DNA of 64,000 bases from an uncultured Gammaproteobacteria bacterium. Lineage in GTDB: Bacteria > Pseudomonadota > Gammaproteobacteria > DRLM01. Position numbers and translations under genes: made by a program. Of this stretch, positions 1-64,000 are shown in pieces (within the stretch, counting starts at the first letter, position 1; each line of letters starts with the position of its first letter). Location of the stretch: NCBI GenBank assembly GCA_963810615.1, contig CAWEOA010000002.1:654515-718514 (forward strand), written 5' to 3'. Below the pieces are notes generated by a model that was not told the origin of the DNA, did no database searches, and saw nothing but the letters and a program-made list of their open reading frames with translations.

Positions 1-411
1 GCACCCGCTATACCGCGCTCGGTGGAGATCGAAAAGCCGCGCGCCGACATGGAACAATTGTTCCCACACGCCGATGTACTGCTGTTCTCGCGCCACTTCG
101 CCACTAGCCGCGGTTACGATGACCCGCAACGCTTCCTGGACGACATCGCCCGCCAGACACCCGCCGTCACACGGACCTTGGCGTGGGGCGAGGCCGGTGC
201 CTATGCCCTGGACCGCGACGGTCGCCTGTTTCACAGCCCGGCCTACCCACCGCCGCAACTGGTCGATACCCTCGGCGCCGGCGATACCTTCAACGCCGGC
301 ATCATCGACGCCCTGCTGCGCGGCATGGCCCTCGCCGAAGCGCTGCAGCGGGCCTGCCAACTCGCGGGCCGCAAATGCGGACAGCCGGGCTTCGATTTTA
401 TTACTCCGTAG
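1..411 (+). CDS. pfkB-family carbohydrate kinase, C-terminal fragment (5' end lies outside the window)
   Basis: The frame is open from the window edge. The C-terminal DTLGAGDTFNAGII anion-hole motif is typical of ribokinase/pfkB sugar kinases. Confidence 0.7.
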   Translation, partial: APAIPRSVEIEKPRADMEQLFPHADVLLFSRHFATSRGYDDPQRFLDDIARQTPAVTRTLAWGEAGAYALDRDGRLFHSPAYPPPQLVDTLGAGDTFNAGIIDALLRGMALAEALQRACQLAGRKCGQPGFDFITP

Positions 412-424
412 CAGACGGCGGCGC

Positions 425-1182
425 TCAGGTCTTGAGCCGGTAGCCGGTCTTGAACATCCACCACACCGCCAGCAGACACAGCGTCAGGAACACCAAGGTC
501 ATGACCAGGCTGACACCGGCGCTGATGTCGGAGACATCGTAAAAGCTCCAGCGAAAACCGCTGATCAGATAGACCACCGGATTGAATAAGGTGATCTTCT
601 GCCACAGCGGCGGCAACATGCTGATGGAATAGAAGCTGCCGCCGAGAAAGGTCAGCGGCGTGACGATCATCAAGGGCACGATCTGCAGCTTTTCGAAACC
701 GTCCGCCCAGATGCCGATGATGAAGCCGAACAGGCTGAAGGTCACGGCGGTAAGCACCAGAAAACCGAGCATCCACACCGGGTGCGCGATATGGTAGTCG
801 ACGAAAAACCGTGCCGTGATCAGGATCAGGATTCCCAGGATGATCGACTTGGAGGCCGCGGCGCCCACATAACCGACCACGATCTCGACAGTGGAGACCG
901 GCGCCGACAGCACTTCGTAGATCGTCCCGGTAAACTTGGGAAAGTAGATGCCGAAGGAGGCATTGGAAATACTCTCGTTCAACAGCGACAGCATGATCAA
1001 GCCGGGTATGATGAAGGCCCCGTAGCTGACCCCGTCGATCGCGCCCACCCGAGAGCCGATCGCCGCCCCGAACACTACGAAGTACAAGGATGTGGACAGC
1101 ACCGGCGAGGCGATGCTCTGCATCAATGTCCGCCAGGTGCGGGCCATTTCAAAAAGATAGATGGCGCGGATGGCATACAGGT

Positions 1183-1186
<4 letters not shown>
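425..1186 (-). CDS. yadH: ABC-2 type transporter permease (YadH-like)
   Basis: This is a 253-aa polytopic membrane protein that aligns by eye along its full length with E. coli YadH. Its stop overlaps the upstream ATPase gene by 4 nt. Confidence 0.85.
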
Positions 1187-2109
<923 letters not shown>

Positions 2110-2311
2110 ACGCCCCCCCTGTAATGCAGATAAAACCGTCGCGAACGCCTGCCGGATTATAAAGCATTAGTGATTCAAGAGACGTGGCAGGATTTATTCT
2201 CGCCATTGCGTGCCGATGTGAGAATATTAAGGTGGGCGGCGGCGATTACCGATCTTTCAGAAGAATAAGGCGCTTTGACTCTCCGCCAAGCTGGCTTGAC
2301 CGTCCGAAGCT

Positions 2312-3106
2312 CTAAACCACAATTTTCTGAATCAGCTTCTTTATCAAGGCGGACTCGAACGGCTTATCCACGATGGCGGACACCCCGAGCTGGTCCACGG
2401 CCGCAAGACGACCCATATCCGTCTCGGACGTCACCATCATGACCGGCGTGTCCGCATACTTTTCCTTGCTGCGGATAAAGCCGATCAATTCTTTGCCATC
2501 CATCTCCGGCATGTTGTAGTCGGTCAAGATCAGATCGTAATTGTTTTGTTCGAGCAAAGGCATGGCCGCTTTGCCGTTTTCGGCCTGGGTAATATTAACT
2601 ATCCCCAAGTTACGCAATGTCTTGAGGATATGCTGGCGGGAAAAGCGGCTGTCGTCGACCACCAGGACAGCAAGTTCTGCGGGATTATATCTTTCCAGTT
2701 CGAGTTGTTCCGGTTCTATGTAATCCAGCGTGGTGGCCAGGGCCTTTTTCAGCTGTTCGTATTCAAACGGTTTGGGCAGGATGGCAACGGCCCCGGCCTG
2801 GCGCACCGGATCCAGGTAGCGGATATTGGTTTCACTGGAGATGAGAATGAAGGCGATATCGCGCAGGTCTTCTTGAGCACGCATGGTTTCGATCAACTCG
2901 ACCCCGGTCATATCGGGCAAATGCATGGCGCTGATGACCAGATCGGGTTTGCGCTTCGCCATGGCCTGCAGCGCGCTCTGACCGTTTTCCACGCAATCCA
3001 GGTGCTGGATGGCCGATACGGTCAGATACTCGCGGATGATGTGGCTCTGCGTCGAAGAAGGTTCGACCAAAACAACGACCAGTTGCTCGAGATTGGCTGC
3101 TTTCAT
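2312..3106 (-). CDS. response regulator made of two receiver domains and no output domain (N-terminal degenerate pseudo-receiver plus canonical REC)
   Basis: The second domain has the canonical LVVDDS...LILTDYNMPEMDG...KPF receiver motifs. The first domain has the same fold pattern but EP in place of the acidic DD pair and no obvious phospho-acceptor Asp. The ATG at 3106 (MKAAN) is preceded by a GGGAG SD. Confidence 0.8.
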   Translation of the reverse strand: MKAANLEQLVVVLVEPSSTQSHIIREYLTVSAIQHLDCVENGQSALQAMAKRKPDLVISAMHLPDMTGVELIETMRAQEDLRDIAFILISSETNIRYLDPVRQAGAVAILPKPFEYEQLKKALATTLDYIEPEQLELERYNPAELAVLVVDDSRFSRQHILKTLRNLGIVNITQAENGKAAMPLLEQNNYDLILTDYNMPEMDGKELIGFIRSKEKYADTPVMMVTSETDMGRLAAVDQLGVSAIVDKPFESALIKKLIQKIVV

Positions 3107-3282
3107 GAGGCTCCCTGATGTCTGTCCATATAGTAGTGGCATGTGCTTGCGCTCCCGGCCGTTAGCCCTACGGCTGCCATTCGGCACATATCTATATCGA
3201 ATCGTTCAGGATTTTAATTAACCGGCCTCGTTCCTACCCGCCCGTATGCGGTTTACCGGGGGATGTTTGGAACCGCCGCCGA

Positions 3283-4536
3283 CTACGGCCCGGACGTTTC
3301 CAAGCGGTCGGCCCGGCGCAAGGCCGGAAACAGTTTGGCCCATATGGCGGTCACGGCGATGGAACCGATGCCGCCCAGCAGCGCCGAGCCGACCGGGCCC
3401 AGCAAGCGTGCCGCCACCCCGCTCTCGAATTCGCCCAGTTCGTTCGAGGCGCTGATGAACATCCCCGACACGGCGGAAACACGACCGCGCATCAGGTCCG
3501 GCGTCACCACCTGCACCAGGCTCTGACGAATGAAGACCGAGATGACATCCGCCGCACCCAGCACGACCAAGGCGGCCATGGACAGCATCAGATCCCGGGA
3601 AACGGCAAAGACGATGGTCGCAAGACCGAAGACCACTACCGCCCATAGCATCCACGCACCCGCGTAGCGGTGAATAGGTCTGAAGCTCAGCAGCAAGGCC
3701 ATCAAGCCGCCGCCTATCGCCGGCCCGGAACGCAATAGGCCGAAGCCATGCGGCCCGACGCTGAGAATATCGTGGGCATAAACGGGCAACAGCGCCGTCA
3801 CCCCGCCGAGCAACACGGCGACCAGGTCCAGGGAGATGGCGCCGAACACGACCTTGTTCGACCAGATATAGGCCAGACCCTCGCGGATCATGGCCATTCG
3901 CGAAGCGCCGTTATGCACCGGCCGGGTATTGCCGCGTATCGACGTGAAGGCGGTGAGCGCCAACAGATACGAGCCGGCCGCAACGGCGTAGGAAAGCGAG
4001 ATGGAAACGGCGCACAGCACCCCACCCAGCCACGGCCCCAGGATCATGCCCCCCTGGCTGCCGAGAGAACTCCAGGCGATGGCTCGCGGCAGCAACTCGA
4101 TGGAAACCAGCATCGGCCCCAGCGCGCTGGCTGTCGGGATGATGAAGGCGCGCGCCACCCCGAACAGGGCCGCGACGGCAAAAATCAGCACCAAAGGAGG
4201 ATGTGCCGACCAGGCGATGGCGGCCAGCGCGGCGGCGCATAACAGCTGCAGCAAGGTTGCAGCGAGCAGAATCTTACGCCGGTCGTAACGATCCGCCGCC
4301 GCCCCGGCCAGCAAACTCAAGGCGAACAGCGGCAAAAACTGCACCAGCCCGACCATTCCCACCAGGAATGCGCTTTGTTCGACACTGTGACTCAGGCGCG
4401 CAATGGTATAGACCTGCCACCCCAGGGTAACGCTCATGGTGAAAGTGCCGAGCGTGGAGAGAAAACGACCTAGCCAGAACTTGGCAAAATAACCGTGGCG
4501 AAAAACCTGGAGGGAAGAATTCAAGGAAGCATGCAA
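3283..4536 (-). CDS. MFS transporter
   Basis: The 417-aa product has about 12 hydrophobic segments and the GRxxDRxGRR-like loop motif (DRYDRRKIL) between TM2 and TM3. Confidence 0.8.
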   Translation of the reverse strand: MHASLNSSLQVFRHGYFAKFWLGRFLSTLGTFTMSVTLGWQVYTIARLSHSVEQSAFLVGMVGLVQFLPLFALSLLAGAAADRYDRRKILLAATLLQLLCAAALAAIAWSAHPPLVLIFAVAALFGVARAFIIPTASALGPMLVSIELLPRAIAWSSLGSQGGMILGPWLGGVLCAVSISLSYAVAAGSYLLALTAFTSIRGNTRPVHNGASRMAMIREGLAYIWSNKVVFGAISLDLVAVLLGGVTALLPVYAHDILSVGPHGFGLLRSGPAIGGGLMALLLSFRPIHRYAGAWMLWAVVVFGLATIVFAVSRDLMLSMAALVVLGAADVISVFIRQSLVQVVTPDLMRGRVSAVSGMFISASNELGEFESGVAARLLGPVGSALLGGIGSIAVTAIWAKLFPALRRADRLETSGP

Positions 4537-4682
4537 AAGATGTACATCCGGGCTGAAGAATGAGGGTTCGTTATTTCAAGCACTGACAAGACACACGAGG
4601 AAGCACGCGGGCAGGCGCATAGATTGCGGCCGAGCTTCCCCCCACCCCGACATCAACGTAAAATAAAATTATACACTCATCC

Positions 4683-5075
4683 TTGAATACCATGATCGAG
4701 ATCTACGACCGCCGCGGCTTCACCCTGCTCTTGTCCGTGGACGGCGATACGCTGCAAGGCGCACAGCTGGCGGGCGCCGACCTTAACGATGCCAACCTGG
4801 TACAGGTGGATTTGCGCCATGCCGATTTGAGCGGCGCCGGTCTGCGTGATGCGGATCTGCGCCTCGCCAAGCTGTCCCAGGCCAAGCTCGGCGGCGCCGA
4901 TCTGAACGGTGCAGATCTTTCCAGGGCAAATCTGGAAGGTGCCGACCTGCGCGGCGCCAAGTTACTCGGCGCCAAGCTGACGGGAGCCGAGTTGCGCGGT
5001 GCCACTATCGAACGCAAGGCCCTGCTTACCGCGGACAGCCGCGACGCGCGACTGGAAGAGGCCATCATCGTTTGA
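4683..5075 (+). CDS. pentapeptide-repeat protein
   Basis: The product consists of contiguous A(D/N)LxxA(D/N)L pentapeptide repeats, for example GADLNDANLVQVDLRHADLSGAGLRDADL. Confidence 0.85.
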   Translation: MNTMIEIYDRRGFTLLLSVDGDTLQGAQLAGADLNDANLVQVDLRHADLSGAGLRDADLRLAKLSQAKLGGADLNGADLSRANLEGADLRGAKLLGAKLTGAELRGATIERKALLTADSRDARLEEAIIV

Positions 5076-5092
5076 GCTGCGTAACAAGCATT

Positions 5093-5167
5093 CACCGCAA
5101 AGACGCAAAGAATGCAGAAAAAATCCAAATATCAAATTTTTGCGGCCTTTGCGCCTTTGCGGTGAAT
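5093..5167. terminator. imperfect 19-nt inverted repeat between convergent genes; putative bidirectional terminator
   Basis: tcaccgcaaagacgcaaag and ctttgcgcctttgcggtga are reverse complements with one mismatch. They lie in the 111-bp gap between two convergent stop codons. Confidence 0.4.
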
Positions 5168-5186
5168 AGATTTTGCTTTTACTTAG

Positions 5187-6596
5187 CTATGACTTGAGTT
5201 TGAGGCTGACCAGATCCAGCTCGGCACCATGGGCGGGCGTGAACACCTGCTGCGCGCCTTGTGACTTGAGCCGTGCGGCGAAGGGATCCATGGCCTGGGG
5301 TTCGCCATGTACCAGGACCACCGGTGGCCGCGCGCTGAAACCTCCGTACCACTCGGCGAGGCCGTTGCAATCGGCGTGGGCGGAGAAGCCACCGATGGTA
5401 CGGATTTTCGCCGCTACGCGGATGGCCTCGCCCCACAGATGAATGGTGTCGATCCCCTCCACCAGCGCGCGTCCCAGTGTCCCCCGCGCTTGAAAGCCCA
5501 CGATCAACACCTGACACTTGCGGCGCCAAATATTGTGCTTGAAATGGTGTTTGATGCGCCCGCCCTCGCACATACCGCTGCCGGCGATGATAATGGCGCC
5601 GGACTCGACGCGGTTGATGCCCATAGATTGCTGGGCGGTACGGGTAAAGCGCAGGTTGGGCAATTCAAAGATATCGCCGTTGTGACGGCGCTCGTTGCGG
5701 GCCTCACGATCGAACAGTTCGTAATGACGGCCGTAGACCTCGGTGGCCTGGATGGCCATGGGGCTGTCGAGAAAGATCGCCCAGCGATCCAAATTCCAGC
5801 GCTCGTAATTGCGCTTGAAGGCGTATAACAGTTCCTGAGTGCGTCCCACGGCGAAGGCGGGGATCAATATATTGCCCCGCCCCTGTTGCATGACGGTGAA
5901 TACCTCATCCAATTCCGCCCAGGTATCATCCCAGGAGCGGTGGGCGCGATCGCCGTAGGTGCTTTCCATTACCACCAGGTCGGCCTCGCTCACCACCGCA
6001 GGATCGCGCAGGATCGGCGCGCCTTTGTGGCCGAGGTCGCCGCTGAAGACGATCTTGCGCCGCACGCCGCCCTCTTCCAGCCACAGCTCAACGATGGCCG
6101 AACCCAGGATGTGGCCGGCATCCTGTAAGCACAGCGTGACGCCTTTCATGATCTCGAGGCTTTCACCGTATTCGACGGTCTTGAAGCGGCGCATCGCCGT
6201 CTGCGCATCGGTCATGGTATAGAGGGGCTCCAACAGCGGCAGGTGTTTGCGCTGGCGCTTGCGGTTCTCCCACTCCACATCCTTCTCATTGAGATAGCCG
6301 GCATCCTTAAGCATGATGCGCGCCAGATCCCGGCTGGCGGAATGAGTATAGATAGGGCCGCGATAGCCGGCCTTCACCAGCAGGGGTATGCGCCCGGAAT
6401 GATCCAGATGAGCGTGGGTGAGGATCACCGCATCGAGTTGATGTACATCGAAGGGAAACGGCGCGCGATTACGCTCCTCATCCGCCGGCTCGCCCTGCAC
6501 CAATCCGCATTCCACCAGCAGTCGGCGCCCGTTGACCTCGATGAGGTAACAGGAACCGGTCACCTCGCGGGTCGCCCCCCAGAATTCGATCTTCAT
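5187..6596 (-). CDS. MBL-fold metallo-hydrolase of the beta-CASP RNA-metabolising family (RNase J/CPSF-like)
   Basis: It has the HAHLDHSG metallo-beta-lactamase motif near the N-terminus. The 469-aa length and C-terminal region are typical of beta-CASP enzymes. Confidence 0.8.
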   Translation of the reverse strand: MKIEFWGATREVTGSCYLIEVNGRRLLVECGLVQGEPADEERNRAPFPFDVHQLDAVILTHAHLDHSGRIPLLVKAGYRGPIYTHSASRDLARIMLKDAGYLNEKDVEWENRKRQRKHLPLLEPLYTMTDAQTAMRRFKTVEYGESLEIMKGVTLCLQDAGHILGSAIVELWLEEGGVRRKIVFSGDLGHKGAPILRDPAVVSEADLVVMESTYGDRAHRSWDDTWAELDEVFTVMQQGRGNILIPAFAVGRTQELLYAFKRNYERWNLDRWAIFLDSPMAIQATEVYGRHYELFDREARNERRHNGDIFELPNLRFTRTAQQSMGINRVESGAIIIAGSGMCEGGRIKHHFKHNIWRRKCQVLIVGFQARGTLGRALVEGIDTIHLWGEAIRVAAKIRTIGGFSAHADCNGLAEWYGGFSARPPVVLVHGEPQAMDPFAARLKSQGAQQVFTPAHGAELDLVSLKLKS

Positions 6597-6634
6597 GCCC
6601 AGGCTACTCGTTGTCGTTATCGTTCACTGAGAAT

Positions 6635-7093
6635 TCACATCATCAAGCGCCCGCCGCCGGCCATGACGACCACCATCAATCCGATGATCAGATTGATCCC
6701 GACCATGCGTCGGATCTGCGCCAGCTGCTTGCCGCCCGCCTCCCAGTCCTGCTCGCTCACCGCCCGCTTCAGTCGGCGAAACGGCGCGAAAAATATATGG
6801 CCGAAGATCGCCATCATGATCAAGCCCATGGCCTGCATGAGATGCACAAATATAGGCGTGTTGGCCATGGAGCCGAACATACCGAACATCATAGGATAGC
6901 CGGTCAACAACAAACTGATCACGGCAAACCACACCCAGGGGAAAAATCCGGTGAATACCCGCGCCCACAGGGTAAGGCGCTGCGGCGGTTCCAGTGTTGC
7001 CGCCGCCATCGGCCGCAACACCATATAGGCGAAGAACATACCGCCCACCCACACCGTCGCCGCCAATAGATGCAACATCAAGGCGATTGCCAT
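6635..7093 (-). CDS. small integral membrane protein (CopD-like), about 4 TM helices
   Basis: The 152-aa product has four hydrophobic helices. The family assignment is from memory only. Confidence 0.5.
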   Translation of the reverse strand: MAIALMLHLLAATVWVGGMFFAYMVLRPMAAATLEPPQRLTLWARVFTGFFPWVWFAVISLLLTGYPMMFGMFGSMANTPIFVHLMQAMGLIMMAIFGHIFFAPFRRLKRAVSEQDWEAGGKQLAQIRRMVGINLIIGLMVVVMAGGGRLMM

Positions 7094-7176
7094 CAGCTTG
7101 TCCTTTCTTGGTTAGCACTCCGTGCGCCGGAGATTAACGCATTTCGCTGCTGGTCTAAAACGCACAGCCTATTTCT

Positions 7177-10100
7177 TCATGCGTCGAGCACGGCCCAGTG
7201 CTGTTGCAAGCGCTTCACCGACACCGGCACCGCGGTCTTCAGCTCCTGAGCGAACAATGATACACGCAGTTCCTCCAGCAGCCAGCGAAAGTCCTCCAGG
7301 GCGGGAGCGGCACTACCGAGCTTGCGCTGTTTCTCGGCACGCTGCAAATAGACCTGCCACAGCGGCGCAAGCTGTGCCAGCAAGGGGCCGTCCCGTCCGG
7401 CATGCTGTTCAAGCTTGGTGAGCCGCAGGTCCACGGCCTTGAGATAGCGCGGCAGATGGCGCAACTGCCCGTAAGGTGTGGCGGTGACAAAGCCGGAATA
7501 GATGAGATGCCGCAGCTGCTCCTGGATGTCGCTCAGGGATTTCAGCCACGCCGGCTTTACCGCGCCTTTGAGGCGTTTGAGCAATGCATGATAAACCGCC
7601 AGGGTCTCGGCCACCCAGGCGCAAAGTTCATTGGCGACGGGGATAAGCCGGGCCAGGCCCGCCTCCTTGATTTCCTCGAACTGCGCGCGGCTGCGCGGCA
7701 AGGCCCGGTCACCGAGAAAGGCCTGTTCGGTGATGGCGGAAAGCAGGTCGGACTTGAGGACTGCGCAATCACCGACACTCGCGTAATGCAGACACATGCT
7801 CTGGATACCCGGCAGATTCTTTTCCAGATATTTGATCCGTTCCCGCGCCTGCAACATATATAAGCGCCGCACGCCGCCGCGCAGGGCGGTCTCGGCCTTG
7901 GCGAGCGAATCCAGGAGGCGCAGGGACACGCCGCCTTTTTCCTCCACCAGGGCCGGATAACCGACGAGGCTCATTCCGTGGCGTTCGAATTCCACCTGTT
8001 CCGGCAATTCGCCGAAATCCCACTCCGTCACCTGCTCGCGCTCGAAATCACTGCTGGGCAGCTGAGCGAAGGTCGCGGCGGCCTGCTCCCCTTGCTCGCC
8101 TTGCAAGCGCGCCACGTCCCGGCCCATGGCAACGACCGTCTCGCCGTCGCCCCTCACCACCTTGACGTTCATGCGCAGATGCAGCGGCAAAGCGTCTTCC
8201 TGCCAGGCATCGGCGGGGATGGTGACGCCGGTCATGCGCAATAACTGCCGGGCCAGCACCTCGCACAACGCACCCTCTCCCGCCGCCACAGCCTGTAGAC
8301 AGGCATCGGCGAAGTTAGGCGCGGGCACGAAATTACGCCGCAAGGCCTTGGGCAGGGTCTTCAACAGGGCGATGATCTTGTCGCGCAACAGCCCCGGCAC
8401 CAGCCATTGCACTTGTTCCGGGCGCAGTTGATTGAGCAGGGCGAGGGGCACGGTCACCGTCACACCGTCCAAGGGGTGGCCGGGCTCGAAATGATAGCTC
8501 AAGGGCAGGCGCATGCCGGCGATGTTGAGGTGATCCGGGAACTGTTCGGCACTGACCTCCGCGGCGCCGCGCTGCATGAGGTATTTCTTGCTGAGCAGCA
8601 GACGCTGCGGATCCTCGCGCTCCGCCTCTCTGCGCCAGCGCTCGAAGCGGCGTCCGTCGCAAATATCGGCGGGGATGCGCTCGGCGTAGAATTCATAGAG
8701 GGTCTGTTCATCCACCAGGATATCGCGGCGCCGCGCCTTGTGTTCCAGGTCTTCCACATCGTGGATCGCCGCCTGGTTGTGGGCGAAGAACGGCGCACGG
8801 GTTTCGTACTCGCCGGCCACCAGGGCGCTGCGGATGAAGATCTCGCGGCTGAGCTTGGGATCGATGCGCCCGTAGTGGATCTTGCGCCGCGGGATGAGGG
8901 GCAAGCCATAGAGGCTGACCCGCTCAAAACCCATGACCGCCTGTTGCGACTTCTCCCAGTGGGGATCGAAGTAATGACGTTTCACCAGATGGGCGGCGAG
9001 CTGCTCCACCCACTCGGGTTCGATCTTGGCCACGGTGCGCGCATAGAGGCGGGTGGTCTCCACTAGTTCCGCCGCCATCAGCCACTTGGGAGACTTCTTG
9101 AACAAGGCCGAGCCGGGGAAGATATGGAACCGGGTACCGCGCGCCCCGAGATAATCTCGCTCCTCGCCCTTGCAGCCGATGTTGCCCAGCAAGCCGGCCA
9201 ACAGGGCACGGTGGATCGGCTCATAATCGGCCGGTTGTTGGTTGAGGCGAAAACCCATGGGCTTTACCAGACTCAGCAATTGCGAATGGACATCGCGCCA
9301 GTCCTGGATGCGCACATAGGAAAGAAAATTTTCCCGGCAGTACTTGCGCAGCTTGTTGTTGCTCAAATGGCGCGCCTGCTCATGATAGTGTTCCCACAGT
9401 TTGAGATAGGCGAGGAAGTCGGAACGCTCATCGGCGTAACGCGCGTGTTTCTGGTCGGCGGCCTGCTGCGCCTCCAACGGCCGCTCGCGGGGATCCTGCA
9501 CCGCCAGGGCGGAGGCGATGATCAGGATCTCGGCTAGACATTGCTCCCGGCGCGCGGCGAGGATCATGCGCCCGATACGCGGATCCACCGGCAATTTGAC
9601 CAGGTCGCGCCCCAAGGGCGTCAAGCGCCGCGCCTTTACAGGCCCGGCAGGGGATGGCTTGTCGTCCACCGCCCCCAGTTCTATCAGGGTTTGATAACCG
9701 TCCTTGATGAGCCGTGGATCGGGGGGATCGATGAAGGGGAAGCGCTCCACATCACCCAGGGCCAGCACCTCCATCTGCAGGATCACCGCCGCCAGATTGC
9801 TGCGCTGGATCTCGGGGGCGGTGAACGGCGGGCGGTTGCGATAATCCTCCTCCGCGTAGAGGCGCACGCATACCCCGGCGCTCACCCGGCCGCAGCGCCC
9901 GGCGCGCTGATTAGCGGAAGCCTGGGAGATGGGTTCGATGGGCAGGCGCTGCACCTTGGCGCGATGACTGTAGCGGCTGATGCGCGCCAGGCCGGTATCG
10001 ATGACGTAACGAATGCCGGGGACGGTGAGCGAGGTCTCCGCCACGTTGGTGGCAAGCACGATACGGCGCCCGGTGTGAGACTGAAACACCTTGTTCTGTT

Positions 10101-11082
10101 CGGCGGCGGACAACCGCGCATACAAGGGCAGGATCTCGGTGTGGGGCGGATGGTGTTTGCGCAAGGCCTCGGCGGTGGCGCGGATCTCCCGTTCACCGCT
10201 GAGGAAGATGAGGATGTCGCCGCGATCGATACGGCCCAACTCGTCCACCGCATCGAGTATCGCCTGCTGCATGTCGCGATCGCGGCCGTCTTCGTCCTCG
10301 GCCAGCAAGGGACGGTAGCGCATCTCCACCGGATACATGCGTCCCGAGACCTCGATGATGGGCGCACCGTCGAAATGTTGGGCGAAACGCTGCGGATCGA
10401 TAGTGGCCGAGGTGATGATCAGTTTGAGATCGGGACGCTTGGGCAGCAATTGCTTGAGATAGCCCAGGAGAAAATCGATATTGAGGCTGCGCTCGTGGGC
10501 CTCGTCTATGATCAGGGTATCGTAGTGATCCAGATAGCGGTCGTGCTGGGTCTCGGCAAGCAGGATACCGTCGGTCATCACCTTGATGTAGGCGTCGGGA
10601 CTGGTGTGGTCGCTGAAACGCACCTTGTAGCCCACAGTCGCGCCCATGGGCGTTGCCAGTTCCTCGGCGACCCGCGCCGCCACGGTGCGCGCCGCAATAC
10701 GACGCGGCTGGGTGTGGCCTATCATCCCCGCCACGCCGCGCCCCAGGCTCAGGCAGATCTTGGGCAGTTGGGTGGTCTTGCCCGAACCGGTCTCGCCGCA
10801 CACGATCACCACCTGGTGGCTGGCGATGGCCGCGGCCAGTTCCTCGCGGCGCGCCGATACCGGCAGCTCTTCGGGGAAGCCGGGAACGGGGAGTGCCGCC
10901 CGGCGCTGTGCACAGCGCGCCTTGGAGGCGGCGATCGCCGCATTCAAGGCCTGCCATGCCTCTTCGTCAGCCGAGCGCGCGCGCTGCAACTTGTGCAGGC
11001 GTCGGCGCAGACCGTGTTGATCGCGCCGCAGGCACAAGTCTATGTCCGCCATCAGGGATTTGAGGGTGTCTTGGCGATCCAC
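7177..11082 (-). CDS. hrpA: ATP-dependent RNA helicase HrpA (DEAH box)
   Basis: The 1301-aa product has GETGSGKTTQLPK (motif I), DEAHERSL (DEAH), TSATID and a long C-terminal HA2/OB/DUF3418-type extension. Its N-terminus resembles E. coli HrpA. Confidence 0.95.
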   Translation of the reverse strand: MDRQDTLKSLMADIDLCLRRDQHGLRRRLHKLQRARSADEEAWQALNAAIAASKARCAQRRAALPVPGFPEELPVSARREELAAAIASHQVVIVCGETGSGKTTQLPKICLSLGRGVAGMIGHTQPRRIAARTVAARVAEELATPMGATVGYKVRFSDHTSPDAYIKVMTDGILLAETQHDRYLDHYDTLIIDEAHERSLNIDFLLGYLKQLLPKRPDLKLIITSATIDPQRFAQHFDGAPIIEVSGRMYPVEMRYRPLLAEDEDGRDRDMQQAILDAVDELGRIDRGDILIFLSGEREIRATAEALRKHHPPHTEILPLYARLSAAEQNKVFQSHTGRRIVLATNVAETSLTVPGIRYVIDTGLARISRYSHRAKVQRLPIEPISQASANQRAGRCGRVSAGVCVRLYAEEDYRNRPPFTAPEIQRSNLAAVILQMEVLALGDVERFPFIDPPDPRLIKDGYQTLIELGAVDDKPSPAGPVKARRLTPLGRDLVKLPVDPRIGRMILAARREQCLAEILIIASALAVQDPRERPLEAQQAADQKHARYADERSDFLAYLKLWEHYHEQARHLSNNKLRKYCRENFLSYVRIQDWRDVHSQLLSLVKPMGFRLNQQPADYEPIHRALLAGLLGNIGCKGEERDYLGARGTRFHIFPGSALFKKSPKWLMAAELVETTRLYARTVAKIEPEWVEQLAAHLVKRHYFDPHWEKSQQAVMGFERVSLYGLPLIPRRKIHYGRIDPKLSREIFIRSALVAGEYETRAPFFAHNQAAIHDVEDLEHKARRRDILVDEQTLYEFYAERIPADICDGRRFERWRREAEREDPQRLLLSKKYLMQRGAAEVSAEQFPDHLNIAGMRLPLSYHFEPGHPLDGVTVTVPLALLNQLRPEQVQWLVPGLLRDKIIALLKTLPKALRRNFVPAPNFADACLQAVAAGEGALCEVLARQLLRMTGVTIPADAWQEDALPLHLRMNVKVVRGDGETVVAMGRDVARLQGEQGEQAAATFAQLPSSDFEREQVTEWDFGELPEQVEFERHGMSLVGYPALVEEKGGVSLRLLDSLAKAETALRGGVRRLYMLQARERIKYLEKNLPGIQSMCLHYASVGDCAVLKSDLLSAITEQAFLGDRALPRSRAQFEEIKEAGLARLIPVANELCAWVAETLAVYHALLKRLKGAVKPAWLKSLSDIQEQLRHLIYSGFVTATPYGQLRHLPRYLKAVDLRLTKLEQHAGRDGPLLAQLAPLWQVYLQRAEKQRKLGSAAPALEDFRWLLEELRVSLFAQELKTAVPVSVKRLQQHWAVLDA

Positions 11083-11330
11083 GGCAAGCGTTTCGTCATT
11101 CGTTTCGGGCTAAAGCCGGGTATTTTACGCGGCAAACACCGCTTGCGCATGCGGCGGGCGACATTCATCGTGCTTGCGTGCGTTTGGCGCCACAGCTGGG
11201 AAGTCCTTCGTGAGATCTTCCGCCACTTGCCCCGTGCTTCATGTTATAAAATGGCGTGCCGGCATGGCTATTCCGCAATCGCCGGCCCCTCGTATCAACA
11301 TCCGCAGCAGTAAGTCAGAAAGGATGGGCC

Positions 11331-12284
11331 ATGGGATTGCTGGTCAATGGTCAATGGCAGGACGCCTGGTATCCCACCGAAAAGACCGGCGGCCGCTTCG
11401 TCCGTCAGGAGAGCAGCTTCCGCAACTGGGTGACCGCGGACGGCTCCTCCGGCTACCTGGCGGAGCCGGGGCGCTATCATCTCTACGTGTCGCTGGCCTG
11501 CCCCTGGGCGCACCGCACCCTGATCTTTCGCAAGCTGAAAGGACTGGAAGACAGCATTTCCCTATCGATCGTCGATCCCTATATGGGTCCCCAAGGCTGG
11601 GCCTTCAGCGACTACCCCGGCTGCATCGCCGACACGGTCAACGGCTGCGACTACCTGCACCAGCTCTACACCAAGGTCCAGGCCGATTACACCGGCCGGG
11701 TCACGGTACCGGTATTGTTCGACAAACACAGCCAAACTATCGTCAATAATGAATCGTCCGAGATCATCCGCATGCTCAATGACGCCTTCGGCGGCGCCGG
11801 ACCGGATTTCTTTCCCGCCGAATTGGAAGACGAGATGAATGCCGTCAATGCCGAGGTCTACGCCGGCATCAATAACGGCGCCTATAAGGTGGGCTTCGCC
11901 ACCCGTCAGGCCGCCTATGAAGACGCATTCGACGCATTGTTCGCCGCCCTGGATAAGCTTGAGGAGCGGCTGTCACGGCAACGTTATCTGCTGGGCGGGC
12001 GCCTCACCGCCGCTGATTGGCGGCTGTTCACCACCCTGGTGCGCTTCGACGCCGTGTATTACGGGCACTTCAAATGTAATCTGCGGCGGCTGGTGGATTA
12101 CCCGAATCTATGGGACTACCTGCGCGAGCTCTATCAAATACCGGGCGTAGCGGAGACGGTGAATATGGATCACATCAAGACCCACTACTACCGCAGCCAC
12201 ACCACCATCAATCCCATCGGTATCGTGCCCAAGGGACCCTTGCTGGACTTCACGCTGCCCCATACCCGGCAAGGCCTGTCATGA
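11331..12284 (+). CDS. yqjG: glutathionyl-hydroquinone reductase (Xi-class glutathione S-transferase) YqjG
   Basis: The N-terminus MGLLVNGQWQDAWY...FRNWVTADGSSG...YHLYVSLACPWAHRTLIFRKLKGLE matches E. coli YqjG almost residue for residue. An AAAGGA SD precedes the ATG at 11331. Confidence 0.9.
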   Translation: MGLLVNGQWQDAWYPTEKTGGRFVRQESSFRNWVTADGSSGYLAEPGRYHLYVSLACPWAHRTLIFRKLKGLEDSISLSIVDPYMGPQGWAFSDYPGCIADTVNGCDYLHQLYTKVQADYTGRVTVPVLFDKHSQTIVNNESSEIIRMLNDAFGGAGPDFFPAELEDEMNAVNAEVYAGINNGAYKVGFATRQAAYEDAFDALFAALDKLEERLSRQRYLLGGRLTAADWRLFTTLVRFDAVYYGHFKCNLRRLVDYPNLWDYLRELYQIPGVAETVNMDHIKTHYYRSHTTINPIGIVPKGPLLDFTLPHTRQGLS

Positions 12285-13853
12285 CGGTCGCTTGCCGGCG
12301 AGGGCCTGTTTGAGCGGTTCCAGATAGTCCGCGTAATCCCGCCACCACCCCACCGCTGCGCTTTGCTTGAGCTGACTTGGCTGCCGTAGACCTGCGCCGG
12401 CGGAAAGCTGTTTGCCCTTGTATAACTCCACGCAGCGTTTGTTCCACTTAAGACCGCAAAACTCCACCATGGCCCGGGTGAGTTTCCTGGGGTCGCGCAC
12501 CAGGTCTTCGTAATGCACTTCGAGGATCGGTATATCGAGAACCTCACCCCAATGGATCATCAGTCCTTGATACTGACGATAATATGCCCCCAAATCAGCC
12601 AAGGCATGTGCATAAGGATGATCATCGCCGCTCTCTTGGAAATAACATGCCAGGCAGGTATCCAAGGGATCGCGCAGGCAGTGAATCACCCGCGCCATGG
12701 GAAACAGCAAGGCGATGATCCCCAGATACAGGAAATTTTGCGGCAAGGTATCGATGACCCGCTTGCTTTCGGGAAGGCGCTGCTCCAGTAGATCGAGATG
12801 GGGCTGGGCCCAGCCATCGCATTGTTCACGGCTGAGCTGGGTAATGTCGTTGCGCGGCGATGTTTGCGCCAGCGCTTCTTGAAATTCCATCGCCAAGCGG
12901 CCCATATCCGAGAACTCGCCCAGTGTCGCCATCTCTGGATGCATGGTCAGGATCTGCTCAACCAGGGCGCCCCCGGCGTGCGGCATGCCGACAATGAAGA
13001 TCAGTCGTTCCGAACAATTGCCGGCCCGCGGCGCACGCAACATAGCCTCGTGGTTGAAGGTCTGCATCACCTCGCCGATCCGGGACTGCCATTGCCGAGC
13101 GTCGAACTGCGCCGGAACGAGTCGCTGGCCAGCCTCAAAGTGGGGGAAGGCCTGGGCGAACTCGCCGCGTCCGTCATGGAGTCCTCCCAGGCGGAAATGG
13201 ATTTGGGCACGGCGCTCCGCCGCCAGATCGTCCTTGGCCAATAAGCCTTCCAGAAACGCGCGCGCCTCATCGTAACGCCCTTGGTCGATGCGCACCCCGG
13301 CCAGATCATAATAGGCCTCCGTCAGATCGGGATCACGTTTGAGAACCTGCTCCAGGGCGGCGGCGGCCTCGTCGAGATCGCCCAGTTGCTGCAAGACTCC
13401 ACCCAAAGATAGATAGGCGGCGACGCGTGATGGATTGAGCTGAATGGCCTGATGATAGTGGCTGAGCGCGGCGCGCGGATCGCCGCGCAATTGTGCGAGT
13501 CGCCCCAAGGCGTCGTAAGCCTCGGCCGAATCCGCCTTCAATGTCAGCGCCTGGCGATAGCACTCTTCGGCCTCGGCGAGTTTGGCCTGTAACTCCAAGG
13601 CATGGCCGAGATTGAGATACGCCTGGGCCGCGCCCGGTTGCAGGCTCACCGCCTTGCGCAAGGCGTTCTCCGCCTCGACGACACGGCCTAAACGACCATA
13701 AAGGGTGCCTGCCATGAAGCAGGACTCGGCATCCTGAGGCGCGAGTTCACAGAGCTTTTCAAAAAGGACTAGGGCCTCGCCGATGCGCTTGGCCTGGACG
13801 CAGGCAAACGCATGACGTTTCTTTGCCCGGATGAGGACCTGGTCTTTATTCAT
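12279..13853 (-). CDS. TPR-repeat protein with C-terminal sulfotransferase domain (paralog 1)
   Basis: The N-terminal half is TPR units (AxxYxxLGxxxxxxGxxxEA). The C-terminal half has the sulfotransferase 5'-PSB-like motif IFIVGMPHAGGALVEQIL and an RDP...YFQ motif. The start could be 13853 or 13931. Confidence 0.75.
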   Translation of the reverse strand: MNKDQVLIRAKKRHAFACVQAKRIGEALVLFEKLCELAPQDAESCFMAGTLYGRLGRVVEAENALRKAVSLQPGAAQAYLNLGHALELQAKLAEAEECYRQALTLKADSAEAYDALGRLAQLRGDPRAALSHYHQAIQLNPSRVAAYLSLGGVLQQLGDLDEAAAALEQVLKRDPDLTEAYYDLAGVRIDQGRYDEARAFLEGLLAKDDLAAERRAQIHFRLGGLHDGRGEFAQAFPHFEAGQRLVPAQFDARQWQSRIGEVMQTFNHEAMLRAPRAGNCSERLIFIVGMPHAGGALVEQILTMHPEMATLGEFSDMGRLAMEFQEALAQTSPRNDITQLSREQCDGWAQPHLDLLEQRLPESKRVIDTLPQNFLYLGIIALLFPMARVIHCLRDPLDTCLACYFQESGDDHPYAHALADLGAYYRQYQGLMIHWGEVLDIPILEVHYEDLVRDPRKLTRAMVEFCGLKWNKRCVELYKGKQLSAGAGLRQPSQLKQSAAVGWWRDYADYLEPLKQALAGKRPS

Positions 13854-14027
13854 GAAATGATCGCCGCCGTCTTCCCTTACTTGTGCAAATAGCTTGCACA
13901 ACAAGGGTTTTCGGCTTATCCGGGGATTCACTAAAGCCGACCCGGCGACGATTCAATCGTGACGCACTGCCAACACCTTGGCGCAGACCGCAATTATCCT
14001 GTTTCGCCCGGAAATGAGCGCTCGGCA

Positions 14028-15797
14028 TCAGGCGCCGGTGAGGGCCTTTTTGAGCGGTTCGAGATGATCCGCGTAATGCCGCCAACGGCCCATCGAACCG
14101 GAATAGATGGGCCGGCGCACCTGCCGAAAACTTGCGGTAGTAACGGAGCGCGCGCTTTTATGAAATTCCAAGCAGTGCTTGTCCCATTTGAGACCGCAAA
14201 ATTCCACCATTGCCCGGCCCAGCTTCTCCGAGTCACGCACTAAGTCTTCATAGCACAGTTCGAAGATGGGGATATCCAGGACTTTGCGCCAATGGCGCAT
14301 CAGACGCTGGTATTGGCGATAATACGCCCCCAGGTTGGCCAAATCGTAGGCATAAGGATGATCACCGGTGAACATCTGAAAATAGCATGACAGACAGGTG
14401 TCCAAGGGATCGCGCATGCAATGGATTACCCGTGCACCGGGAAATAGCAGGGCGATCCATCCCAAATGCAAAAAATTCTGCGGCATTTTATCTATCACCC
14501 GCAAGGCATTAGGGTATCTGCCGCCCAGCAGATCGAGATAACGCTGCGCCAAACTATTGCGTTGCTCGCGGCTCAACTGGGTGATGTCTTTGGCGGGAGA
14601 TGTGTGCTCAAGCAACTCCTGTAACCGGTCGGCCAGTAGGCTGATGTCCACCAGTTCGCCCGCCGCCGCCACCTCGGGATACATGGAAAGGATTTGTTCC
14701 ACCAAAGTGGTCCCTGAGCGCGGCATCCCCACAATAAAGATCGGTCTCTCCGAGCGGTTGTCCGCCCGCGGCGCACGCATCACGGCATCGTGACTGAACA
14801 TGTCAATCAAGTTGGTAATCCTGTCTTGCCATGCCCCGGCATCGAACGTCGCCGGAATAAGCTGGTTACCGGCCCGATAATGCGCAAAGGCCTGGGCATA
14901 CTCGCCGCGCTTGTCATAGAGCTGCCCCAAATTGAAATAGATTTGGGTGCGATGCTTGTCCGACAGGCCGTCCTTGGCCAACAAGCTTTCCAGGCGCGCA
15001 ATCGCCCCGTCATAATCCTTGGTGAAATGAGTCAGGCTCGCATAGACCAGGGCCACTTCCGGATAGTCTTGATAACGATCCAACACCGGCCTCAGACTCT
15101 CCAAGGCGGCTGGATAATCGCAAAGATGCTCCAGGATATAGGCCTCCACGGCCGTGGCTTCTACGTAATCCGGTTTGAGCTGTAAAACCCTGCGGATGTC
15201 GTGCAGGGCGTCTTCGTATAAGCCTTGGCCGATGCGCACTCCGGCAAGGTCATAGTGCGCACCGACATTATCCGGATCAAGGCGCAAGGCCTGGCCGATG
15301 CTATCGGCCGCCGCGTCATAGGCACACATGTGAATGCAGGCCTTGGCCCGGGAAAGGTGTGCCGTGAGCAGCGGCGGATTCAACTGGATAGCCTTTTCAT
15401 AATGGGCGATAGCGGCTTGCAGATCACCACCTTGCTGGCTGAGTCGCCCCAGAGAAGCATGGGCATCGGCCAAATCCGCTTTCAATGCCACTGCGCGCCG
15501 AAAGCATTCCTCGGCTTCGGCGAGCCGGCCCTGCAGCTCCAGGGTTTGACCGAGATTGAGATAGGCCGCGGCGGAGTCGGGCTGCAGGCCCACCGTCTTG
15601 CGCAAGGCGGCCTCCGCCTCGGCGATGCGGCCCATCCGCCCGTAAAGCGTACCCGCCATAAACCAGGACTCGGCATCCGACGGATCGATTTCGCAAATCT
15701 TCTGATACAGATGGAGGGCCTCACCGATACGATCGGCCTGCGCGCAGGCGAAGGCTTGGCGCTTTTTTGCTCGGGTAAGGGCGTTTTTCTTACTCAT
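14028..15797 (-). CDS. TPR-repeat protein with C-terminal sulfotransferase domain (paralog 2)
   Basis: It has the same architecture as the neighbour (IFIVGMPRSGTTLVEQIL; RDPLDTCLSCYFQ). The two are roughly 50-60 % identical by eye and are arranged head to tail. Confidence 0.75.
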   Translation of the reverse strand: MSKKNALTRAKKRQAFACAQADRIGEALHLYQKICEIDPSDAESWFMAGTLYGRMGRIAEAEAALRKTVGLQPDSAAAYLNLGQTLELQGRLAEAEECFRRAVALKADLADAHASLGRLSQQGGDLQAAIAHYEKAIQLNPPLLTAHLSRAKACIHMCAYDAAADSIGQALRLDPDNVGAHYDLAGVRIGQGLYEDALHDIRRVLQLKPDYVEATAVEAYILEHLCDYPAALESLRPVLDRYQDYPEVALVYASLTHFTKDYDGAIARLESLLAKDGLSDKHRTQIYFNLGQLYDKRGEYAQAFAHYRAGNQLIPATFDAGAWQDRITNLIDMFSHDAVMRAPRADNRSERPIFIVGMPRSGTTLVEQILSMYPEVAAAGELVDISLLADRLQELLEHTSPAKDITQLSREQRNSLAQRYLDLLGGRYPNALRVIDKMPQNFLHLGWIALLFPGARVIHCMRDPLDTCLSCYFQMFTGDHPYAYDLANLGAYYRQYQRLMRHWRKVLDIPIFELCYEDLVRDSEKLGRAMVEFCGLKWDKHCLEFHKSARSVTTASFRQVRRPIYSGSMGRWRHYADHLEPLKKALTGA

Positions 15798-15901
15798 TTT
15801 ATGATTCTCTGCCGCTGTCAAAATCCCCGCAGTAAATACACGCTCTTCAGCAATCTTCGGCTGCACTGCTCATAGATGAAGCTACCCGCTCAGGGAAACG
15901 C

Positions 15902-16699
15902 TTACGGCTTCGTTTCCTCCTCCTTGGCGCGTTGCCACAGTTGCTCCATCTCGGCCAGGTCAGATCGCTCGGGGTCGCGACCCTGTTCCGCCAGCCAGTC
16001 CTCGATGCGGCGAAAGCGCCGTTCAAAGCGGCCGTTGGCCTCGCGCAAGGCGCTCTCGGGATCGATGCCGGCAAAACGGGCCAGATTGCTGCTCGCCAGT
16101 AGCAGGTCACCGATCTCATGGGACAGGCGGTCGCGACCGGCGCCGACCGCCACCTCGACGCGCACCTCTTCCAATTCTTCCTCCACCTTATCCAGGACCT
16201 CGGCAAGTTCGCGCCAATCGAACCCCACCCGCGCCGCACGGCGCTGCAATTTCACCGCGCGACTCAGGGCGGGCAGGCCCAAACTCACCCCATCCAGCAC
16301 GCTGGGCGAACCCGGCACCGCCTTGGCCTCTCGTTCAGCGGCCTTATGCCGTTCCCATTCCTCGCTCTGTTGTGCCGCATTACCGACCCGGGCGTCACCG
16401 AACACATGAGGATGGCGCCGCGTCAGTTTGGCGACGATGGCCTCCACCACGGCGCTGAAATCGAAATGGCCCGCCTCCTTGGCCATCTCGGCGTAGAACA
16501 CCACTTGAAACAGCAGATCGCCCAGCTCATCGCACAGCTCGTCCATATCACCGCGCTCGATGGCATCCGCCACCTCATAGGCCTCTTCTATGGTGAATGG
16601 CGCGATGGTGGCGAAGCTCTGTTCGCGATCCCAGGGACAGCCCCGCTCGGGATCGCGCAGCGTGGTCATGATCTCGAGAAGTCGTTCGATACCCGTCAT
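15902..16699 (-). CDS. mazG: nucleoside triphosphate pyrophosphohydrolase MazG
   Basis: It has the tandem MazG domains, with the EExxE motifs EEAYEVADAIE and EELEEV, and the N-terminus LLEIMTTLRDPERGCPWDREQSF. Confidence 0.9.
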   Translation of the reverse strand: MTGIERLLEIMTTLRDPERGCPWDREQSFATIAPFTIEEAYEVADAIERGDMDELCDELGDLLFQVVFYAEMAKEAGHFDFSAVVEAIVAKLTRRHPHVFGDARVGNAAQQSEEWERHKAAEREAKAVPGSPSVLDGVSLGLPALSRAVKLQRRAARVGFDWRELAEVLDKVEEELEEVRVEVAVGAGRDRLSHEIGDLLLASSNLARFAGIDPESALREANGRFERRFRRIEDWLAEQGRDPERSDLAEMEQLWQRAKEEETKP

Positions 16700-16753
16700 T
16701 ATTCGGCCCTCTTATTGCATGAAAGTTACCATATTTTTTTACGCCGCTGCGGC

Positions 16754-16759
16754 TATAAT
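16754..16759 (+). promoter_or_regulatory. candidate sigma70 -10 hexamer TATAAT upstream of the symporter gene
   Basis: A perfect TATAAT sits 32 nt upstream of a GAAGGGAGA SD in the mazG/AGCS divergent intergenic region. Confidence 0.3.
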
Positions 16760-16790
16760 CGTGGCGGCATTGCGCGAAGGGAGATTGCCT

Positions 16791-18161
16791 TTGGATACCT
16801 TGATCACCAGCCTCACGGATATCACCGGCCAGATTTCCGGGCTGCTGTGGAAAAATGCCATCACCCTGCTGATCCTGCTCGGCACCGGCATCTATCTCAC
16901 GGTACGCATGGGACTGGTTCAGATCCGCGGTTTTTATCACGCCACGCAGCTGGTGGGCGGGCGGTACAGCAGCCATAAGGACGTGGGCGAAGTCTCGCAT
17001 TTCCAGGCCCTTTCCACCGCCTTGTCCGCCACCGTCGGCACCGGTAACATCGCCGGCGTGGCCACCGCCATCTCCCTCGGCGGACCCGGCGCCTTATTCT
17101 GGATGTGGGTGACCGCCTTCATCGGTATGGCCACCAAGTTTACCGAATGCACCCTGTCCCTCAAATTCCGCGAGGTGGCACCCGACGGGCAGGTGTCGGG
17201 CGGACCCATGTATACCTTGCTGCACGGCTTGAAGATGCCCAAGCTCGCCATCGCCTTTGCCAGCTTCGCCCTGATCGCCTCCTTCGGCATCGGCAACATG
17301 GTCCAGGCCAACTCGGTGGTGGACGCCATGGGTTTCATTTTTCCGACGGTAAAAGAAGACGGCTGGCTGCTGGGCATGATCATGGCCGTGCTGGTAGGTA
17401 TGGTGATACTGGGAGGGGTGAAGCGCATCGCTAAGGTAGCCGGTACCCTGGTGCCCTTCATGGCCATCTTCTATATCGTCGGCTCGCTGCTGGTGCTGGC
17501 CAATCATCTCGCCGATATCCCCAGCGCCTTCTTAACCATCATCAACAACGCCCTCAATCCCTGGGCGGTGGGCGGCGGCGCCGTGGGCGAGGCGATCCGC
17601 TGGGGCGTGGCACGCGGTCTGTTTTCCAATGAAGCGGGCTTGGGTTCTTCCCCCATGGCCCACGCCGCGGCGCGCACCAATGAGCCGGTGCGCGAAGGCC
17701 TGGTGGCCATGATGGAACCCTTCATCGACACCCTGGTGATCTGCTCCTTGACCGGCCTGGTGATCATCGCCACCGGGGCCTATGCCCACCATCCCGACAG
17801 CGCCGTGGGGGCCGCACTCACCGCCTACGCCTTCAGCGAGACCCTGGGGGCGGGCGGGGCCTGGGTAGTAGGCATCGGTCTGGGCCTGTTCGCTTTCTCC
17901 ACCATCATCTCCTGGTCCTACTACGGCGACCGCGCCGCCAAGTTCCTGTTCGGCGAGAAAGCGGTACTGCCCTATCGAGTGATCTATACCTTGATAGTGG
18001 TATTCGGCGCGGCGGTACCGTTACCGCTGGTGTGGAACGTGGCGGATATCACCAATCTGTTCATGGCCCTGCCCAATCTGCTGAGTTTGATATTACTGGC
18101 CGGACTGGTGCGCAGCCTCAAGCTGGATTATTTCTCGCGCCCCCATCAGCGGACGCGTTGA
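16791..18161 (+). CDS. alanine/glycine:cation symporter (AGCS family)
   Basis: The product has about 11 TM helices and the conserved AGCS blocks GGPGALFWMW and WSYYG. The start is uncertain: TTG 16791 after GAAGGGAGA is favoured, ATG 16719 is the alternative. Confidence 0.85.
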   Translation: MDTLITSLTDITGQISGLLWKNAITLLILLGTGIYLTVRMGLVQIRGFYHATQLVGGRYSSHKDVGEVSHFQALSTALSATVGTGNIAGVATAISLGGPGALFWMWVTAFIGMATKFTECTLSLKFREVAPDGQVSGGPMYTLLHGLKMPKLAIAFASFALIASFGIGNMVQANSVVDAMGFIFPTVKEDGWLLGMIMAVLVGMVILGGVKRIAKVAGTLVPFMAIFYIVGSLLVLANHLADIPSAFLTIINNALNPWAVGGGAVGEAIRWGVARGLFSNEAGLGSSPMAHAAARTNEPVREGLVAMMEPFIDTLVICSLTGLVIIATGAYAHHPDSAVGAALTAYAFSETLGAGGAWVVGIGLGLFAFSTIISWSYYGDRAAKFLFGEKAVLPYRVIYTLIVVFGAAVPLPLVWNVADITNLFMALPNLLSLILLAGLVRSLKLDYFSRPHQRTR

Positions 18162-18166
18162 CCAAC

Positions 18167-18231
<65 letters not shown>

Positions 18232-18252
18232 TAAGGAAACTCCCATCCAGGT

Positions 18253-18335
18253 GTCATTTCGAGCGCAGCGAGAAATCTTCAGGCTGAAGCACCTATCGCA
18301 ACGATGTAAGATTTCTCGCTGCGCTCGAAATGACA
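18253..18335. repeat. perfect 28-bp inverted repeat (27-nt loop); probable bidirectional terminator or REP/MITE-like element
   Basis: tgtcatttcgagcgcagcgagaaatctt and aagatttctcgctgcgctcgaaatgaca are exact reverse complements. They lie between the convergent symporter and cytochrome genes. Confidence 0.9.
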
Positions 18336-18368
18336 GAACGTATTCATTTAATGCGTTTCCGCTGCATC

Positions 18369-19694
18369 TCAATGCATGATACGCGGCCAATACTTATCGA
18401 AGTTGAAGGAGGGGCTGTGGGGTTGGGTATGGCACTGGGCGCACATCTCCGCCGGCCGCCAACCGGCATTGGCCACCGGCTTTGTGCCGCCGGACTTCAC
18501 ATGCTCCCGCGCCGCGCCGTGGCAGGACTCACATTGCACATTAGTCAATGAGCCCGTTGCCTCCATGTCGATGAAGCCGCCGGGTTTGTCGAAGCCTACG
18601 GTGTGACACTGCAGACAATTGGGATCGAAAGACTTGCTCACATCCTCCAAGGCGCCGAATGCCTCGGCATGGCGTGACTTGCGCCAGATCGCGTAAGCGT
18701 CTTGATGGCAATACTGACAAGGCTCGTCACCGACATAGGGCGTCTCGCCGCTGGCCTGCGCCTTACGCAAGGCCACCATTTGCGCGTATTTCTCCTTGAT
18801 ATGCGCCGTATAGGCGGCGTACCAGTCGTGCAGGCGGGGATCGTCGACCACGCTTTTCGGCAAAGGAATTACTTGATGATGCCAAGTCGTGATCCGGGCA
18901 TGAGCGTCAAGTTCGAGATCCACCCGCCCGAGGCGCATGCCTCGAGAACCCGGTTGCAGCACCAAGGTTTTCCCTACCATCTGCGGCTTGCCGTAGTTTT
19001 CATAGTTGGAGTGGACCAATAGCACATCGATATCCTGCATAGGAAGGATGAGCCGCGCGTCCTTCAGCGCCAGGGTAGTGGTAACCACAGTCAGGCTGCC
19101 TTGCTGTTTGGCCTTGGCGATGCGCTTTGCCAGACCGTCCGCATCCTCGCCCACCTGGCTATGCTCACCCTTCATGGCCAGTTGCGGCGCCGTCCTAGGG
19201 TCAACCCAAGTAAAAAAGCTTGTCGTCAGCGCGCCGTGGCGTACGCGCCGCTCAGCGGCGAAGTGCTTATCGAGCCAGTTACTGGCCACCCACGGCAACG
19301 GGGGCGTCTGGAGAAATTCGGTACCGTATTGCAGATCGTCCCATTGCAAACCGACGGCGTCATAATCCATGACGGCGAAACCCTTGAGGATATATTCGTT
19401 GGTCAATCGCCCGTTGGCGGCGAAACCGCTCAGCAACCCGCCCGTCGAGACCAGGAATAAATCAGGTTTCTCCTTGCGTAAGCGCTGAATCACAGTGGCA
19501 CGGCGACGGATACCGCCGAGATCACCTTCCGCAGTGCAGCCGCAGGGTTCCAGTTCTCCATCGAGATTGCCCGAATAGATCAAGGTCGCCGCCTGCGCAG
19601 CGACGGCTTGCCCCGTCATGGCAAACTGTGCCGCGCAAACGGCGATGAGGCAAAGCACCCATGGCCACCCTGTTCTCAAAATTTGCACCCCCAT
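18369..19694 (-). CDS. periplasmic tetra-heme c-type cytochrome with a large N-terminal non-heme domain
   Basis: It has an N-terminal signal peptide and four CxxCH motifs in the C-terminal third (CQYCH, CLQCH, CESCH, CAQCH). The N-terminal ~300 aa lack heme motifs and may be a degenerate metallophosphatase/5'-nucleotidase-like domain. Confidence 0.75.
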   Translation of the reverse strand: MGVQILRTGWPWVLCLIAVCAAQFAMTGQAVAAQAATLIYSGNLDGELEPCGCTAEGDLGGIRRRATVIQRLRKEKPDLFLVSTGGLLSGFAANGRLTNEYILKGFAVMDYDAVGLQWDDLQYGTEFLQTPPLPWVASNWLDKHFAAERRVRHGALTTSFFTWVDPRTAPQLAMKGEHSQVGEDADGLAKRIAKAKQQGSLTVVTTTLALKDARLILPMQDIDVLLVHSNYENYGKPQMVGKTLVLQPGSRGMRLGRVDLELDAHARITTWHHQVIPLPKSVVDDPRLHDWYAAYTAHIKEKYAQMVALRKAQASGETPYVGDEPCQYCHQDAYAIWRKSRHAEAFGALEDVSKSFDPNCLQCHTVGFDKPGGFIDMEATGSLTNVQCESCHGAAREHVKSGGTKPVANAGWRPAEMCAQCHTQPHSPSFNFDKYWPRIMH

Positions 19695-19925
19695 TTAACT
19701 CACCCCGCGAGGAAAAAGTGATATATACGATTTTCGCTGCGAATGTATGACGCAAACCCCGGAATCGCCGCCGTTCACCATCAGGCATTCGATGAATCAA
19801 GTTGCGCGCACAGCCGCGGACTTGGGACGGAACGGCTGCGGAAGTCTTGCGCCGACAATTCCCTAGCCTCAGGGCTGGTCTGCACTGGAGCAAATACGAA
19901 TGATGCTAAAAAACGGGAACAGCGT

Positions 19926-21644
19926 CTATGCCGAAGTGTGCAATTCGAATAGGGAAAAATCGGTTTGGGCAATGATCGCCTCGCCCAGGGCGGCGCTATG
20001 CTGGTGATCGGCGAACATCACCGTCAAGCGGTCGCCGGTAATCAAATTCTGCTTATTGTCGCACAGTAGCTGCAATTTACCATCCTTGGTGCTAATCATC
20101 AGGGCGGGCAAGGGCGGTTGCTCCATGCCGTCCTCCTCCACCACTAGTACCGGAAGAATCTCACCTGCGATGCGGGCGATCGCCACCTGCACTTCGTCAT
20201 CCCCGATACGCTGGAGACGCACCACATAGCCCAAGCGACTGGCGGCAAACTCGTCCTCTTTACTGTTGTAGGCCACCAGGCGACCCACATAGACCGGCAG
20301 CCCGTATTCGCCCTCCTGGACATGCAGCTGAATACCTCCCACCCCTTCGTCGGCAACCACCCAGCGCGGCTCGCTTATCCCCTCTTCGTTTTCGGCGACG
20401 ATATTGATGTGCTCCGCCAGCGCATCCCAAAAGCGCCGCTCCTGCTTAACGGTTTCTTTATCGCTATCCTTACGATTGATATCGTCAAATAAGCGATACA
20501 CCGTTTCGAAGCCTCCATAGAGGCGGGCATGCTGCCCCCCGAAGACGCGTTGCCGCGGCTCATGACGCTGGCGGGGCTGCACGCGGTGGAGCAGCAAGTC
20601 CAGAAAGATAATCCGCTCCCGCTCCGGAATTTCCTGTATGGGCGTACTGACGGACGATGTGTCCGCAGCAGACATGAGCGTCAAGCGATCCTCGGTTGCC
20701 TGTCTCAGAATGGGATTGAGATCAATGAGTAAAGATGCCTCCCCTTGATCCGAGGTCCGGCTAAACTGCGGCGGAACTGCCTGGTCATGATAAATAATGC
20801 AATGCCCGGCGGGAACATCACCAATGCTCTCATCGTCCTTGATGAAAGGTTCTTCGATGACACTCAAATAACGAACTACCCGATAGGCAAGATGGACCGG
20901 CCAACTGATCACATCCAACAAACCGGTCAGCTCGATGGCGAGATACAAATGCTCGAGATTTGCCATCTTGGGGAACAGTTCCACGCTGGAAACACTGTCC
21001 TCCACCGTCCACTGAATCTTGAGCGGATATTTCGCCTTCATGTCCCAATCGCTGCGCAAGGCGAAGAACAAATGATTAACGTCCCGCCAAATATAGTCGG
21101 GCAATTTTTGATAGCGAAAGGCCAGCAGCAGCTGCTCGAAACGAGCGCACTCGAAAATACGTAATGCGACCGTCAGGGTCCGTTCCCGGGTCGCGTGACT
21201 CTGATCGGGGTCGGCCCAATCCTGGCGGAAGAGCAATTTGTAGTTGATCGCCAACTGTTCGACGGCGCGTACGGCGTGGGAAATGGTTTCCCGCTGCTCG
21301 CGGGTCTCCGGAATCCCACCGCCCTGCTGGAAAAAGCGGGCAAACAAACTACTGACCGCGGCCACTACTTCATTCAATACTATATTGCTGATGCGGGTCC
21401 GCTGTTCGTAACTCATAGGCAGCGGGTTGATTTTATCAAGATAACGGTAGGCGGCCTGCAGCAACAGCAAGGGACCAAGCCGTTGTTGGATCACCTGATT
21501 CCACATGGCTTCGATATTTTGATCGATATCCTTCCCCACCTGCAGGGTCAGAGGGATATACAGAGCAACGACTTGACGATCCGTGTTCTTCTTGCGACTA
21601 CCGAACAGCGACTTGAATAACCCGGACTTTGTAGAATCTGCCAT
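19926..21644 (-). CDS. hypothetical protein, 572 aa, no recognisable motif
   Basis: It is a long uninterrupted ORF in a coding-dense region with codon usage like its neighbours. No signal peptide or TM helix was seen, and the start is taken at MADSTK. Confidence 0.6.
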   Translation of the reverse strand: MADSTKSGLFKSLFGSRKKNTDRQVVALYIPLTLQVGKDIDQNIEAMWNQVIQQRLGPLLLLQAAYRYLDKINPLPMSYEQRTRISNIVLNEVVAAVSSLFARFFQQGGGIPETREQRETISHAVRAVEQLAINYKLLFRQDWADPDQSHATRERTLTVALRIFECARFEQLLLAFRYQKLPDYIWRDVNHLFFALRSDWDMKAKYPLKIQWTVEDSVSSVELFPKMANLEHLYLAIELTGLLDVISWPVHLAYRVVRYLSVIEEPFIKDDESIGDVPAGHCIIYHDQAVPPQFSRTSDQGEASLLIDLNPILRQATEDRLTLMSAADTSSVSTPIQEIPERERIIFLDLLLHRVQPRQRHEPRQRVFGGQHARLYGGFETVYRLFDDINRKDSDKETVKQERRFWDALAEHINIVAENEEGISEPRWVVADEGVGGIQLHVQEGEYGLPVYVGRLVAYNSKEDEFAASRLGYVVRLQRIGDDEVQVAIARIAGEILPVLVVEEDGMEQPPLPALMISTKDGKLQLLCDNKQNLITGDRLTVMFADHQHSAALGEAIIAQTDFSLFELHTSA

Positions 21645-21979
21645 TGAGTTCGATCTTCGGCCACGCATAATTGAGCAATAACATAGAATAGCAGTACAGC
21701 CCCAATTTACCCTAGTCGGCTCTTCTGCCCTTTTTCTTTAATAGCGATAGACAAAAATCGAAGATGGTCAAAAAGATAGCGTTCGCCGCACAGCTAATTG
21801 ACCTCGCCCCACCACGGTCATCATCCCACAGTTCGTCACCCTACTCCCCAACGGACGGCTGTAAGCATAATTCCCGAGATTACCTTCATCCCCCGGTCCT
21901 GTACGCCGCACCCCATGGACCTAAGCTTCGCACCGGGCTAAGCTCGATGCACCATCACCCCACAGGCAGGTTTATTTAG

Positions 21980-22648
21980 ATGAAACATGGGCTTCGCTCT
22001 CTCGGCTGCTTAGGTTTGTTGGTCTCGATCTCGGCCGGCGCGACTCCCGTACCCGCCGCTCTGGACTTCGCCCTACACCTCTCGCGCCTGGACATCCCAT
22101 TGAGCGACGGTCAACAAGAAATCAACACCACCGTCAAACATCTCGGCGTCGTCTCTTTCGACGTAAACCAACAAACCCTGCAGCCTGGTTTGGGCGTGGG
22201 CTATGCCTATGCCAGTGACAGCCAGCAGTCCGTCACCGCCGGCATGGAACTTCAGGGCTTCTACATTGCCCCGGCCCTGCGCGGGGTAGTGCTCGACGGC
22301 CACCGCTTGAACGTCACGCTCACCGCCACCTACCTCTATCAGCGCGTCAAGGACAGCAACTCCACCCAGGCCGTCACCCTGGAATGGCAACAGCCGCAAT
22401 TGGATCTGGATCTTAAATATCGCATCGGCGGACAGACAAGCCTGTTGCTGGGGGGACAATACGGACGGATCGATGTGGATGAAAAGCTTAGCGGTAATGT
22501 AAATCAAACCGTCACTCTGCAAAGCGGCCCTACTCTGGGTTACCGCGCCGGCCTCGATATCGACGTGGGGGGTGACGGTCACGTCGGCATGCTTATCCAC
22601 AGGGCCATGGGCGACGGGGTGGAGATATACTTTCAGCAACAATTCTGA
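21980..22648 (+). CDS. outer-membrane beta-barrel protein (small OmpW/OmpA-like family)
   Basis: It has a signal peptide and the alternating hydrophobic/polar beta-strand pattern, and it ends in the aromatic residue F (YFQQQF) typical of OMP C-termini. Confidence 0.65.
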   Translation: MKHGLRSLGCLGLLVSISAGATPVPAALDFALHLSRLDIPLSDGQQEINTTVKHLGVVSFDVNQQTLQPGLGVGYAYASDSQQSVTAGMELQGFYIAPALRGVVLDGHRLNVTLTATYLYQRVKDSNSTQAVTLEWQQPQLDLDLKYRIGGQTSLLLGGQYGRIDVDEKLSGNVNQTVTLQSGPTLGYRAGLDIDVGGDGHVGMLIHRAMGDGVEIYFQQQF

Positions 22649-22758
22649 GCGCTCAGACACAGGGCCAGTCGTGAAATCCTCCTACCATCCCCAACTCATC
22701 AACGACTACTAGGGCCGTGCGCTAGAGCGGGGAGGACAATGTCTTGACGGCACAAGAC

Positions 22759-23466
22759 CTAGCACACCACCGGCAAGTAGCGCTGCAAGACAATGCCGGA
22801 AGTGCTCACCGCAGCTTGATAGGCAATGACCTCCACGCCACTGTGCAGCGCCCGACGCAGGGTTTCTCCATAGACGCCGTCGATCTCGTCGGCGGGCCGC
22901 ACCGCCGTCACGTCGCCGCGCTGCACACAAAAACACAGGACACCGCGCTGCCCCGCGGCCACCACTCCCATCAACTCCCGCAGATGCTTGGCACCGCGGA
23001 CGCTGACCGCATCGGGAAAGATCGCCGTGTCCGCCACGGCGGCGGTAACGTTCTTCACCTCCACGTAACAGTCGACCTTCTCGCCGTCGTCCTGCAACAG
23101 CCAATCGATGCGGCTGCGTTCCGCGCCAAACGGCACCTCGCCGCGTAGCGAGCGGTAACCCTGCAATTCGCCTATCGTCCCCGCCTCTATCGCCTCCCTC
23201 ACCAAGGAATTGGGCAAGGCGGTATTGATCCCCACCAACACCCCGGCGGCGGTCTCGGTGATCTCCCATGAGTAAGGGTACTTGCGGGTTGTGCTCTCGG
23301 ATCGACTCAGCCACACCCGGCTGCCCGGCTCGGAGCAACCCAGCATGGACCCGGTATTGGCGGTGTGCACGGTAATAATCTCGCCGTCGGCCAGCCGCAC
23401 GTCGGCAAGAAAACGCTTATAGCGGCGCAGCAGGGTCGCTTCGATCAGCGGTATTTTGAATTCCAT
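22759..23466 (-). CDS. sfsA: sugar fermentation stimulation protein SfsA
   Basis: The 235-aa product starts MEFKIPLIEATLLRRYKRFLADV...VHTANTG, which is the conserved SfsA N-terminus. Confidence 0.9.
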   Translation of the reverse strand: MEFKIPLIEATLLRRYKRFLADVRLADGEIITVHTANTGSMLGCSEPGSRVWLSRSESTTRKYPYSWEITETAAGVLVGINTALPNSLVREAIEAGTIGELQGYRSLRGEVPFGAERSRIDWLLQDDGEKVDCYVEVKNVTAAVADTAIFPDAVSVRGAKHLRELMGVVAAGQRGVLCFCVQRGDVTAVRPADEIDGVYGETLRRALHSGVEVIAYQAAVSTSGIVLQRYLPVVC

Positions 23467-23582
23467 GGTCCGGAGCAGCTATTTTTGACGATTTTAACAG
23501 GCCCGGCGCCGCTTACAATTGCATTCGACACTATATGTACCTACCCTGATCCAAGGATCATATTCTTTTCTCTGCAACCACC

Positions 23583-24104
23583 ATGGCCACCTTCTATCGC
23601 TATACGTTGATCTTGATCGCCTGTGCTGCGTTGCTGGTGGGGATCCAAATACCCAATTTCGTCGACCAATACGAAAAGCGCCTGGACGCCCATTTGAGCG
23701 AAGTCAAAAACAATCTCCAGGGTTACCAGGACATCGCCGACCGGCTGTACGGCGGCTCCATCGCCGCCCTGATCGCCAGGCACCAGCAAAGCGACGACGA
23801 AGCCTTCAAACAAGAGGCCCGACCCATCGCCAATATCTTCCAGCGTTATGAACACTTCTCCAAGGAACTGGCCGCGCTGGCCACCGGCTTGCCCGGCAAG
23901 ATCGCTTATATCGCCACCAAAGGCGATAGTGAACTGATCGATGAAACCTTCCGTAATTACTCGTTCACCATTCCCTTGAATGCAGCGGCCGTCAGCGCCG
24001 GCTTCACCTTCATGGTCATGGTGGTGCTTATCGTCGAGATCCTGCGGCTGCTGATCGCCAGACTGTTCCGTCCCCGCCACAAGGCGGAACAGCCTGTGCC
24101 ATAA
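23583..24104 (+). CDS. membrane protein of unknown function (DUF2937-like)
   Basis: The 173-aa product has an N-terminal and a C-terminal TM helix flanking a soluble domain. The family name is recalled from memory, not verified. Confidence 0.55.
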   Translation: MATFYRYTLILIACAALLVGIQIPNFVDQYEKRLDAHLSEVKNNLQGYQDIADRLYGGSIAALIARHQQSDDEAFKQEARPIANIFQRYEHFSKELAALATGLPGKIAYIATKGDSELIDETFRNYSFTIPLNAAAVSAGFTFMVMVVLIVEILRLLIARLFRPRHKAEQPVP

Positions 24105-24175
24105 TAATCCCGCGGGCGCGACCGCGCCGCGCACCTCAAAAAAACAAGACATTCAACCATCGGGAATCGGCACAG

Positions 24176-25063
24176 ATGTCATATCAAATCATCGTTCACG
24201 GCGGGGCTTACGACAATGACAGCGACGTCACCTTGCGAAAACGCATTTGCGGCGACATCGTCGCGGTGCTGGAAAAGGACTTGAGCCGGGGCGCGGCCGC
24301 CCTGGACATCTGCGAACAGGCCATCATCATGCTGGAGAACGACCCCTTGTTCGACGCGGGCACCGGCTCCTATATCCAGACCGACGGCGAGGTCCGCATG
24401 GATGCCTCGCTGATGACCAGTGAAATGGACCTGGGTTGCGTGCTACAGATCAGCCACGTCAAGAACCCCATCTCGGTAGCACGCAAGATCCTGGAGAATC
24501 CCTTGCACTGCACCCTGTCCGGCGAAGGCGCCAATCAATTCGCCGTGGAAATGGGCTTCGCCCGCCATGATCCGAGGACAGCCGAAACCCGGGCACTCCA
24601 TGACGAGATCGTCCGCAAACTAGATGGGGATTTCAGCTACCAGCATATCGCCGCAAAATACGGCCCCCGCGCACCGTCCCTAAGTACGGTAGGCTGCGTG
24701 GTCCGCGACCGCCACGGCATGATCGTAGCCGGCACCTCCACCGGCGGCCGCGAGGTCTGTTACCAGGGCCGGGTGGGCGACTCGGGCCAGCCGGGCAACG
24801 GCACCTACGCCGACCGCCATGCCGGCATCTCCTGCACCGGCGTCGGCGAGATGATCATGCGCATCGGCATGGCGCGCATCGTCGCCTTATATGTAGAACT
24901 TGGCGACAGCCTCGACAGCGCCTGCGAAAAGGCTATGCACAAACTCGCCGTCATCGGCGGCCGCGGCGGCATCATCGCCATCTCCCATAAGGGGGAAATT
25001 GTGTACAAGCACAACACGCGCGCAATGGATCTGGCGATGGCAATGCGTGTGAGCAATGAATAA
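24176..25063 (+). CDS. iaaA: isoaspartyl peptidase/L-asparaginase (Ntn-hydrolase family)
   Basis: It has the IIVHGGA start, the autoproteolytic nucleophile region G-TVGCVV and GTSTGG, and is 295 aa long. Confidence 0.85.
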   Translation: MSYQIIVHGGAYDNDSDVTLRKRICGDIVAVLEKDLSRGAAALDICEQAIIMLENDPLFDAGTGSYIQTDGEVRMDASLMTSEMDLGCVLQISHVKNPISVARKILENPLHCTLSGEGANQFAVEMGFARHDPRTAETRALHDEIVRKLDGDFSYQHIAAKYGPRAPSLSTVGCVVRDRHGMIVAGTSTGGREVCYQGRVGDSGQPGNGTYADRHAGISCTGVGEMIMRIGMARIVALYVELGDSLDSACEKAMHKLAVIGGRGGIIAISHKGEIVYKHNTRAMDLAMAMRVSNE

Positions 25064-25366
25064 TCCCGCAATGGCCTGTGCTTAAACATTGGTATAGGTA
25101 ATCTGTTCATTATCGTGCCTTATCGGCCCGCATTCGACCCAACGCAGACCTTCGAAAGAGACGGAAGCCCCGCTCATGGCTGATAAGTACGGGTCCCGCT
25201 TTTCCGGGCTTGAAATGATCATACTCACGGCGTTACGTCCTATAATTAAACGGTAATATCAAGTTAAATCGGGGAAAGTTGAAAATGTATAACGAGACTC
25301 GGAGTCCCGTTCATATAACTGTTATGCGTCTTATCAGAAAGTGACGCATCCGGTGTCTATAGACAA

Positions 25367-26146
25367 ATGAAGAACCAGCACGATGAATTGTGTGAACTGG
25401 GTTGGAACGACTGGTTCGATCAACGGGCAGCATGCAAACCAACAGATACTGTCGCACGCGTTGCGGCTGTCGACCGCGACCAGTTACTACTCGTGGATCA
25501 AGCCGGTCATTTTCGAGCAAAACTGTCGGGTAGCTATTTGCACCACCATCACGATTCACATGAACTACCCTGCGTGGGTGACTGGGTGTGCGTGGAGAGA
25601 CAACTCGGTGACGACTTTGGGATGATCCACACGCTCCTTGATCGCAGGACTTCGCTGCGTAGAAAGTCGGCTGGAAACAGCATCGAGCACCAAATGATCG
25701 CGGCAAACCTCGACTATGTGGTGATCGTTCAGTCATGCCAATTCGATTTCAATCTGAATCGCTTGGAACGCTATCTCGTCATGGTGTTGGATGGCGGGGC
25801 GGAGCCGTACATTTTGCTAACCAAGACAGACCTCGTCGATTTTACCGTGCTGGCCTCACAGTTGGCTGAGATAGCTTCCGCCGGTATCACCGCACCGATT
25901 TTGCCGCTAAGCAACGTCACTCATGATGGGCTGGATAATCTCAAGAGACTGCTATTACCAGGAAAAACCTATTGCTTTGTCGGTTCATCCGGGGTTGGCA
26001 AGAGCACGCTAATAAACCAGTTGATTGGCCACCAAAGGTTGGAAATAGGTGTAGTCAGTGGGACGGGAGAAGGACGGCACACGACAGTTCGACGAGAGCT
26101 GATTCGTCTCGACGGGGGCGCACTGGTCATCATTCGTACGAACTAG
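25367..26146 (+). CDS. RsgA/YjeQ-like circularly permuted GTPase, truncated at the G3 motif and lacking the C-terminal zinc-finger domain (possible pseudogene)
   Basis: It aligns with RsgA through the OB fold, the G4 block (LLTKTDL), G1 GSSGVGKSTLIN and G2 GRHTT. Where RsgA has VIDSPG the ORF reads VIIRTN-stop, and no continuation exists in any frame. No SD precedes the ATG. Confidence 0.65.
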   Translation: MKNQHDELCELGWNDWFDQRAACKPTDTVARVAAVDRDQLLLVDQAGHFRAKLSGSYLHHHHDSHELPCVGDWVCVERQLGDDFGMIHTLLDRRTSLRRKSAGNSIEHQMIAANLDYVVIVQSCQFDFNLNRLERYLVMVLDGGAEPYILLTKTDLVDFTVLASQLAEIASAGITAPILPLSNVTHDGLDNLKRLLLPGKTYCFVGSSGVGKSTLINQLIGHQRLEIGVVSGTGEGRHTTVRRELIRLDGGALVIIRTN

Positions 26147-26161
26147 CATGATGAGATTCAT

Positions 26162-26935
26162 ATGAACACAGCGCTCTTCTTCACCACATGGCTCGCGGGT
26201 CTTCCTGGGGTTATTGTAGTAGCGTGGTTCGTGTTACCGATTCTCGTCGCGGATCGCCACCTCTCTGCACCGCTTTGGGTTGTACAGGTAGGAAGCGCAT
26301 TGCAAAGCGCTGTGCTGCTCGGGCTCGCAACAGCGGCAGGCACAGCATTGGCTCCCAAAGTCGGTCTTGCGGCTCCGGTATTTTCAGCCCTTATACAACA
26401 CAAGCATGCTATTGAAACACTTCGCCCACAATTGTTACCCAGTCTTGTCGGTGGCCTTGTAGGTGCCACGATTTTGTGGGTGTCGACTGCTGTTGCTCCG
26501 AAAGCCTTAGCAGAGGCCCAAACCAGGTTCTCCATGCCGATCGTCGCACGCCTACTCTATGGAGGCATCACGGAAGAGTTGTTGATTCGCTGGGGGGGCA
26601 TGACGCTGCTTGTTTGGCTTCTGTGGCATCTTGGACAGGGGGGTGCAGCCTCGCCTTCTGCCATCAGCGTATATTTAGCCATTTGTCTCAGCTCGCTACT
26701 GTTTGGTGCTGGTCACTTACCGGCTGTAGCGTCTATGGTTGGTCACATATCAGTTGGCATTGCCATATACGTCATCGCCGCAAATGCGGCATTTGGCATT
26801 GTTGCAGGCTGGCTGTATTGGCGATTTGGACTTGAGTCGGCAATACTAGCGCACATACTTGCTCATGGAGTCTTTCTCTTGGTTTCTCGGCGAGGAGGCA
26901 TCGCTAACGGTTCCAGTAAACGGTCGGCATGCTAA
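26162..26935 (+). CDS. CPBP-family (CAAX protease/Abi, PF02517-type) intramembrane metalloprotease
   Basis: It is a polytopic membrane protein with the three CPBP motifs: EExxxR (ITEELLIRWGG), FxxxH (LLFGAGHLPA) and HxxxN/H (AHILAHGVF). Confidence 0.8.
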   Translation: MNTALFFTTWLAGLPGVIVVAWFVLPILVADRHLSAPLWVVQVGSALQSAVLLGLATAAGTALAPKVGLAAPVFSALIQHKHAIETLRPQLLPSLVGGLVGATILWVSTAVAPKALAEAQTRFSMPIVARLLYGGITEELLIRWGGMTLLVWLLWHLGQGGAASPSAISVYLAICLSSLLFGAGHLPAVASMVGHISVGIAIYVIAANAAFGIVAGWLYWRFGLESAILAHILAHGVFLLVSRRGGIANGSSKRSAC

Positions 26936-26971
26936 CCCGCCGCCCCTATTATATCTGAGCATTGAACGCCC

Positions 26972-27056
26972 GCTTCTGGCCGCATTCGGAAGTAGGCGCG
27001 GTGCAACGCGAACTGGCACTTTCGACCCGAAGCGGACGTTCAGTAATACAATGTCC
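26972..27056 (+). repeat. ~85-nt conserved non-coding element, copy 1 (downstream of the CPBP gene)
   Basis: It is about 75 % identical to copy 2 by manual alignment, sharing the blocks gcttctggccg, ggaag.aggc, cgcgaactggc, tcgacccg and gcgg.cgt. Confidence 0.7.
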
Positions 27057-27362
27057 GAGCTGATGAATCTGGGCACTGGAGTAATGGGATTTCCTTGCAT
27101 AAGCCAGAGAGACGGTCTTCAGAATCAAAGCAGCCCTTTGAAAATAGAGGCTCAATTACATCCGCTTTGTAAAAAGCGATAACCCTAAATACATCATTAA
27201 TTTTGTCGGTAATTTTTACAAGTCAGAGAATGGGGGAAATATGTCTTGTATTATCTAATTGATAAAGAATATTAAAATATTTATGGCATTTAATTTGCCT
27301 TTTTATATTAAAAATTATAAGGGGGTTCTGATAACCACACAACGGAAGGGGAGGGAGCTTTT

Positions 27363-27974
27363 ATGAAAGCATACAAATTCAGCATGCGAGCATTATGCAT
27401 ATCCATAATAGCGAGTTTGCAATTGCTTGGACTTTCGCAAGAGGCAGCTGCAAGTATTATCGTCCAACTCGATAGCGTTGCGCCAGATTTAGTATTTCCT
27501 GGCAATTACCGATGGACATTCTCGGCCATAGCCTCATCAACCGATGGGTTCGGCTCATCAGTAGATAACTACTTCACCATCTATGATCTTCCCGGTTCTA
27601 TTACCACTGTTGAAGCCAGTGCCGTATATTGGGGCAGTGCATCCAGCGCTTTGACGGGAGTCACCCCAGTGGGACTGACTCCGGCTGATGATCCAAGTAA
27701 GCCTAATGTTACATTTAGATATATGGACTCTAGCGATCGTCCCGGAAACGCGGCATTTCAAGCCGGCGATCATTTCGATATCATTTTGTCAGATGGGATT
27801 CCTATCGATCTCCAGTATTCGTGGCAGGATTACAGCGCCTATCCAATTGTAAATAATCCACTGCAGAGTGGTCTGGGCACAGTTCAAAACAGCGTACCTG
27901 AGCCTGCAACTATCGGTTTAATAGGTCTCGGTTTAGCCGGATTGGGAATCAGCCGTCGAAAACGCGTCAACTAG
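27363..27974 (+). CDS. PEP-CTERM sorting-domain protein (exosortase substrate)
   Basis: It has a signal peptide and a C-terminal VPEP-ATIGLIGLGLAGLGI-SRRKR tripartite PEP-CTERM motif. A strong AGGGGAGGGAG SD precedes the start. Confidence 0.85.
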   Translation: MKAYKFSMRALCISIIASLQLLGLSQEAAASIIVQLDSVAPDLVFPGNYRWTFSAIASSTDGFGSSVDNYFTIYDLPGSITTVEASAVYWGSASSALTGVTPVGLTPADDPSKPNVTFRYMDSSDRPGNAAFQAGDHFDIILSDGIPIDLQYSWQDYSAYPIVNNPLQSGLGTVQNSVPEPATIGLIGLGLAGLGISRRKRVN

Positions 27975-27996
27975 ACGAATCCGTTATCGTGTAAGC

Positions 27997-28025
27997 AAAC
28001 CCCGCTTCGGCGGGGTTTTATTTTC
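27997..28025 (+). terminator. rho-independent terminator
   Basis: aaaccccgc-ttcg-gcggggttt is a perfect stem-loop followed by TTATTTT, and it lies 22 nt after the PEP-CTERM stop. Confidence 0.8.
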
Positions 28026-28072
28026 GTGAATCACGAGTCAAAGTGCAGCTGTGTAGTAGTGTGTAAAAGGCT

Positions 28073-28157
28073 GCTTCTGGCCGATGACGGAAGAAGGCAC
28101 AGCTAACCGCGAACTGGCGCTATCGACCCGCTGCGGGCGTCCGGTCAACATGAGCCA
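28073..28157 (+). repeat. ~85-nt conserved non-coding element, copy 2 (downstream of the PEP-CTERM gene and its terminator)
   Basis: See copy 1. The orientation is the same. Confidence 0.7.
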
Positions 28158-28372
28158 CCTGGCCAATAAGTTTCCTCCAAAACACCCAAATCTTACGGCA
28201 TCACGACTAATATGGGGTTAGACACTCCCGCCTGCTCCCTCGGTACACTCAACATCTGCAACAAATCAAACAGTGGACGATAACCTTTCAACATCAGAAT
28301 CCTCAACAATCACAACATACATGCGATGTGGAGGCGAAGGTTGCAAATACTGCACGGGAGGTTAGAACACTT

Positions 28373-28528
28373 ATGGACCTACACGAATCATTGTGTGAAA
28401 TATTAATTGCTGAAAAGATGGAGGAGAATCCACGGTTAACAAAGAAGGCTGCGGCTGAAATGGTTAATCGCGAGTTAAAAGAACAAGCGGCAGAAAATGA
28501 TGATATTTTCAGGTGTAGTGGCGATTAA
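28373..28528 (+). CDS. small hypothetical protein (51 aa)
   Basis: The ATG is preceded by GGGAGG, and the product is charged and helical (MDLHESLCEILIAEKMEENPRLTKK...). There is no homology support. Confidence 0.25.
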   Translation: MDLHESLCEILIAEKMEENPRLTKKAAAEMVNRELKEQAAENDDIFRCSGD

Positions 28529-28819
28529 CATTATATCGGGGCACATAAAAACATAGGAGTCATGCGCTGGAACCCGGTGCTGGCCAATTTTTATTTAAAA
28601 TCGTGATAATTTAATTATCTCGTTCTATATCAGTGGCCTTATGATTTAGAGGTCCACTTTCAGAGCGGACGTTCTTTCGGATTCGATACCATTCGGCAAA
28701 AGATATGGCAGCTCAATGTCTTGGGTATAACGCTTGTAAAGCAAGGTGGAAAACAGTGCTGAACATGCCATACTTTATAAAAAGATACTAAATTAGTGTG
28801 ATGCTGGGGAGGCAGTGTT

Positions 28820-29242
28820 ATGCCATACATCGTAGCTCAACATCCAAAGTTGGATGTGGTGGAACTTAAGCTCACCGGATTGATTACCGGAGTTGACTTA
28901 AGGAAAGCAACGTCCGAATGCATCGCAATACAGAAGCAGAATGGAATAAAGAGGTTTCTAGTTGATGCGAACGAGGGGGAAGTGGTCGCATCATTCAATG
29001 AGCTTTTCGAAATAGTAAGTGAGCAATATCACATTGAAGGACTCGATAAGAACAGTCGCATTGCGGTGATGCTTCCAACTACTTTAAGTGCAAAAGCCGC
29101 TGCAGATTTCTACGAAGCCGTATGCTTAAAAGGTGGGTGGAATGCACTGGTGTTTCCAAGCAATGAAAGCGCACTAGATTGGTTGATGGATACCGCTGAC
29201 ACAAGCAAGTCAACTGATAACGGGCCTCTTCACCGGTCCTAA
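28820..29242 (+). CDS. SpoIIAA-like/STAS-fold protein (DUF3478-type), paralog A
   Basis: A GGGGAGG SD precedes the start. The pattern LKLTG.ITG....EAT..CIA.QKQ...RFLVD..E.E..ASF...........RIAV.LPTT........FYE.V...GW.A.VF......A.DWL matches, as far as I recall, the SpoIIAA-like family consensus (RVLVDL.DFEGW ... RVAVVGD ... VRYF ... A..WL). Confidence 0.6.
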   Translation: MPYIVAQHPKLDVVELKLTGLITGVDLRKATSECIAIQKQNGIKRFLVDANEGEVVASFNELFEIVSEQYHIEGLDKNSRIAVMLPTTLSAKAAADFYEAVCLKGGWNALVFPSNESALDWLMDTADTSKSTDNGPLHRS

Positions 29243-29368
29243 AACGACCCAAAGCGGCAACGTCAATTTCTTGCGCTTCAGCGAATTAAGAAACACGGAA
29301 AACGGTGCGGCGCATGTCATACTTTAATAAAGCATATTAGCTTGCTGAGATATTGGAGGAAGTCGACT

Positions 29369-29773
29369 ATGCCATATACCATAACGTATGATCCTGAGTC
29401 AGATATCGTCAACCTGGCATTCACCGGGGAAATTACTGGGATAGTGATATCGGAAGCAACGTCTAAATGTATCGCCCTTCAGAAGCAGTCGCGTGCATTG
29501 CGCTTTCTAGTCGAAGTAAATGGGTGGGAAGTTGTCGCGTCATTCGTTGATATTTACAAACTTATTTACGATCAATACGCGGCAGAAGCAGCACATCGTC
29601 TATCCCGTATTGCTGTTGTACTTCCAACTACGGCAAGCGGACAAACTGCTGCAACCTTCTACGAAACTGTAAGCCAAAATGCTGGTTGGAAAGCACAGGT
29701 ATTTGCAAGCCGTAAAAATGCAATTGATTGGCTAACGACTAGCGAAAATATCAATGTCGTTGCTGCAGATTAG
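29369..29773 (+). CDS. SpoIIAA-like/STAS-fold protein (DUF3478-type), paralog B
   Basis: A GGAGGAAG SD precedes the start. It is about 45 % identical to paralog A, and both have upstream regions containing catactttaataaa. Confidence 0.6.
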   Translation: MPYTITYDPESDIVNLAFTGEITGIVISEATSKCIALQKQSRALRFLVEVNGWEVVASFVDIYKLIYDQYAAEAAHRLSRIAVVLPTTASGQTAATFYETVSQNAGWKAQVFASRKNAIDWLTTSENINVVAAD

Positions 29774-29858
29774 CGTATTTATCCAACGTAGCTCACTCAG
29801 CAGAACATCCAATTCTCGCGACACGGTAAGGTCACCTTCCCCACTCGTATGACCGCTT

Positions 29859-30236
29859 CTGGCCGGCAAGCGACCGATCGGCGCGGTCGTTCCCGGGTTG
29901 TGATGGTCTTAAACTTCAGTTTTCTCAGACATTTCCAGGGCGTCGTCAACCTCGATCCCAAGATATCTGACCGTGCTTTCCAGCTTTGTGTGCCCAAGCA
30001 GCAGCTGAACAGCTCGAAGATTCTTTGTTCTCCGGTAGATCAATGTTGCTTTTGTACGACGCAGGGTGTGTGTTCCATACTCCCCAGGATCCAGCCCAGC
30101 GAGAGCCACCCACTTTTTCACAATACGAGCGTATTGCCGCGTAGAAATATGTAGAGACTCCCTTAGCCGGCTAGGGAAAAGGAACTGACCCGAAGTGAGC
30201 TGTGCCTTGGCAATCCATGCCTCAACAGCCTCGCGC
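29859..30236. repeat. direct repeat copy 1 (3' portion of the recombinase gene), ~95 % identical to 32045-32422
   Basis: Manual alignment of the two stretches shows near-identity over about 380 nt, with a few substitutions and one 4-nt indel. Confidence 0.85.
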
Positions 30237-30544
30237 GTCTGGTCGGTCAACTCAAACTTCACCGGCTGTGCGGTCTTTTGCTGCATGACGGTCGTCCGTG
30301 ATATTGCCTTGCCGCTGTGTGCCACATCCCTCACTTGAAGCTTGACGATATCGCAGCCCCGAAGCTTGCTGTCGATTGCCAGGTTGAAAAGGGCAAGGTC
30401 TCTGATGCGTCTGGCCAATTGCAGTCGAATTCGGATTGCCCAGATCTCGCGAAGCTTCAATGGCGGCTTCGGCCCGATCAACCGATCCTTATTCCAAGGG
30501 ATGTGGGCGGCTGTGGCGGCTGTATTGTCTTGATTGATGTACAT
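29909..30544 (-). CDS. tyrosine-type site-specific recombinase/integrase (short form, catalytic domain)
   Basis: The C-terminal HTLRRTKATLIYRRT...LLLGHTKLESTVRYLGI carries the R...HxxR...Y catalytic signature of phage-integrase-family recombinases. A GGAGG SD lies 9 nt before the ATG at 30544. Confidence 0.8.
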   Translation of the reverse strand: MYINQDNTAATAAHIPWNKDRLIGPKPPLKLREIWAIRIRLQLARRIRDLALFNLAIDSKLRGCDIVKLQVRDVAHSGKAISRTTVMQQKTAQPVKFELTDQTREAVEAWIAKAQLTSGQFLFPSRLRESLHISTRQYARIVKKWVALAGLDPGEYGTHTLRRTKATLIYRRTKNLRAVQLLLGHTKLESTVRYLGIEVDDALEMSEKTEV

Positions 30545-30599
30545 GGTGTGTTTCCTCCATTCTGACTAGGGAAACACAAGTTTGGTTGATCGCAGCAGG

Positions 30600-30642
30600 T
30601 GGCGCTTGCCGACCCTTAGCCGACGTGGGCGTGAGTGTCAGC
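30600..30642 (+). repeat. partial third copy (3' half) of the ~85-nt element, about 55 nt upstream of the recombinase start codon
   Basis: tggcgcttgccgaccc..gccgacgtgggcgt aligns with tggcgctatcgaccc..gctgcgggcgt in copy 2. Confidence 0.5.
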
Positions 30643-30939
30643 TTTGAATAGATCCATGCAGAAAAGGGCCGCGGCGAGGTCTAGTCCGGGAGGATGATCC
30701 AAAATCGTGTCGAAATCTTTTACAATCAGACTGTCGCCGCCCCCAGATCAACCACAGGCCGGCTTGTAACAAACTGAAAACTTAAGTGCCTTTCATTCAC
30801 GGCACATAAATTGCTGCCATCAAGAACGGCCAGAGTGACGGCGTGGGGGGCACTCCGATATAAAAACGCGAATAAGGAGCGTCCGCGATGGCTTCGTTTA
30901 ATATGCACGAGCCATAAACATTCACATTGAGGAGACACC

Positions 30940-31806
30940 ATGAGACTTTCCGCCTGGCCCTGGCTCGGGATCCTGGCTGCCGCCATCACGATTGGCGCGG
31001 CGTCGGAGGCACGGGCGACACCGACCTATTGGAACCTATTCAACATCGAGGGTGAGAACAGCCTCAGCGCGGGTTTCATTACCTACGCCAGCCAGATTGA
31101 CATGCTGTTCGACATCAATCGGACGGGCTTCTATCAACCGAATGGCTACGGAGCGGGCCAGAACGTCGTCGGCACCGGATCGGACGGAACGACCTACTGG
31201 AACCTATTCAACATCGAGGGTGAGAACAGCGCTTTGGCAGGCTTCATCACCTATGACTCGCAGTTCGACATGCTGTTCGACATCAACCGGACGGGCTTCT
31301 ACCAGCCGAACTTCCACGGGGCGGCCCAGAACGTCGTCGGCAGCGGGTCGGACGGAACGACCTACTGGAACCTGTTCAACTTCGAGGGCGAGAGCACGTC
31401 CAACGCGGTCTACGTTACCTATGACAGCCTGATCGACATGCTGTTCGACAACAACCGGACGGGCTCCTTCATCCCGGACGGTTACGGGGCAGCCCAGAAC
31501 GTCGTCGGCAGCGGGTCGGACGGAACGACCTACTGGAACCTATTCAACATCGAGGGTGAGAACAGCCTCAGCGCGGGTTTCATTACCTACGCCACGCTGA
31601 TCGACATGCTGAACGACACTAACCGAGTGGTGTTCGCCCAGCCGAATGGCTACGCGGCGGGCCAGAACGTCGTCGGCAGCGGCGCGACCGTGATGGCCAT
31701 AACGGGGCCGGGGCCTGTGACCACCGTTCCCGAGCCGGAGACGCTATGGTTGCTGGGGCTGGGGCTGGTCGCTCTCAGCTTTCAGGCGAGGCACCGCGTG
31801 CGCTGA
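30940..31806 (+). CDS. PEP-CTERM protein with four 57-aa tandem repeats
   Basis: It has a signal peptide, four repeats starting TYWNLFNIEGENS...QNVVGSGSDGT, and a C-terminal VPEPETLWLLGLGLVAL-SFQARHRVR motif. A GAGGAGA SD precedes the start. Confidence 0.85.
   Translation: MRLSAWPWLGILAAAITIGAASEARATPTYWNLFNIEGENSLSAGFITYASQIDMLFDINRTGFYQPNGYGAGQNVVGTGSDGTTYWNLFNIEGENSALAGFITYDSQFDMLFDINRTGFYQPNFHGAAQNVVGSGSDGTTYWNLFNFEGESTSNAVYVTYDSLIDMLFDNNRTGSFIPDGYGAAQNVVGSGSDGTTYWNLFNIEGENSLSAGFITYATLIDMLNDTNRVVFAQPNGYAAGQNVVGSGATVMAITGPGPVTTVPEPETLWLLGLGLVALSFQARHRVR
31024..31704 (+). repeat. four in-frame 171-nt tandem repeats inside the PEP-CTERM gene
   Basis: Repeats 1 and 4 are identical at the nucleotide level over more than 60 nt (acctattggaacctattcaacatcgagggtgagaacagcctcagcgcgggtttcattacctacgcc). 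Confidence 0.9.
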
Positions 31807-32044
31807 AAAAATCCGGGTCAGATCACAGTTCTTTCTAATATAGATATACATCACTGAGCCAACTCCACAAGAAGATGGATAATGGCATGCAAACCCCGTT
31901 TTGCTCCACCGTGTATACCTCAACACATCATCCAGCGCGGAAATAACCGCGATGCATGCTTTTACGCAGATCAAGACCTTCAGTTCAAGCTAGACTACTT
32001 AAAAAAGCGGACAGTCAGCCTCAAGTAAAGAACGGCTCGTATTG

Positions 32045-32440
32045 GCCGGCAAGCGACCGATCGGCGCGGCCGTTCCCAGACCGTGGTGGCCTTAACCTTC
32101 AGCTTGCTCAGACATTTCCAGGGCGTCGTTAACCTCGACCCCAAGATATCTGACAGTGCTTTCCGGCTTTGTGTGCCCAAGCAGCAGCTGAACAGCTCGA
32201 AGATTCCTTGTTCGCGGGTAGATCAACGTTGCTTTTGTACGATTCAGGCTGTGTGTTCCATCCTCCCCAGGATCCAGCCAGCCCAGCGAGAGCCACCCAC
32301 TTTTTCACAATACGAGCGTATTGCCGCGTAGAAATATGTAGAGACTCCCTTAGTCGGCTCGGGAAAAGGAGCTGACCTGAAGTGAGCTGTTCTTTAGCAA
32401 TCCATGCCTTAATAGCCTTTCGTGTCTGGGTGGACATTCA
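32045..32440 (-). pseudogene. frameshifted 3' fragment of a second recombinase gene (duplicate of 29859-30236)
   Basis: It encodes ...AIKAWIAKEQLTSGQLLFPSRLRESLHISTRQYARIVKKWVALAGL and then shifts frame at a ccagcc duplication. It has no N-terminal part and no start. Confidence 0.75.
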
Positions 32441-32492
32441 ACGTACAAATTGGGCGCTGCGCGCTATTGAGCAGCCCCTCTCTAATGGAGGG

Positions 32493-32720
32493 TTATGCCG
32501 GGATTACTTCATTACAGACTACACCAGTCTCTTTGTTTTCGATTCGACTTTTAAACTTGTCATCCAAAGACGGGGCAGCAAGTCTCCCGATTAGCACATA
32601 GTCATTTTGCGTAACAGCCTTGGCGCTGGGGAACAAAAGAGGAGACGCAATTGCGATGGCTGCAAGTATGCAAATGACGATAACGACGAATAACGGAACA
32701 GCACGATTCGATAGCTTCAT
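32493..32720 (-). CDS. small exported or membrane hypothetical protein (75 aa)
   Basis: A GGAGG SD lies 8 nt before the ATG, and the N-terminus is a hydrophobic signal/TM segment. Confidence 0.4.
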   Translation of the reverse strand: MKLSNRAVPLFVVIVICILAAIAIASPLLFPSAKAVTQNDYVLIGRLAAPSLDDKFKSRIENKETGVVCNEVIPA

Positions 32721-33816
32721 TTAAATAACCTCCAACTTAAATAAAACAACGATAGTCACTCGATGTTTGTGAATGGGCATAACAGGCAACAGGCGGGCGC
32801 TCAGCATGCGCCGCAATTGATTAATATGCAATGGTATTGGTGCGCCGGCGTCAGTATATAAATCACAACAGTGCTGATATTGCCTGCAGGCTAGGGCTCG
32901 GAAGCGACAGTTCGCTACTGGCCGGGGGTGAACTTTTGAATGACCGCTATCATACAGCAGGAAAGATCAATAGAAACATAGAGTCTCTACGTTTCACCGC
33001 GATGCTCAGCGAAGCCATCCCATGGTTCGACACATGAGAGTCACACATTCATACGTGAGTAGCCGATAAGTGCTAAGCTGCTATTAACGTAAACGCAGGG
33101 GAAAATGTTATATCAACCGAAGAACAACGTGAGGCAGAGGCTGCGTCCCTTGAGCAGGAACGCCTAGCCTTCAATAGAACACATACTGCATGGATCGCCG
33201 TTCAAAATCAGTTTACACCCTTTGGTAATGGACAGCCTACTCAGGACAGCATTGATCAATACTATGCTGCCGAAATTGATTGGGAAGTAGCCCAAGCAAA
33301 AGTGAAGCGTTTCGGCATCGAAACAAGGAGTGATGCATGATAATAAAGCCTACCCGAAACGACGTACACGGAGCCGCCGCCATACTGATAAAGGTAAAAG
33401 GGGCTCCCGCACTTATGAAAGTGCTCGGCACATACGGTGCCGTCCGTACCGGCCAAATTCAGATGCGCGACTGGCCTCGATTTATCACAGATTGTCAGAA
33501 AGTGGAAACTGCATAGCTATCGTTTATCTGTCCAGCCTTTTCGGATCCAAGTTGATCAATGCGAATTTGTCCACTTGAAAATTGGACACTCAGTTCACCT
33601 AGAGCAATGTCGGGTATTGGCCGACACTTGCCTTGACCGATAGGCAGGCGCGACGGGATATCAATACTGAGGACTGACAATATTCGATAACTACGGTTGT
33701 TTCAGCGTGATGCAGATGCCCAACATATTAGTTAGCGGTCGCGGCTATGAGAGACGACAGAATTAGCACGGAAGAATCATGAGCACGACGCCCTCAATTA
33801 CGATAACAGGTCGTTA

Positions 33817-34287
33817 CTACCAGGCATGGATGTAATTAAGTGAGACCTGCATAGGCTCGAAAGGAGCCTGGATGTTGTAAATGGCGCCGTGATAGTAACT
33901 ATCCAGCGTCACATTGAGCGACAACCTTCCCGTATTGGTATTTGTATCCGCTCCCGTGGAAGCCTCGCTGAAATTAGCATTCCCGCCGGACACGGACCTG
34001 TCCGAGGTTTGCCATCCAGCATTCACGCCACGTACGCCAGACGCGAGTTGTGACGGACGGACCTCGATGCCACTCTGCCGTCCGGCATTGCGCGTAGTTG
34101 CCTGAGAAGACAGGACGGCGGGATCACAGCGGGAGAAGATCGCAGTGCACAGAAGGAGAGTGGCGCTCTGCGACCCAGATACCGCTCGCGGCGCAACCGC
34201 CCCTTCAGCGCGGCATCCAACTGAGGCACCCATTCCAAAAACAACGAGAGACAAGTTTAAGATTAAAACGCGCCTCTGACAGGACAT
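33817..34287 (-). CDS. secreted hypothetical protein (156 aa)
   Basis: An AAAAGGAG SD lies 7 nt before the ATG. The product has a signal peptide, a Ser/Gly/Asn/Thr-rich mature region and a C-terminal aromatic residue. Confidence 0.55.
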   Translation of the reverse strand: MSCQRRVLILNLSLVVFGMGASVGCRAEGAVAPRAVSGSQSATLLLCTAIFSRCDPAVLSSQATTRNAGRQSGIEVRPSQLASGVRGVNAGWQTSDRSVSGGNANFSEASTGADTNTNTGRLSLNVTLDSYYHGAIYNIQAPFEPMQVSLNYIHAW

Positions 34288-34915
34288 CTGGAAACTCCTT
34301 TTTAGCTGGCTGCTGGCTGCGATTAACTGACTATTGTACGCTTTTTTTAAATACCAACAAAAGGTTAGACAACAATTTCGTCAAAAATATCCCTGCGAAT
34401 AGGAGGCCACCCCAAACGAGGAGTGGATAGTTCTTTCGCAAACTTCAGCTTTGGAGGCAACATACAAAAGTCAGATATCAAAAATTCAACAAATTGCGCA
34501 CCTTCCAATTCTTGATAAAGTAAGTCATCAATAGGCCTATATATTGTCGCGAACTCGGAGCTAAACAGCTTAATTAGTTGGCTTTCAATTTAGACAGGGC
34601 AAGGCGCTCAAAGAGCATGAATCCGCTTAGCTCGTCAGGGAAGTGGGCTCTCAGCCCTGTCTAATCAAGTGACTGATTGAACTCGCAGCCGATGCGAGAC
34701 ATTCCAACAGCTGCACTTCGGTATAGATAATGACAGAGAAATTAGGCACGACCAGTGGCTACACTTAACGCGCTCGTTTCGCTCTCATGGGCATAATATG
34801 CAGTGTGATATAAATGAAAAAAACTCAACAGAGAAGGAAATCGACAACCGTGTTACGTGGTTTAAACTTATGTAGGGATGAATGATCCGTTACACATGGC
34901 GCGCTAAGCACCTAC

Positions 34916-35962
34916 TTAGCAGATACGCGGCAAGGGATCGCTGCTCAACCAGTCCACCAGGCGGTTGCCGCCGAAGGCGGTCTCCATCTCCACAAATCGA
35001 TGCTCGTCGGCGCGCACCTCGCCGATGATGACGGCATCCTTACCCAAGGGGTGATGGCGCATCACCGCCACCAGATCGTCGGCACATTGGGGCGGACACA
35101 CGGCCACCAGCTTGCCTTCGTTGGCAATGTATAAAGGGTCGAGGCCGAGGAATTCGCAGGCAGCGCTCACCGCGGGACGGACCGGGATGTCGCGCTCGCG
35201 GATGATCATCCCTACGCCGGACTGGCGCGCCCATTCATTGAGCACCGCGGCCAGGCCGCCGCGGGTGGGATCGCGTAGACAATGGATGTCCGGCGCCACC
35301 TCAATCATAGCCGCCACCAGTTCGTGCAAGGCCGCGCTGTCGGACCGCAATTCGGTCTCAAACTGCAGGTGTTCCCGCTGCGAGAGGATGGCCACGCCGT
35401 GGTCGCCGATGCTGCCGCTGAGGATGATGCGATCACCCGATCGCGCGCGGTCGGCGCCAATATTCACGTCGGACGGCACGCTGCCCACGCCGGTAGTGGT
35501 AATGAACACCCCATCGCCCTTGCCGCGCTCCACCACCTTGGTATCGCCGGTGACCACGACCACATCGGCGGCGCGCGCCGCCGCCGCCATGGAATCGACG
35601 ATGCGCCGCAAGTCCGTCAGGGGGAAGCCTTCTTCGATGATGAAGCTCGCCGACAGATACAGCGGCCGCGCCCCGGCCATAGCGATGTCGTTGACAGTGC
35701 CGTGCACCGCCAGGCTGCCGATGTCGCCGCCGGGAAAGAACAGCGGCGACACCACGAAGCTGTCTGTGGTGAGTACCAGGCGCCCGGGCGGCGGTTCGAA
35801 GGCCGCCTGATCGTTCATCGCGCGCAGCCAATCGTTGTCGAAGGCGGCGACGAATAATTCCTCGATCAGTTGCGCCGTGGCGCGCCCGCCGCTGCCGTGA
35901 CCGAGCTCAACGCGGCCATGGGCGAAATCCAGGGGTGGAAAATAATCTTTATTCTTGCTCAT
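34916..35962 (-). CDS. hypE: hydrogenase maturation protein HypE (carbamoyl dehydratase)
   Basis: It has an AIR-synthase-related fold and the conserved C-terminal PRIC with the catalytic Cys as the last residue. Confidence 0.9.
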   Translation of the reverse strand: MSKNKDYFPPLDFAHGRVELGHGSGGRATAQLIEELFVAAFDNDWLRAMNDQAAFEPPPGRLVLTTDSFVVSPLFFPGGDIGSLAVHGTVNDIAMAGARPLYLSASFIIEEGFPLTDLRRIVDSMAAAARAADVVVVTGDTKVVERGKGDGVFITTTGVGSVPSDVNIGADRARSGDRIILSGSIGDHGVAILSQREHLQFETELRSDSAALHELVAAMIEVAPDIHCLRDPTRGGLAAVLNEWARQSGVGMIIRERDIPVRPAVSAACEFLGLDPLYIANEGKLVAVCPPQCADDLVAVMRHHPLGKDAVIIGEVRADEHRFVEMETAFGGNRLVDWLSSDPLPRIC

Positions 35963-36046
35963 ACCATGATCCGTGCATCACGAACGGGCTAAATGCCAGT
36001 TTGCCACTACCTTCCTTCTCCCTTAGGGAGAGGGGACAAATACAAC

Positions 36047-37183
36047 TCAGTTCGTCACTTGATCTATCGTCCGGTCGACAAACCGGCCATAGCGATAATG
36101 CGCGGCGCAGGCCCCTTCCGACGACACCATGCAGGAACCCAGGGGATTGTCCGGGGTGCATACCGTAGCGAATACCTTGCACTGCTCCGGACGCTTGGCG
36201 CCGCGCAACACCGCGGCGCATTCGCAGGCCTTGTGATCGGGGATGGCCTCCTGGGCGATGGCGAATCTGGCCTCGGCGTCATACTCTGCGTAGGCGGTAC
36301 ACAGTTTCAAGGCACTGTGGGGCAGACTGCCCAGGCCGCGCCACTCAAATTCGTCGCGTAGCTCGAACACCTCCGCCATCAGGGCCTGGGCCTTTTGATT
36401 ACCGTCGCGCGACACCACCCGGCTGTATTCGTTTTCCAACTCGGCGCGCCCCTCGTTGAGCTGGCGGATCAATTGGCGGATCGCCTGCAGGATGTCCAGG
36501 GGCTCGAAGCCGGTGATCACCACCGGATAACCGTAGTCGCGGGCAAAGCGTTCGAAGGGCCGGCTGCCGATCACGGTACTTACGTGACCGGGTCCGACGA
36601 AGCCATCGACGTGAATGGCCTCCGCCGCCGGCGCATCGAGAATGCCCGCCATGGCCGCCGGGGTCAGCACGTGATTGCAGAATACCGTGAAGTTTTTCAG
36701 GCCGAGGCGCTGCGCCTCCTTGACCGCTACCGCGGTAGGCGGCGTGGTGGTCTCGAAACCGATGGCGAAAAACACTACCTGCCGTTCGGGGTGACGCTGG
36801 GCAACGCTCAAGGCATCCAGCGTCGAATAGATCATACGCACTTCGGCCCCCGCCGCTCGGGCCTTCATCAGGGTCGCGCCATTCTTGCCCGGCACCCGCA
36901 GCATGTCGCCGTAACTGCACAGTATCACCTCGGGCCGCCGCGCCAATGAAATCGCCGCCTCGATACAGCCCGTAGGCAGTACGCACACCGGACAACCCGG
37001 ACCATGAATCATCTCCACATTGTCCGGCAACAGTCGCTCGAGACCGTAACGCGCCAAAGTGTGGGTGTGACCGCCGCAAAATTCCATGAGGCGATAACCG
37101 CGCCCTGCATCGACCTCAGAGGCGATCGCACTGGCGAGATGCCGTGCCAGATCACCGTCACGAAAGGCCTCCAGATATCTCAT
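36047..37183 (-). CDS. hypD: hydrogenase maturation protein HypD
   Basis: It has the MRYLEAFRD start and the motifs CGGHTH, GPGCPVC and FxPGHVS, plus C-terminal CxxH/CPVC cysteines. It overlaps hypC by ATGA. Confidence 0.9.
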   Translation of the reverse strand: MRYLEAFRDGDLARHLASAIASEVDAGRGYRLMEFCGGHTHTLARYGLERLLPDNVEMIHGPGCPVCVLPTGCIEAAISLARRPEVILCSYGDMLRVPGKNGATLMKARAAGAEVRMIYSTLDALSVAQRHPERQVVFFAIGFETTTPPTAVAVKEAQRLGLKNFTVFCNHVLTPAAMAGILDAPAAEAIHVDGFVGPGHVSTVIGSRPFERFARDYGYPVVITGFEPLDILQAIRQLIRQLNEGRAELENEYSRVVSRDGNQKAQALMAEVFELRDEFEWRGLGSLPHSALKLCTAYAEYDAEARFAIAQEAIPDHKACECAAVLRGAKRPEQCKVFATVCTPDNPLGSCMVSSEGACAAHYRYGRFVDRTIDQVTN

Positions 37184-37401
37184 GATGACGTCGCCGCCTC
37201 GGCGAACAGGCGCAGGGTCTTTTCCGCCTCCATGGGATCGAGCTTGCGTAAGGCATAGCCCACATGCACGATCACCCACTCACCCACGGCGCAATCGTCA
37301 AGCAAAGCCAGGGAAATTTCTTTTGACACACCGCCCATGTCCACACGGGCGAGTTCACCTTCGCGCAATTCGGTGATTAAGGCGGGGATCGCCAGGCACA
37401 T
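37180..37401 (-). CDS. hypC: hydrogenase maturation chaperone HypC
   Basis: The 73-aa product starts MCLAIP, the invariant HypC N-terminus. Confidence 0.9.
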   Translation of the reverse strand: MCLAIPALITELREGELARVDMGGVSKEISLALLDDCAVGEWVIVHVGYALRKLDPMEAEKTLRLFAEAATSS

Positions 37402-37586
37402 GGATTTTCTCCGTAGCGGGTGCGTGAATTAGTATAGCGCAGCGATCCGTGTTACATGGCTTCATAGATTCGCGAGGACATTTCCAGTCGGACAAGCTGG
37501 TCGTGGTATTTTTATCGATGTCCTCACCCTGAACCTGCCCCTGAGGGAGAGACAAAGACTTTAAAAACATCAGACATTGCGCCACC

Positions 37587-39935
37587 TTACATTAGCGCCG
37601 CCATGGAGCTTATCGCCACCCAGGCCTGACCCAGGCTCAAGCCACCGTCGTTGGGCGGCAGTCGTTGCGCCACATGCACATTCATACCCGCATCCCGCAA
37701 TTCGGTGGACAGACTCTGAAGCAGCACGCCGTTCATGAAACAACCGCCGTTCAACACTACATGGCGCAGCGATTCCTGCCGTGCGGCACGCTGCACCCAC
37801 TCGCCGAGTCCCGCCGCCAAAGTGGCATGAAACAGCGCGGCCCCGTAAGCGGCGTCTGATTCGCGGGCGAGGCGATCGAGCAAGGGCAGTAAATTCAATA
37901 CGCCGTTCGGCTCGACACGATAATCCTCCCGGCACGGCGCCACCGGCCCGTGGCGCAGCGCCAAAGACTCCAACTGCATGGCGGCCTGCCCTTCGTAGCT
38001 GTTGCGCACAGTGATCCCCAACAGTCCGGCGGCGGCGTCGAACCAGCGGCCGGCGCTGCTGGTGACGGGGGCGTTGACATTCTTATCCAGCATTTCCTTC
38101 ACCGTCTCCGCACCTGGACCGGCAAAGCGCCGCTGGATTTCCCCACCGCGACCCAGGGCGTGCAGGGCACTGGCCGCCATGCGCCACGGTTCCCGCGCCG
38201 CGCGATCGCCACCGGGCAAGGCGAGTTCATAGATATGACTCAGGCGCCGACAGTGGGCGCCCTCCACTCGCAGCAGTTCGCCGCCCCACAGACCGTCATC
38301 ATCTCCCAGACCGAAACCGTCCAGAGCAAGACCCAACACCGGTTCGCTCACCCCCTGCTCGGCCAGCACCGCGGCGATATGGGCATGATGATGTTGGACG
38401 GCGATACAGGGCAGATCGCGCTCCGCGGCGAAACGGCGCGCCAAGCGGCTGCTGTAGAAATCGGGATGGCGGTCATGGGCGACGTACAACGGCACGATAT
38501 CCAAGGTATCCAGCCAGCGGTCGAGGGTGTGTTCCAGGGCGCGGCAGGCGGCGCCATTGTCGAGATCACCGTTGTGCTGCGAGACATAGGCCTCGTCACC
38601 GCGGGTAACACAAAAAGTATTCTTCAAATCTCCGCCCATGGACAACAGCGCCGGTCCGCCGTGAGGCAACTTGATGGGCTGCGGGACGAAGCCGCGGGCA
38701 CGGCGGATGAAGCGCGGCGCAGCGACTCCGCCGTGCAGCACGCTGTCATCGCAGCGCTGAGTGATGTCGCGATCATGACTTACGAAGAAATCGGCAATGC
38801 CACGCAGACCCGTAAAGGCCTCGCGGTTATCGGTCACCAGGGGCTCGCCGCCCACATTGGCGGAGGTGCAGACCAGGACTAATGCCTGTGTCTGCTGCAG
38901 CCATGCCGTACCGACGGGGCGACCTGCCGCCTCATGAAACAATAGATAGTGCAGCGGCGTATACGGCAGCATCACACCCAGGTGGGCGATGCCCGGCGCG
39001 ACACCGGCAAGGGTAATATCACAGGCTGCGGTTTTCTCCAACACAACGATAGGACGTGCCGCCGACTCCAATAAATTCCTTTGGCCCGAATCGCACCGTA
39101 CCCAAGGCGACAAGGAGGCGCAATTGGCGGCCATCACCGCGAAGGGCTTGGCCTCGCGGCCCTTACGCACGCGCAGGCGTGCCACCGCCCCCGCGTTGCG
39201 GGCATCGCACAACAGATGAAAACCGCCCAGACCCTTGAGGGCGACGATGCGTCCGGCGGCCAGCGCCGCCAGGGTCGTGGCGATAATATCCTCCACCGGG
39301 AGGAGCTCACCTTCAGCATCGTGAAAATGCAATCGCGGCCCGCACTCCGGGCAGGTATTGGCCTGGGCGTGAAAGCGCCGTGCACTCGGATGCTGATATT
39401 CGCTGATACAAACCGGGCATTGCTCAAAGCCCGCCATGCTGGTGTTATGGCGGTCGAAGGGCAAGGCCCGGCTGATAGTGAAGCGCGGACCGCAGTGCAC
39501 GCAATTGATGAAGGGATAGCGACAGCGGCGATCACCAGGATCGAACAGTTCGCCAAGGCAATCGGCACATACCGCCGCATCCGCAGCGATGGCGGTACGC
39601 GCGGCATCCGTCCGGCTGGCGGCGATGAAAAACGGCGGCGGCGTGGCCAGCACCGCAACGACGCTTTGCTCCACGGCGATGATGTGCGCCTGCGGCGGCG
39701 CAGCGCGCAGGCGCACCAGAAAGGATTGTAGTGCGTTCGCCCCGCCCTGCAGCTCGATCTCCACGCCCTCGGCGCAATTACATACCCAGCCGCACAACCC
39801 CAATTCAGTGGCCAACCTGTATACAAAGGGGCGAAACCCCACACCCTGCACTTGGCCACGCACCAGGATGCGGTGACGCAGGACTTTCGCGCCATGTTGC
39901 GGGGCGCCGATCGTGTCGCGTTCAGTGCTTGTCAT
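37587..39935 (-). CDS. hypF: carbamoyltransferase HypF
   Basis: It has an N-terminal acylphosphatase domain (VRGQVQGVGFRPFV), two CxxC...CxxC zinc-finger pairs, a YrdC-like domain and a Kae1-like domain. The length is 782 aa. Confidence 0.9.
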   Translation of the reverse strand: MTSTERDTIGAPQHGAKVLRHRILVRGQVQGVGFRPFVYRLATELGLCGWVCNCAEGVEIELQGGANALQSFLVRLRAAPPQAHIIAVEQSVVAVLATPPPFFIAASRTDAARTAIAADAAVCADCLGELFDPGDRRCRYPFINCVHCGPRFTISRALPFDRHNTSMAGFEQCPVCISEYQHPSARRFHAQANTCPECGPRLHFHDAEGELLPVEDIIATTLAALAAGRIVALKGLGGFHLLCDARNAGAVARLRVRKGREAKPFAVMAANCASLSPWVRCDSGQRNLLESAARPIVVLEKTAACDITLAGVAPGIAHLGVMLPYTPLHYLLFHEAAGRPVGTAWLQQTQALVLVCTSANVGGEPLVTDNREAFTGLRGIADFFVSHDRDITQRCDDSVLHGGVAAPRFIRRARGFVPQPIKLPHGGPALLSMGGDLKNTFCVTRGDEAYVSQHNGDLDNGAACRALEHTLDRWLDTLDIVPLYVAHDRHPDFYSSRLARRFAAERDLPCIAVQHHHAHIAAVLAEQGVSEPVLGLALDGFGLGDDDGLWGGELLRVEGAHCRRLSHIYELALPGGDRAAREPWRMAASALHALGRGGEIQRRFAGPGAETVKEMLDKNVNAPVTSSAGRWFDAAAGLLGITVRNSYEGQAAMQLESLALRHGPVAPCREDYRVEPNGVLNLLPLLDRLARESDAAYGAALFHATLAAGLGEWVQRAARQESLRHVVLNGGCFMNGVLLQSLSTELRDAGMNVHVAQRLPPNDGGLSLGQAWVAISSMAALM

Positions 39936-40004
39936 GCCTCCCTACTCTACTCCTGTCGCGGGAGGCGAGGGAACGCTATGCCGGGGGGAAGTACAACGAG
40001 GGCG

Positions 40005-40346
40005 TTACGTGGCCACCAATTCGGTAATGCGCAGGGCCTCGCCATCGACCGGGGTCAGCGGCTGCGCCTGACAGTAGGGACAGGCCTGATCGTGATGCGT
40101 CATCATGACTTCACGCAGGCAGGCCGGGCAAATAGCCTGGGTCGGATGCTCGACGATATCCAATTCCGCCGCGTCGGCGATGGTACCCCGCGCGGCGGTT
40201 TCGAAATTAAAACGCAGGGCCTCGCGCTCCGCGGCACTCAGTGTGCCGGTCTCCACGCGCACCCTGCTCACCCGGGTCAAGCATCGCGCCTGCGCCTCAT
40301 CTTCGATGAGTTTGAGCAGTCGACGCGTCAAGCCCCATTCATGCAT
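40005..40346 (-). CDS. hypA: hydrogenase nickel-incorporation protein HypA
   Basis: It has the MHE start, is 113 aa long, and carries CPAC...CPYC zinc-binding pairs. A GGAGAGGG SD overlaps the end of petC. Confidence 0.85.
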   Translation of the reverse strand: MHEWGLTRRLLKLIEDEAQARCLTRVSRVRVETGTLSAAEREALRFNFETAARGTIADAAELDIVEHPTQAICPACLREVMMTHHDQACPYCQAQPLTPVDGEALRITELVAT

Positions 40347-40368
40347 ACAACCACCCTCTCCGGGTATT

Positions 40369-41019
40369 TTAATCCAGGCGCGCCCAGACCTTGCGCTTGG
40401 AAAAATATAGCAAAATGGTGAGCATCAGCAGATAGCCCAGTACGTAGTAGCCCAGGTGATGGCGTTCCGCAGCGTGCGGGTCCGCCGCCCAGTTCAAGAA
40501 CGCCGCGGCGTCTTTGGCCTGTTCTTCCAGCGGCCCACGCTGCGCTGCGTCCTCGGCGTCGCTGAAATTCAGGACGTCCGGCATCTTGATGCCGGGAAAC
40601 GCATGATTGTCCACACTGCCGTCGGGCTTATGATAAAACCCCGTCAAAATTGAATATATGTAGGCGGCCCCACCTTCGCGGGCGTTGGCCATCAAGGACA
40701 GGTCGGGCGGAACGACACCAAAGCTTTCCTTCAGCATGTCCGGGGACATATCGCTCACCAGCGGCTCTTTGAGACCCTTGCCGCTGCGCAAGGTATCCAA
40801 CTCTTTGGCGCTGAAACCCAACTGCGACAACCCCCCATACTTGATGTATTTCAAGCTATGGCAGGCCATACAGACATTGGTGATGACCTCGGCCCCACGG
40901 CGCACCGCCTCGGGGGATTGTGGGATTTTGACATCCGCCGACTCCGCCGCCACCGCAATGGACTGGCTCACGGCAATGCCCAGGAAAATGATAAGGCCGG
41001 CTAAGTTAAGGCGCTTCAT
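40369..41019 (-). CDS. petC: ubiquinol-cytochrome c reductase, cytochrome c1 subunit
   Basis: It has a signal peptide, a single CMACH heme motif near the N-terminus and a C-terminal TM anchor. It follows cytochrome b with a 4-nt overlap. Confidence 0.85.
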   Translation of the reverse strand: MKRLNLAGLIIFLGIAVSQSIAVAAESADVKIPQSPEAVRRGAEVITNVCMACHSLKYIKYGGLSQLGFSAKELDTLRSGKGLKEPLVSDMSPDMLKESFGVVPPDLSLMANAREGGAAYIYSILTGFYHKPDGSVDNHAFPGIKMPDVLNFSDAEDAAQRGPLEEQAKDAAAFLNWAADPHAAERHHLGYYVLGYLLMLTILLYFSKRKVWARLD

Positions 41020-42245
41020 TTGCCGGTACCGACTTTATCACCCTCGCCCGCGACCAAGGTCTCCAGCCCGGGAGGTAGACCGCGCGCCCGCATCCAGCGT
41101 TCTTCCAGTATTGAAACCGGAGGCAGGAGCAGAAACGTAGCGAAGTACACAAAGGTGGCGGCACGACCAACGACCACCAATACGCCGCTGGGAGGATGGG
41201 CGCCCACATAGCTCAACACCGCCACGTCAACGATGAATACAAAAAACGCCAGACGATACAGCGGCCGGAAGCGTGCGCCGCCGGGCAGCTTGGAACGATC
41301 CAGGTAAGGCATGCCCGCAAAGATCAGGATGGACATTACCATGGCCACCACCCCGCCCAAGGTGTCGGGGATAGCTCGGAGAATGGCGTAGAACGGCAGA
41401 AAATACCATTCCGGCACAATGTGGGGCGGAGTCTGCATGGGATTGGCGGGCACGTTGTTGATCGCCTCCATGAAGAAATCCGGTTTGAAAAACACAAAGG
41501 CGCAAAACACGATGAGAAACACGCCCAAGCCATAGAAGTCCTTGCTGGTGAAATAGGGATGAAACGGGATGTTGTCCTTGTCGGCCAGATTGATCCCGGA
41601 AGGATTACTGCTTCTAACCGCATGCAGCGCCACCAGGTGAATAAACACCATACCCAGGATTATGAACGGCACCAGATAATGCAGGGCAAAGAAGCGGTTG
41701 AGAGTGGCATCGCTAACCGTAAAATCGCCGCGCAACCACAATACCAGTTGATCACCGAACCACGGCGTGGCGCGGAACAAACTGGTGATGACTTGGGCGC
41801 CCCAATAGGACATCTGCCCCCAGGGCAGGAGATAACCCATAAAGGCTGTAGCCATCAGCATCAACAACAATATCTGGCCGCTCCACCACAACAATTCCCG
41901 CGGCGCGCGGTAGGAACCGTAATAAAGCGTACGCGCCATATGAATATAGATCACGATGAAAAACGCGGAGGCGCCGATGGCATGGAGGTAGCGCAGCAAC
42001 CAGCCGTAATTCACCTCGCGCATGATGTATTGCACCGAATCGAAGGCCAGATGAATATCCGGCTTATAGTGCATGGCGAGAAATACGCCACTCACGATTT
42101 GCAATACCAAAACAATGCCGGCGAGAAACCCGAAATTCCACCAGTAGCTCAGATTACGGGGCGTAGGATATTCGGTAAGCTCGTGTTTAACGAAAGAACT
42201 CAGCGGAAAGCGCTGGTCTATCCAGGCAATGACACGATTGGCCAT
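41016..42245 (-). CDS. petB: cytochrome b of the bc1 complex
   Basis: It has the WIDQRFP start region, conserved His pairs in helices B and D, and about 8 TM helices. A GGAG SD precedes the ATG at 42245. Confidence 0.9.
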   Translation of the reverse strand: MANRVIAWIDQRFPLSSFVKHELTEYPTPRNLSYWWNFGFLAGIVLVLQIVSGVFLAMHYKPDIHLAFDSVQYIMREVNYGWLLRYLHAIGASAFFIVIYIHMARTLYYGSYRAPRELLWWSGQILLLMLMATAFMGYLLPWGQMSYWGAQVITSLFRATPWFGDQLVLWLRGDFTVSDATLNRFFALHYLVPFIILGMVFIHLVALHAVRSSNPSGINLADKDNIPFHPYFTSKDFYGLGVFLIVFCAFVFFKPDFFMEAINNVPANPMQTPPHIVPEWYFLPFYAILRAIPDTLGGVVAMVMSILIFAGMPYLDRSKLPGGARFRPLYRLAFFVFIVDVAVLSYVGAHPPSGVLVVVGRAATFVYFATFLLLPPVSILEERWMRARGLPPGLETLVAGEGDKVGTGK

Positions 42246-42259
42246 GGTCGACTCCCTGT

Positions 42260-42763
42260 TCAACCGATGATGATTTTGTCGTCGGCAGCAAAATGATAAG
42301 GCGGCACATCGAGATTACGCGGCGCCGGCCCTGAAATGATTCTTCCGCTGTTATCGTAGACACTGCCGTGGCAGGGGCATAACCAGCCCTTTGCGGTCTT
42401 ATTCGGCACACAGCCGAGATGGGTGCAGATGCCCACCACTACCAACCAATCGGGATTTTTTACGCGCGCCGCATCGGGCTGCGGGTCCTTGCCGCCCTGG
42501 GACTTTTCCATAGCGGCAATCTCCTCCTGAGTGCGATGGAAGAGAAAAATCGGCTCACCCCGCCATGGCACGGTATGCACCGCACCGGGAGCGACACCTT
42601 GAAGATCGACCTCCGTCACCGCCTCCGACTTGACCGAAGGGGTAGGGTTCATGCTGCTGATGAAAGGCCAGCACGCCCCCGCCGCGCCCGCCACCCCGAG
42701 GATGGTGGTCGAGGTAATGAGAAAATCTCGTCGTTCTGGGTCAACTTTATCTTGGTCCGACAT
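42260..42763 (-). CDS. petA: ubiquinol-cytochrome c reductase Rieske iron-sulfur subunit
   Basis: It has the twin-arginine-like RRDFL N-terminus, a TM anchor, and the Rieske boxes CTHLGC and CPCHGS. Confidence 0.9.
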   Translation of the reverse strand: MSDQDKVDPERRDFLITSTTILGVAGAAGACWPFISSMNPTPSVKSEAVTEVDLQGVAPGAVHTVPWRGEPIFLFHRTQEEIAAMEKSQGGKDPQPDAARVKNPDWLVVVGICTHLGCVPNKTAKGWLCPCHGSVYDNSGRIISGPAPRNLDVPPYHFAADDKIIIG

Positions 42764-43276
42764 CTGAGAACTTCCTATCCATGTATTGGAACAATATTCA
42801 CGGAGAAGCTAGCTACTCCATCCAATGACGCATTTCGACTTTTCTGGCGCCAACTATACACCTTCTACCTTTACTTGATAATCGCGTACATCATACTGGG
42901 CAAAATTTGCGCCACTAATCATTCTCTGCTCCATACGACCTATCTCAAAATGTAAATTCAGGCCAAAATCCGCTGAAGGCTCACACCAAACATCAATAAT
43001 TCTCGGAAAATACGGCAATTGCAGCAGGATATGGCCGCCGCCACAAATTCAATTTTCAGGCAGGCTCGAATGATGATTCGCTGCAAATTGTCACAAATGA
43101 GGTAGCTCTCATTGGGTGCGGAAGTGCACCAAAAAGTTTCATCCGGCAAGACGATATTATTCGACTTCGATATCAAAAATGCGACGCTGCTCGCTGAGCG
43201 CATAGCAGAGATACATGGAGAGCATGGGCAACGATGATTTACACCACTTTTCTCTACCCTATGAGACTAAAAATGC

Positions 43277-43597
43277 TCAGTCCCAGCGCGCGTCGCGCAC
43301 TTGGATCATCCCTTCGTAAATTCGGACAGGAAAGGTAGGAATTGCCTCGTAGGCGGGCGGGGCTGTCACGGCGCCGGTTTTGATGCAGAACCGCGCTCCA
43401 TGGCGCGGGCAGATGATTTCATCGCCCTCTAACTTGGCATCGGCTAAAGGTGCATAGTCGTGGGTGCAGACGTCTTCGATGGCATAGTATTCGCCCTCCA
43501 GGTTGAACACCGCGATTTGGACATCATCGACATCCACGATACGCCGGTCTCCCGGTGAAAGCTCTGCTATTTTCGCGACATCGACCCAATCGGACAT
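43277..43597 (-). CDS. small Rieske [2Fe-2S] ferredoxin (NirD-like)
   Basis: The 106-aa product has the CTH...CPRHG Rieske cluster ligands. It is the last gene of the suf operon. Confidence 0.8.
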   Translation of the reverse strand: MSDWVDVAKIAELSPGDRRIVDVDDVQIAVFNLEGEYYAIEDVCTHDYAPLADAKLEGDEIICPRHGARFCIKTGAVTAPPAYEAIPTFPVRIYEGMIQVRDARWD

Positions 43598-43648
43598 AAA
43601 TTAGCTTTCAACACTGAGCACTCAGCTAAAAGCTGATGGCTGACGGCC

Positions 43649-44200
43649 TCATAACAATCCTGCCTGCAACTTGGCCGCTTCGGTCATGCGACTCTGATCC
43701 CAGGGCGGTTCGAAGACCACCTCGACATGGGCATCGGTGACGTTGGGCACGGTCTTGACCTTGTTGGCGACGTCGGCTTGCAGGATGGGACCCATGCCGC
43801 AACCCGGCGCAGTGAGGGTCATCTTGATATCGACGCGATTGCCGCCTTCGGGCAGCGGGACGACCTTGCAATCGTAGATCAGACCCAGCTCCACGATATT
43901 GATGGCGATCTCAGGGTCGTAACAGGTGGCGAGCTGCTGCCAGATCAATTGTTCATCGACGGCACCACCGGCAGTAGTCTCGTTCTCTTCGAACTCATAC
44001 TGCGTCGGGGTCTTGCCCAGAGCGTCGGCGTCTTTGCCATCGATACGCACCAGACTGCCTTCGACATAGCAGGTGTAGCTGCCGCCCAGGGATTGGGTAA
44101 TGGTCACCTGTTGTCCCGCCGGCAAGGTGATGGGCGTCCCCTCCGGGATAAGAACGGCGGGACAATCTCTGGTCAGCGATACGATTTCATTGGCCTGCAT
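43649..44200 (-). CDS. sufT: Fe-S cluster assembly protein SufT (DUF59/MIP18 family)
   Basis: It has the DUF59 core CYDPEIAINIVELGLIY...TLTAPGCGMG. The ATG at 44200 is preceded by GGAG. Confidence 0.75.
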   Translation of the reverse strand: MQANEIVSLTRDCPAVLIPEGTPITLPAGQQVTITQSLGGSYTCYVEGSLVRIDGKDADALGKTPTQYEFEENETTAGGAVDEQLIWQQLATCYDPEIAINIVELGLIYDCKVVPLPEGGNRVDIKMTLTAPGCGMGPILQADVANKVKTVPNVTDAHVEVVFEPPWDQSRMTEAAKLQAGLL

Positions 44201-44205
44201 CGCGC

Positions 44206-44652
44206 TTACTCCGTTGATGCCGTTTCCTGGTTGTGCAGGGCCGCTTCCAGAGTGTGCCAGGCCAGAGTGGCGCACTTGACCCGCGCCGGATAATCGCGCA
44301 CGCCGGTAAGCACACTGAGCTTGCCCAGCTCAGGGCCTTCCGTGTCATTGCCGTCTTCCGTCACCACCGCATGGAACTTGCGAAACAAGGCCTCGGCATC
44401 GGCCACCTTCATGCCCTTGAGCCGCTCGGTCATCAGCGAGGCGGAGGCGGTGGAGATGGCGCAACCCATGCCTTCGAAGCGCACATCGGCGATAACATCG
44501 CCGTCTATCCTGAGATAGAGGCTGAGTTTGTCGCCGCACAAGGGATTATTGCCGTCGGCATGACGATTGGAGTCCTCCAGCTTGCCGAAGTTGCGCGGAT
44601 GGCGGTTGTGATCGAAGATCACTTCTTGATAGAGCTCACGCAGGTCAGACAC
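44206..44652 (-). CDS. sufU: SUF-system NifU-family Fe-S assembly/sulfur-acceptor protein SufU
   Basis: The 148-aa product has three conserved Cys ([22 protein letters not shown]), which is the SufU/IscU-like scaffold pattern. Confidence 0.8.
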
Positions 44653-45904
44653 GGAACACCTCTTTCACCTTGATGACCGCTGCAAGCAAGCGGTCGATGT
44701 CATCGCGGGTATTGTATAAAGCCAGGGAGGCGCGCGCCGTGGCCGGCACGGCAAAGTGATCCATCACCGGCATGGCGCAATGATGGCCGGTACGGATGGC
44801 GACGCCCTCATGGTCGAGGATGGTGCCGATGTCGTGGGGATGCACCCCGTCCATCACGAAGGACAAGATACCGGCCTTGTGGCGGGCCGTACCGATGAGA
44901 CGCACACCCGGGATTTCCAGCGCGCGGGCGGTAGCGTAGCGCAACAGTTCGTCTTCCCAGGCGGCGATGGCCTGCAACCCGATATTCGATACGTAATCGA
45001 TGGCCGCTCCCAGACCGATGCCGCCGGCAATATGCGGTGTGCCGGCCTCGAACTTATAGGGCAGCGCGTTGTATTCGGTCTTGGTGAACGTGACGGAACG
45101 AATCATGTCACCGCCACCCTGATAGGGGGGCATCGTCTCCAACAATGCGGCCTTGCCATACAGCGCGCCGCTGCCGGTAGGCGCATAGAGCTTGTGGCCG
45201 GAGAACACATAGAACTCGCAATCCAGGGCCTGCACATCCACCGCCACATGCGGCACCGCCTGGGCGCCGTCCAGCAGTACCGGCACCCCCTGGGCATGGG
45301 CCGCCGCAATGATTTCCTCCACGGGATTAATCGTACCCAAGGCGTTGGACACATGAACCACTGCCACCAATTTAGTACGCACGCTCAACAAACGATGAAA
45401 ATCATCGAGCAGCAGTTCACCTGTATCGTCGATGGGCACCACCTTCAACACCGCCCCGGTCTGCTCGCACACCATCTGCCACGGCACGATATTGGAATGG
45501 TGTTCCATCTCGGTAATGAGGATCTCGTCGCCGGGCTTGAGGCGCGGCCGCGCATAACTTTGCGCCACCAGATTGATGGCCTCGGTGGCGCCGCGCACGA
45601 ACACGATCTCGCGACGGTCGGCGGCGTTGAGGAATTGCTTAACCTTGTCGCGCCCCCCTTCATAAGCAGCGGTGGCGCGCTCGCTCAGGGTATGCACGCC
45701 ACGATGGATGTTGGCGTTGTCCGCGCTGTAATAATGGTCCAGCGCAGCGATGACCTGGCTGGGCTTTTGACTGGTGGCGGCATTGTCCAGATAGACCAGG
45801 GGCTTGCCATGCACTTCTTGATGCAGGATGGGAAAATCGCGGCGAATACGCTCCACATCATCACTACTCAGGCTGGGCGATGTTGATTGCAGTACGCTGC
45901 TCAT
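44645..45904 (-). CDS. sufS: cysteine desulfurase SufS
   Basis: It is a class II aminotransferase-V fold. The PLP lysine is in HVSNALG...[10 protein letters not shown], and the active-site Cys is in the motif RTGHHCAMP. Confidence 0.9.
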
Positions 45905-47244
45905 GGCCTATCCTCGCCCCATGCGCCCTGCGGTAAACGCCGCATCACCGCCTGGTCGAGGTGGCTGCGCAAGGCCGGCACCTTAACCTGTTCGATGATC
46001 TCGCGCGCGAAGGCCAAGGTCAGCAAATTACGCGCAGCAGCTTCATCGATGCCGCGGGAACGCAGATAAAACACCGCGTCGGCATCCAGCTGTCCGACGG
46101 TGGCTCCATGGGAACACTTGACGTCATCGGCATATATCTCCAATTCCGGCTTGGTGTCCGCCTCGGCATCGTCGGACAGCAGCAGGTTCTTATTGGACTG
46201 GCGGGCGTCGGTCTTCTGCGCGTCGGGATGCACGACCACCTTGCCGTTGAACACACTGCGACCGTGACCGTCCAGGATACCTTTGTAAAATTCGTTGCTG
46301 GTGCCATGAGCTTGAAGATGATCGATACGGGTGTGAACATCCACATGCTGGCGACCGCCTGCCAGGTACAAGCCGTTCAGACTGCAGGAGGCGCCCGATG
46401 CCGCCAGGCGCACATCCACATCGTTGCGCACCAAAGCACTGCCCAGCGTAACGGTGTGGGTGTCAAAGCGGCTGTCACGTTCCTGATGAACATGCACGCC
46501 GCTGATGTGGAAGGCCTTGGTGCTTTCCTCCTGCAGACGGTAATACTCGACGGCGGCATTCTTGCCCAGCGCAATTTCGCTGATGACATTGCTGAAGTAC
46601 ACCGCATCATCAAGGGCGACATGACGTTCGACCAGCACAACATGGCTGTTCTCGTCCGCCTTCACCATCACCCGCGAATGACTGGCGCGTCCATCATGCG
46701 CCGCCGTGGTGATGAACACCGCATGGATAGGCTGCTCCACCACCACGCCACTAGCGAGAGACAGATAGACGCCGTCATCGGCAAATGCGGTATTCAATGC
46801 GGCGAATGGGTGACGGTCCATATCAAGCACGCCACCCAGCAAACCTTCCAGTTCATCAGGGCGCTGACGCAAAACGTCATTGAGGCTGAGCACCTCCACC
46901 CCGCCGCCCAGCGCATCCGCTCGGGACAAGGCGGGGAAATAGCGGCCGTTGATAAACACCAGGCGCTGCGCGGCGCCTTCGACGCGCAGCAACTCCTCCA
47001 TCCTCGCCATATCCACCGCGAATTCAGCGCCAGGACCACAGCTGAAGTTACGCTTTTCGATGGCGGCGGTTCGGGTATATTTCCATTCCTCATCGCGCTG
47101 AGTCGGAAAGCCGCGCGCCAGGAAACTCGTAATGGCCTTACGGCGCAATTCCCGCAGCCACGGCGACGTGTGTCCCGCCAAACCGGCGGCGACCCGTTCG
47201 AATTCGGCGGCATAATGCTCTTTGGTTTGTATTACGGCGTTCAT
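45901..47244 (-). CDS. sufD: Fe-S cluster assembly protein SufD
   Basis: It lies between sufC and sufS and has the C-terminal beta-helix region homologous to SufB. The length is 447 aa. Confidence 0.85.
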
Positions 47245-47275
47245 ATCACGGCGATCCCCATCGTTGGTTGCCAGC

Positions 47276-48031
<756 letters not shown>

Positions 48032-48136
48032 GTCACTCGTCTTCTCTATCAAAGCTGTCAGCCATCAGCTGTCAGCATTCAGTAAAAATATATACAAGCA
48101 GCAATTAGCCGATAGCTAACGGCTGATTGCTATTAA

Positions 48137-49579
48137 TCACCCTACGCTGCCTTCCAGACTCACGCCCAACAGATTCTGGGCCTCCACGGCGAACTCCATG
48201 GGCAGCTCCTTGATCACCTCTTTACAGAAACCGTTGACGATCATGGACACCGCATCCTCAGCGCTCAGCCCGCGCTGCCTGCAATAGAACAATTGATCCT
48301 CGCTGATCTTGGATGTTGTGGCTTCGTGTTCCACCTGGGCGGTGTGATTTTTGGCCTCGATATAGGGAAAGGTATGGGCGCCGCACTTATCGCCCAGCAA
48401 CAACGAGTCGCACTGGGTATAGTTGCGCGCGCCCTCGGCGCTTTTCAGGATCTTCACCAGGCCGCGGTAGGCGTTCTGTCCGTGACCGGCGGAGATGCCC
48501 TTGGACACGATGGTGCTACGGGTGTTCTTGCCGATATGGATCATCTTGGTGCCGGTGTCGGCCTGTTGATAGTTATTGGTCAAGGCCACCGAATAAAACT
48601 CGCCTACCGAATTGTCGCCTTCCAGGACACAGCTGGGGTATTTCCAGGTGATGGCGGAACCGGTCTCCACCTGGGTCCAGGCGATCTTGGAATTGTCGCC
48701 GCGGCAATGGCCGCGCTTGGTGACGAAGTTATAGATACCGCCTTTGCCCTCGGCGTCACCGGGATACCAGTTCTGCACCGTGGAATACTTGATCTCGGCA
48801 TTCTTGAGGGCTACCAGCTCTACCACTGCGGCATGCAACTGGTTCTCGTCGCGCATCGGCGCGGTGCAGCCTTCCAGATAACTCACATGGGCGCCTTCGT
48901 CGGCGATGATTAGAGTCCGTTCGAACTGGCCGGTGCTGGCGGCATTGATGCGGAAATAGGTGGACAATTCCATAGGGCAGCGCACACCCTTGGGTATGTA
49001 GACAAAGGAACCGTCGCTGAACACTGCGGAATTGAGCGCTGCATAAAAATTGTCGCCGGGCGGCACCACCGTGCCCAGGTATTGCTGGATCAGCTCCGGA
49101 TACTTGTGCACCGCCTCGGAAAAGGGACAGAAGATCACACCCTTTTCGCCGAGTTTTTCTTTGAAGGTGGTGGCCACCGACACACTATCGAACACCGCAT
49201 CCACCGCCACCCCGGCGAGGCGCGCCCGCTCGTGGAGCGGAACGCCCAGCTTTTCGTAGGTACGCAGCAATTCGGGATCGACCTCGTCCAGACTCTTGGG
49301 ACCGTCCTTCTTCTTCGGCGCCGAGAAATAGCTGATGGCCTGATAATCGATGGGCGGATAGTGGACATGGGCCCAGGCCGGGTGGGTCATGGACTGCCAA
49401 TGGCGAAAGGCCTTGAGACGCCACTCCAGCATGAACTCCGGCTCGTTCTTCTTCGCCGAAATCGCGCGCACCACATCTTCATCCAGGCCGGGCGGCAGGG
49501 TGTCGGACTCGATGTCGGTAAAGAAGCCGTGTTTGTATTCCCGGCTTACCAGGTCGTCGATGGGCTGGGTCTTAGCCAT
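48137..49579 (-). CDS. sufB: Fe-S cluster assembly scaffold SufB
   Basis: The 480-aa product starts [19 protein letters not shown] and is highly conserved with SufB proteins. Confidence 0.92.
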
Positions 49580-49597
49580 AAACTTTAACTCCGATTC

Positions 49598-50056
49598 TCA
49601 AATACCTTCGGCGCGGGACAGCGTATCCGGCTCGGTGAAGCGCAAGGGCTGCGCCATGGGGCGCGCCAAATCCGCCAGTGTTACCCGCTCCAGTGCCTCG
49701 CGTACCGCCTTGTTGATGAGCTGCCAATTGCCGCGCACCGAACACTGTGTCTCCTGGCCGCATAGCCCCACGGAGTCACTACACTCGGTCAACGCAATAG
49801 GCCCTTCGATAGCCGATATGATTTGCGCCACCGAAATCTCCTCGGGTGCGGCGGCGAGGCTGTAACCGCCCTTGGCGCCGCGATGGGATACCAATAAACC
49901 ATGCTGTACCAAGGCCTTCAACACCTTGCTCACCGTGGGCAGCGCCAAGCCCAACTCGGCGGCGAGCTCATTGGCGCTGTGCAGACGCTGCGGCTGCCGG
50001 GCGAACGAGGTCATTACCACCGTCCCGTAATCAGTCAATTTTCCTACTCGCAGCAT
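49598..50056 (-). CDS. iscR: Rrf2-family transcriptional regulator (IscR/SufR-like)
   Basis: It has an N-terminal wHTH (LTDYGTVVMTSFAR...LPTVSKVLKALVQHGLL) and three clustered Cys (C...CxxxxxC) for an Fe-S cluster. It is the first gene of the suf operon. Confidence 0.85.
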   Translation of the reverse strand: MLRVGKLTDYGTVVMTSFARQPQRLHSANELAAELGLALPTVSKVLKALVQHGLLVSHRGAKGGYSLAAAPEEISVAQIISAIEGPIALTECSDSVGLCGQETQCSVRGNWQLINKAVREALERVTLADLARPMAQPLRFTEPDTLSRAEGI

Positions 50057-50067
50057 GAGCGGCCACC

Positions 50068-50096
50068 CGTCAAATCATACTGGACTATTTTGGTAC
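50068..50096 (-). promoter_or_regulatory. candidate IscR-type operator upstream of iscR-suf
   Basis: Read on the minus strand the site is atagtccagtatgatttgacgggtgg, which loosely resembles the IscR type-1 consensus ATASYYGACTRwwwYAGTCRRSTAT. Confidence 0.25.
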
Positions 50097-50201
50097 TAAT
50101 TAAATCTGGCGTCAACTCCCTATTTGTTTGAGGAAATCTTTACCGTTGGCGGAAATCCGCAGATTGCAGCCGCAGAGAAAGCGGGTTAACTTAGCAGCAA
50201 G

Positions 50202-51059
50202 ATGCCCGCAGCAACGACCATCATGAACGCCAAACCCCTGACCGGCCGTACTATTGCTATCCCCGAGAGCCGGGAACTCGACCTCTTCGCGCAAATATTG
50301 GAAACCCGGGGCGCGATCACGGTGCGCTGCCCGCTGGTAAGCATCCTTGATGCGCCCGACCAGGAACCCATCATCGCCTGGCTTCGGCAGCTCGCCGCAG
50401 GCCACTTCGACGATCTGATATTGCTCACCGGGGAGGGCCTGAGACGCTTGCTCGGCACCGCGGAACGCGCCGGCATCCAAGAGGCGGTCATCGCGGCCCT
50501 GAGTAACACGAGGAAGATCACCCGCGGCCCGAAGCCGGCACGCGCCTTGCGCGACATTGGCTTGCGCCATGACCTGGCGGCGGAACAACCCACCACCGAG
50601 GGCGTCATCGCCGCCTTGGCCAAGCTGGACCTCACAGGGCGCAAGCTCGGCGTGCAACTCTACGGCTCGGAACCCAATCTCCCGCTCATCGCATTCATCC
50701 GCGAATCCGGCGCGACGGCGTTTCCGGTGGCGCCTTATGTCTATGCGAACCAGGCCGACGACCGCAAGGTCGTTTCCCTCATCAAACAGCTGACGGCGGG
50801 TGAGATCGACGTCATCGCCTTCACCAGCGCTCAACAAGTCACCCGACTGTATAACGTCGCTGTAGCCAACCACCTCGAAGAATCTCTCAATAATGCCTGG
50901 TCGCTCACCAAAGTCGCCGCCGTAGGCCCTATCGTTGCCGAGGCTTTGCATAGCCACGGCGTGCGTATCGACATGATTCCCGAAGAGAGCTTCTTCATGA
51001 AACCCTTGGTCAATTCCATCGTTGCGGGACTGGGCGCGCCGGCGGCCGGCGATAGCTAA
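50202..51059 (+). CDS. hemD: uroporphyrinogen-III synthase (HemD family)
   Basis: It has a two-lobed architecture with the conserved IAFTSAQQV and VAAVGP..A blocks. The alternative ATG at 50223 is a possible start. Confidence 0.6.
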   Translation: MPAATTIMNAKPLTGRTIAIPESRELDLFAQILETRGAITVRCPLVSILDAPDQEPIIAWLRQLAAGHFDDLILLTGEGLRRLLGTAERAGIQEAVIAALSNTRKITRGPKPARALRDIGLRHDLAAEQPTTEGVIAALAKLDLTGRKLGVQLYGSEPNLPLIAFIRESGATAFPVAPYVYANQADDRKVVSLIKQLTAGEIDVIAFTSAQQVTRLYNVAVANHLEESLNNAWSLTKVAAVGPIVAEALHSHGVRIDMIPEESFFMKPLVNSIVAGLGAPAAGDS

Positions 51060-51190
51060 ACCTCCCGCAAGGAATGCACCTCAGTTGCCGAGTAGCGTGG
51101 GAATTATCGAGATGGATGGTGTCGCGCGGATACTACGGCTGATCTCAAGCCGCCCCGCTTCTAAGAAAAAGGGCGGACGGAAAGCCGCGG

Positions 51191-52042
51191 TCAGTTGAAC
51201 AGGCTTCTTAGTTCCTGCAATTCCTCGCGCACTTCCTCGATGGTTTTGATGGTTTCTTCCGGGGTGAGCCCTAATTTGGCGAAGGCGGGGATCTCCGACC
51301 AGTCCATTTGGGTGAGGTGATGTTGTGTCCCCAGATAGCTGTGCAGGTTGGCGACGATTACCACATCCACGTAGGTCACCTCAGCCCCCTCGCTACGCCA
51401 CAAATCCTCGTGTTGAGAGGTCACCGCCACCAACTCCGGCGAAAAATTCCATTCATCCAGGATAAACGGACCGATGATGGTATGGAGATGTTTGATCACT
51501 TCGTCCAGGGCCTCGGGATCGTTGGCCAACAGCGGATAGGCCTCGGCCCGACGCAGGATAGGCAAGACGCCGATGTCATGAATCAACCCCCCCAGCAAGG
51601 CCTGATCCGGCTGTAGCTGGGTAAAGCGCCGAGCCAGCACATAGCTCAAGGTTGCGACTTTGGCGCTGTGCGACCATAAGGTTTTCAGCCGCTGCTTGGT
51701 CAGTTGGGTACCCTTGGCTTGGTAGAGCTGCTGCATCACCAGGGCGGTGACCAGATTGCGAACTTGCTCGTTACCCAGGCGGGTCACCGCTGTTTGGATG
51801 TTATCGATCTTTTCCTGACCACGATATAAGGGGCTATTTACCACCTTCAAGAGACGCGTGGTCAGCGCCGGATCGACCCCGATTAAACGCGCAATCTGAC
51901 GGTCGGTAGAGTTCGGGTCACTGACCAGCTTACGTACCTGCACGGCCACTTCCGGCAGCGTAGGCAAAACGACCCGATTGCGGTTCAGGTCTTCGAGGAA
52001 ACTGGCAAGAAACTGTTTTTCAACTTTCACGTGTGCCACCAC
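51191..52042 (-). CDS. HDOD-domain signalling protein
   Basis: It has an LPTLPEV...VVNSPLY N-terminus and a GLIHDIG-type HD-related motif. The length is 283 aa. Confidence 0.8.
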   Translation of the reverse strand: MVAHVKVEKQFLASFLEDLNRNRVVLPTLPEVAVQVRKLVSDPNSTDRQIARLIGVDPALTTRLLKVVNSPLYRGQEKIDNIQTAVTRLGNEQVRNLVTALVMQQLYQAKGTQLTKQRLKTLWSHSAKVATLSYVLARRFTQLQPDQALLGGLIHDIGVLPILRRAEAYPLLANDPEALDEVIKHLHTIIGPFILDEWNFSPELVAVTSQHEDLWRSEGAEVTYVDVVIVANLHSYLGTQHHLTQMDWSEIPAFAKLGLTPEETIKTIEEVREELQELRSLFN

Positions 52043-52098
52043 CGATCATAAATTCACACCATTGTATCGACAGCCGTTCACCTTCCTGGAGGTCCGGG

Positions 52099-53514
52099 TC
52101 AACGATGCAAGGCCCGCCCGCCCACCGCCAATGCGGCTTCGTGGATTGCCTCCGATAAGGTGGGATGGGCATGTACGGTGCGGGCGATGTCCTCCGCCGC
52201 GCCGCCGAACTCCATGGCGGTCACCAGCGCACCAATCAATTCAGAGGCATAGGGACCGACAATATGCGCACCCAGGATTCTATCGCTCTTGCTGTCGCTC
52301 AATATTTTCACCAATCCTACGGCATCACCCATGGCATGGGCTCGACCGTTGCCGCTAAAGGGAAAAACGCCGGCGCGAAAATCCGTATTACTGGCTTGCA
52401 GCTGCTGGCTGGTCTTGCCTACCCAGGCGATCTCCGGCCAGGTATAGATCACCCAGGGGATGGTCCCATAGCTCACCTGACTGGCCTGCCCGGCAATGCG
52501 TTCCGCCACCGCCACACCCTCCTCCGACGCCTTGTGGGCCAGCATAGGACCACGCACTACGTCGCCGACGGCATAGACTCCCGGGAGATTGGTGCGACAA
52601 AACTCATCAACGACGATATAACCGTGTTCATCCACGGACAAGCCCACGCCTTCGGCATTAAGACCTTGAGTGCAGGGACGGCGTCCCGTCGCCACCAATA
52701 CCCGATCCACCTTCAGATTCTGCTCGCCCTGCGCATCCCGATAATGCACCGTGACGTGTTTCTTGTTGACCATGACCTTGGCGAGTTTGGCGCCGGGGCG
52801 GATATCCAGACCTTGGGCGGCGAGTTGGCGCTGGGCCTCCTTAGCCAGATCCTCTTCCACCTTGGCAAGCAGGCTTGTGCCACGGTTCAGAATCGTGACC
52901 TCCGCACCTAAACGCCGCCACACGCTGCCCAATTCCAAGGCGATGACGCCGCCGCCGATCACCGCCAGACGCTTCGGCACCTCCGTGAACGCCAAGGCCC
53001 CGCTGGAATCGACGATACGCTCTCCGTCCAAGGGCGCCTCCGCCAAGAACGCCGGCGTAGAACCGGTAGCCACGATGATATGCTTGCTCTCCACCACTCG
53101 CTTGTCGCCGGAGTGAGACTGGATCTCCACCTGATTCTTTGCCAGCAGACGACCACGCCCCTGCAGCCAAGTGATCTTATGCTTGAGGAACAGCGCTTCG
53201 ATGCCGCCGGTGAGCGTGCGCACCACTTTAGTCTTACGCGCCTGCATGGCGGGGATATCGAGTTGCACACCCTTGACGGTGATGCCGTGGTTAGGCAGTC
53301 CGTGCTGTAACTGATGATAGTAATGGGAAGAATCCAGCAGGGCCTTGGACGGAATGCAACCCACATTGAGACAGGTACCGCCTAATGCCGGCTTACCCTC
53401 CTCGGTCCGCCAGTCATCCACGCAGGCGGTGTGCAGCCCCAATTGTGCACAGCGAATGGCGGCCACATAGCCCCCCGGCCCGCCGCCGATCACCACCACA
53501 TCATATCTGTCCAT
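52099..53514 (-). CDS. lpdA: dihydrolipoyl dehydrogenase (E3)
   Basis: It has FAD-binding GGGPGGY, the redox disulfide GGTCLNVGCIPSK and a C-terminal HAHPTLSE motif. Confidence 0.95.
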   Translation of the reverse strand: MDRYDVVVIGGGPGGYVAAIRCAQLGLHTACVDDWRTEEGKPALGGTCLNVGCIPSKALLDSSHYYHQLQHGLPNHGITVKGVQLDIPAMQARKTKVVRTLTGGIEALFLKHKITWLQGRGRLLAKNQVEIQSHSGDKRVVESKHIIVATGSTPAFLAEAPLDGERIVDSSGALAFTEVPKRLAVIGGGVIALELGSVWRRLGAEVTILNRGTSLLAKVEEDLAKEAQRQLAAQGLDIRPGAKLAKVMVNKKHVTVHYRDAQGEQNLKVDRVLVATGRRPCTQGLNAEGVGLSVDEHGYIVVDEFCRTNLPGVYAVGDVVRGPMLAHKASEEGVAVAERIAGQASQVSYGTIPWVIYTWPEIAWVGKTSQQLQASNTDFRAGVFPFSGNGRAHAMGDAVGLVKILSDSKSDRILGAHIVGPYASELIGALVTAMEFGGAAEDIARTVHAHPTLSEAIHEAALAVGGRALHR

Positions 53515-53523
53515 GGCCAGTCC

Positions 53524-54726
53524 CTATACCTGCAGCAATAAGCGCGCCGGATCCTCCAGCATGTCCTTGATCGTCACCAAAAACCGTACCGCATCATGCC
53601 CGTCGACCAAACGGTGGTCATAAGAAAGGGCGAGATACATCATGGGTCGCGCCACGATGACGCCGTCTTCCACCACTGGCCGTTCGGCGATTTTATGCAT
53701 GCCGAGAATGGCGCTTTGCGGAGGATTGAGGATAGGCGTCGACAACAATGAACCGAACACCCCGCCATTGGTGATGGAGAAGGTCCCCCCGGTAAGCTCC
53801 TCCATGGTGAGCTTACCGTCGCGGGCGCGGCCGGCATAATCGCTGACCGCCTGCTCCAGCTCGGCGAAAGTCTGGACATCGGCATCGCGAAGTATGGGCA
53901 CGACCAGACCCCGCGGGGTGCTCACCGCGACGCCGACATCGAAATAATTGTGATAGATGATATCGCCGCCGTCTATGGAGGCATTGACCACCGGAAATTG
54001 TTTCAAGGCTTCCACGGTAGCCTTGATGAAGAACGACATGAAACCCAGCTTGATGCCGTACTTCTTCTGAAAGTGTTCCTGGTAACGACCGCGCATCTGC
54101 ATCAGCGGCTGCATGTTCACCTCGTTGAAGGTGGTCAACATGGCGGCGGAATGCTGCGCCTCCACCAGGCGTTCGGCGATACGACTGCGCAGGCGCGTCA
54201 TGGCGACGCGATTGTCTCTCCGATTATCGTTGTCCAACTGCACTGTCACACAGCCTTCCTCACCTGGCTCCGGCTGCTGCTCCAAGTGACGCAAGACATC
54301 GCCTTTAGTGAGGCGACCGCCCTTGCCTGTACCGGAAATCTGCTGGGGATCCACCTGATGTTCCGCCACCAGCTTACGCACCGCCGGACTGAGTTCGGCG
54401 GGCGCCGCAGTAGTTGCAGCGGCGGGTTTCGCCGCGGTCAACGCCGCGGCTTGCACAGTGCTATTACTCTGTTCCGCAACCGCCACTCCCGAGGTATCTA
54501 TCACCGCAACGACTTCACCGCTCTTGACCGTGGTTCCATCCGGATGCTTGATATCGGTAAGTACGCCGTCCTGCGGCGCCGGGATTTCAAGCACGACCTT
54601 ATCCGTCTCCAGATCCACCAGATTCTCATCGCGGCGCACCGCGGCACCGGACCGTTTATGCCACTTGGACAATGTCCCGTCCGCGACGGATTCGGGCAAC
54701 ACCGGCACTTTCACCTCAATCAACAT
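53524..54726 (-). CDS. sucB: dihydrolipoyllysine-residue succinyltransferase (E2 of 2-oxoglutarate dehydrogenase)
   Basis: It has the lipoyl domain [13 protein letters not shown], an Ala/Pro linker and the catalytic DHRLVDG motif. Confidence 0.92.
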
Positions 54727-54743
54727 AATCAGCTCCCTGCTCT

Positions 54744-57581
54744 TTATGCTATGCGCATTTTGCCTTTTTGTGCGTTGACGCGCTCACCTAAGGCGGCTGC
54801 AATGAGCGTGGACTGCGCCGCCTTATGCCTTGCCAAGGAACCTTCCGCCGGGGCGGCATAGGCGGGGCGACCGGCATAATGCAAGACCTGGCCTGTCTTT
54901 AAGTAGCCCTGCAAATACGGCTGCATATAGCGCCATGCCCCTTGATTCTCAGGCTCTTCCTGACACCATACGACATCTTTCACTAAGGGATAGCGCAGCA
55001 ATTCCTGCCCCAATGATTCCCGGGGAAAGGGGTTCAATTGTTCGATGCGAATGATGGCGGTGTCTACGCGCTGCTCCTCCCGCCTTTGTTCCAGCAGATC
55101 GAAATACACTTTACCGCCGCAGACTATCACCCTGCGTACATCTCTATCCTTGAGGCCATCCACCTCGCCGATGACCGCTTTAAAGCAACCGTCAACCAGA
55201 TCGGACAAGCTGGAAACAGAAAGCCGGTGGCGTAGTAGGCTCTTGGGCGACATGACGATCAGGGGTTTGCGATATTGACGCAAGGCTTGGCGCCGCAACA
55301 TATGAAACATCTGCGCCGGCGTCGTGGGCGTGCACACCTGGATATTGTCACCGGCGCACAACTGTAAGAAGCGCTCCAAGCGCGCCGAGGAATGTTCCGG
55401 CCCCTGACCATCGTAACCGTGGGGCAGCATGACCACCAATCCCGCCAGACGATTCCATTTCACTTCGCCTGAGCTGATAAATTGATCGATCACCACCTGG
55501 GCATTATTGGCAAAATCGCCGAACTGCGCCTCCCAAATCACCAAACCCTCCGGCGCGGCGGTGGCGTATCCGTATTCGAATCCCAACACTGCTTCTTCGG
55601 AGAGCAATGAGTCGATTACTGTAAATCCGGCCTGCTTGTCGGATAAATGTTGCAGAGGAATATAGTTCTCGACATCGCGCTGGTTATGCCACACGGCGTG
55701 ACGGTGAAAGAAGGTGCCGCGACCGCTGTCTTGCCCGGACAGCCGCACGGGATAGCCGGCATGCAACAAGGTGGCATAGGCCATGATCTCGGTGAAACCC
55801 CAATCCATGGGATGTCGGTCCGCGGCCATCTCCCGCCGGGCTTCGTTGATCTTGATCAACTGCGGATGGAGTTCGAAATTCTCGGGCACTCGAGTCAAGC
55901 GGCCCGCCAGTTCTTTAATCAAGTCCGAAGACACTTTGTCGTCGACGCTATCCGTCCATGACCCGTTGACATAGGGCGCCCAGCCCCGTGAATACTTGCC
56001 TTCGCCGTCTTTGACGATATTGCGCGCCACAACGTCACCCTCGTCCAGAGCGGCGTGGTAATCCCCGGCCATGGCGTCGAAATCCTCCATAGTAATGACG
56101 CCGTCCGCAATCAAACGATCGGCATACAAGCGGGGAACGCGGGGATGATTGCGGATCGCATGATACATCTGCGGCTGGGTAACAGCGGGCTCATCGGCCT
56201 CGCTGTGGCCGTGCCGCCGGTAACACACCAAATCAATCACGACATCGCGCTTGAACTCCATACGAAAATCCAAGGCAAGCTGCGTCACCCATACCACCGC
56301 CTGCGGATCATCGCCGTTGACGTGAAAAATGGGGGCCTGCACCATGCGCGCTACTTCGGTGCAATACAGGGTGGAGCGGGCATCAAGGGGATTGCTGGTG
56401 GTAAAACCGATCTGATTGTTCACCACGATGTGCAGAGTGCCTTGCGTGCTGTAGCCTCGCGCCTGCGACATATTAAACGTCTCCATCACCACGCCCTGCC
56501 CGGCGAAAGCGGCGTCGCCGTGGATCAACACGGGTAATACCTGTTCGCCCAGACTGTCCTTGCGCCGGTCCTGGCGCGCACGCACCGAGCCCTCCACTAC
56601 CGGAGAGATGATCTCCAGGTGAGAAGGATTGAAGGCCAGCGCCAGATGCACCGGACCGCCGGGGGTTTCGATGTCCGAGGAAAATCCCTGGTGATACTTG
56701 ACGTCGCCCAGCCCTTGGCCTTGACTGTCATATTTCCCTTCGAACTCGCGAAACAGCTCCTTGGTGCCCTTTCCGAGGACGTTCACCAAGACGTTGAGGC
56801 GGCCGCGATGGGCCATACCCAATACGATTTCCTGCACCTTGCGGGTGCCGGCGCGGCGAATCAGCTCATCGAGCAAGGGGATGAGACTCTCTCCGCCCTC
56901 CAGGGAAAAGCGCTTTTGCCCAACGTATTTGGTATGGAGATATTGTTCCAGACCCTCGGCGGCAATCACCCGCTCCAGGATCTGGCGGCGGAACTCCGGG
57001 GCAAATTGCACTCGGCTGCGCACGTCTTCCAGCTTGCGTTGAATCCAGCGCTTCTGATTGGTATCGCTGATGTGCATGTATTCGGCGCCCACATGCCTGC
57101 AATAGGCCTCGCGGAGAATGGTGACGATCTCCGCCAGCGGCGCCTGCGGCGTGCCGATCAGGGAACCGGTGCTGAACACGGTATCCATGTCCGCGTCGGT
57201 CAAACAGTGAAATCCCGGATCCAACTCGGCGATCGGCGATTGTTCCTGAATACCCAAAGGATCGAGAATGGCCTGCTGGTGACCGCGGAACCGATAGGCA
57301 TTAATTAGTTGTAAAACAGCCACCTGTTTGCTTGCCGTGGCGGCAACGTTGCCGATTTGCGGCCCGGCGGGAACACGTCGGTGCTGCGCCTGGGCGACCA
57401 GGGCGTCACGGATCACCTCATGGTCCATGTCGATTAAGTCGGCCTGACCGGAATTCAAAGACTGAAAATAAGCGCGCCAATCATCGCTGATCGAACTGGG
57501 ATCCTGTAGGAAACGCTGGTACAATTCTTCGAGGAAAGGGGCGTTGCCGCCGTAGAGAAGGCTGTCTGGTTGCTCCGCCAT
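54744..57581 (-). CDS. sucA: 2-oxoglutarate dehydrogenase E1 component
   Basis: It is a 945-aa thiamine-diphosphate enzyme with a conserved N-terminal [21 protein letters not shown] start. Confidence 0.95.
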
Positions 57582-58013
57582 GTTATCGCTAAACCATCTT
57601 GGTTATTAATTCCCTGAGTAATTTGTCGCCCATTTTGCCCACAACTTTAGAACCGCCACTGCGAACATCGCCGCCTCCGATCCGGATAAACTAAGCGGCT
57701 AGCCCTCGCAGGAGAAATACTACCAAGCGGAATAAACGTCAATGGCTTATCATAACGTTGATATTAGCACTTGGGCGAAAATTTGGTCCCGGGAAATGCT
57801 CACCTGCTTAATTGACACTCAAGTCTGGTGAAAATTCGCCGACTGTATAGGCCAGAGTTACGGTGGTGTGTGGTAGTTGAACGTATGCTGTTCTACACCA
57901 TCCAATACTCTATAAATGTATGTAACAATATTTCGCCAAAGATCAACCGCGCAAATTGTGAACTCATTCATAGCTGTACCATGCTTTAATCTGTAGGATA
58001 GCCTTTAAAATAC

Positions 58014-58310
58014 ATGAACATAGCAACCCATAAACTCATCATCGAAGGTGTCCGGGAAGACGGTAGCCGCTTTCGACCCAGCGATTGGATCGAGCGGATT
58101 TCCGCCACACTCGCCACCTTTGGACCGGATCATCGCCTGCGCTACGCCCGTAGCGTTCAACCCAAGATCATCAACGGGCAGAAATGCCTGGTGCTCGACG
58201 CGTCTCTGCGTGATGAAAATCCCGCCGCCTATGAATATGTGCTCGCCTTCGCAAAGGCCAACCAGCTGCGGATTCAGGAAATCAACGCACCCTTGGAGGG
58301 CGTAGGTTAA
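58014..58310 (+). CDS. DUF3579-like small conserved protein
   Basis: The 98-aa ORF has a good coding signature. The family name is recalled from memory, not verified. Confidence 0.5.
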   Translation: MNIATHKLIIEGVREDGSRFRPSDWIERISATLATFGPDHRLRYARSVQPKIINGQKCLVLDASLRDENPAAYEYVLAFAKANQLRIQEINAPLEGVG

Positions 58311-58336
58311 CACCTCCGTTTGCCCAAGGAGCGGGC

Positions 58337-59137
58337 ATGCGCAAATACCACGGCACCGTCATTCATCGCTCTCAAGATAGCCACGGCATTATCGAAGTCG
58401 TGGACGATGGCTACACCCGTTCGATGCATTTTGGCAATGCGACTCGCCAAAGCACTATGGACTTATCCCGCCCGGAATACTTGATTCTAACCTATACCCG
58501 CGCCATGATGAGCAGCCTGCTCTTCGAACCCTCACCGCGCAGGGTGTTGCTGATCGGCTTGGGCGGCGGTTCGCTGGCCAAATTCATTTTGCATCATTTT
58601 CCGCAGTGCAGCATCGATGCAGTCGAGCACCGCGAGCTTGTCGTACAGTTGGCCCGCGATTATTTTTCGCTCCCAGAGGAACATCGCCTGCGCATCCATG
58701 TAGCGGATGGCGCCGAATTCGCGCCACACCAAGCGCTTAGCTCTCCGGGCAATTACGACCTTATCCTGATCGACGCCTACAACGACGTGGGCATGGATGA
58801 CAACATGGCGGAACAGCTATTCCTTCAGGCCTGTCACAACCTGTTAAGTGCCGATGGCCTATTGGCCATTAACTTATGGGGTCGTGATGAACCCCGTTAC
58901 AGCCGGGCACAAGGAACATTACAGCGCTGTTTTTCCGCCGAACCCTTATTGCTGCCGGCTGAAGGCACCACCAACATCATCGCCATGGCATTGCGTCGGG
59001 CAAACTATAAAAAACCATTGAAAACCATGAAAGCACGCGCCAAGCTCTTGGAAGAACGAACGGGCGTGGAGTTGGTGAGGTTTTCCCGAACCTTACGCAA
59101 GCAATACGGCTCTCTGCTAAGTAGAATTTTATTCTAA
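58337..59137 (+). CDS. spermidine-synthase-like SAM-dependent transferase (PABS fold)
   Basis: It has the Rossmann motif VLLIGLGGG and the spacing DAVE...IHVADGAEF...YDLILID characteristic of aminopropyltransferase-like proteins. Confidence 0.7.
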   Translation: MRKYHGTVIHRSQDSHGIIEVVDDGYTRSMHFGNATRQSTMDLSRPEYLILTYTRAMMSSLLFEPSPRRVLLIGLGGGSLAKFILHHFPQCSIDAVEHRELVVQLARDYFSLPEEHRLRIHVADGAEFAPHQALSSPGNYDLILIDAYNDVGMDDNMAEQLFLQACHNLLSADGLLAINLWGRDEPRYSRAQGTLQRCFSAEPLLLPAEGTTNIIAMALRRANYKKPLKTMKARAKLLEERTGVELVRFSRTLRKQYGSLLSRILF

Positions 59138-59422
59138 AGCATGCAGTTAACAACACTCACATCGCGGCAGACCATGACAATAAAAACTGCGCCATTCTCT
59201 CCGGCATCGAACTCAACAGTTTTATCATGATCGAGCTTGCGGCCCTCTCATAAAAAAATATCCGATTCGCGGACCAGGCGGCATATTTAGTGTGAACACC
59301 GTCACAGATGCCCCTCAAAGTCTCTATTAATCTTCCGACATCTCTAAACGAGAACAGCGGGTTCTGCGACAGAAGGCAAAACAGCCTCGGCACCCGCCAA
59401 GCGGCATCCCTAATCCAGGAAG

Positions 59423-61237
59423 ATGGTCACCATGAATGCATCGACACAGGCTATCGACGATACTCTTTTCAAGAGTTTTACGCCTTTAAGCTCCTTAGAC
59501 AATCACACGCTCGAGAAGCTGGCTCGACACGCAGTCATCAGACGCATAGATGCCGGCAATTTTCTATTTGAACGAGGGGATACGACACCGCAAACCCTGT
59601 TTTTATTGGAGGGAGAGATTGAGCTGTGCTCTCCTGTTTTCCCCACGCAAAAAGTGACCACGGGCTCCGACGCCGGGCGCTATCCGTTGGCCCATTCATT
59701 CCCAAGACAATTCACGGCACTGACGGTAACTGATGTCCGCGTATTGATCCTGCCTCTGGATATTTTGGAAGTCATGCCCGTCGATACCGCCCAAACAAAA
59801 TCGGTATCCAATGGCGCGGCAAGCGATGTCTGGAAAACCCAATGGCTGAACTCACCCATGCTGAGCAATCTTTCGGCCGCCAACAAAGAAGACCTGTTGT
59901 CGAAGATGGAAGAAATAAAGGCTCAGGCGGGCCAGGTCATCATCCATCAGGAAGAGCCGGCGGACAGCTATTTCGTCATTAAAAAGGGTCGCTGCAGCGT
60001 TTCGCGGCGACCCGCTCCCGGCGCCCGCGATGTCAAGCTGGCGGAATTGACGGAAGGCCAGGGTTTCGGCGAAGAAGCGCTGATCACCAATGTCTCGCGC
60101 AATGCCTCGGTAACCATGCTCAGTGATGGCGTCTTGCTGCGTCTTAGAAAGCAAGACTTCATCACCTCATTGGCCAGGCCGCTGCTACATCACCTGCCCT
60201 TTCAGAATGCCATCGAGCTGGTAGAACAAGGCGCGGTGCTGATCGACGTCAGGGCCCCCGAGGAATTTGAAATCGACGGACTGATTGGCAGCCTCAACAT
60301 GCCGCTCCCCGTACTGCGATTGAAGGCCAATCGCCTTCACCGCGACTGCACTTATATCGTCTATTCCAATACCGGCCATTTCAGCTCTGTTGCTGCATTC
60401 CTTTTGATCCAACAAGGACTCAAGGCCTACGTTTTACAGGGCGGCCTCAGCACCGCGCCTAAATATCGCATGAAGCGTGGAGCCTTCAATGATCATGAAT
60501 CGCAGCATTACGACACCCACGGCTCGTCAAAAACGGTATTGCCGTTTCCTAACGGTAACGACGTCCACCATGGCAATTCCGCCAAGAAGCAGCAGCAAAC
60601 CCAGGTAGATTGGAATCTCATTTCCGACGACGTGTTGTGGCGCACAACCATCGGCCATCGCCAAGATGACAGTGTAGAGGCGGCACTAGCGGCCAAACCA
60701 GCCAAAGATACGCGGCCACCTGCCGACCCGACTTTACAGGGCTTTGATGATATAAGGCTTTTTACAACCATCCATCCCGTACAGGATATGAAAATCGGGG
60801 ATGCCGATGAATCGCAACCCATAGCTGGATATTCACAACCCGACACTACTCCTAACAGCCATCCCGCCAAGACATTTAACCAGCGCCACTCGGAAACGCA
60901 ACACTGGAGCGACAAACCCTACCAACGCTCATCAAAACGCCCGATATTTACACTACTGACCATCCTCCTGGCACTGAGTGGCGGCGTAGGCTATTGGTAT
61001 TTCACCACCGGATCCTTACCGACCAAGCTCAATGAGGCGTCACCGCTCCTTCTTGAACAGCAACGCAAACTAGATGCCAAGGTAACACGCCTTCTGGATG
61101 CCATCGCATCCATGCCGGCCCTTCAACACCGACCCAAGGAATCAAATGAGCCTGAAATCCCATCTTCGCCGCCGGTAAGCGATAGTAAGATCGAACCATC
61201 TGCCGTCATTGCGCAGGGTCAGATACTTCGCAAGTAA
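59423..61237 (+). CDS. multidomain protein: two cyclic-nucleotide-binding domains, a rhodanese domain and a C-terminal TM helix
   Basis: It has cNMP-like FxxGDxxxxLFLLEGEIEL and GFGEEALIT...A blocks. A rhodanese motif follows (LIDVRAPEEF...YIVYSNTGHFS), then a Pro/Gln-rich region and a hydrophobic helix (FTLLTILLALSGGVGYWYF). Confidence 0.75.
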   Translation: MVTMNASTQAIDDTLFKSFTPLSSLDNHTLEKLARHAVIRRIDAGNFLFERGDTTPQTLFLLEGEIELCSPVFPTQKVTTGSDAGRYPLAHSFPRQFTALTVTDVRVLILPLDILEVMPVDTAQTKSVSNGAASDVWKTQWLNSPMLSNLSAANKEDLLSKMEEIKAQAGQVIIHQEEPADSYFVIKKGRCSVSRRPAPGARDVKLAELTEGQGFGEEALITNVSRNASVTMLSDGVLLRLRKQDFITSLARPLLHHLPFQNAIELVEQGAVLIDVRAPEEFEIDGLIGSLNMPLPVLRLKANRLHRDCTYIVYSNTGHFSSVAAFLLIQQGLKAYVLQGGLSTAPKYRMKRGAFNDHESQHYDTHGSSKTVLPFPNGNDVHHGNSAKKQQQTQVDWNLISDDVLWRTTIGHRQDDSVEAALAAKPAKDTRPPADPTLQGFDDIRLFTTIHPVQDMKIGDADESQPIAGYSQPDTTPNSHPAKTFNQRHSETQHWSDKPYQRSSKRPIFTLLTILLALSGGVGYWYFTTGSLPTKLNEASPLLLEQQRKLDAKVTRLLDAIASMPALQHRPKESNEPEIPSSPPVSDSKIEPSAVIAQGQILRK

Positions 61238-61597
61238 CACAGTGTTCTATTCAGTGCCACCTATCGACTGATTTTTAACCGCTGCGGTCTATGCATGTTC
61301 AACATGCGCGACAGTTATGGACTATATTTAAAAATGAAGTTTAACTTCAAAGATGGTAGCGGCAAGAAGTTACAGGCATATATCTGCTGCAATATTCAGT
61401 CCACCATTCACTTTTTGATCTGACAGGAACTGTCTTTGACCGAATAGGTCAAATCGCTAGATTGCTGACCCAGGAATAATGTCAGCCTTCTTTGGCTAAC
61501 CGCAGGAATATATCTCCATGGAACGCTTGGCTACGGCACTCCGCTTTCGCGATACGTCATTAGTTTGCGCCCGTGACAAATATTTCCTGTTGTTAGT

Positions 61598-62026
61598 GTG
61601 GGAAATACTAGGGAGCTTATAGTGACCGCACTATCTCCGGCACTGGTAACTCAGCTGAAGCAGCAAACGGAGACCGCCAACATGGAACATCGCTTGAGCT
61701 TACGGACCCCGTTAAGGATGAATGTCGCCATCTACTACAATAGCCTGGGTTTATTGCAGGGTCGTTCTCTAGATGTCAGCCGTCATGGCATGTTTGTGGT
61801 CACCGGTCCAATAATGCTGCCGCTCCATGCAATTGTCGACGTTGCTTTCCCGCTCGAATCCGGCAAACACGGAAAAGTACCGCAGCGAACCCCCGCTATG
61901 GTCGTGCGCGTTGGCAACGAAGGTGTAGGCCTGATGTTCTCTAAGGAATTTGAACCCAATTCCGCTGAATATTTGGAATATGAACAACAAGCTTTTCCGT
62001 ACAGTGTGGATGCATCCACGGGATGA
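61598..62026 (+). CDS. PilZ-domain protein (c-di-GMP binding)
   Basis: It has RxxxR (HRLSLRTPLR) followed by D.S..G (LDVSRHG), which is the PilZ signature. Confidence 0.7.
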   Translation: MGNTRELIVTALSPALVTQLKQQTETANMEHRLSLRTPLRMNVAIYYNSLGLLQGRSLDVSRHGMFVVTGPIMLPLHAIVDVAFPLESGKHGKVPQRTPAMVVRVGNEGVGLMFSKEFEPNSAEYLEYEQQAFPYSVDASTG

Positions 62027-62303
62027 ACTGTTAACGACTGGAAACCTACCACATTTCTGCCAAACCATCGTTTTGCTTAAGGTATTGCCTGAAGAGGAGA
62101 CAGAGCCAAGTTGATTGGCTAGTCCGCAATTTTTTGAAATGACAACCCACCTCTGACTCAAGACAAAATATGCATATCTACCCACCACCACCTGGCCTGA
62201 CGGTGGCTACGTGGATAACAGAACCCCGCCCCACGCCTCGCGCGAGGTAAGAACTGAGAATTCTTCTTTTTGTTGTCTTGGAAGATTAATTTGAAGACGA
62301 CGC

Positions 62304-62411
62304 TTAGCCGCCCCACTCCTTAACCATGTATAAAACCGAAATGACGATCATCAAAATTACAGCGGCTTCGGCAAGATAACTGGAAGGATGTTCAGGAATG
62401 TGCTGTGCCAT
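62304..62411 (-). CDS. 35-aa hydrophobic small protein, paralog A (candidate type I toxin or small membrane protein)
   Basis: A GGAGGAG SD lies 8 nt before the ATG. The product MAQHIPEHPSSYLAEAAVILMIVISVLYMVKEWGG has a single TM helix. Confidence 0.45.
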   Translation of the reverse strand: MAQHIPEHPSSYLAEAAVILMIVISVLYMVKEWGG

Positions 62412-62807
62412 TGTCCATTCTCCTCCAAGCTTGAGAAGTAATTACCACTATATGGGGCCAAGCTCGGCCTGTAATGCCCCATACCCTTCTAAATATAGTC
62501 AGTAATTGGCCTGCTGTTAGGGGATGTAAGACAGATAACAGATATAAGAAGTCGTCAAGAGAAACCGAACTGCGTGCTTTTTTCTAGTGATCGTTGAAAT
62601 ATCGGATTCTATTCAGCAAGGAAGGCCGAGATTGATCACTTAATTACAAATTTGGGCGGGGATGCTTAGAACTCAAGCCCCTAAAGGCTCAAAGCAGAAT
62701 TGTTAAAAAAGATCGGATTGAGTATGAGGCTCCGTAACACGGCGTCAATCAGGACACGGTCAAGAACCTGCTTTTAATATTTTCTGTTACAACACCGTCA
62801 ATTTCTT

Positions 62808-62842
62808 CCCCTCTCCCCCGATTTTAATCGGGGAGAGAGGGG
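62808..62842. repeat. GC-rich imperfect palindrome cccctctcccccg-attttaat-cggggagagagggg
   Basis: It is seen directly in the sequence, between the two small paralogous ORFs. No U-tract follows on either strand. Confidence 0.6.
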
Positions 62843-62886
62843 TATCTGCCTAACTGACAATCATGATTGCTTCACTCAGCTCAAGC

Positions 62887-62994
62887 TTACATCGGGGTCA
62901 TGGTGAACAGGAAAATTACAGCAAGGGCGACAGCCGAGAGCACGAGCAGGCTGGCCAAATAGCTTTCCGTATGTTCAGGCAGTTCTTGATACAT
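62887..62994 (-). CDS. 35-aa hydrophobic small protein, paralog B
   Basis: An AGAGGAGAA SD lies 6 nt before the ATG. The product MYQELPEHTESYLASLLVLSAVALAVIFLFTMTPM shares M.Q..PEH..SYLA with paralog A. Confidence 0.45.
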   Translation of the reverse strand: MYQELPEHTESYLASLLVLSAVALAVIFLFTMTPM

Positions 62995-63309
62995 GATCTT
63001 ATTCTCCTCTGTTGATATGACTCACCCTCTCATGAGATAAGCGTAAAGCGTTTCACTCATGAGTAACCACAATCATAATATGCCTATCCAAATTCTGCTA
63101 GTATCTGTAAGGGTATTTGAGCAAATCAGTAAAGATTTCAACGAAGGAGTTAATGACCCTGCCTTTCCTTTTGCATAAATAAATGCGAGTAGGCCCATGC
63201 CTTGGCGCTAAATAGCATCCAGGACACTTTAATATCTCTAATACGCGAGCGAGTAAGTTTGGACCGCGCTATTGCGCAATATGATTGAAGAAATATTAGG
63301 AAGGGCTAA

Positions 63310-63386
63310 TGGTGGCTACGGGTGGACTCGAACCACCGACCTCAGCATTATGAGTGCCGCGCTCTAACCAGCTGAGCTACGTAGCC
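63310..63386 (-). tRNA. tRNA-Met (anticodon CAU, elongator-like)
   Basis: The reverse complement reads GGCTACGTAGCTCAGCTGGTTAGAGCGCGGCACTCATAATGCTGAGGTCGGTGGTTCGAGTCCACCCGTAGCCACCA. It has a perfect 7-bp acceptor stem, a D-arm, a CAU anticodon, a T-arm GGTGG/CCACC and an encoded CCA, and it closely resembles E. coli metT. Confidence 0.9.
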
Positions 63387-63472
63387 AAAAACTCAGAAAA
63401 ATACCGCCGAAACAAAAAGAGGGCTAATTATAGCCGCGTTCTATATTCTTTTCACTTACCTGTTTGTTCTGC

Positions 63473-64000
63473 CTACACATTAAAGCGGAAATGGATGACA
63501 TCTCCGTCTTTGACCACATAATCCTTGCCTTCCAAACGCCACTTGCCCGCCTCTTTGGCACCCTGTTCGCCGCCGCAGGTCACGAAGTCGTCATAAGCAA
63601 TCACTTCGGCACGGATGAATCCCCTCTCAAAATCGGTGTGAATCACGGCCGCCGCCTGCGGCGCCGTGGCACCGATATGCACCGTCCAGGCACGCACCTC
63701 TTTAACCCCGGCGGTAAAATAGGTCTGCAGCCCCAATAACTTGTAGCCGGCACGGATGACCCGATTGAGGCCGGGCTCGGCCAGACCCAGGTCGGCAAGG
63801 AACTCGCCCTTCTCCTCATCGGGTAATTCCGCAATCTCTGACTCGATGGCGGCGCATATTGGCACCACCTCGGCACCTTCACTTGCAGCCATGGCCTGCA
63901 CCCGATCCAGGTAAGGATTGTTGGAAAAGCCATCCTCGGCGACATTGGCGATGTACATGGTGGGCTTGAGGGTCAGGAGATTGATGTCTCGCAGGGCGCG
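63473..64000 (-). CDS. ychF: ribosome-binding ATPase YchF, C-terminal part (5' end beyond the window)
   Basis: The C-terminal TGS domain ...[36 protein letters not shown]...[12 protein letters not shown] is the conserved YchF C-terminus. The frame stays open to the window edge. Confidence 0.85.

Follow-up and report, generated by a model that had tools for sequence, protein, structure and literature searches.

The stretch of DNA analysed here, 64 kb in length and referred to as the window, carries a low-GC mosaic island between iaaA and hypE (Table 1), with a GC content of 0.40-0.59 compared to ~0.6 in most flanking segments. The island holds one intact and one decayed copy of a unit encoding a short tyrosine recombinase, as well as two gene-less mini modules, all co-oriented, and every copy of the associated site detected in the window falls inside it. 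An empty site with iaaA next to hypE, the existence of which had been raised in an earlier sequence-only reading of this locus, was found in two relatives (L087 and L088), in which iaaA is 88% identical and the iaaA-hypE gap amounts to 615 nt. Homology with the L087 contig breaks off at 25131 and restarts at 34688 (BLASTN), and the relatives have 374 nt in place of the island. At its right breakpoint, CAT|CGGCCA, the island interrupts a small PEP-CTERM gene, which the empty-site relatives carry in full, in an iaaA-hypE interval that is conserved apart from the island; at the left edge, no convincing site was seen in the empty relatives. The recombinase is absent from this locus in the close relatives found. 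There is no tRNA or tmRNA target near the repeated recombinase sequence, the only tRNA of the window being at 63310.

Table 1. Coordinates of features of the island, given as positions in the window
Feature	Position	Strand	Details or basis
Low-GC mosaic island	25132..34687		9.6 kb between iaaA (24176-25063) and hypE (34916-35962)
Mini module, two inverted end-sites and loop	26962..27040	-	covariance model 39.9 bits, E 1e-9
Mini module, two inverted end-sites around 40-nt loop	28063..28141	-	covariance model 37.0 bits, E 7.5e-9
Right end-site, unit A	29851..29875	-	GGTCGCTTG-CCGGCC-AGAAGCGGTC (inner box, spacer, outer box)
Hairpin CGACCG-N7-CGGTCG, stop codon to right end-site	29871..29889	-	sequence read directly
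Recombinase gene, copy A, intact, 211 aa	29909..30544	-	ORF; PF00589, E 2.6e-21
Hairpin pairing with recombinase ribosome-binding site, GTGTTTCC...GGAGGAAACAC	30547..30578	-	single-sequence folds
Left end-site, unit A	30601..30624	-	GTCGGCTAAG-GGTCGG-CAAGCGCC (outer box, spacer, inner box)
PEP-CTERM protein gene, intact, 288 aa	30940..31806	+	PF07589, E 9e-7
Transposase gene, N-terminal remnant	31882..32000	+	tblastn to plasmid 'transposase' genes, E 3e-6
Copy B, decayed 3' half of second unit	32036..32475	-	residues ~88/99-211; local alignments
Copy B end-site remnant, own outer box ATACGAGCCGTTC	32036-32058	-	outer-box comparison
Copy B stop codon	32092-32094	-	
4-nt insertion in copy B, frameshift	32277..32283	-	tandem AGCC on + strand; alignments
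Weak degenerate end-site remnant	32904..32958	-	motif, one mismatch at 32910-32924
First 10 codons of small PEP-CTERM gene	34689..34718	-	tblastn of L088 protein, BLASTN of L087

Two segments of the island, 29860-30242 (copy A) and 32043-32429 (copy B), form a direct repeat that BLASTN reports as a single alignment of 387 columns with 90.2% identity (34 mismatches and one 4-nt gap; E 5e-146), and weaker similarity in a more permissive local alignment reaches 29844-30284 and 32036-32475, respectively. The repeat contains recombinase residues ~99-211, the stop codon, and ~50 nt of conserved downstream sequence; no third copy was found in the 64-kb window by BLASTN. The direct repeat described in the sequence-only reading is therefore real, but the identity is 90% rather than 95%, and the 3' half rather than the 3' third of the gene is repeated. 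Likewise, the frameshift (the AGCC insertion) and the 5' loss reported for copy B were borne out, but copy B retains the 3' half, starting at residue ~88-99. All sequence upstream of that point is missing, the alignment score of a candidate N-terminal remnant falling within the shuffled-sequence range, and neither an end-site nor an IS end was found beside the truncation. The codons of copy B contain 18 amino-acid-changing and 10 synonymous differences, catalytic R162 being among the residues changed, and its mismatches are distributed 13:8:9 over the three codon positions, i.e., with no codon-position bias. Copy B is a decaying pseudogene that is 5'-truncated, frameshifted, and marked by neutral-type substitutions.

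The recombinase and its family

The sole Pfam match of the recombinase is the Phage_integrase catalytic domain (residues 45-195), with a score of 76.6 bits compared to the PF00589 cut-off of 27.1, which places the protein in the tyrosine recombinase/phage integrase superfamily; phrog_216 'integrase' also matches (E 4e-34). Alignment to XerD shows that catalytic residues R62, K90, H159, R162, H185, and Y194 are all present, and among 34 homologues H159 is almost invariant (at least 90%) and the others strictly so. AlphaFold models residues 1-26 as disordered (pLDDT <50), with the catalytic domain beginning near residue 31. By fold, the best matches are to XerA, XerH, Cre, and the C-terminal domain of XerD, and both sequence and fold matches span only the catalytic domains of their targets. 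A core-binding domain ahead of the catalytic domain is given for all tyrosine recombinase groups (PMC8138268), whereas only ~30 residues precede the catalytic domain in this protein. Judging from these comparisons, the recombinase has a catalytic domain nearest to those of Xer and Cre and is devoid of a core-binding domain; a partner protein may be needed. The IntI-like option raised by the sequence-only reading was rejected, the integron-integrase cut-offs being missed.

At least 535 family matches were confirmed in genomes representing one species each, and the 80 best loci were retained. The best 120 relatives come from several phyla, are at least 70% identical, and are almost all 201-222 aa in length; 211 aa is the normal length in this very large family, and the gene is not broken. 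The protein had been correctly described as 211 aa long and consisting of a catalytic domain only, but "unusually short" does not apply, given a family norm of ~210 aa. No conserved protein gene was found beside the recombinase gene, the clusters recovered being out-of-frame overlaps or IS transposases. The 64-kb window encodes no other tyrosine recombinase or IntI; weak tblastn matches at 12.3-13.5 kb were rejected as a second recombinase, since they sit in TPR/sulfotransferase-like genes. The recombinase and neighbouring small genes give no match to PADLOC defence-system models.

The hairpin predicted to pair with the ribosome-binding site of the recombinase recurs in ~70 distinct loci, with compensatory stem changes between loci (single-sequence folds). 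Hairpins masking a ribosome-binding site are typical of tightly controlled mobility genes.

Mobile units, end-sites, and mini modules

Unit A spans 29860-30615 (~750 bp), and the 211-aa recombinase is the single protein that it encodes. Units are terminated by 24-bp sites in which two boxes, the first 9-10 bp long and of the GNCNGC type, are separated by a spacer of 6 bp (GGCCGG, GGGTCG, or CGGCCA); within a unit, these sites are mutually inverted, and the inner boxes face inward at both ends. In the 80 related loci, the stop codon is followed by a conserved hairpin and then by the motif CCGGCCA-NN-AGCNGNC; in unit A, one arm of the hairpin overlaps the inner box, and relatives have a hairpin at this position with different stem sequences. 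With a covariance model derived exclusively from copies in Pseudomonas and Burkholderiaceae (Paraburkholderia, Burkholderia), the right end-site of unit A obtains 18.9 bits (29845-29891) and that of copy B 14.4 bits (32028-32084). The left end-site of unit A, inverted with respect to the right one, is supported by the aligned 5' flanks of related loci, and similarity of unit A to the nearest database relative (L092) starts at GGTCGGCAA of this site. None of the hairpins matches Rfam, either at gathering thresholds or at E up to 5.

All-against-all BLASTN revealed 99-99.9% identity between units located in different species or on a plasmid (L020/L082/L017, L055/L076, and L046/L057); relative to a fixed anchor codon, the similarity always extends ~90-105 nt upstream and 636-650 nt downstream. 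The breakpoints of these near-identical pairs fall exactly at |GGCCGG ... CCGGCC|, with outer boxes that differ between copies, and one identical protein occurs in three contexts with the same spacer breakpoints and differing outer boxes. Since near-identical copies are alike only between their two spacers, the DNA exchange is placed inside the spacer. No flanking direct repeat is evident at the junctions, which have a GGCC core in common, as fits a recombinase crossover region. The unit is thus discrete, with unrelated flanks in many species, and has the operational features of an insertion sequence, namely a mobility enzyme alone, inverted ends, and near-identical copies in unrelated contexts. 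Single-copy versions, which the sequence-only reading had suggested seeking, are common. Cargo-free single sites also occur (32 pattern matches compared to ~4 in shuffled sequence). No locus was encountered with as well as without a single 750-bp unit, the known empty site being that of the whole island; a search of the predicted circle junction in metagenome contigs returned only three unrelated hairpins and no recombination product. In the empty-site search on Pseudomonas megaplasmids, copies of ISCfr1 dominated the matches, and the region is accessory in pPUV-1.

The mini modules consist of two inverted end-sites around a loop. The covariance model detected no further mini modules in the 64-kb window besides the two listed in Table 1; ~50-60 additional ones occur in related loci. 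The degenerate end-site remnant at 32904..32958 scores 10.4 bits (E ~1) and is not significant alone. For 18 mini modules, RNAalifold returned a core of only 5 bp because the stems are out of register, while a hand-given structure yielded 72.7% paired cells, compared to 22-45% in slid controls; stem covariation is modest, the observed score being reached by 11/500 shuffles.

Passenger DNA lies between the sites. The segment 30625-32035 is bounded by outer boxes, and the PEP-CTERM gene within it is passenger DNA, with the left site of A on one side and the right site of B on the other; it is not part of the ~750-bp unit, which carries the recombinase alone. Its product matches PF07589 at residues 262-282 of 288 (29.2 bits compared to a threshold of 20.7), identifying it as a PEP-CTERM protein, a type of surface protein; NCBIfam PEP-CTERM families are matched weakly. 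The gene is intact and located between the copies, as had been stated, but Tandem Repeats Finder reports 3.9 tandem units with a period of 168 nt, and the repeat is therefore 56 aa in length and not 57 aa in four units. The 48-aa transposase-like remnant in the same segment gives no match in Pfam or NCBIfam and may resemble REP-associated or IS200-type transposases.

Origin of the repeat

The repeat probably reflects a second, now incomplete, compact mobile unit, such units having built the 9.6-kb mosaic. In copy A, copy B, and L092, similarity stops at the same spacer base (CCGGCCA) and is followed by three different outer boxes; this pattern is expected from separate site-specific exchanges and not from one block duplication. 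A second island (L091) likewise has two co-oriented recombinase genes and co-oriented sites. The tandem site-specific integration proposed earlier is supported insofar as related, co-oriented mobile units lie in an inserted island with breaks in the spacer; a common target is not, each unit end being located in its own small palindrome-like site.

In the mechanism proposed here, a recombinase dimer would bind the boxes and exchange strands within the spacer, which would allow a unit or module to be released in circular form, bearing a palindromic inner-inner site, and to insert at any outer-outer site already present. Through successive insertions and site-to-site exchanges, modules and passenger genes would become stacked side by side, with two PEP-CTERM genes, STAS genes, and others as the presumed accumulated passengers. 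Copy B would have arisen by an entry or recombination event independent of copy A, with subsequent loss of the 5' half and drift as a pseudogene.

The left and right spacers differ systematically (GGGTCG compared to CGGCCA), and under a plain double-strand model this mismatch would hinder left-by-right excision. Recombinases acting on a folded single strand include IntI on attC and XerCD on the CTX phage genome. A variant compatible with the above model, in which a mini module or pair of sites forms a hairpin on one strand and serves as a single-stranded substrate, appears rather unlikely. It would agree with the conserved asymmetry of GGGTCG (left) and CGGCCA (right), which leaves a G-T wobble on one strand only, with the U-G pair at columns 17-52 in 14 of 18 copies, with the scores of the two strands of the mini module at 26962..27040 (39.9 bits, compared to only 14.9 bits on the opposite strand), and with the uniform orientation of sites in the window and in L091. 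However, every arm by itself constitutes a full box-spacer-box duplex site, left and right spacers are fully complementary in Pseudomonas units, the orientation bias over all loci is roughly 26 to 15 (hand tally), and the covariation is modest.

The similarity between copies A and B (90%) exceeds that of either copy to the nearest database relative (85% and 82%, respectively), as would follow if the 3' half of the gene and the downstream sequence had simply been copied once, by slippage or unequal crossing-over, and had then decayed, with no site-specific recombination. The neutral decay of B fits such a segmental duplication as well, as does the recurrence in B, after the spacer, of the seven bases (ATACGAG) that follow the outer box of A, which could reflect a 9-nt deletion in a common flank. 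This deletion was retained as a minor alternative only, because the 13 bases following the spacer in B match the outer-box consensus without a gap (covariance model, rank 5). Given that nothing else around the copies is duplicated, that the outer boxes of A and B differ as those of independent copies do elsewhere, and that the island is full of co-oriented sites, plain segmental duplication is considered unlikely.

It is quite improbable that the recombinase is primarily a DNA invertase of the FimB/FimE kind, flipping the PEP-CTERM module or its own gene and thereby switching surface-protein expression. Its size fits the ~200-aa FimB/FimE class, each module here is bracketed by inverted sites, PEP-CTERM proteins are at the surface, and there are weak matches to NCBIfam 'tyrosine-type DNA invertase' families (E 4e-6 and 3e-4); these fall far below the subfamily cut-offs, however (NF007371, 26.5 compared to 222; NF007370, 20.4 compared to 221). 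Moreover, the sites facing the PEP-CTERM gene have unlike spacers (CCGGCCA and GGGTCGG), no relatives with an oppositely oriented module were seen, and near-identical units with unrelated flanks in different species imply movement and not flipping alone. Inversion could still be a side activity of the recombinase.

An integron cassette array, or an attC cluster without integrase in which the short recombinase is a degenerate IntI, would account for the small, mostly co-oriented ORFs of the island, with an imperfect palindrome of 55-80 nt after every ORF, and for AAC...GTT at the ends of one copy, but was rejected as highly improbable: IntI cut-offs are missed by a wide distance (TIGR02249, 29.4 compared to 265; NF011946, 22.1 compared to 435; match restricted to residues 131-195), the window encodes no other tyrosine recombinase, the AAC/GTT ends vary among copies and are not conserved R''/R' ends, the recombinase gene lies inside a module between two sites and not beside attI, and the uniform family length of ~210 aa indicates that the protein is not a truncated IntI.

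Relation to known systems and significance

The mobile units described here resemble several known systems in part. The pdif (dif) modules of Acinetobacter plasmids carry variable cargo between two inverted arm-spacer-arm sites, occur as mosaics in many contexts, and show arms swapped between copies at their junctions; pdif sites are 28-bp XerC/XerD sites and require the two Xer proteins of the host. The discrete modules, inverted bracketing sites, mosaics, and swapped outer arms found here are comparable, and both the unit and the mini modules have the dif-module-like layout of inverted arm-spacer-arm sites with like arms inward. Unlike pdif modules, they are bounded by GNCNGC boxes around a GGCC-type spacer, and a recombinase consisting of the catalytic domain only is encoded within one of the module types; these boxes and spacers, compared by eye, are presumably unlike the dif consensus and would not qualify as XerC/XerD sites. 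With integron cassettes, they have in common a tyrosine recombinase, imperfect palindromes of 55-80 nt after small genes, strand asymmetry, and co-oriented accumulation. They differ in having no IntI signature, attI, or conserved R''/R' ends, in carrying the recombinase gene within a module, and in possessing two complete duplex-type sites, unlike the one folded site of attC.

Like the REPIN-RAYT system, the island combines scattered short non-coding palindromes with a nearby gene flanked by inverted copies of them. RAYTs are vertically inherited HUH (Y1) single-strand transposases (PMC3116915, PMC5581495); in contrast, the present enzyme matches PF00589 only and not HUH/Y1 PF01797, and almost identical units are found across genera and on plasmids. 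The recombinase is also similar to FimB/FimE, which are ~200 aa, consist essentially of the catalytic domain, and act on short inverted repeats; unlike FimB/FimE, the units move between genomes and sites, and no invertible promoter was identified. The closest catalytic domains in sequence and fold are those of XerA, XerH, and XerD, of which XerH and XerA need no second recombinase to act on their palindrome-like sites, but Xer proteins are ~280-360 aa in length and possess a core-binding domain, in place of which this protein has ~30 disordered residues, and the NCBIfam Xer cut-offs are missed by far (XerA, 72/220; XerC, 64/335; XerD, 46/330; XerS, 37/267). The unit resembles insertion sequences in its size of <1 kb, in encoding only its own mobility enzyme, and in its inverted ends, masked ribosome-binding site, and gene-less miniatures; the ends of insertion sequences, however, are bound by the transposase and accompanied by target duplications, whereas the ends here are recombination sites common with the target. 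To our knowledge, there is no IS family with an integrase-type tyrosine recombinase.

The element is widespread, and a full-text literature search, including the site sequences, found no earlier description of it. It is tentatively suggested that the 211-aa protein could define a class of mobile element not described so far and, at ~0.75 kb, the smallest tyrosine-recombinase unit to be self-sufficient, which would operate without a core-binding domain on 24-bp box-spacer-box sites and, along with mini modules, would assemble dif-module-like or integron-like mosaics on chromosomes and plasmids in many phyla, possibly by way of one folded strand.

If the mechanism proposed above is correct, it would account for the growth of the iaaA-hypE interval from 0.6 kb to 9.9 kb and for the build-up of surface-protein (PEP-CTERM) genes there. 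A 211-aa protein and a 24-bp site would constitute a minimal system for studying how a recombinase works without a core-binding domain, and possibly a model for the unsolved movement of modules flanked by inverted Xer-type sites. Should the model hold, thousands of genes annotated as 'tyrosine-type recombinase/integrase' would be the engines of a very compact mobile module, and its sites would mark where bacterial genomes and plasmids exchange small gene packets.

Recombinase and decayed second copy

Alignment within the window confirmed a direct repeat in which the recombinase gene (copy A) is accompanied by a frameshifted second copy (copy B, 32036-32475, minus strand) lacking its 5′ part. 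The repeat joins 29860-30242 to 32043-32429 with 90.2% identity over 387 columns and one 4-nt gap (E 5e-146), while a permissive alignment widened the similarity to 29844-30284 and 32036-32475; a search of the 64-kb window returned no third copy. Identity is thus 90% instead of the ~95% given by the sequence-only reading, and copy B comprises half of the gene instead of its 3′ third, spanning residues ~99-211, the stop codon, and ~50 nt further downstream. Its frame is broken by an AGCC insertion, and the alignment search detected no remnant of the N-terminal half. Differences between the copies are distributed over codon positions 1, 2, and 3 as 13:8:9, with 18 codons amino-acid-changing (catalytic R162 among them) and 10 synonymous, indicating that copy B is a drifting pseudogene; the duplicate as such is ordinary decay. 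The PEP-CTERM gene between the copies is intact, as claimed, although its protein repeat measures 56 rather than 57 aa.

The tyrosine-recombinase catalytic domain was the sole Pfam match of the 211-aa protein. Alignment with XerD placed the catalytic residues R62, K90, H159, R162, H185, and Y194, five of which are invariant among 34 aligned homologues, H159 being nearly so (≥90%). In the AlphaFold model (mean pLDDT 74), residues 1-26 are disordered, the catalytic domain starts at approximately residue 31, and a core-binding domain is absent; the closest folds are XerA, XerH, Cre, the XerD C-terminal domain, and IntI. All 8000 candidates scored reached E ≤0.001, and the best 120 of these, from several phyla and ≥70% identical, are almost all 201-222 aa long. 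The catalytic-domain-only description stands but "unusually short" does not, the length being no accident of this gene. At least 535 matches were confirmed among one-per-species genomes, and the top 80 loci were retained. In a plasmid collection, 439 records carry a relative, including Cupriavidus metallidurans CH34 pMOL30 and Pseudomonas aeruginosa megaplasmids, annotated merely as 'tyrosine-type recombinase/integrase'. A broad classification of tyrosine recombinases gives every group a core-binding domain and a catalytic domain as the minimum, and a catalytic-domain-only family lies outside its coverage (PMC8138268). Weak tblastn matches to the recombinase were false, arising from two adjacent paralogous genes (12279-13931 and 14028-15866, minus strand) for TPR-repeat proteins whose C-terminal part is sulfotransferase-like.

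Mobile unit and its end-sites

No conserved neighboring protein gene was found among the 80 related loci; the conservation around the recombinase gene is of non-coding sequence. On the right, a hairpin directly 3′ of the stop codon is followed by CCGGCCA-NN-AGCNGNC, and on the left the inverted counterpart, GNCNGC-NNN-GGCCGG/GGGTCGG-TTAGCGACC, lies ~60-70 nt 5′ of the start codon. The stems of a further hairpin at the ribosome-binding site (RBS; see table) vary by lineage yet always pair (TTGTCCTCC/GGAGGACAA, GTGTTTCC/GGAAACAC, ATCTCCCTT/AAAGGAGAT), with compensatory changes between loci, suggesting that read-through transcripts are kept from being translated.

Unit limits were determined by all-against-all comparison of related loci, measured from a fixed anchor codon. 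Units 99-99.9% identical occur across different species and a plasmid: L020 (Stutzerimonas), L017 (a Pseudomonas metagenome bin), and L082 (P. aeruginosa pPUV-1), as well as L055/L076 and L046/L057. Alignment of these is confined to the stretch between ~90-105 nt upstream and 636-650 nt downstream of the anchor codon, the flanks being unrelated; the recombinase unit is thus a discrete 0.75-kb entity. Identity begins at GGCCGG-TTAGCGACC and stops after GGTCGCTAA-CCGGCC, and the outer boxes are unlike between otherwise identical units (left, GNCCGCTTNT; right, ANNAGCNGNC). Likewise, unit A and its nearest database relative, L092, share 85% identity from spacer to spacer and none beyond, the outer box being GAAGCGGTCATAC in copy A, ATACGAGCCGTTC in copy B, and ATATCGGACCTTC in L092. 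Three different genomic contexts (L094, L095, and L096) encode one and the same 211-aa protein; their common DNA extends ~110 nt upstream, and their downstream flanks part right after GACCGCTTCGGGTCG. Since breakpoints fall at spacers with differing outer boxes, each end is a 24-bp site composed of a box, a 6-bp spacer, and a box. These patterns indicate that DNA exchange occurred inside the spacer, with the 211-aa recombinase as its putative agent; strand exchange at a core site is what a tyrosine recombinase does.

The end-sites also appear to be a preferred target of other insertion sequences. IS1182-family elements (ISCfr1-like on pPUV-1) are inserted exactly at the site spacer, directly before CGGCCA or GGCCGG, as is a second element ending ATTCTGTTGAAAAAGTCGG (L082:2323-3942, L055, L001, L038, L047, L011, and L014).

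Mini modules and the iaaA-hypE island

Gene-less derivatives of the unit, termed mini modules, are 55-80 nt long, with two inverted sites enclosing a short loop. A covariance model built from 18 of them at Pseudomonas and Burkholderiaceae (Paraburkholderia, Burkholderia) loci detected two in the window, scored 18.9 and 14.4 bits on the tails of copies A and B, and gave no further convincing match in the 64 kb. In related loci it gave 113 matches at E ≤0.05, or roughly 50-60 elements with strands merged. Stems showed 72.7% paired cells versus 22-45% with partners slid, and covariation was modest. Cargo-free single 24-bp sites also exist (e.g., L052:110 and L060:6913), the single-site pattern having 32 matches versus ~4 in shuffled sequence.

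The 15-nt site motif has 11 matches in the window versus 2.6 expected by chance; 5 of the 11, each on the minus strand, fall within 26.9-33.7 kb, and an end remnant of copy B, just under the motif threshold, is a sixth co-oriented site. This stretch is a low-GC island. The empty site sought in relatives, with iaaA directly next to hypE, was found in the metagenomic L087 and L088 (iaaA 88% identical), where the genes are 615 nt apart; in L083 (iaaA 85% identical) the gap is 2.4 kb. Homology with L087 ends at 25131 and restarts at 34688, so 9556 nt (25132-34687) stand in place of 374 nt belonging to a small PEP-CTERM gene, whose first ten codons remain at 34689-34718, with the breakpoint between CAT and CGGCCA. 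This 97-aa gene occupies the empty interval of the relatives (L087:7999-8372, L088:3400-3693); PEP-CTERM genes were therefore present at the locus before the island arrived. Within the conserved segment between island and hypE, 61 nt (34720-34780) have no counterpart in the otherwise collinear L087.

Features of the island, in minus-strand order from high to low coordinates
Order	Feature	Coordinates	Strand	Remarks
1	Two weak site remnants
2	Copy B and its right site
3	Transposase remnant	31882-32000	+	40-48 codons, flanked by copy B and PEP-CTERM gene; plasmid genes matched (E 3e-6) carry the annotation 'transposase'; no match to any Pfam or NCBIfam model
4	Repeat-rich PEP-CTERM gene	30940-31806	+	Intact; terminal PEP-CTERM motif; 3.9 units of 168-nt (56-aa) repeat
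5	Unit A: RBS hairpin	30547-30578	-	Just 5′ of start codon, pairs with Shine-Dalgarno of recombinase gene; ~70 related loci
5	Unit A: copy A ORF	29909-30544	-	Intact, 211 aa
6	Two tandem STAS/SpoIIAA-like paralogues	28820-29242, 29342-29773	+	Adjoin right site of unit A; 71% identical over a 139-nt stretch
7	Small ORF			Listed with STAS-like genes
8	Mini module	28063-28141	-	37.0 bits
9	Second PEP-CTERM gene
10	Second mini module	26962-27040	-	39.9 bits, E 1e-9
11	CPBP/Rce1-like membrane protease gene	26162-26935	+	Mini module directly after
12	RsgA-like GTPase gene	25367-26146	+	259 aa; match stops at position 261 of 347-position model; looks truncated

A second island of this kind lies on L091 (ENA contig_49727, 1-15000). 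Its two recombinase genes, separated by 10 kb, share one orientation, as do its five sites, and it also contains an IS1182-type element with its transposase gene and cytochrome P460 genes.

Proposed mechanism and alternatives

In the mechanism judged most likely, the recombinase would bind the boxes, with strand exchange inside the GGCC-type spacer; each module would exit as a circle with an inner-inner palindromic site and then enter resident outer-outer sites, and successive entries and exchanges between sites would build the mosaic. No recombination product was seen, a scan of metagenome contigs for the predicted circle junction was negative, no single unit yielded a filled/empty pair, and no site adjoins the left edge of the island. 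The systematic difference between left and right spacers is a weak point: these are usually GGGTCG and CGGCCA, respectively, so mini modules fold well on one strand only (39.9 versus 14.9 bits). A live, if improbable, variant of this mechanism has folded single-stranded DNA as the substrate. Copy B may have arrived or recombined separately from copy A, the loss of its 5′ half following later; no site lies beside its truncation. Plain block duplication is an improbable alternative. Inversion of a Fim-like switch serving the PEP-CTERM genes is conceivable as a side activity, but it leaves movement between genomes unaccounted for and is unlikely. The integron IntI-like assignment is rejected as very improbable. 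The protein misses all curated NCBIfam models, for integron integrase, Xer, and Fim-type invertase, by a wide margin.

In architecture the modules most resemble pdif modules, known from Acinetobacter plasmids, from which they differ in having a dedicated recombinase, and they also recall integron cassettes and REPIN-RAYT pairs. Searches of open-access full text, including site sequences and protein accessions, returned no description of the element, although other literature may hold one. The element belongs among site-specific recombination modules; behind the duplicate stands a compact, very widespread unit that is unannotated and lends itself to direct testing.

Follow-up and report, generated by a model that had tools for sequence, protein, structure and literature searches.

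Two paralogous genes, pepA and pepB, which lie on the minus strand of a 64,000-nucleotide stretch of DNA (here called the window) from an uncultured gammaproteobacterium, are, by the pattern of their substitutions, true protein-coding genes. Comparison with relatives establishes their coding status, purifying selection, a narrow family, a recurrent architecture of the gene unit, and independence from the nearby tRNA gene and from any fixed neighbor. The best reading, which we infer with slightly more confidence than doubt, is that both belong to a new family of small membrane proteins whose N-terminal motif acts on a partner.

Layout of the locus

A preliminary description of this DNA had reported two minus-strand ORFs of 35 codons that share a motif followed by one helix, each with a strong Shine–Dalgarno (SD) site, lying about 580 bp apart with a GC-rich hairpin between them, in an otherwise ORF-free region of 1.3 kb beside a tRNA-Met gene. 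All of this was recovered (Table 1). The common motif reads M-x-Q-x-[IL]-P-E-H-x-x-S-Y-L-A and precedes a single hydrophobic helix, the SD sites stand 8–9 nt 5′ of the ATGs, the two starts are 583 nt apart, and the hairpin lies 45 nt 3′ of the pepA stop. The PilZ gene ends at 62026, and the 1283 nt that separate it from the tRNA-Met(CAT) gene (63386..63310, minus strand) contain no ORF of more than 52 aa. A distance of 476 nt separates pepB from the pepA end, and 278 nt separate it from the end of the PilZ gene, which follows it on the plus strand in convergent orientation. The residues common to both peptides are M1, Q3, P6, E7, H8, S11, Y12, L13, and A14 (BLASTP 11/29 identities, E = 3e-7, as a single comparison), and the likeness of the two copies at the DNA level does not extend beyond the ORF and some short regulatory motifs. 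Such genes had been said to be usually missed by annotation, which is not true everywhere, since public gene calls carry both ORFs as “hypothetical protein.”

Table 1. Features of the pepA and pepB units (coordinates in the window)
Feature	Position	Strand	Description
Conserved block upstream of pepA promoter	63090..63167	-	Includes CAAATACCCTTA at 63119..63108
pepA promoter-like site	63072..63101	-	CTAGCA (63101..63096), 18 nt, TATGAT (63077..63072); consensus match only
pepA leader stem-loop	63029..63063	-	CUCAUGAG ... CUCAUGAG, 8 bp; in MFE fold
pepA Shine–Dalgarno site	63002..63010	-	AGAGGAGAA
pepA	62887..62994	-	Predicted 35-aa single-pass membrane protein, MYQELPEHTESYLASLLVLSAVALAVIFLFTMTPM
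GC-rich hairpin 3′ of pepA	62808..62842	-	Without U tract
pepB -10-like box	62492..62500	-	GACTATATT; TATATT at 62497..62492
pepB leader stem-loop	62450..62484	-	GUAUGGGGC ... GCCCCAUAU; in MFE fold
pepB SD-masking small hairpin	62420..62438	-	CUUCUC (62438..62433) against SD GGAGGAG (62426..62420)
pepB	62304..62411	-	Predicted 35-aa single-pass membrane protein, MAQHIPEHPSSYLAEAAVILMIVISVLYMVKEWGG
pepB 3′ UTR	62229..62281	-	Conserved CCAAGACAACAA at 62281..62270
Terminator-like hairpin of pepB 3′ UTR	62247..62229	-	CCUCGCGC-GAG-GCGUGGGG, then CGGGGUUCUGUUAU; in MFE fold

Coding status and distribution of the family

A profile search of 1.84 billion representative proteins recovered about nine true relatives, with a core length of 32–35 aa; the matches P0006, P0009, and P0012 were long repetitive proteins with low-complexity similarity and were set aside. 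Related loci comprise two in GTDB MAGs and 13 in metagenomes (15 in all), and further L027–L030. Exact copies of pepA are present on several public contigs, and exact copies of pepB on public contigs as well. The family is previously undescribed and, in public data, is limited to a clade of uncultured Gammaproteobacteria, sediment bacteria whose MAGs are labelled Chromatiaceae. Copy number differs between close relatives, with two copies in L012 and L021 and one in L022, and single-copy genomes are represented by L019, L022, L023, L027, and L028.

Substitutions are overwhelmingly synonymous (dN/dS of about 0.02–0.2), and orthologues of close relatives differ with pS 0.4–0.8 against pN 0.00–0.08. 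For pepA, whose orthologues occur in L002, L014, L016, L018, L011, and L025, dN/dS is about 0–0.08 among close relatives and 0.18–0.42 against L011/L025, and the window differs from L002 by 10 synonymous and no non-synonymous changes. For pepB, dN/dS among close relatives is 0.06–0.19, with 16 synonymous and four non-synonymous differences between the window and L011. Because synonymous changes fall within the codons of the motif too, it is the protein, rather than the RNA, that is under constraint. Length (32–35 codons), reading frame, and hydrophobic helix are retained in lineages whose DNA can no longer be aligned, and GGAG stands 6–10 nt 5′ of the ATG in every copy, being invariant in all 20 aligned leaders. 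Both peptides, each preceded by an SD, reappear under strong purifying selection in relatives that have diverged, which is more than chance would give. The peptide is thus kept while the DNA diverges, the reverse of the pattern (DNA conserved, peptide not) that the preliminary description had named as speaking against its proposal.

Sequence searches of Pfam, NCBIfam, PADLOC, PHROGs, and PDB gave no meaningful match, and Pfam at E up to 10 returned no family for pepA or pepB. The best family matches, each to one member, were phrog_22362 (E = 0.089) and DUF2897 (E = 0.52, in the Pfam search of 13 members). With a threshold of E up to 10, Rfam yielded nothing credible in the interval from the PilZ gene to the tRNA, the match of Antizyme_FSE to the GC hairpin (E = 7.2) being of chance level; two Rfam matches over the tRNA correspond to its antisense. 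A tblastn search of plasmids gave 43 matches on Ralstonia megaplasmids at E = 10, in a GC-rich frame between flhB and a TetR gene, which are spurious because this frame has no start, SD, or helix. Phages and IMG/VR were also searched, and no relatives were found.

Protein features

By the hydrophobic 15-mer rule taken from Fozo et al. (2010; PMC2887945), the best segment holds 12–14 hydrophobic residues in all 19 members (14/15 in pepA and 13/15 in pepB), and the best 19-residue window reaches a mean Kyte–Doolittle hydropathy of 2.2–2.9, again in 19/19. Assignment to the class of bacterial small membrane proteins is supported by these values, which predict one helix of membrane-spanning length, and by the indirect but strong evidence for translation of an ORF of at most 50 codons that invariant SD and ATG and the dN/dS of 0.02–0.2 provide. 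The build of the protein consists of an acidic, His-bearing N-terminal juxtamembrane motif, a freely varying helix, and a tail of 0–5 residues. The family-wide motif, M-x-Q-x-[IL]-P-E-H-x-x-S-[YH]-x-A, is strictly conserved, and 13 sequences agree without exception at Q3, E7, H8, S11, and A14 while differing in the helix. The net charge of the N tail is -1 to -3 throughout the family (-3 in pepA), save in the divergent pepD paralogues (+1), and Lys and Arg are nearly absent from all members. At the C-terminus, pepA ends in MTPM, which is uncharged, and pepB in KEWGG, with net charge 0, while most members have W and no charged residue.

Architecture of the gene unit

Judging from their flanking elements, pepA and pepB each look like a transcription unit of their own, and a monocistronic one. 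In each, the elements stand in the order -10-like box, leader (about 70 nt, with a CAUG...CAUG stem-loop at its start), SD, ORF, and 3′ hairpin. On the sense strand, the box ends 76–92 nt 5′ of the ATG in 14 of the 20 units; in the alignment of the 20 leaders TAT..T and ATG are invariant, like GGAG, and CAUG is nearly so. A leader hairpin is present in 20/20, and in 14 it is clearly homologous, a stem built on CAUG whose inner pairs are specific to the lineage. The window was searched for additional copies of the leader, and none was found.

Upstream of pepA, the second hexamer of the promoter-like site is TATGAT in the window and TATAAT in relatives; a consensus scan places this box on the sense strand, ending 77–80 nt 5′ of the ATG, in five of six pepA genes, and in L016 the same box aligns. 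The conserved block that precedes it has a mean pairwise identity of 0.65–0.89 among four close relatives, and the more distant L011 is 0.70–0.85 identical to the window over 63127..63077. The motif CAAATAHCYHTA occurs once per locus, on the sense strand every time and about 125–139 nt 5′ of a peptide ATG, with one match in the window against 0.09 expected. This block is a candidate regulator-binding region. The leader stem-loop of pepA, a local minimum of folding energy, is homologous to the leader hairpin of pepB, pepC, and pepD, and RNAalifold retains seven of its pairs over six sequences, with G–U changes and one double change.

Upstream of pepB, pepC, and pepD genes, most lineages have (G/A)ACTAT(A/T)TT at an equal distance, and L022 and L028 have variants of it. 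In the window GACTATWTT occurs four times against 0.33 expected; three of the four sites are intergenic and two of these lie 5′ of a same-strand gene. The third intergenic site (50083) has a putative start at about 50203, read from the sequence only. For the pepB leader stem-loop RNAalifold gives eight pairs, with double changes in three, and elsewhere the hairpin is kept with other inner pairs, such as GUGGGACGGC/GCCGUCUCAU in L019 and CAUGGA/UCCAUG in L027. Closer to the start, UUCU is invariant (CUUCU in 5/6) and paired with the SD in all six pepB-type leaders, including those of the distant L011 and L019, which suggests that the CUUCUC element of pepB acts in translational control. In pepA-type and pepC-type leaders the SD pairs variably or not at all. 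The window fold joins the pepA SD to the coding segment AUUUUCCU, a pairing not kept in L011 and L025, and the long-range pairing of the pepB SD with UCUUCCAAG of the 3′ UTR in the window MFE fold, which relatives do not retain, is taken as incidental.

On either strand, no folding minimum of the region is stronger than the GC-rich hairpin that follows pepA, and 11 pairs of this hairpin are kept in six relatives, with double changes at three pairs. The hairpin probably forms the 3′ end of the pepA transcript or serves as its terminator. It escapes the terminator scan for want of a T run, and, as it has no U tract, read-through from pepA into pepB is conceivable. A repeated REP-like element was ruled out, as the hairpin is present in a single copy in the 64-kb window, and a promoter-like TTGACG-16-CATACT in the spacer is not conserved in relatives. 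The pepB 3′ UTR has a mean pairwise identity of 0.73–0.88 among close relatives, and canonical hairpin-plus-T-run terminators occupy the position of its hairpin in L011, L021, L022, L023, L027, and L028.

Genomic context

In the clade of the window the order is tRNA-Met, a variable insert, pepA, pepB, PilZ, and cNMP/rhodanese, with ychF also a neighbor, and the pair adjoins the PilZ gene in all relatives of this clade despite differences at 40–60% of synonymous sites (about 80% against L011). The tRNA had been named as part of the context; this neighbor is incidental, because relatives carry different, unrelated inserts between it and the peptides, and other clades have other contexts, with genes for a 125-aa secreted protein, a nitroreductase, hpf, and relA, or yet another set in L023. 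No neighboring gene is conserved across the contexts examined, and none points to a partner. A leader peptide or attenuator was rejected, since PilZ is convergent, downstream genes vary by lineage, and terminators follow the ORFs.

Comparison with type I toxins

[quoted passage not shown] The heuristics by which Fozo et al. (2010; PMC2887945) searched for such systems include tandem short transmembrane ORFs far from flanking genes and a C-terminal cluster of charged, bulky residues. In line with them, pepA and pepB are two tandem short transmembrane ORFs in a single long intergenic region, and each has 35 aa (toxins have fewer than about 60–70) and one predicted helix. They resemble the tandem Ldr/Rdl, Ibs/Sib, and ZorO/OrzO loci of E. 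coli (PMC2887945; PMC3919570) in having fewer than 60 aa, one transmembrane helix, and tandem intergenic copies, and also in a promoter of their own (here a promoter-like site), a long structured leader, of about 70 nt, an SD that may be masked in part (CUUCUC pairs with it in all pepB-type genes, and pairing in pepA-type and pepC-type ones varies or is lacking), and a copy number that varies between close relatives. The last residues of pepB-type and pepC-type peptides are aromatic or polar, KEW(GG) and VW, and the taxonomic range is narrow. The tandem arrangement, varying copy number, structured leaders, SD masking, and narrow range agree no less well with a toxin than with the favored reading. 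Moreover, the -10 box reads TATAGT on the opposite strand, and a divergent transcript is conceivable.

However, no conserved antisense promoter was found within or 3′ of the ORFs in the 20 units, nor any for the window genes, and an antisense site at +63 is present in five of the 20 units only, inside AT-rich Ile/Leu/Phe codons. In sequence scans the only promoter-like site of the plus strand is the palindromic -10 box read backwards, this strand has no terminator-like site, and the folding-energy profile displays no structured RNA beyond the leader hairpin, the GC hairpin, and the tRNA. Type I toxin families (Hok, Ldr, Fst, TisB, Ibs, ShoB, and others) gave no match in Pfam, NCBIfam, or PADLOC. 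Unlike the Ldr, Ibs, and ZorO loci, pepA and pepB showed neither an antitoxin RNA signal in the sequence scans nor homology to such systems, have almost no Lys or Arg and no charged C-terminal cluster, and are most conserved in an acidic, His-containing N-terminal motif that is invariant. Also unlike those copies, the two share 31% protein identity and no likeness over a common antisense gene. In addition, their position by the PilZ gene is fixed in all relatives examined of the window clade, and the collections searched hold no relatives on plasmids, phages, viral contigs, or other mobile DNA. Of the two options offered by the preliminary description, small membrane proteins are supported by a peptide conserved over diverged DNA, by the SDs, and by the helix, and for type I toxins the sequence scans found neither an antitoxin signal nor homology. 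Agreement with the type I reading ends at the search heuristics; it is not supported by the sequences compared, and we regard it as unlikely.

Other explanations

Less probable again is that these are stress-induced small membrane proteins acting on the bilayer, lowering metabolism or membrane potential with no RNA antitoxin involved, as YohP of E. coli reportedly does. Monocistronic, stand-alone genes with no partner linked agree with such an action. So does the -10 box of pepB, pepC, and pepD, in which a C directly precedes TAT(A/T)TT and no conserved -35 is present, a type that we take to resemble sigma-S (stationary-phase) promoters. Small membrane proteins are, besides, often made under stress (reviewed in PMC12648545). 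Against it, the helix varies freely and the polar N-terminal motif is invariant; therefore, specific recognition is favored over a bulk membrane effect.

Cytochrome b559 (PsbE/PsbF) and the light-harvesting alpha and beta peptides of purple bacteria are paired single-helix, His-bearing peptides that bind cofactors. The present proteins resemble them as two paralogous one-helix peptides with an invariant His each, in bacteria labelled Chromatiaceae. Such a cofactor-binding pair was nevertheless rejected: His8 stands before the hydrophobic segment, with Pro next to it in pepB, the genes are 475–593 nt apart with promoter-like boxes of their own instead of adjacent in one operon, several genomes are single-copy, and no PDB match was found. 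A RiPP precursor or two-peptide bacteriocin was discarded as well, no modification, export, or immunity genes being present in any context. Finally, that the ORFs are chance frames in a conserved RNA or DNA element is most improbable, for although leaders and 3′ regions are conserved and structured, this is contradicted by the synonymous-biased substitutions, by SD and ATG invariant in 20 units, by length, frame, and helix kept beyond DNA alignability, and by the lack of a credible Rfam match (E up to 10) from the PilZ gene to the tRNA.

Proposed function and significance

Small membrane proteins bind larger membrane proteins and are often induced by stress (PMC12648545). Like AcrZ, MgtS, CydX, and KdpF, described in the same review (PMC12648545), the pepA and pepB products fall in the range of 30–50 aa, with a single helix, a strong SD, and an often stand-alone gene, and they also share a short conserved polar segment beside a variable helix, and purifying selection. 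They differ in having no sequence similarity to those proteins (Pfam, NCBIfam, and PDB searches were empty), and, unlike cydX and kdpF, which are placed in the operon of their complex, no target gene is linked to them.

As members of a new family of small membrane proteins, pepA and pepB would be paralogous, separately transcribed genes for bitopic membrane proteins of 35 residues. The peptide would insert in the inner membrane, probably N-out because its N tail is acidic and has no Lys or Arg, and, by analogy with the characterized small membrane proteins, the conserved motif, at the membrane surface, may contact a larger membrane protein or a metal ion via Glu7/His8; a generic pore action would not be expected of it. 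In this model pepA would have diverged as the second copy and may form a pair with pepB, and expression may be controlled at the leader, with the 5′ stem-loop influencing stability and the CUUCUC of pepB masking the SD. Metal binding by E7/H8, drawn from two residues, is speculation.

That the family founds a new type I toxin–antitoxin group, or forms a Glu7–His8 metal site at the membrane surface, is doubtful, but either would add a new family to its class. In the first case, the CAUG 5′ stem-loop, the CUUCUC anti-SD, and the 3′-UTR motif would be the controls for an RNA antitoxin; in the second, two peptides (pepA and pepB together, or a homodimer where a genome has one copy) would constitute a new minimal membrane module for metal sensing or handling. 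As it stands, the result is solid and ordinary, the addition of one new family of hypothetical small proteins from uncultured bacteria. Recognition of small membrane proteins is difficult, and few of their families have been defined beyond model organisms. The present case is unusually full for one built from sequence data, with an invariant motif, purifying selection, a common promoter box and leader structure, and two genomic contexts, and is thereby a clean candidate for functional study, and useful as a positive control when small ORFs are predicted in MAGs.

Coding status and protein features

Two minus-strand ORFs of 35 codons, pepA and pepB, lie between a PilZ-domain gene and tRNA-Met(CAT), and their coordinates and lengths in the ORF listing of the window agree with the preliminary description, which had placed them in an otherwise ORF-free 1.3-kb region (1283 nt from the PilZ gene to the tRNA, with no ORF longer than 52 aa) and proposed that they encode type I toxins or small membrane proteins. 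The shared motif and single hydrophobic stretch that it reported are present in both products, which have M1, Q3, P6, E7, H8, S11, Y12, L13 and A14 in common (11/29 identities, E = 3e-7 in a single BLASTP comparison). Its near-perfect SDs are AGAGGAGAA (pepA) and GGAGGAG (pepB), 8-9 nt 5' of the ATGs; the start codons are 583 nt apart (described as about 580 bp), and the GC-rich hairpin between the ORFs is present, as a single copy within the window. Small membrane proteins of this kind were described as usually missed by annotation, but both ORFs are already among public gene calls, although as 'hypothetical protein' where any name is given.

A profile built from pepA and pepB, searched against 1.84 billion representative proteins (E up to 0.001), gave 12 matches, nine of them peptides with the same motif and a 32-35 residue core; the other three are long repetitive proteins and not relatives. 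Pattern-plus-tblastn scans detected two loci in 185,579 species genomes, both in MAGs titled 'uncultured Chromatiaceae bacterium', and 13 in metagenomes, while exact look-ups provided 4 further loci; when all loci were scanned with an HMM in six frames, every copy had GGAG or GAGG 6-10 nt 5' of the ATG. By Nei-Gojobori counting, pepA of the window differs from that of the related locus L002 by 10 synonymous and 0 non-synonymous changes, and pepB from that of L011 by 16 and 4, respectively; among close relatives dN/dS is 0.02-0.2 at pS 0.4-0.8, which denotes strong purifying selection. This is the opposite of conserved DNA with a non-conserved peptide, the outcome named beforehand as adverse, and a non-coding element is contradicted by the mainly synonymous pattern. 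In alignments of relatives even the motif codons carry synonymous changes, and the constraint is therefore on the protein.

Across 13 sequences Q3, E7, H8, S11 and A14 are invariant, and the helix retains hydrophobicity only. Every member has a 15-mer with 12-14 hydrophobic residues, and Lys and Arg are almost absent. The N tail has a net charge of -1 to -3 and the invariant Glu7-His8; the divergent paralogues named pepD, located upstream in L012 and L021, are the exception, with a charge of +1 and without Glu-His. The C tail comprises 0-5 residues, often with Trp last.

Architecture of the gene units

Five loci of the window clade (loci with the order tRNA-Met, pepA, pepB, PilZ) were aligned and a conservation profile was computed: conserved DNA comprises both ORFs and ~150 nt upstream of each. 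Conservation is lower in the spacer that separates the two genes, and L011 has a shorter one. All 20 leaders, of pepA-type, pepB-type, pepC (a pepB-like gene of other clades) and pepD, could be aligned, and three elements are invariant in them: the ATG, GGAG and, in a -10-like box, TAT..T. A CAUG in the 3' arm of the leader stem is nearly invariant. For most genes of the pepB, pepC and pepD types the box reads (G/A)ACTAT(A/T)TT; pepA has TATAAT, represented by TATGAT in the window. The box ends 76-92 nt 5' of the ATG in 14/20 units. About 10 nt past the box begins a stem-loop; a leader hairpin occurs in all 20 units, with a clearly homologous CAUG/CAUG-based stem in 14, whose inner pairs vary by lineage with pairing retained. 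The UUCU of a CUUCUC element pairs with the SD in all six pepB-type leaders (CUUCU in five), and SD pairing is variable in pepA-type, pepC and pepD leaders. Relatives carry canonical hairpin-plus-T-run terminators 3' of the ORF, and the GC hairpin 3' of pepA, which has no T run, is conserved in relatives with compensatory changes. Because each gene has its own box, leader stem-loop and 3' hairpin, each is a self-contained unit of ~250-300 nt with a predicted transcription start.

Within the window GACTATWTT occurs at 4 sites against 0.33 expected. Three are intergenic, two of which precede a same-strand gene (the PilZ gene and pepB); the third, at 50083, has a putative gene start at ~50203, read from the sequence, which the ORF list did not confirm. 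These sites are consistent with a promoter element used by this organism, and GACTATWTT may be a common -10 form here, with C directly before the hexamer.

Another motif, CAAATAHCYHTA, is found on the sense strand once per locus, 125-139 nt 5' of the start codon of pepA in the window clade and of pepC in L012 and L021, inside a ~80-nt conserved block; it is a possible regulator site, and its count is partly circular, the pattern having been derived from the same loci. A short, SD-like conserved motif also lies between stop codon and terminator; pepC genes have CAAGGAUAA(U), with UAAGGAUAAU as the L022 form, and CCAAGACAACAA follows window-clade pepB. A 41-codon frame (62357-62482, minus strand) starts at the AUG within the stem of the pepB leader (AUGGGG) and overlaps pepB out of frame; for relatives of the L002 type this AUG lies in frame, giving a 59-aa call (P0001); this frame, not conserved and with no SD, was rejected as a gene and attributed to the CAUG stem.

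Features of the peptide loci
Feature	Locus	Position	Strand	Remark
pepA	window	62994..62887	-	35 codons
pepB	window	62411..62304	-	35 codons
tRNA-Met(CAT)	window	63386..63310	-	
PilZ-domain gene	window	61598..62026	+	
GC-rich hairpin	window	62842..62808		35 nt, 45 nt past pepA stop
pepA leader stem-loop	window	63063..63029	-	
pepB leader stem-loop	window	62484..62450	-	
Hairpin 3' of pepB	window	62247..62229	-	imperfect T run
GACTATWTT	window	21090-21098	-	
GACTATWTT	window	50083-50091	+	
GACTATWTT	window	61320-61328	+	
GACTATWTT	window	62492-62500	-	
CAAATAHCYHTA motif	window	63108-63119	-	
CAAATAHCYHTA motif	L011	5399-5410		
CAAATAHCYHTA motif	L012	5862-5873		
CAAATAHCYHTA motif	L021	2195-2206		
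3' motif past stop	window	62270-62281	-	
3' motif past stop	L012	~6125-6135		same place in L021, L022, L028
125-aa protein	L012	5102-5479	-	
125-aa protein	L022	4405-4782	-	
125-aa protein	L027	4206-4583	-	
125-aa protein	L028	2637-3014	-	

Genomic context

The order in the window clade is ychF, tRNA-Met, pepA, pepB, PilZ (convergent), cNMP-binding/rhodanese membrane protein, spermidine-synthase-like, DUF3579 and sucA. The tRNA adjacency emphasized in the preliminary description is real in the window but incidental: relatives have unrelated inserts between tRNA and pepA, namely an integrase remnant with a NIDO/PEP-CTERM protein in L015 (1514-4412), a DUF202 protein in L016 (3299-4407) and an 867-aa TPR-GT41 protein in L011 (2051-5525), so that tRNA-Met, with the DNA from it towards 63090 in the window, marks a hot spot for insertions. 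Sub-threshold Rfam matches to HPnc0260 and Plastid-ycf2 (window 63206-63386, plus strand) are artefacts on the strand opposite the tRNA. In L017 a Tn5-like transposase lies directly 3' of pepB. In the window the cNMP/rhodanese gene (59423-61237, plus strand) has a 604-aa product, in which two cyclic-nucleotide-binding domains and one rhodanese domain are accompanied by a hydrophobic segment at the C terminus. The gene for the small PilZ-domain protein comes next, and both keep synteny with the peptide genes in all of the window clade. The only peptide gene of L019, of pepB type, follows tRNA-Arg and adjoins the cNMP/rhodanese gene; the PilZ gene is absent there.

In a second group (L012, L021, L022, L027-L030) a gene for a 125-aa protein with a signal peptide flanks the peptide gene, and nitroreductase, hpf, DUF6763 and relA are close by; the context of L023 is unlike both. 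The 125-aa protein always adjoins the peptide gene there, on either side, and is the sole recurrent neighbour in that clade; it has no Pfam match, and tblastn revealed no homologue in the window (E = 6.8). Copy number is 1 or 2, L012 and L021 holding pepD and pepC and the closely related L022 pepC alone. The family has no fixed neighbour, no gene being common to all contexts examined.

Functional interpretation

A role as type I toxins appears unlikely. The arrangement satisfies the search heuristics for such toxins of Fozo et al. 2010 (PMC2887945), since two short TM ORFs stand in tandem within a single intergenic region, well apart from flanking genes; it also has long structured leaders and, in pepB, predicted SD masking. 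The RNA antitoxin, the defining component, was not detectable in sequence scans. The plus strand has no terminator-like sites, and among antisense promoter-like matches the sole recurrent one is the palindromic -10 box reversed, from which transcription would run in the direction opposite to the gene. A further antisense site, at +63 within the ORF, is present in 5/20 units, none in the window, and falls in AT-rich hydrophobic codons. In a folding-energy scan as in PMC2887945, the GC hairpin, the hairpin of the pepA leader and the tRNA were the sole minima. Besides, the peptides have no homology to Pfam, NCBIfam or PADLOC families and no charged C-terminal cluster, and no relatives were found in the plasmids, phages and viral contigs searched. 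A low probability is retained because a trans-acting or weakly signalled sRNA is compatible with these scans. Of the two alternatives first proposed, small membrane proteins are supported, and the toxin reading, with neither an antitoxin signal in the scans nor homology in the family collections searched, is not.

A cofactor-binding pair is not supported: unlike in light-harvesting or b559-like pairs, the family His lies outside the helix and the genes are, by their promoter-like boxes, separately transcribed, and there are also single-copy genomes and no PDB match. A leader peptide or attenuator is rejected, the downstream gene being convergent or variable and the terminators lying past the ORFs, as is a RiPP precursor or bacteriocin, given that no context has processing, export or immunity genes.

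We infer instead that PepA and PepB would be small inner-membrane proteins, probably N-out, whose conserved N-terminal juxtamembrane motif would be the functional surface and would bind either a metal ion or another, larger membrane protein, a mode of action known from characterised small membrane proteins (PMC12648545). PepA, a presumed diverged paralogue, may pair with PepB, and synthesis would be controlled through the leader. The peptides are a new family in a known class, confined in public data to a poorly sampled clade, and represent a well-supported small-ORF family with a common, putatively regulatory leader, ready for experimental test.
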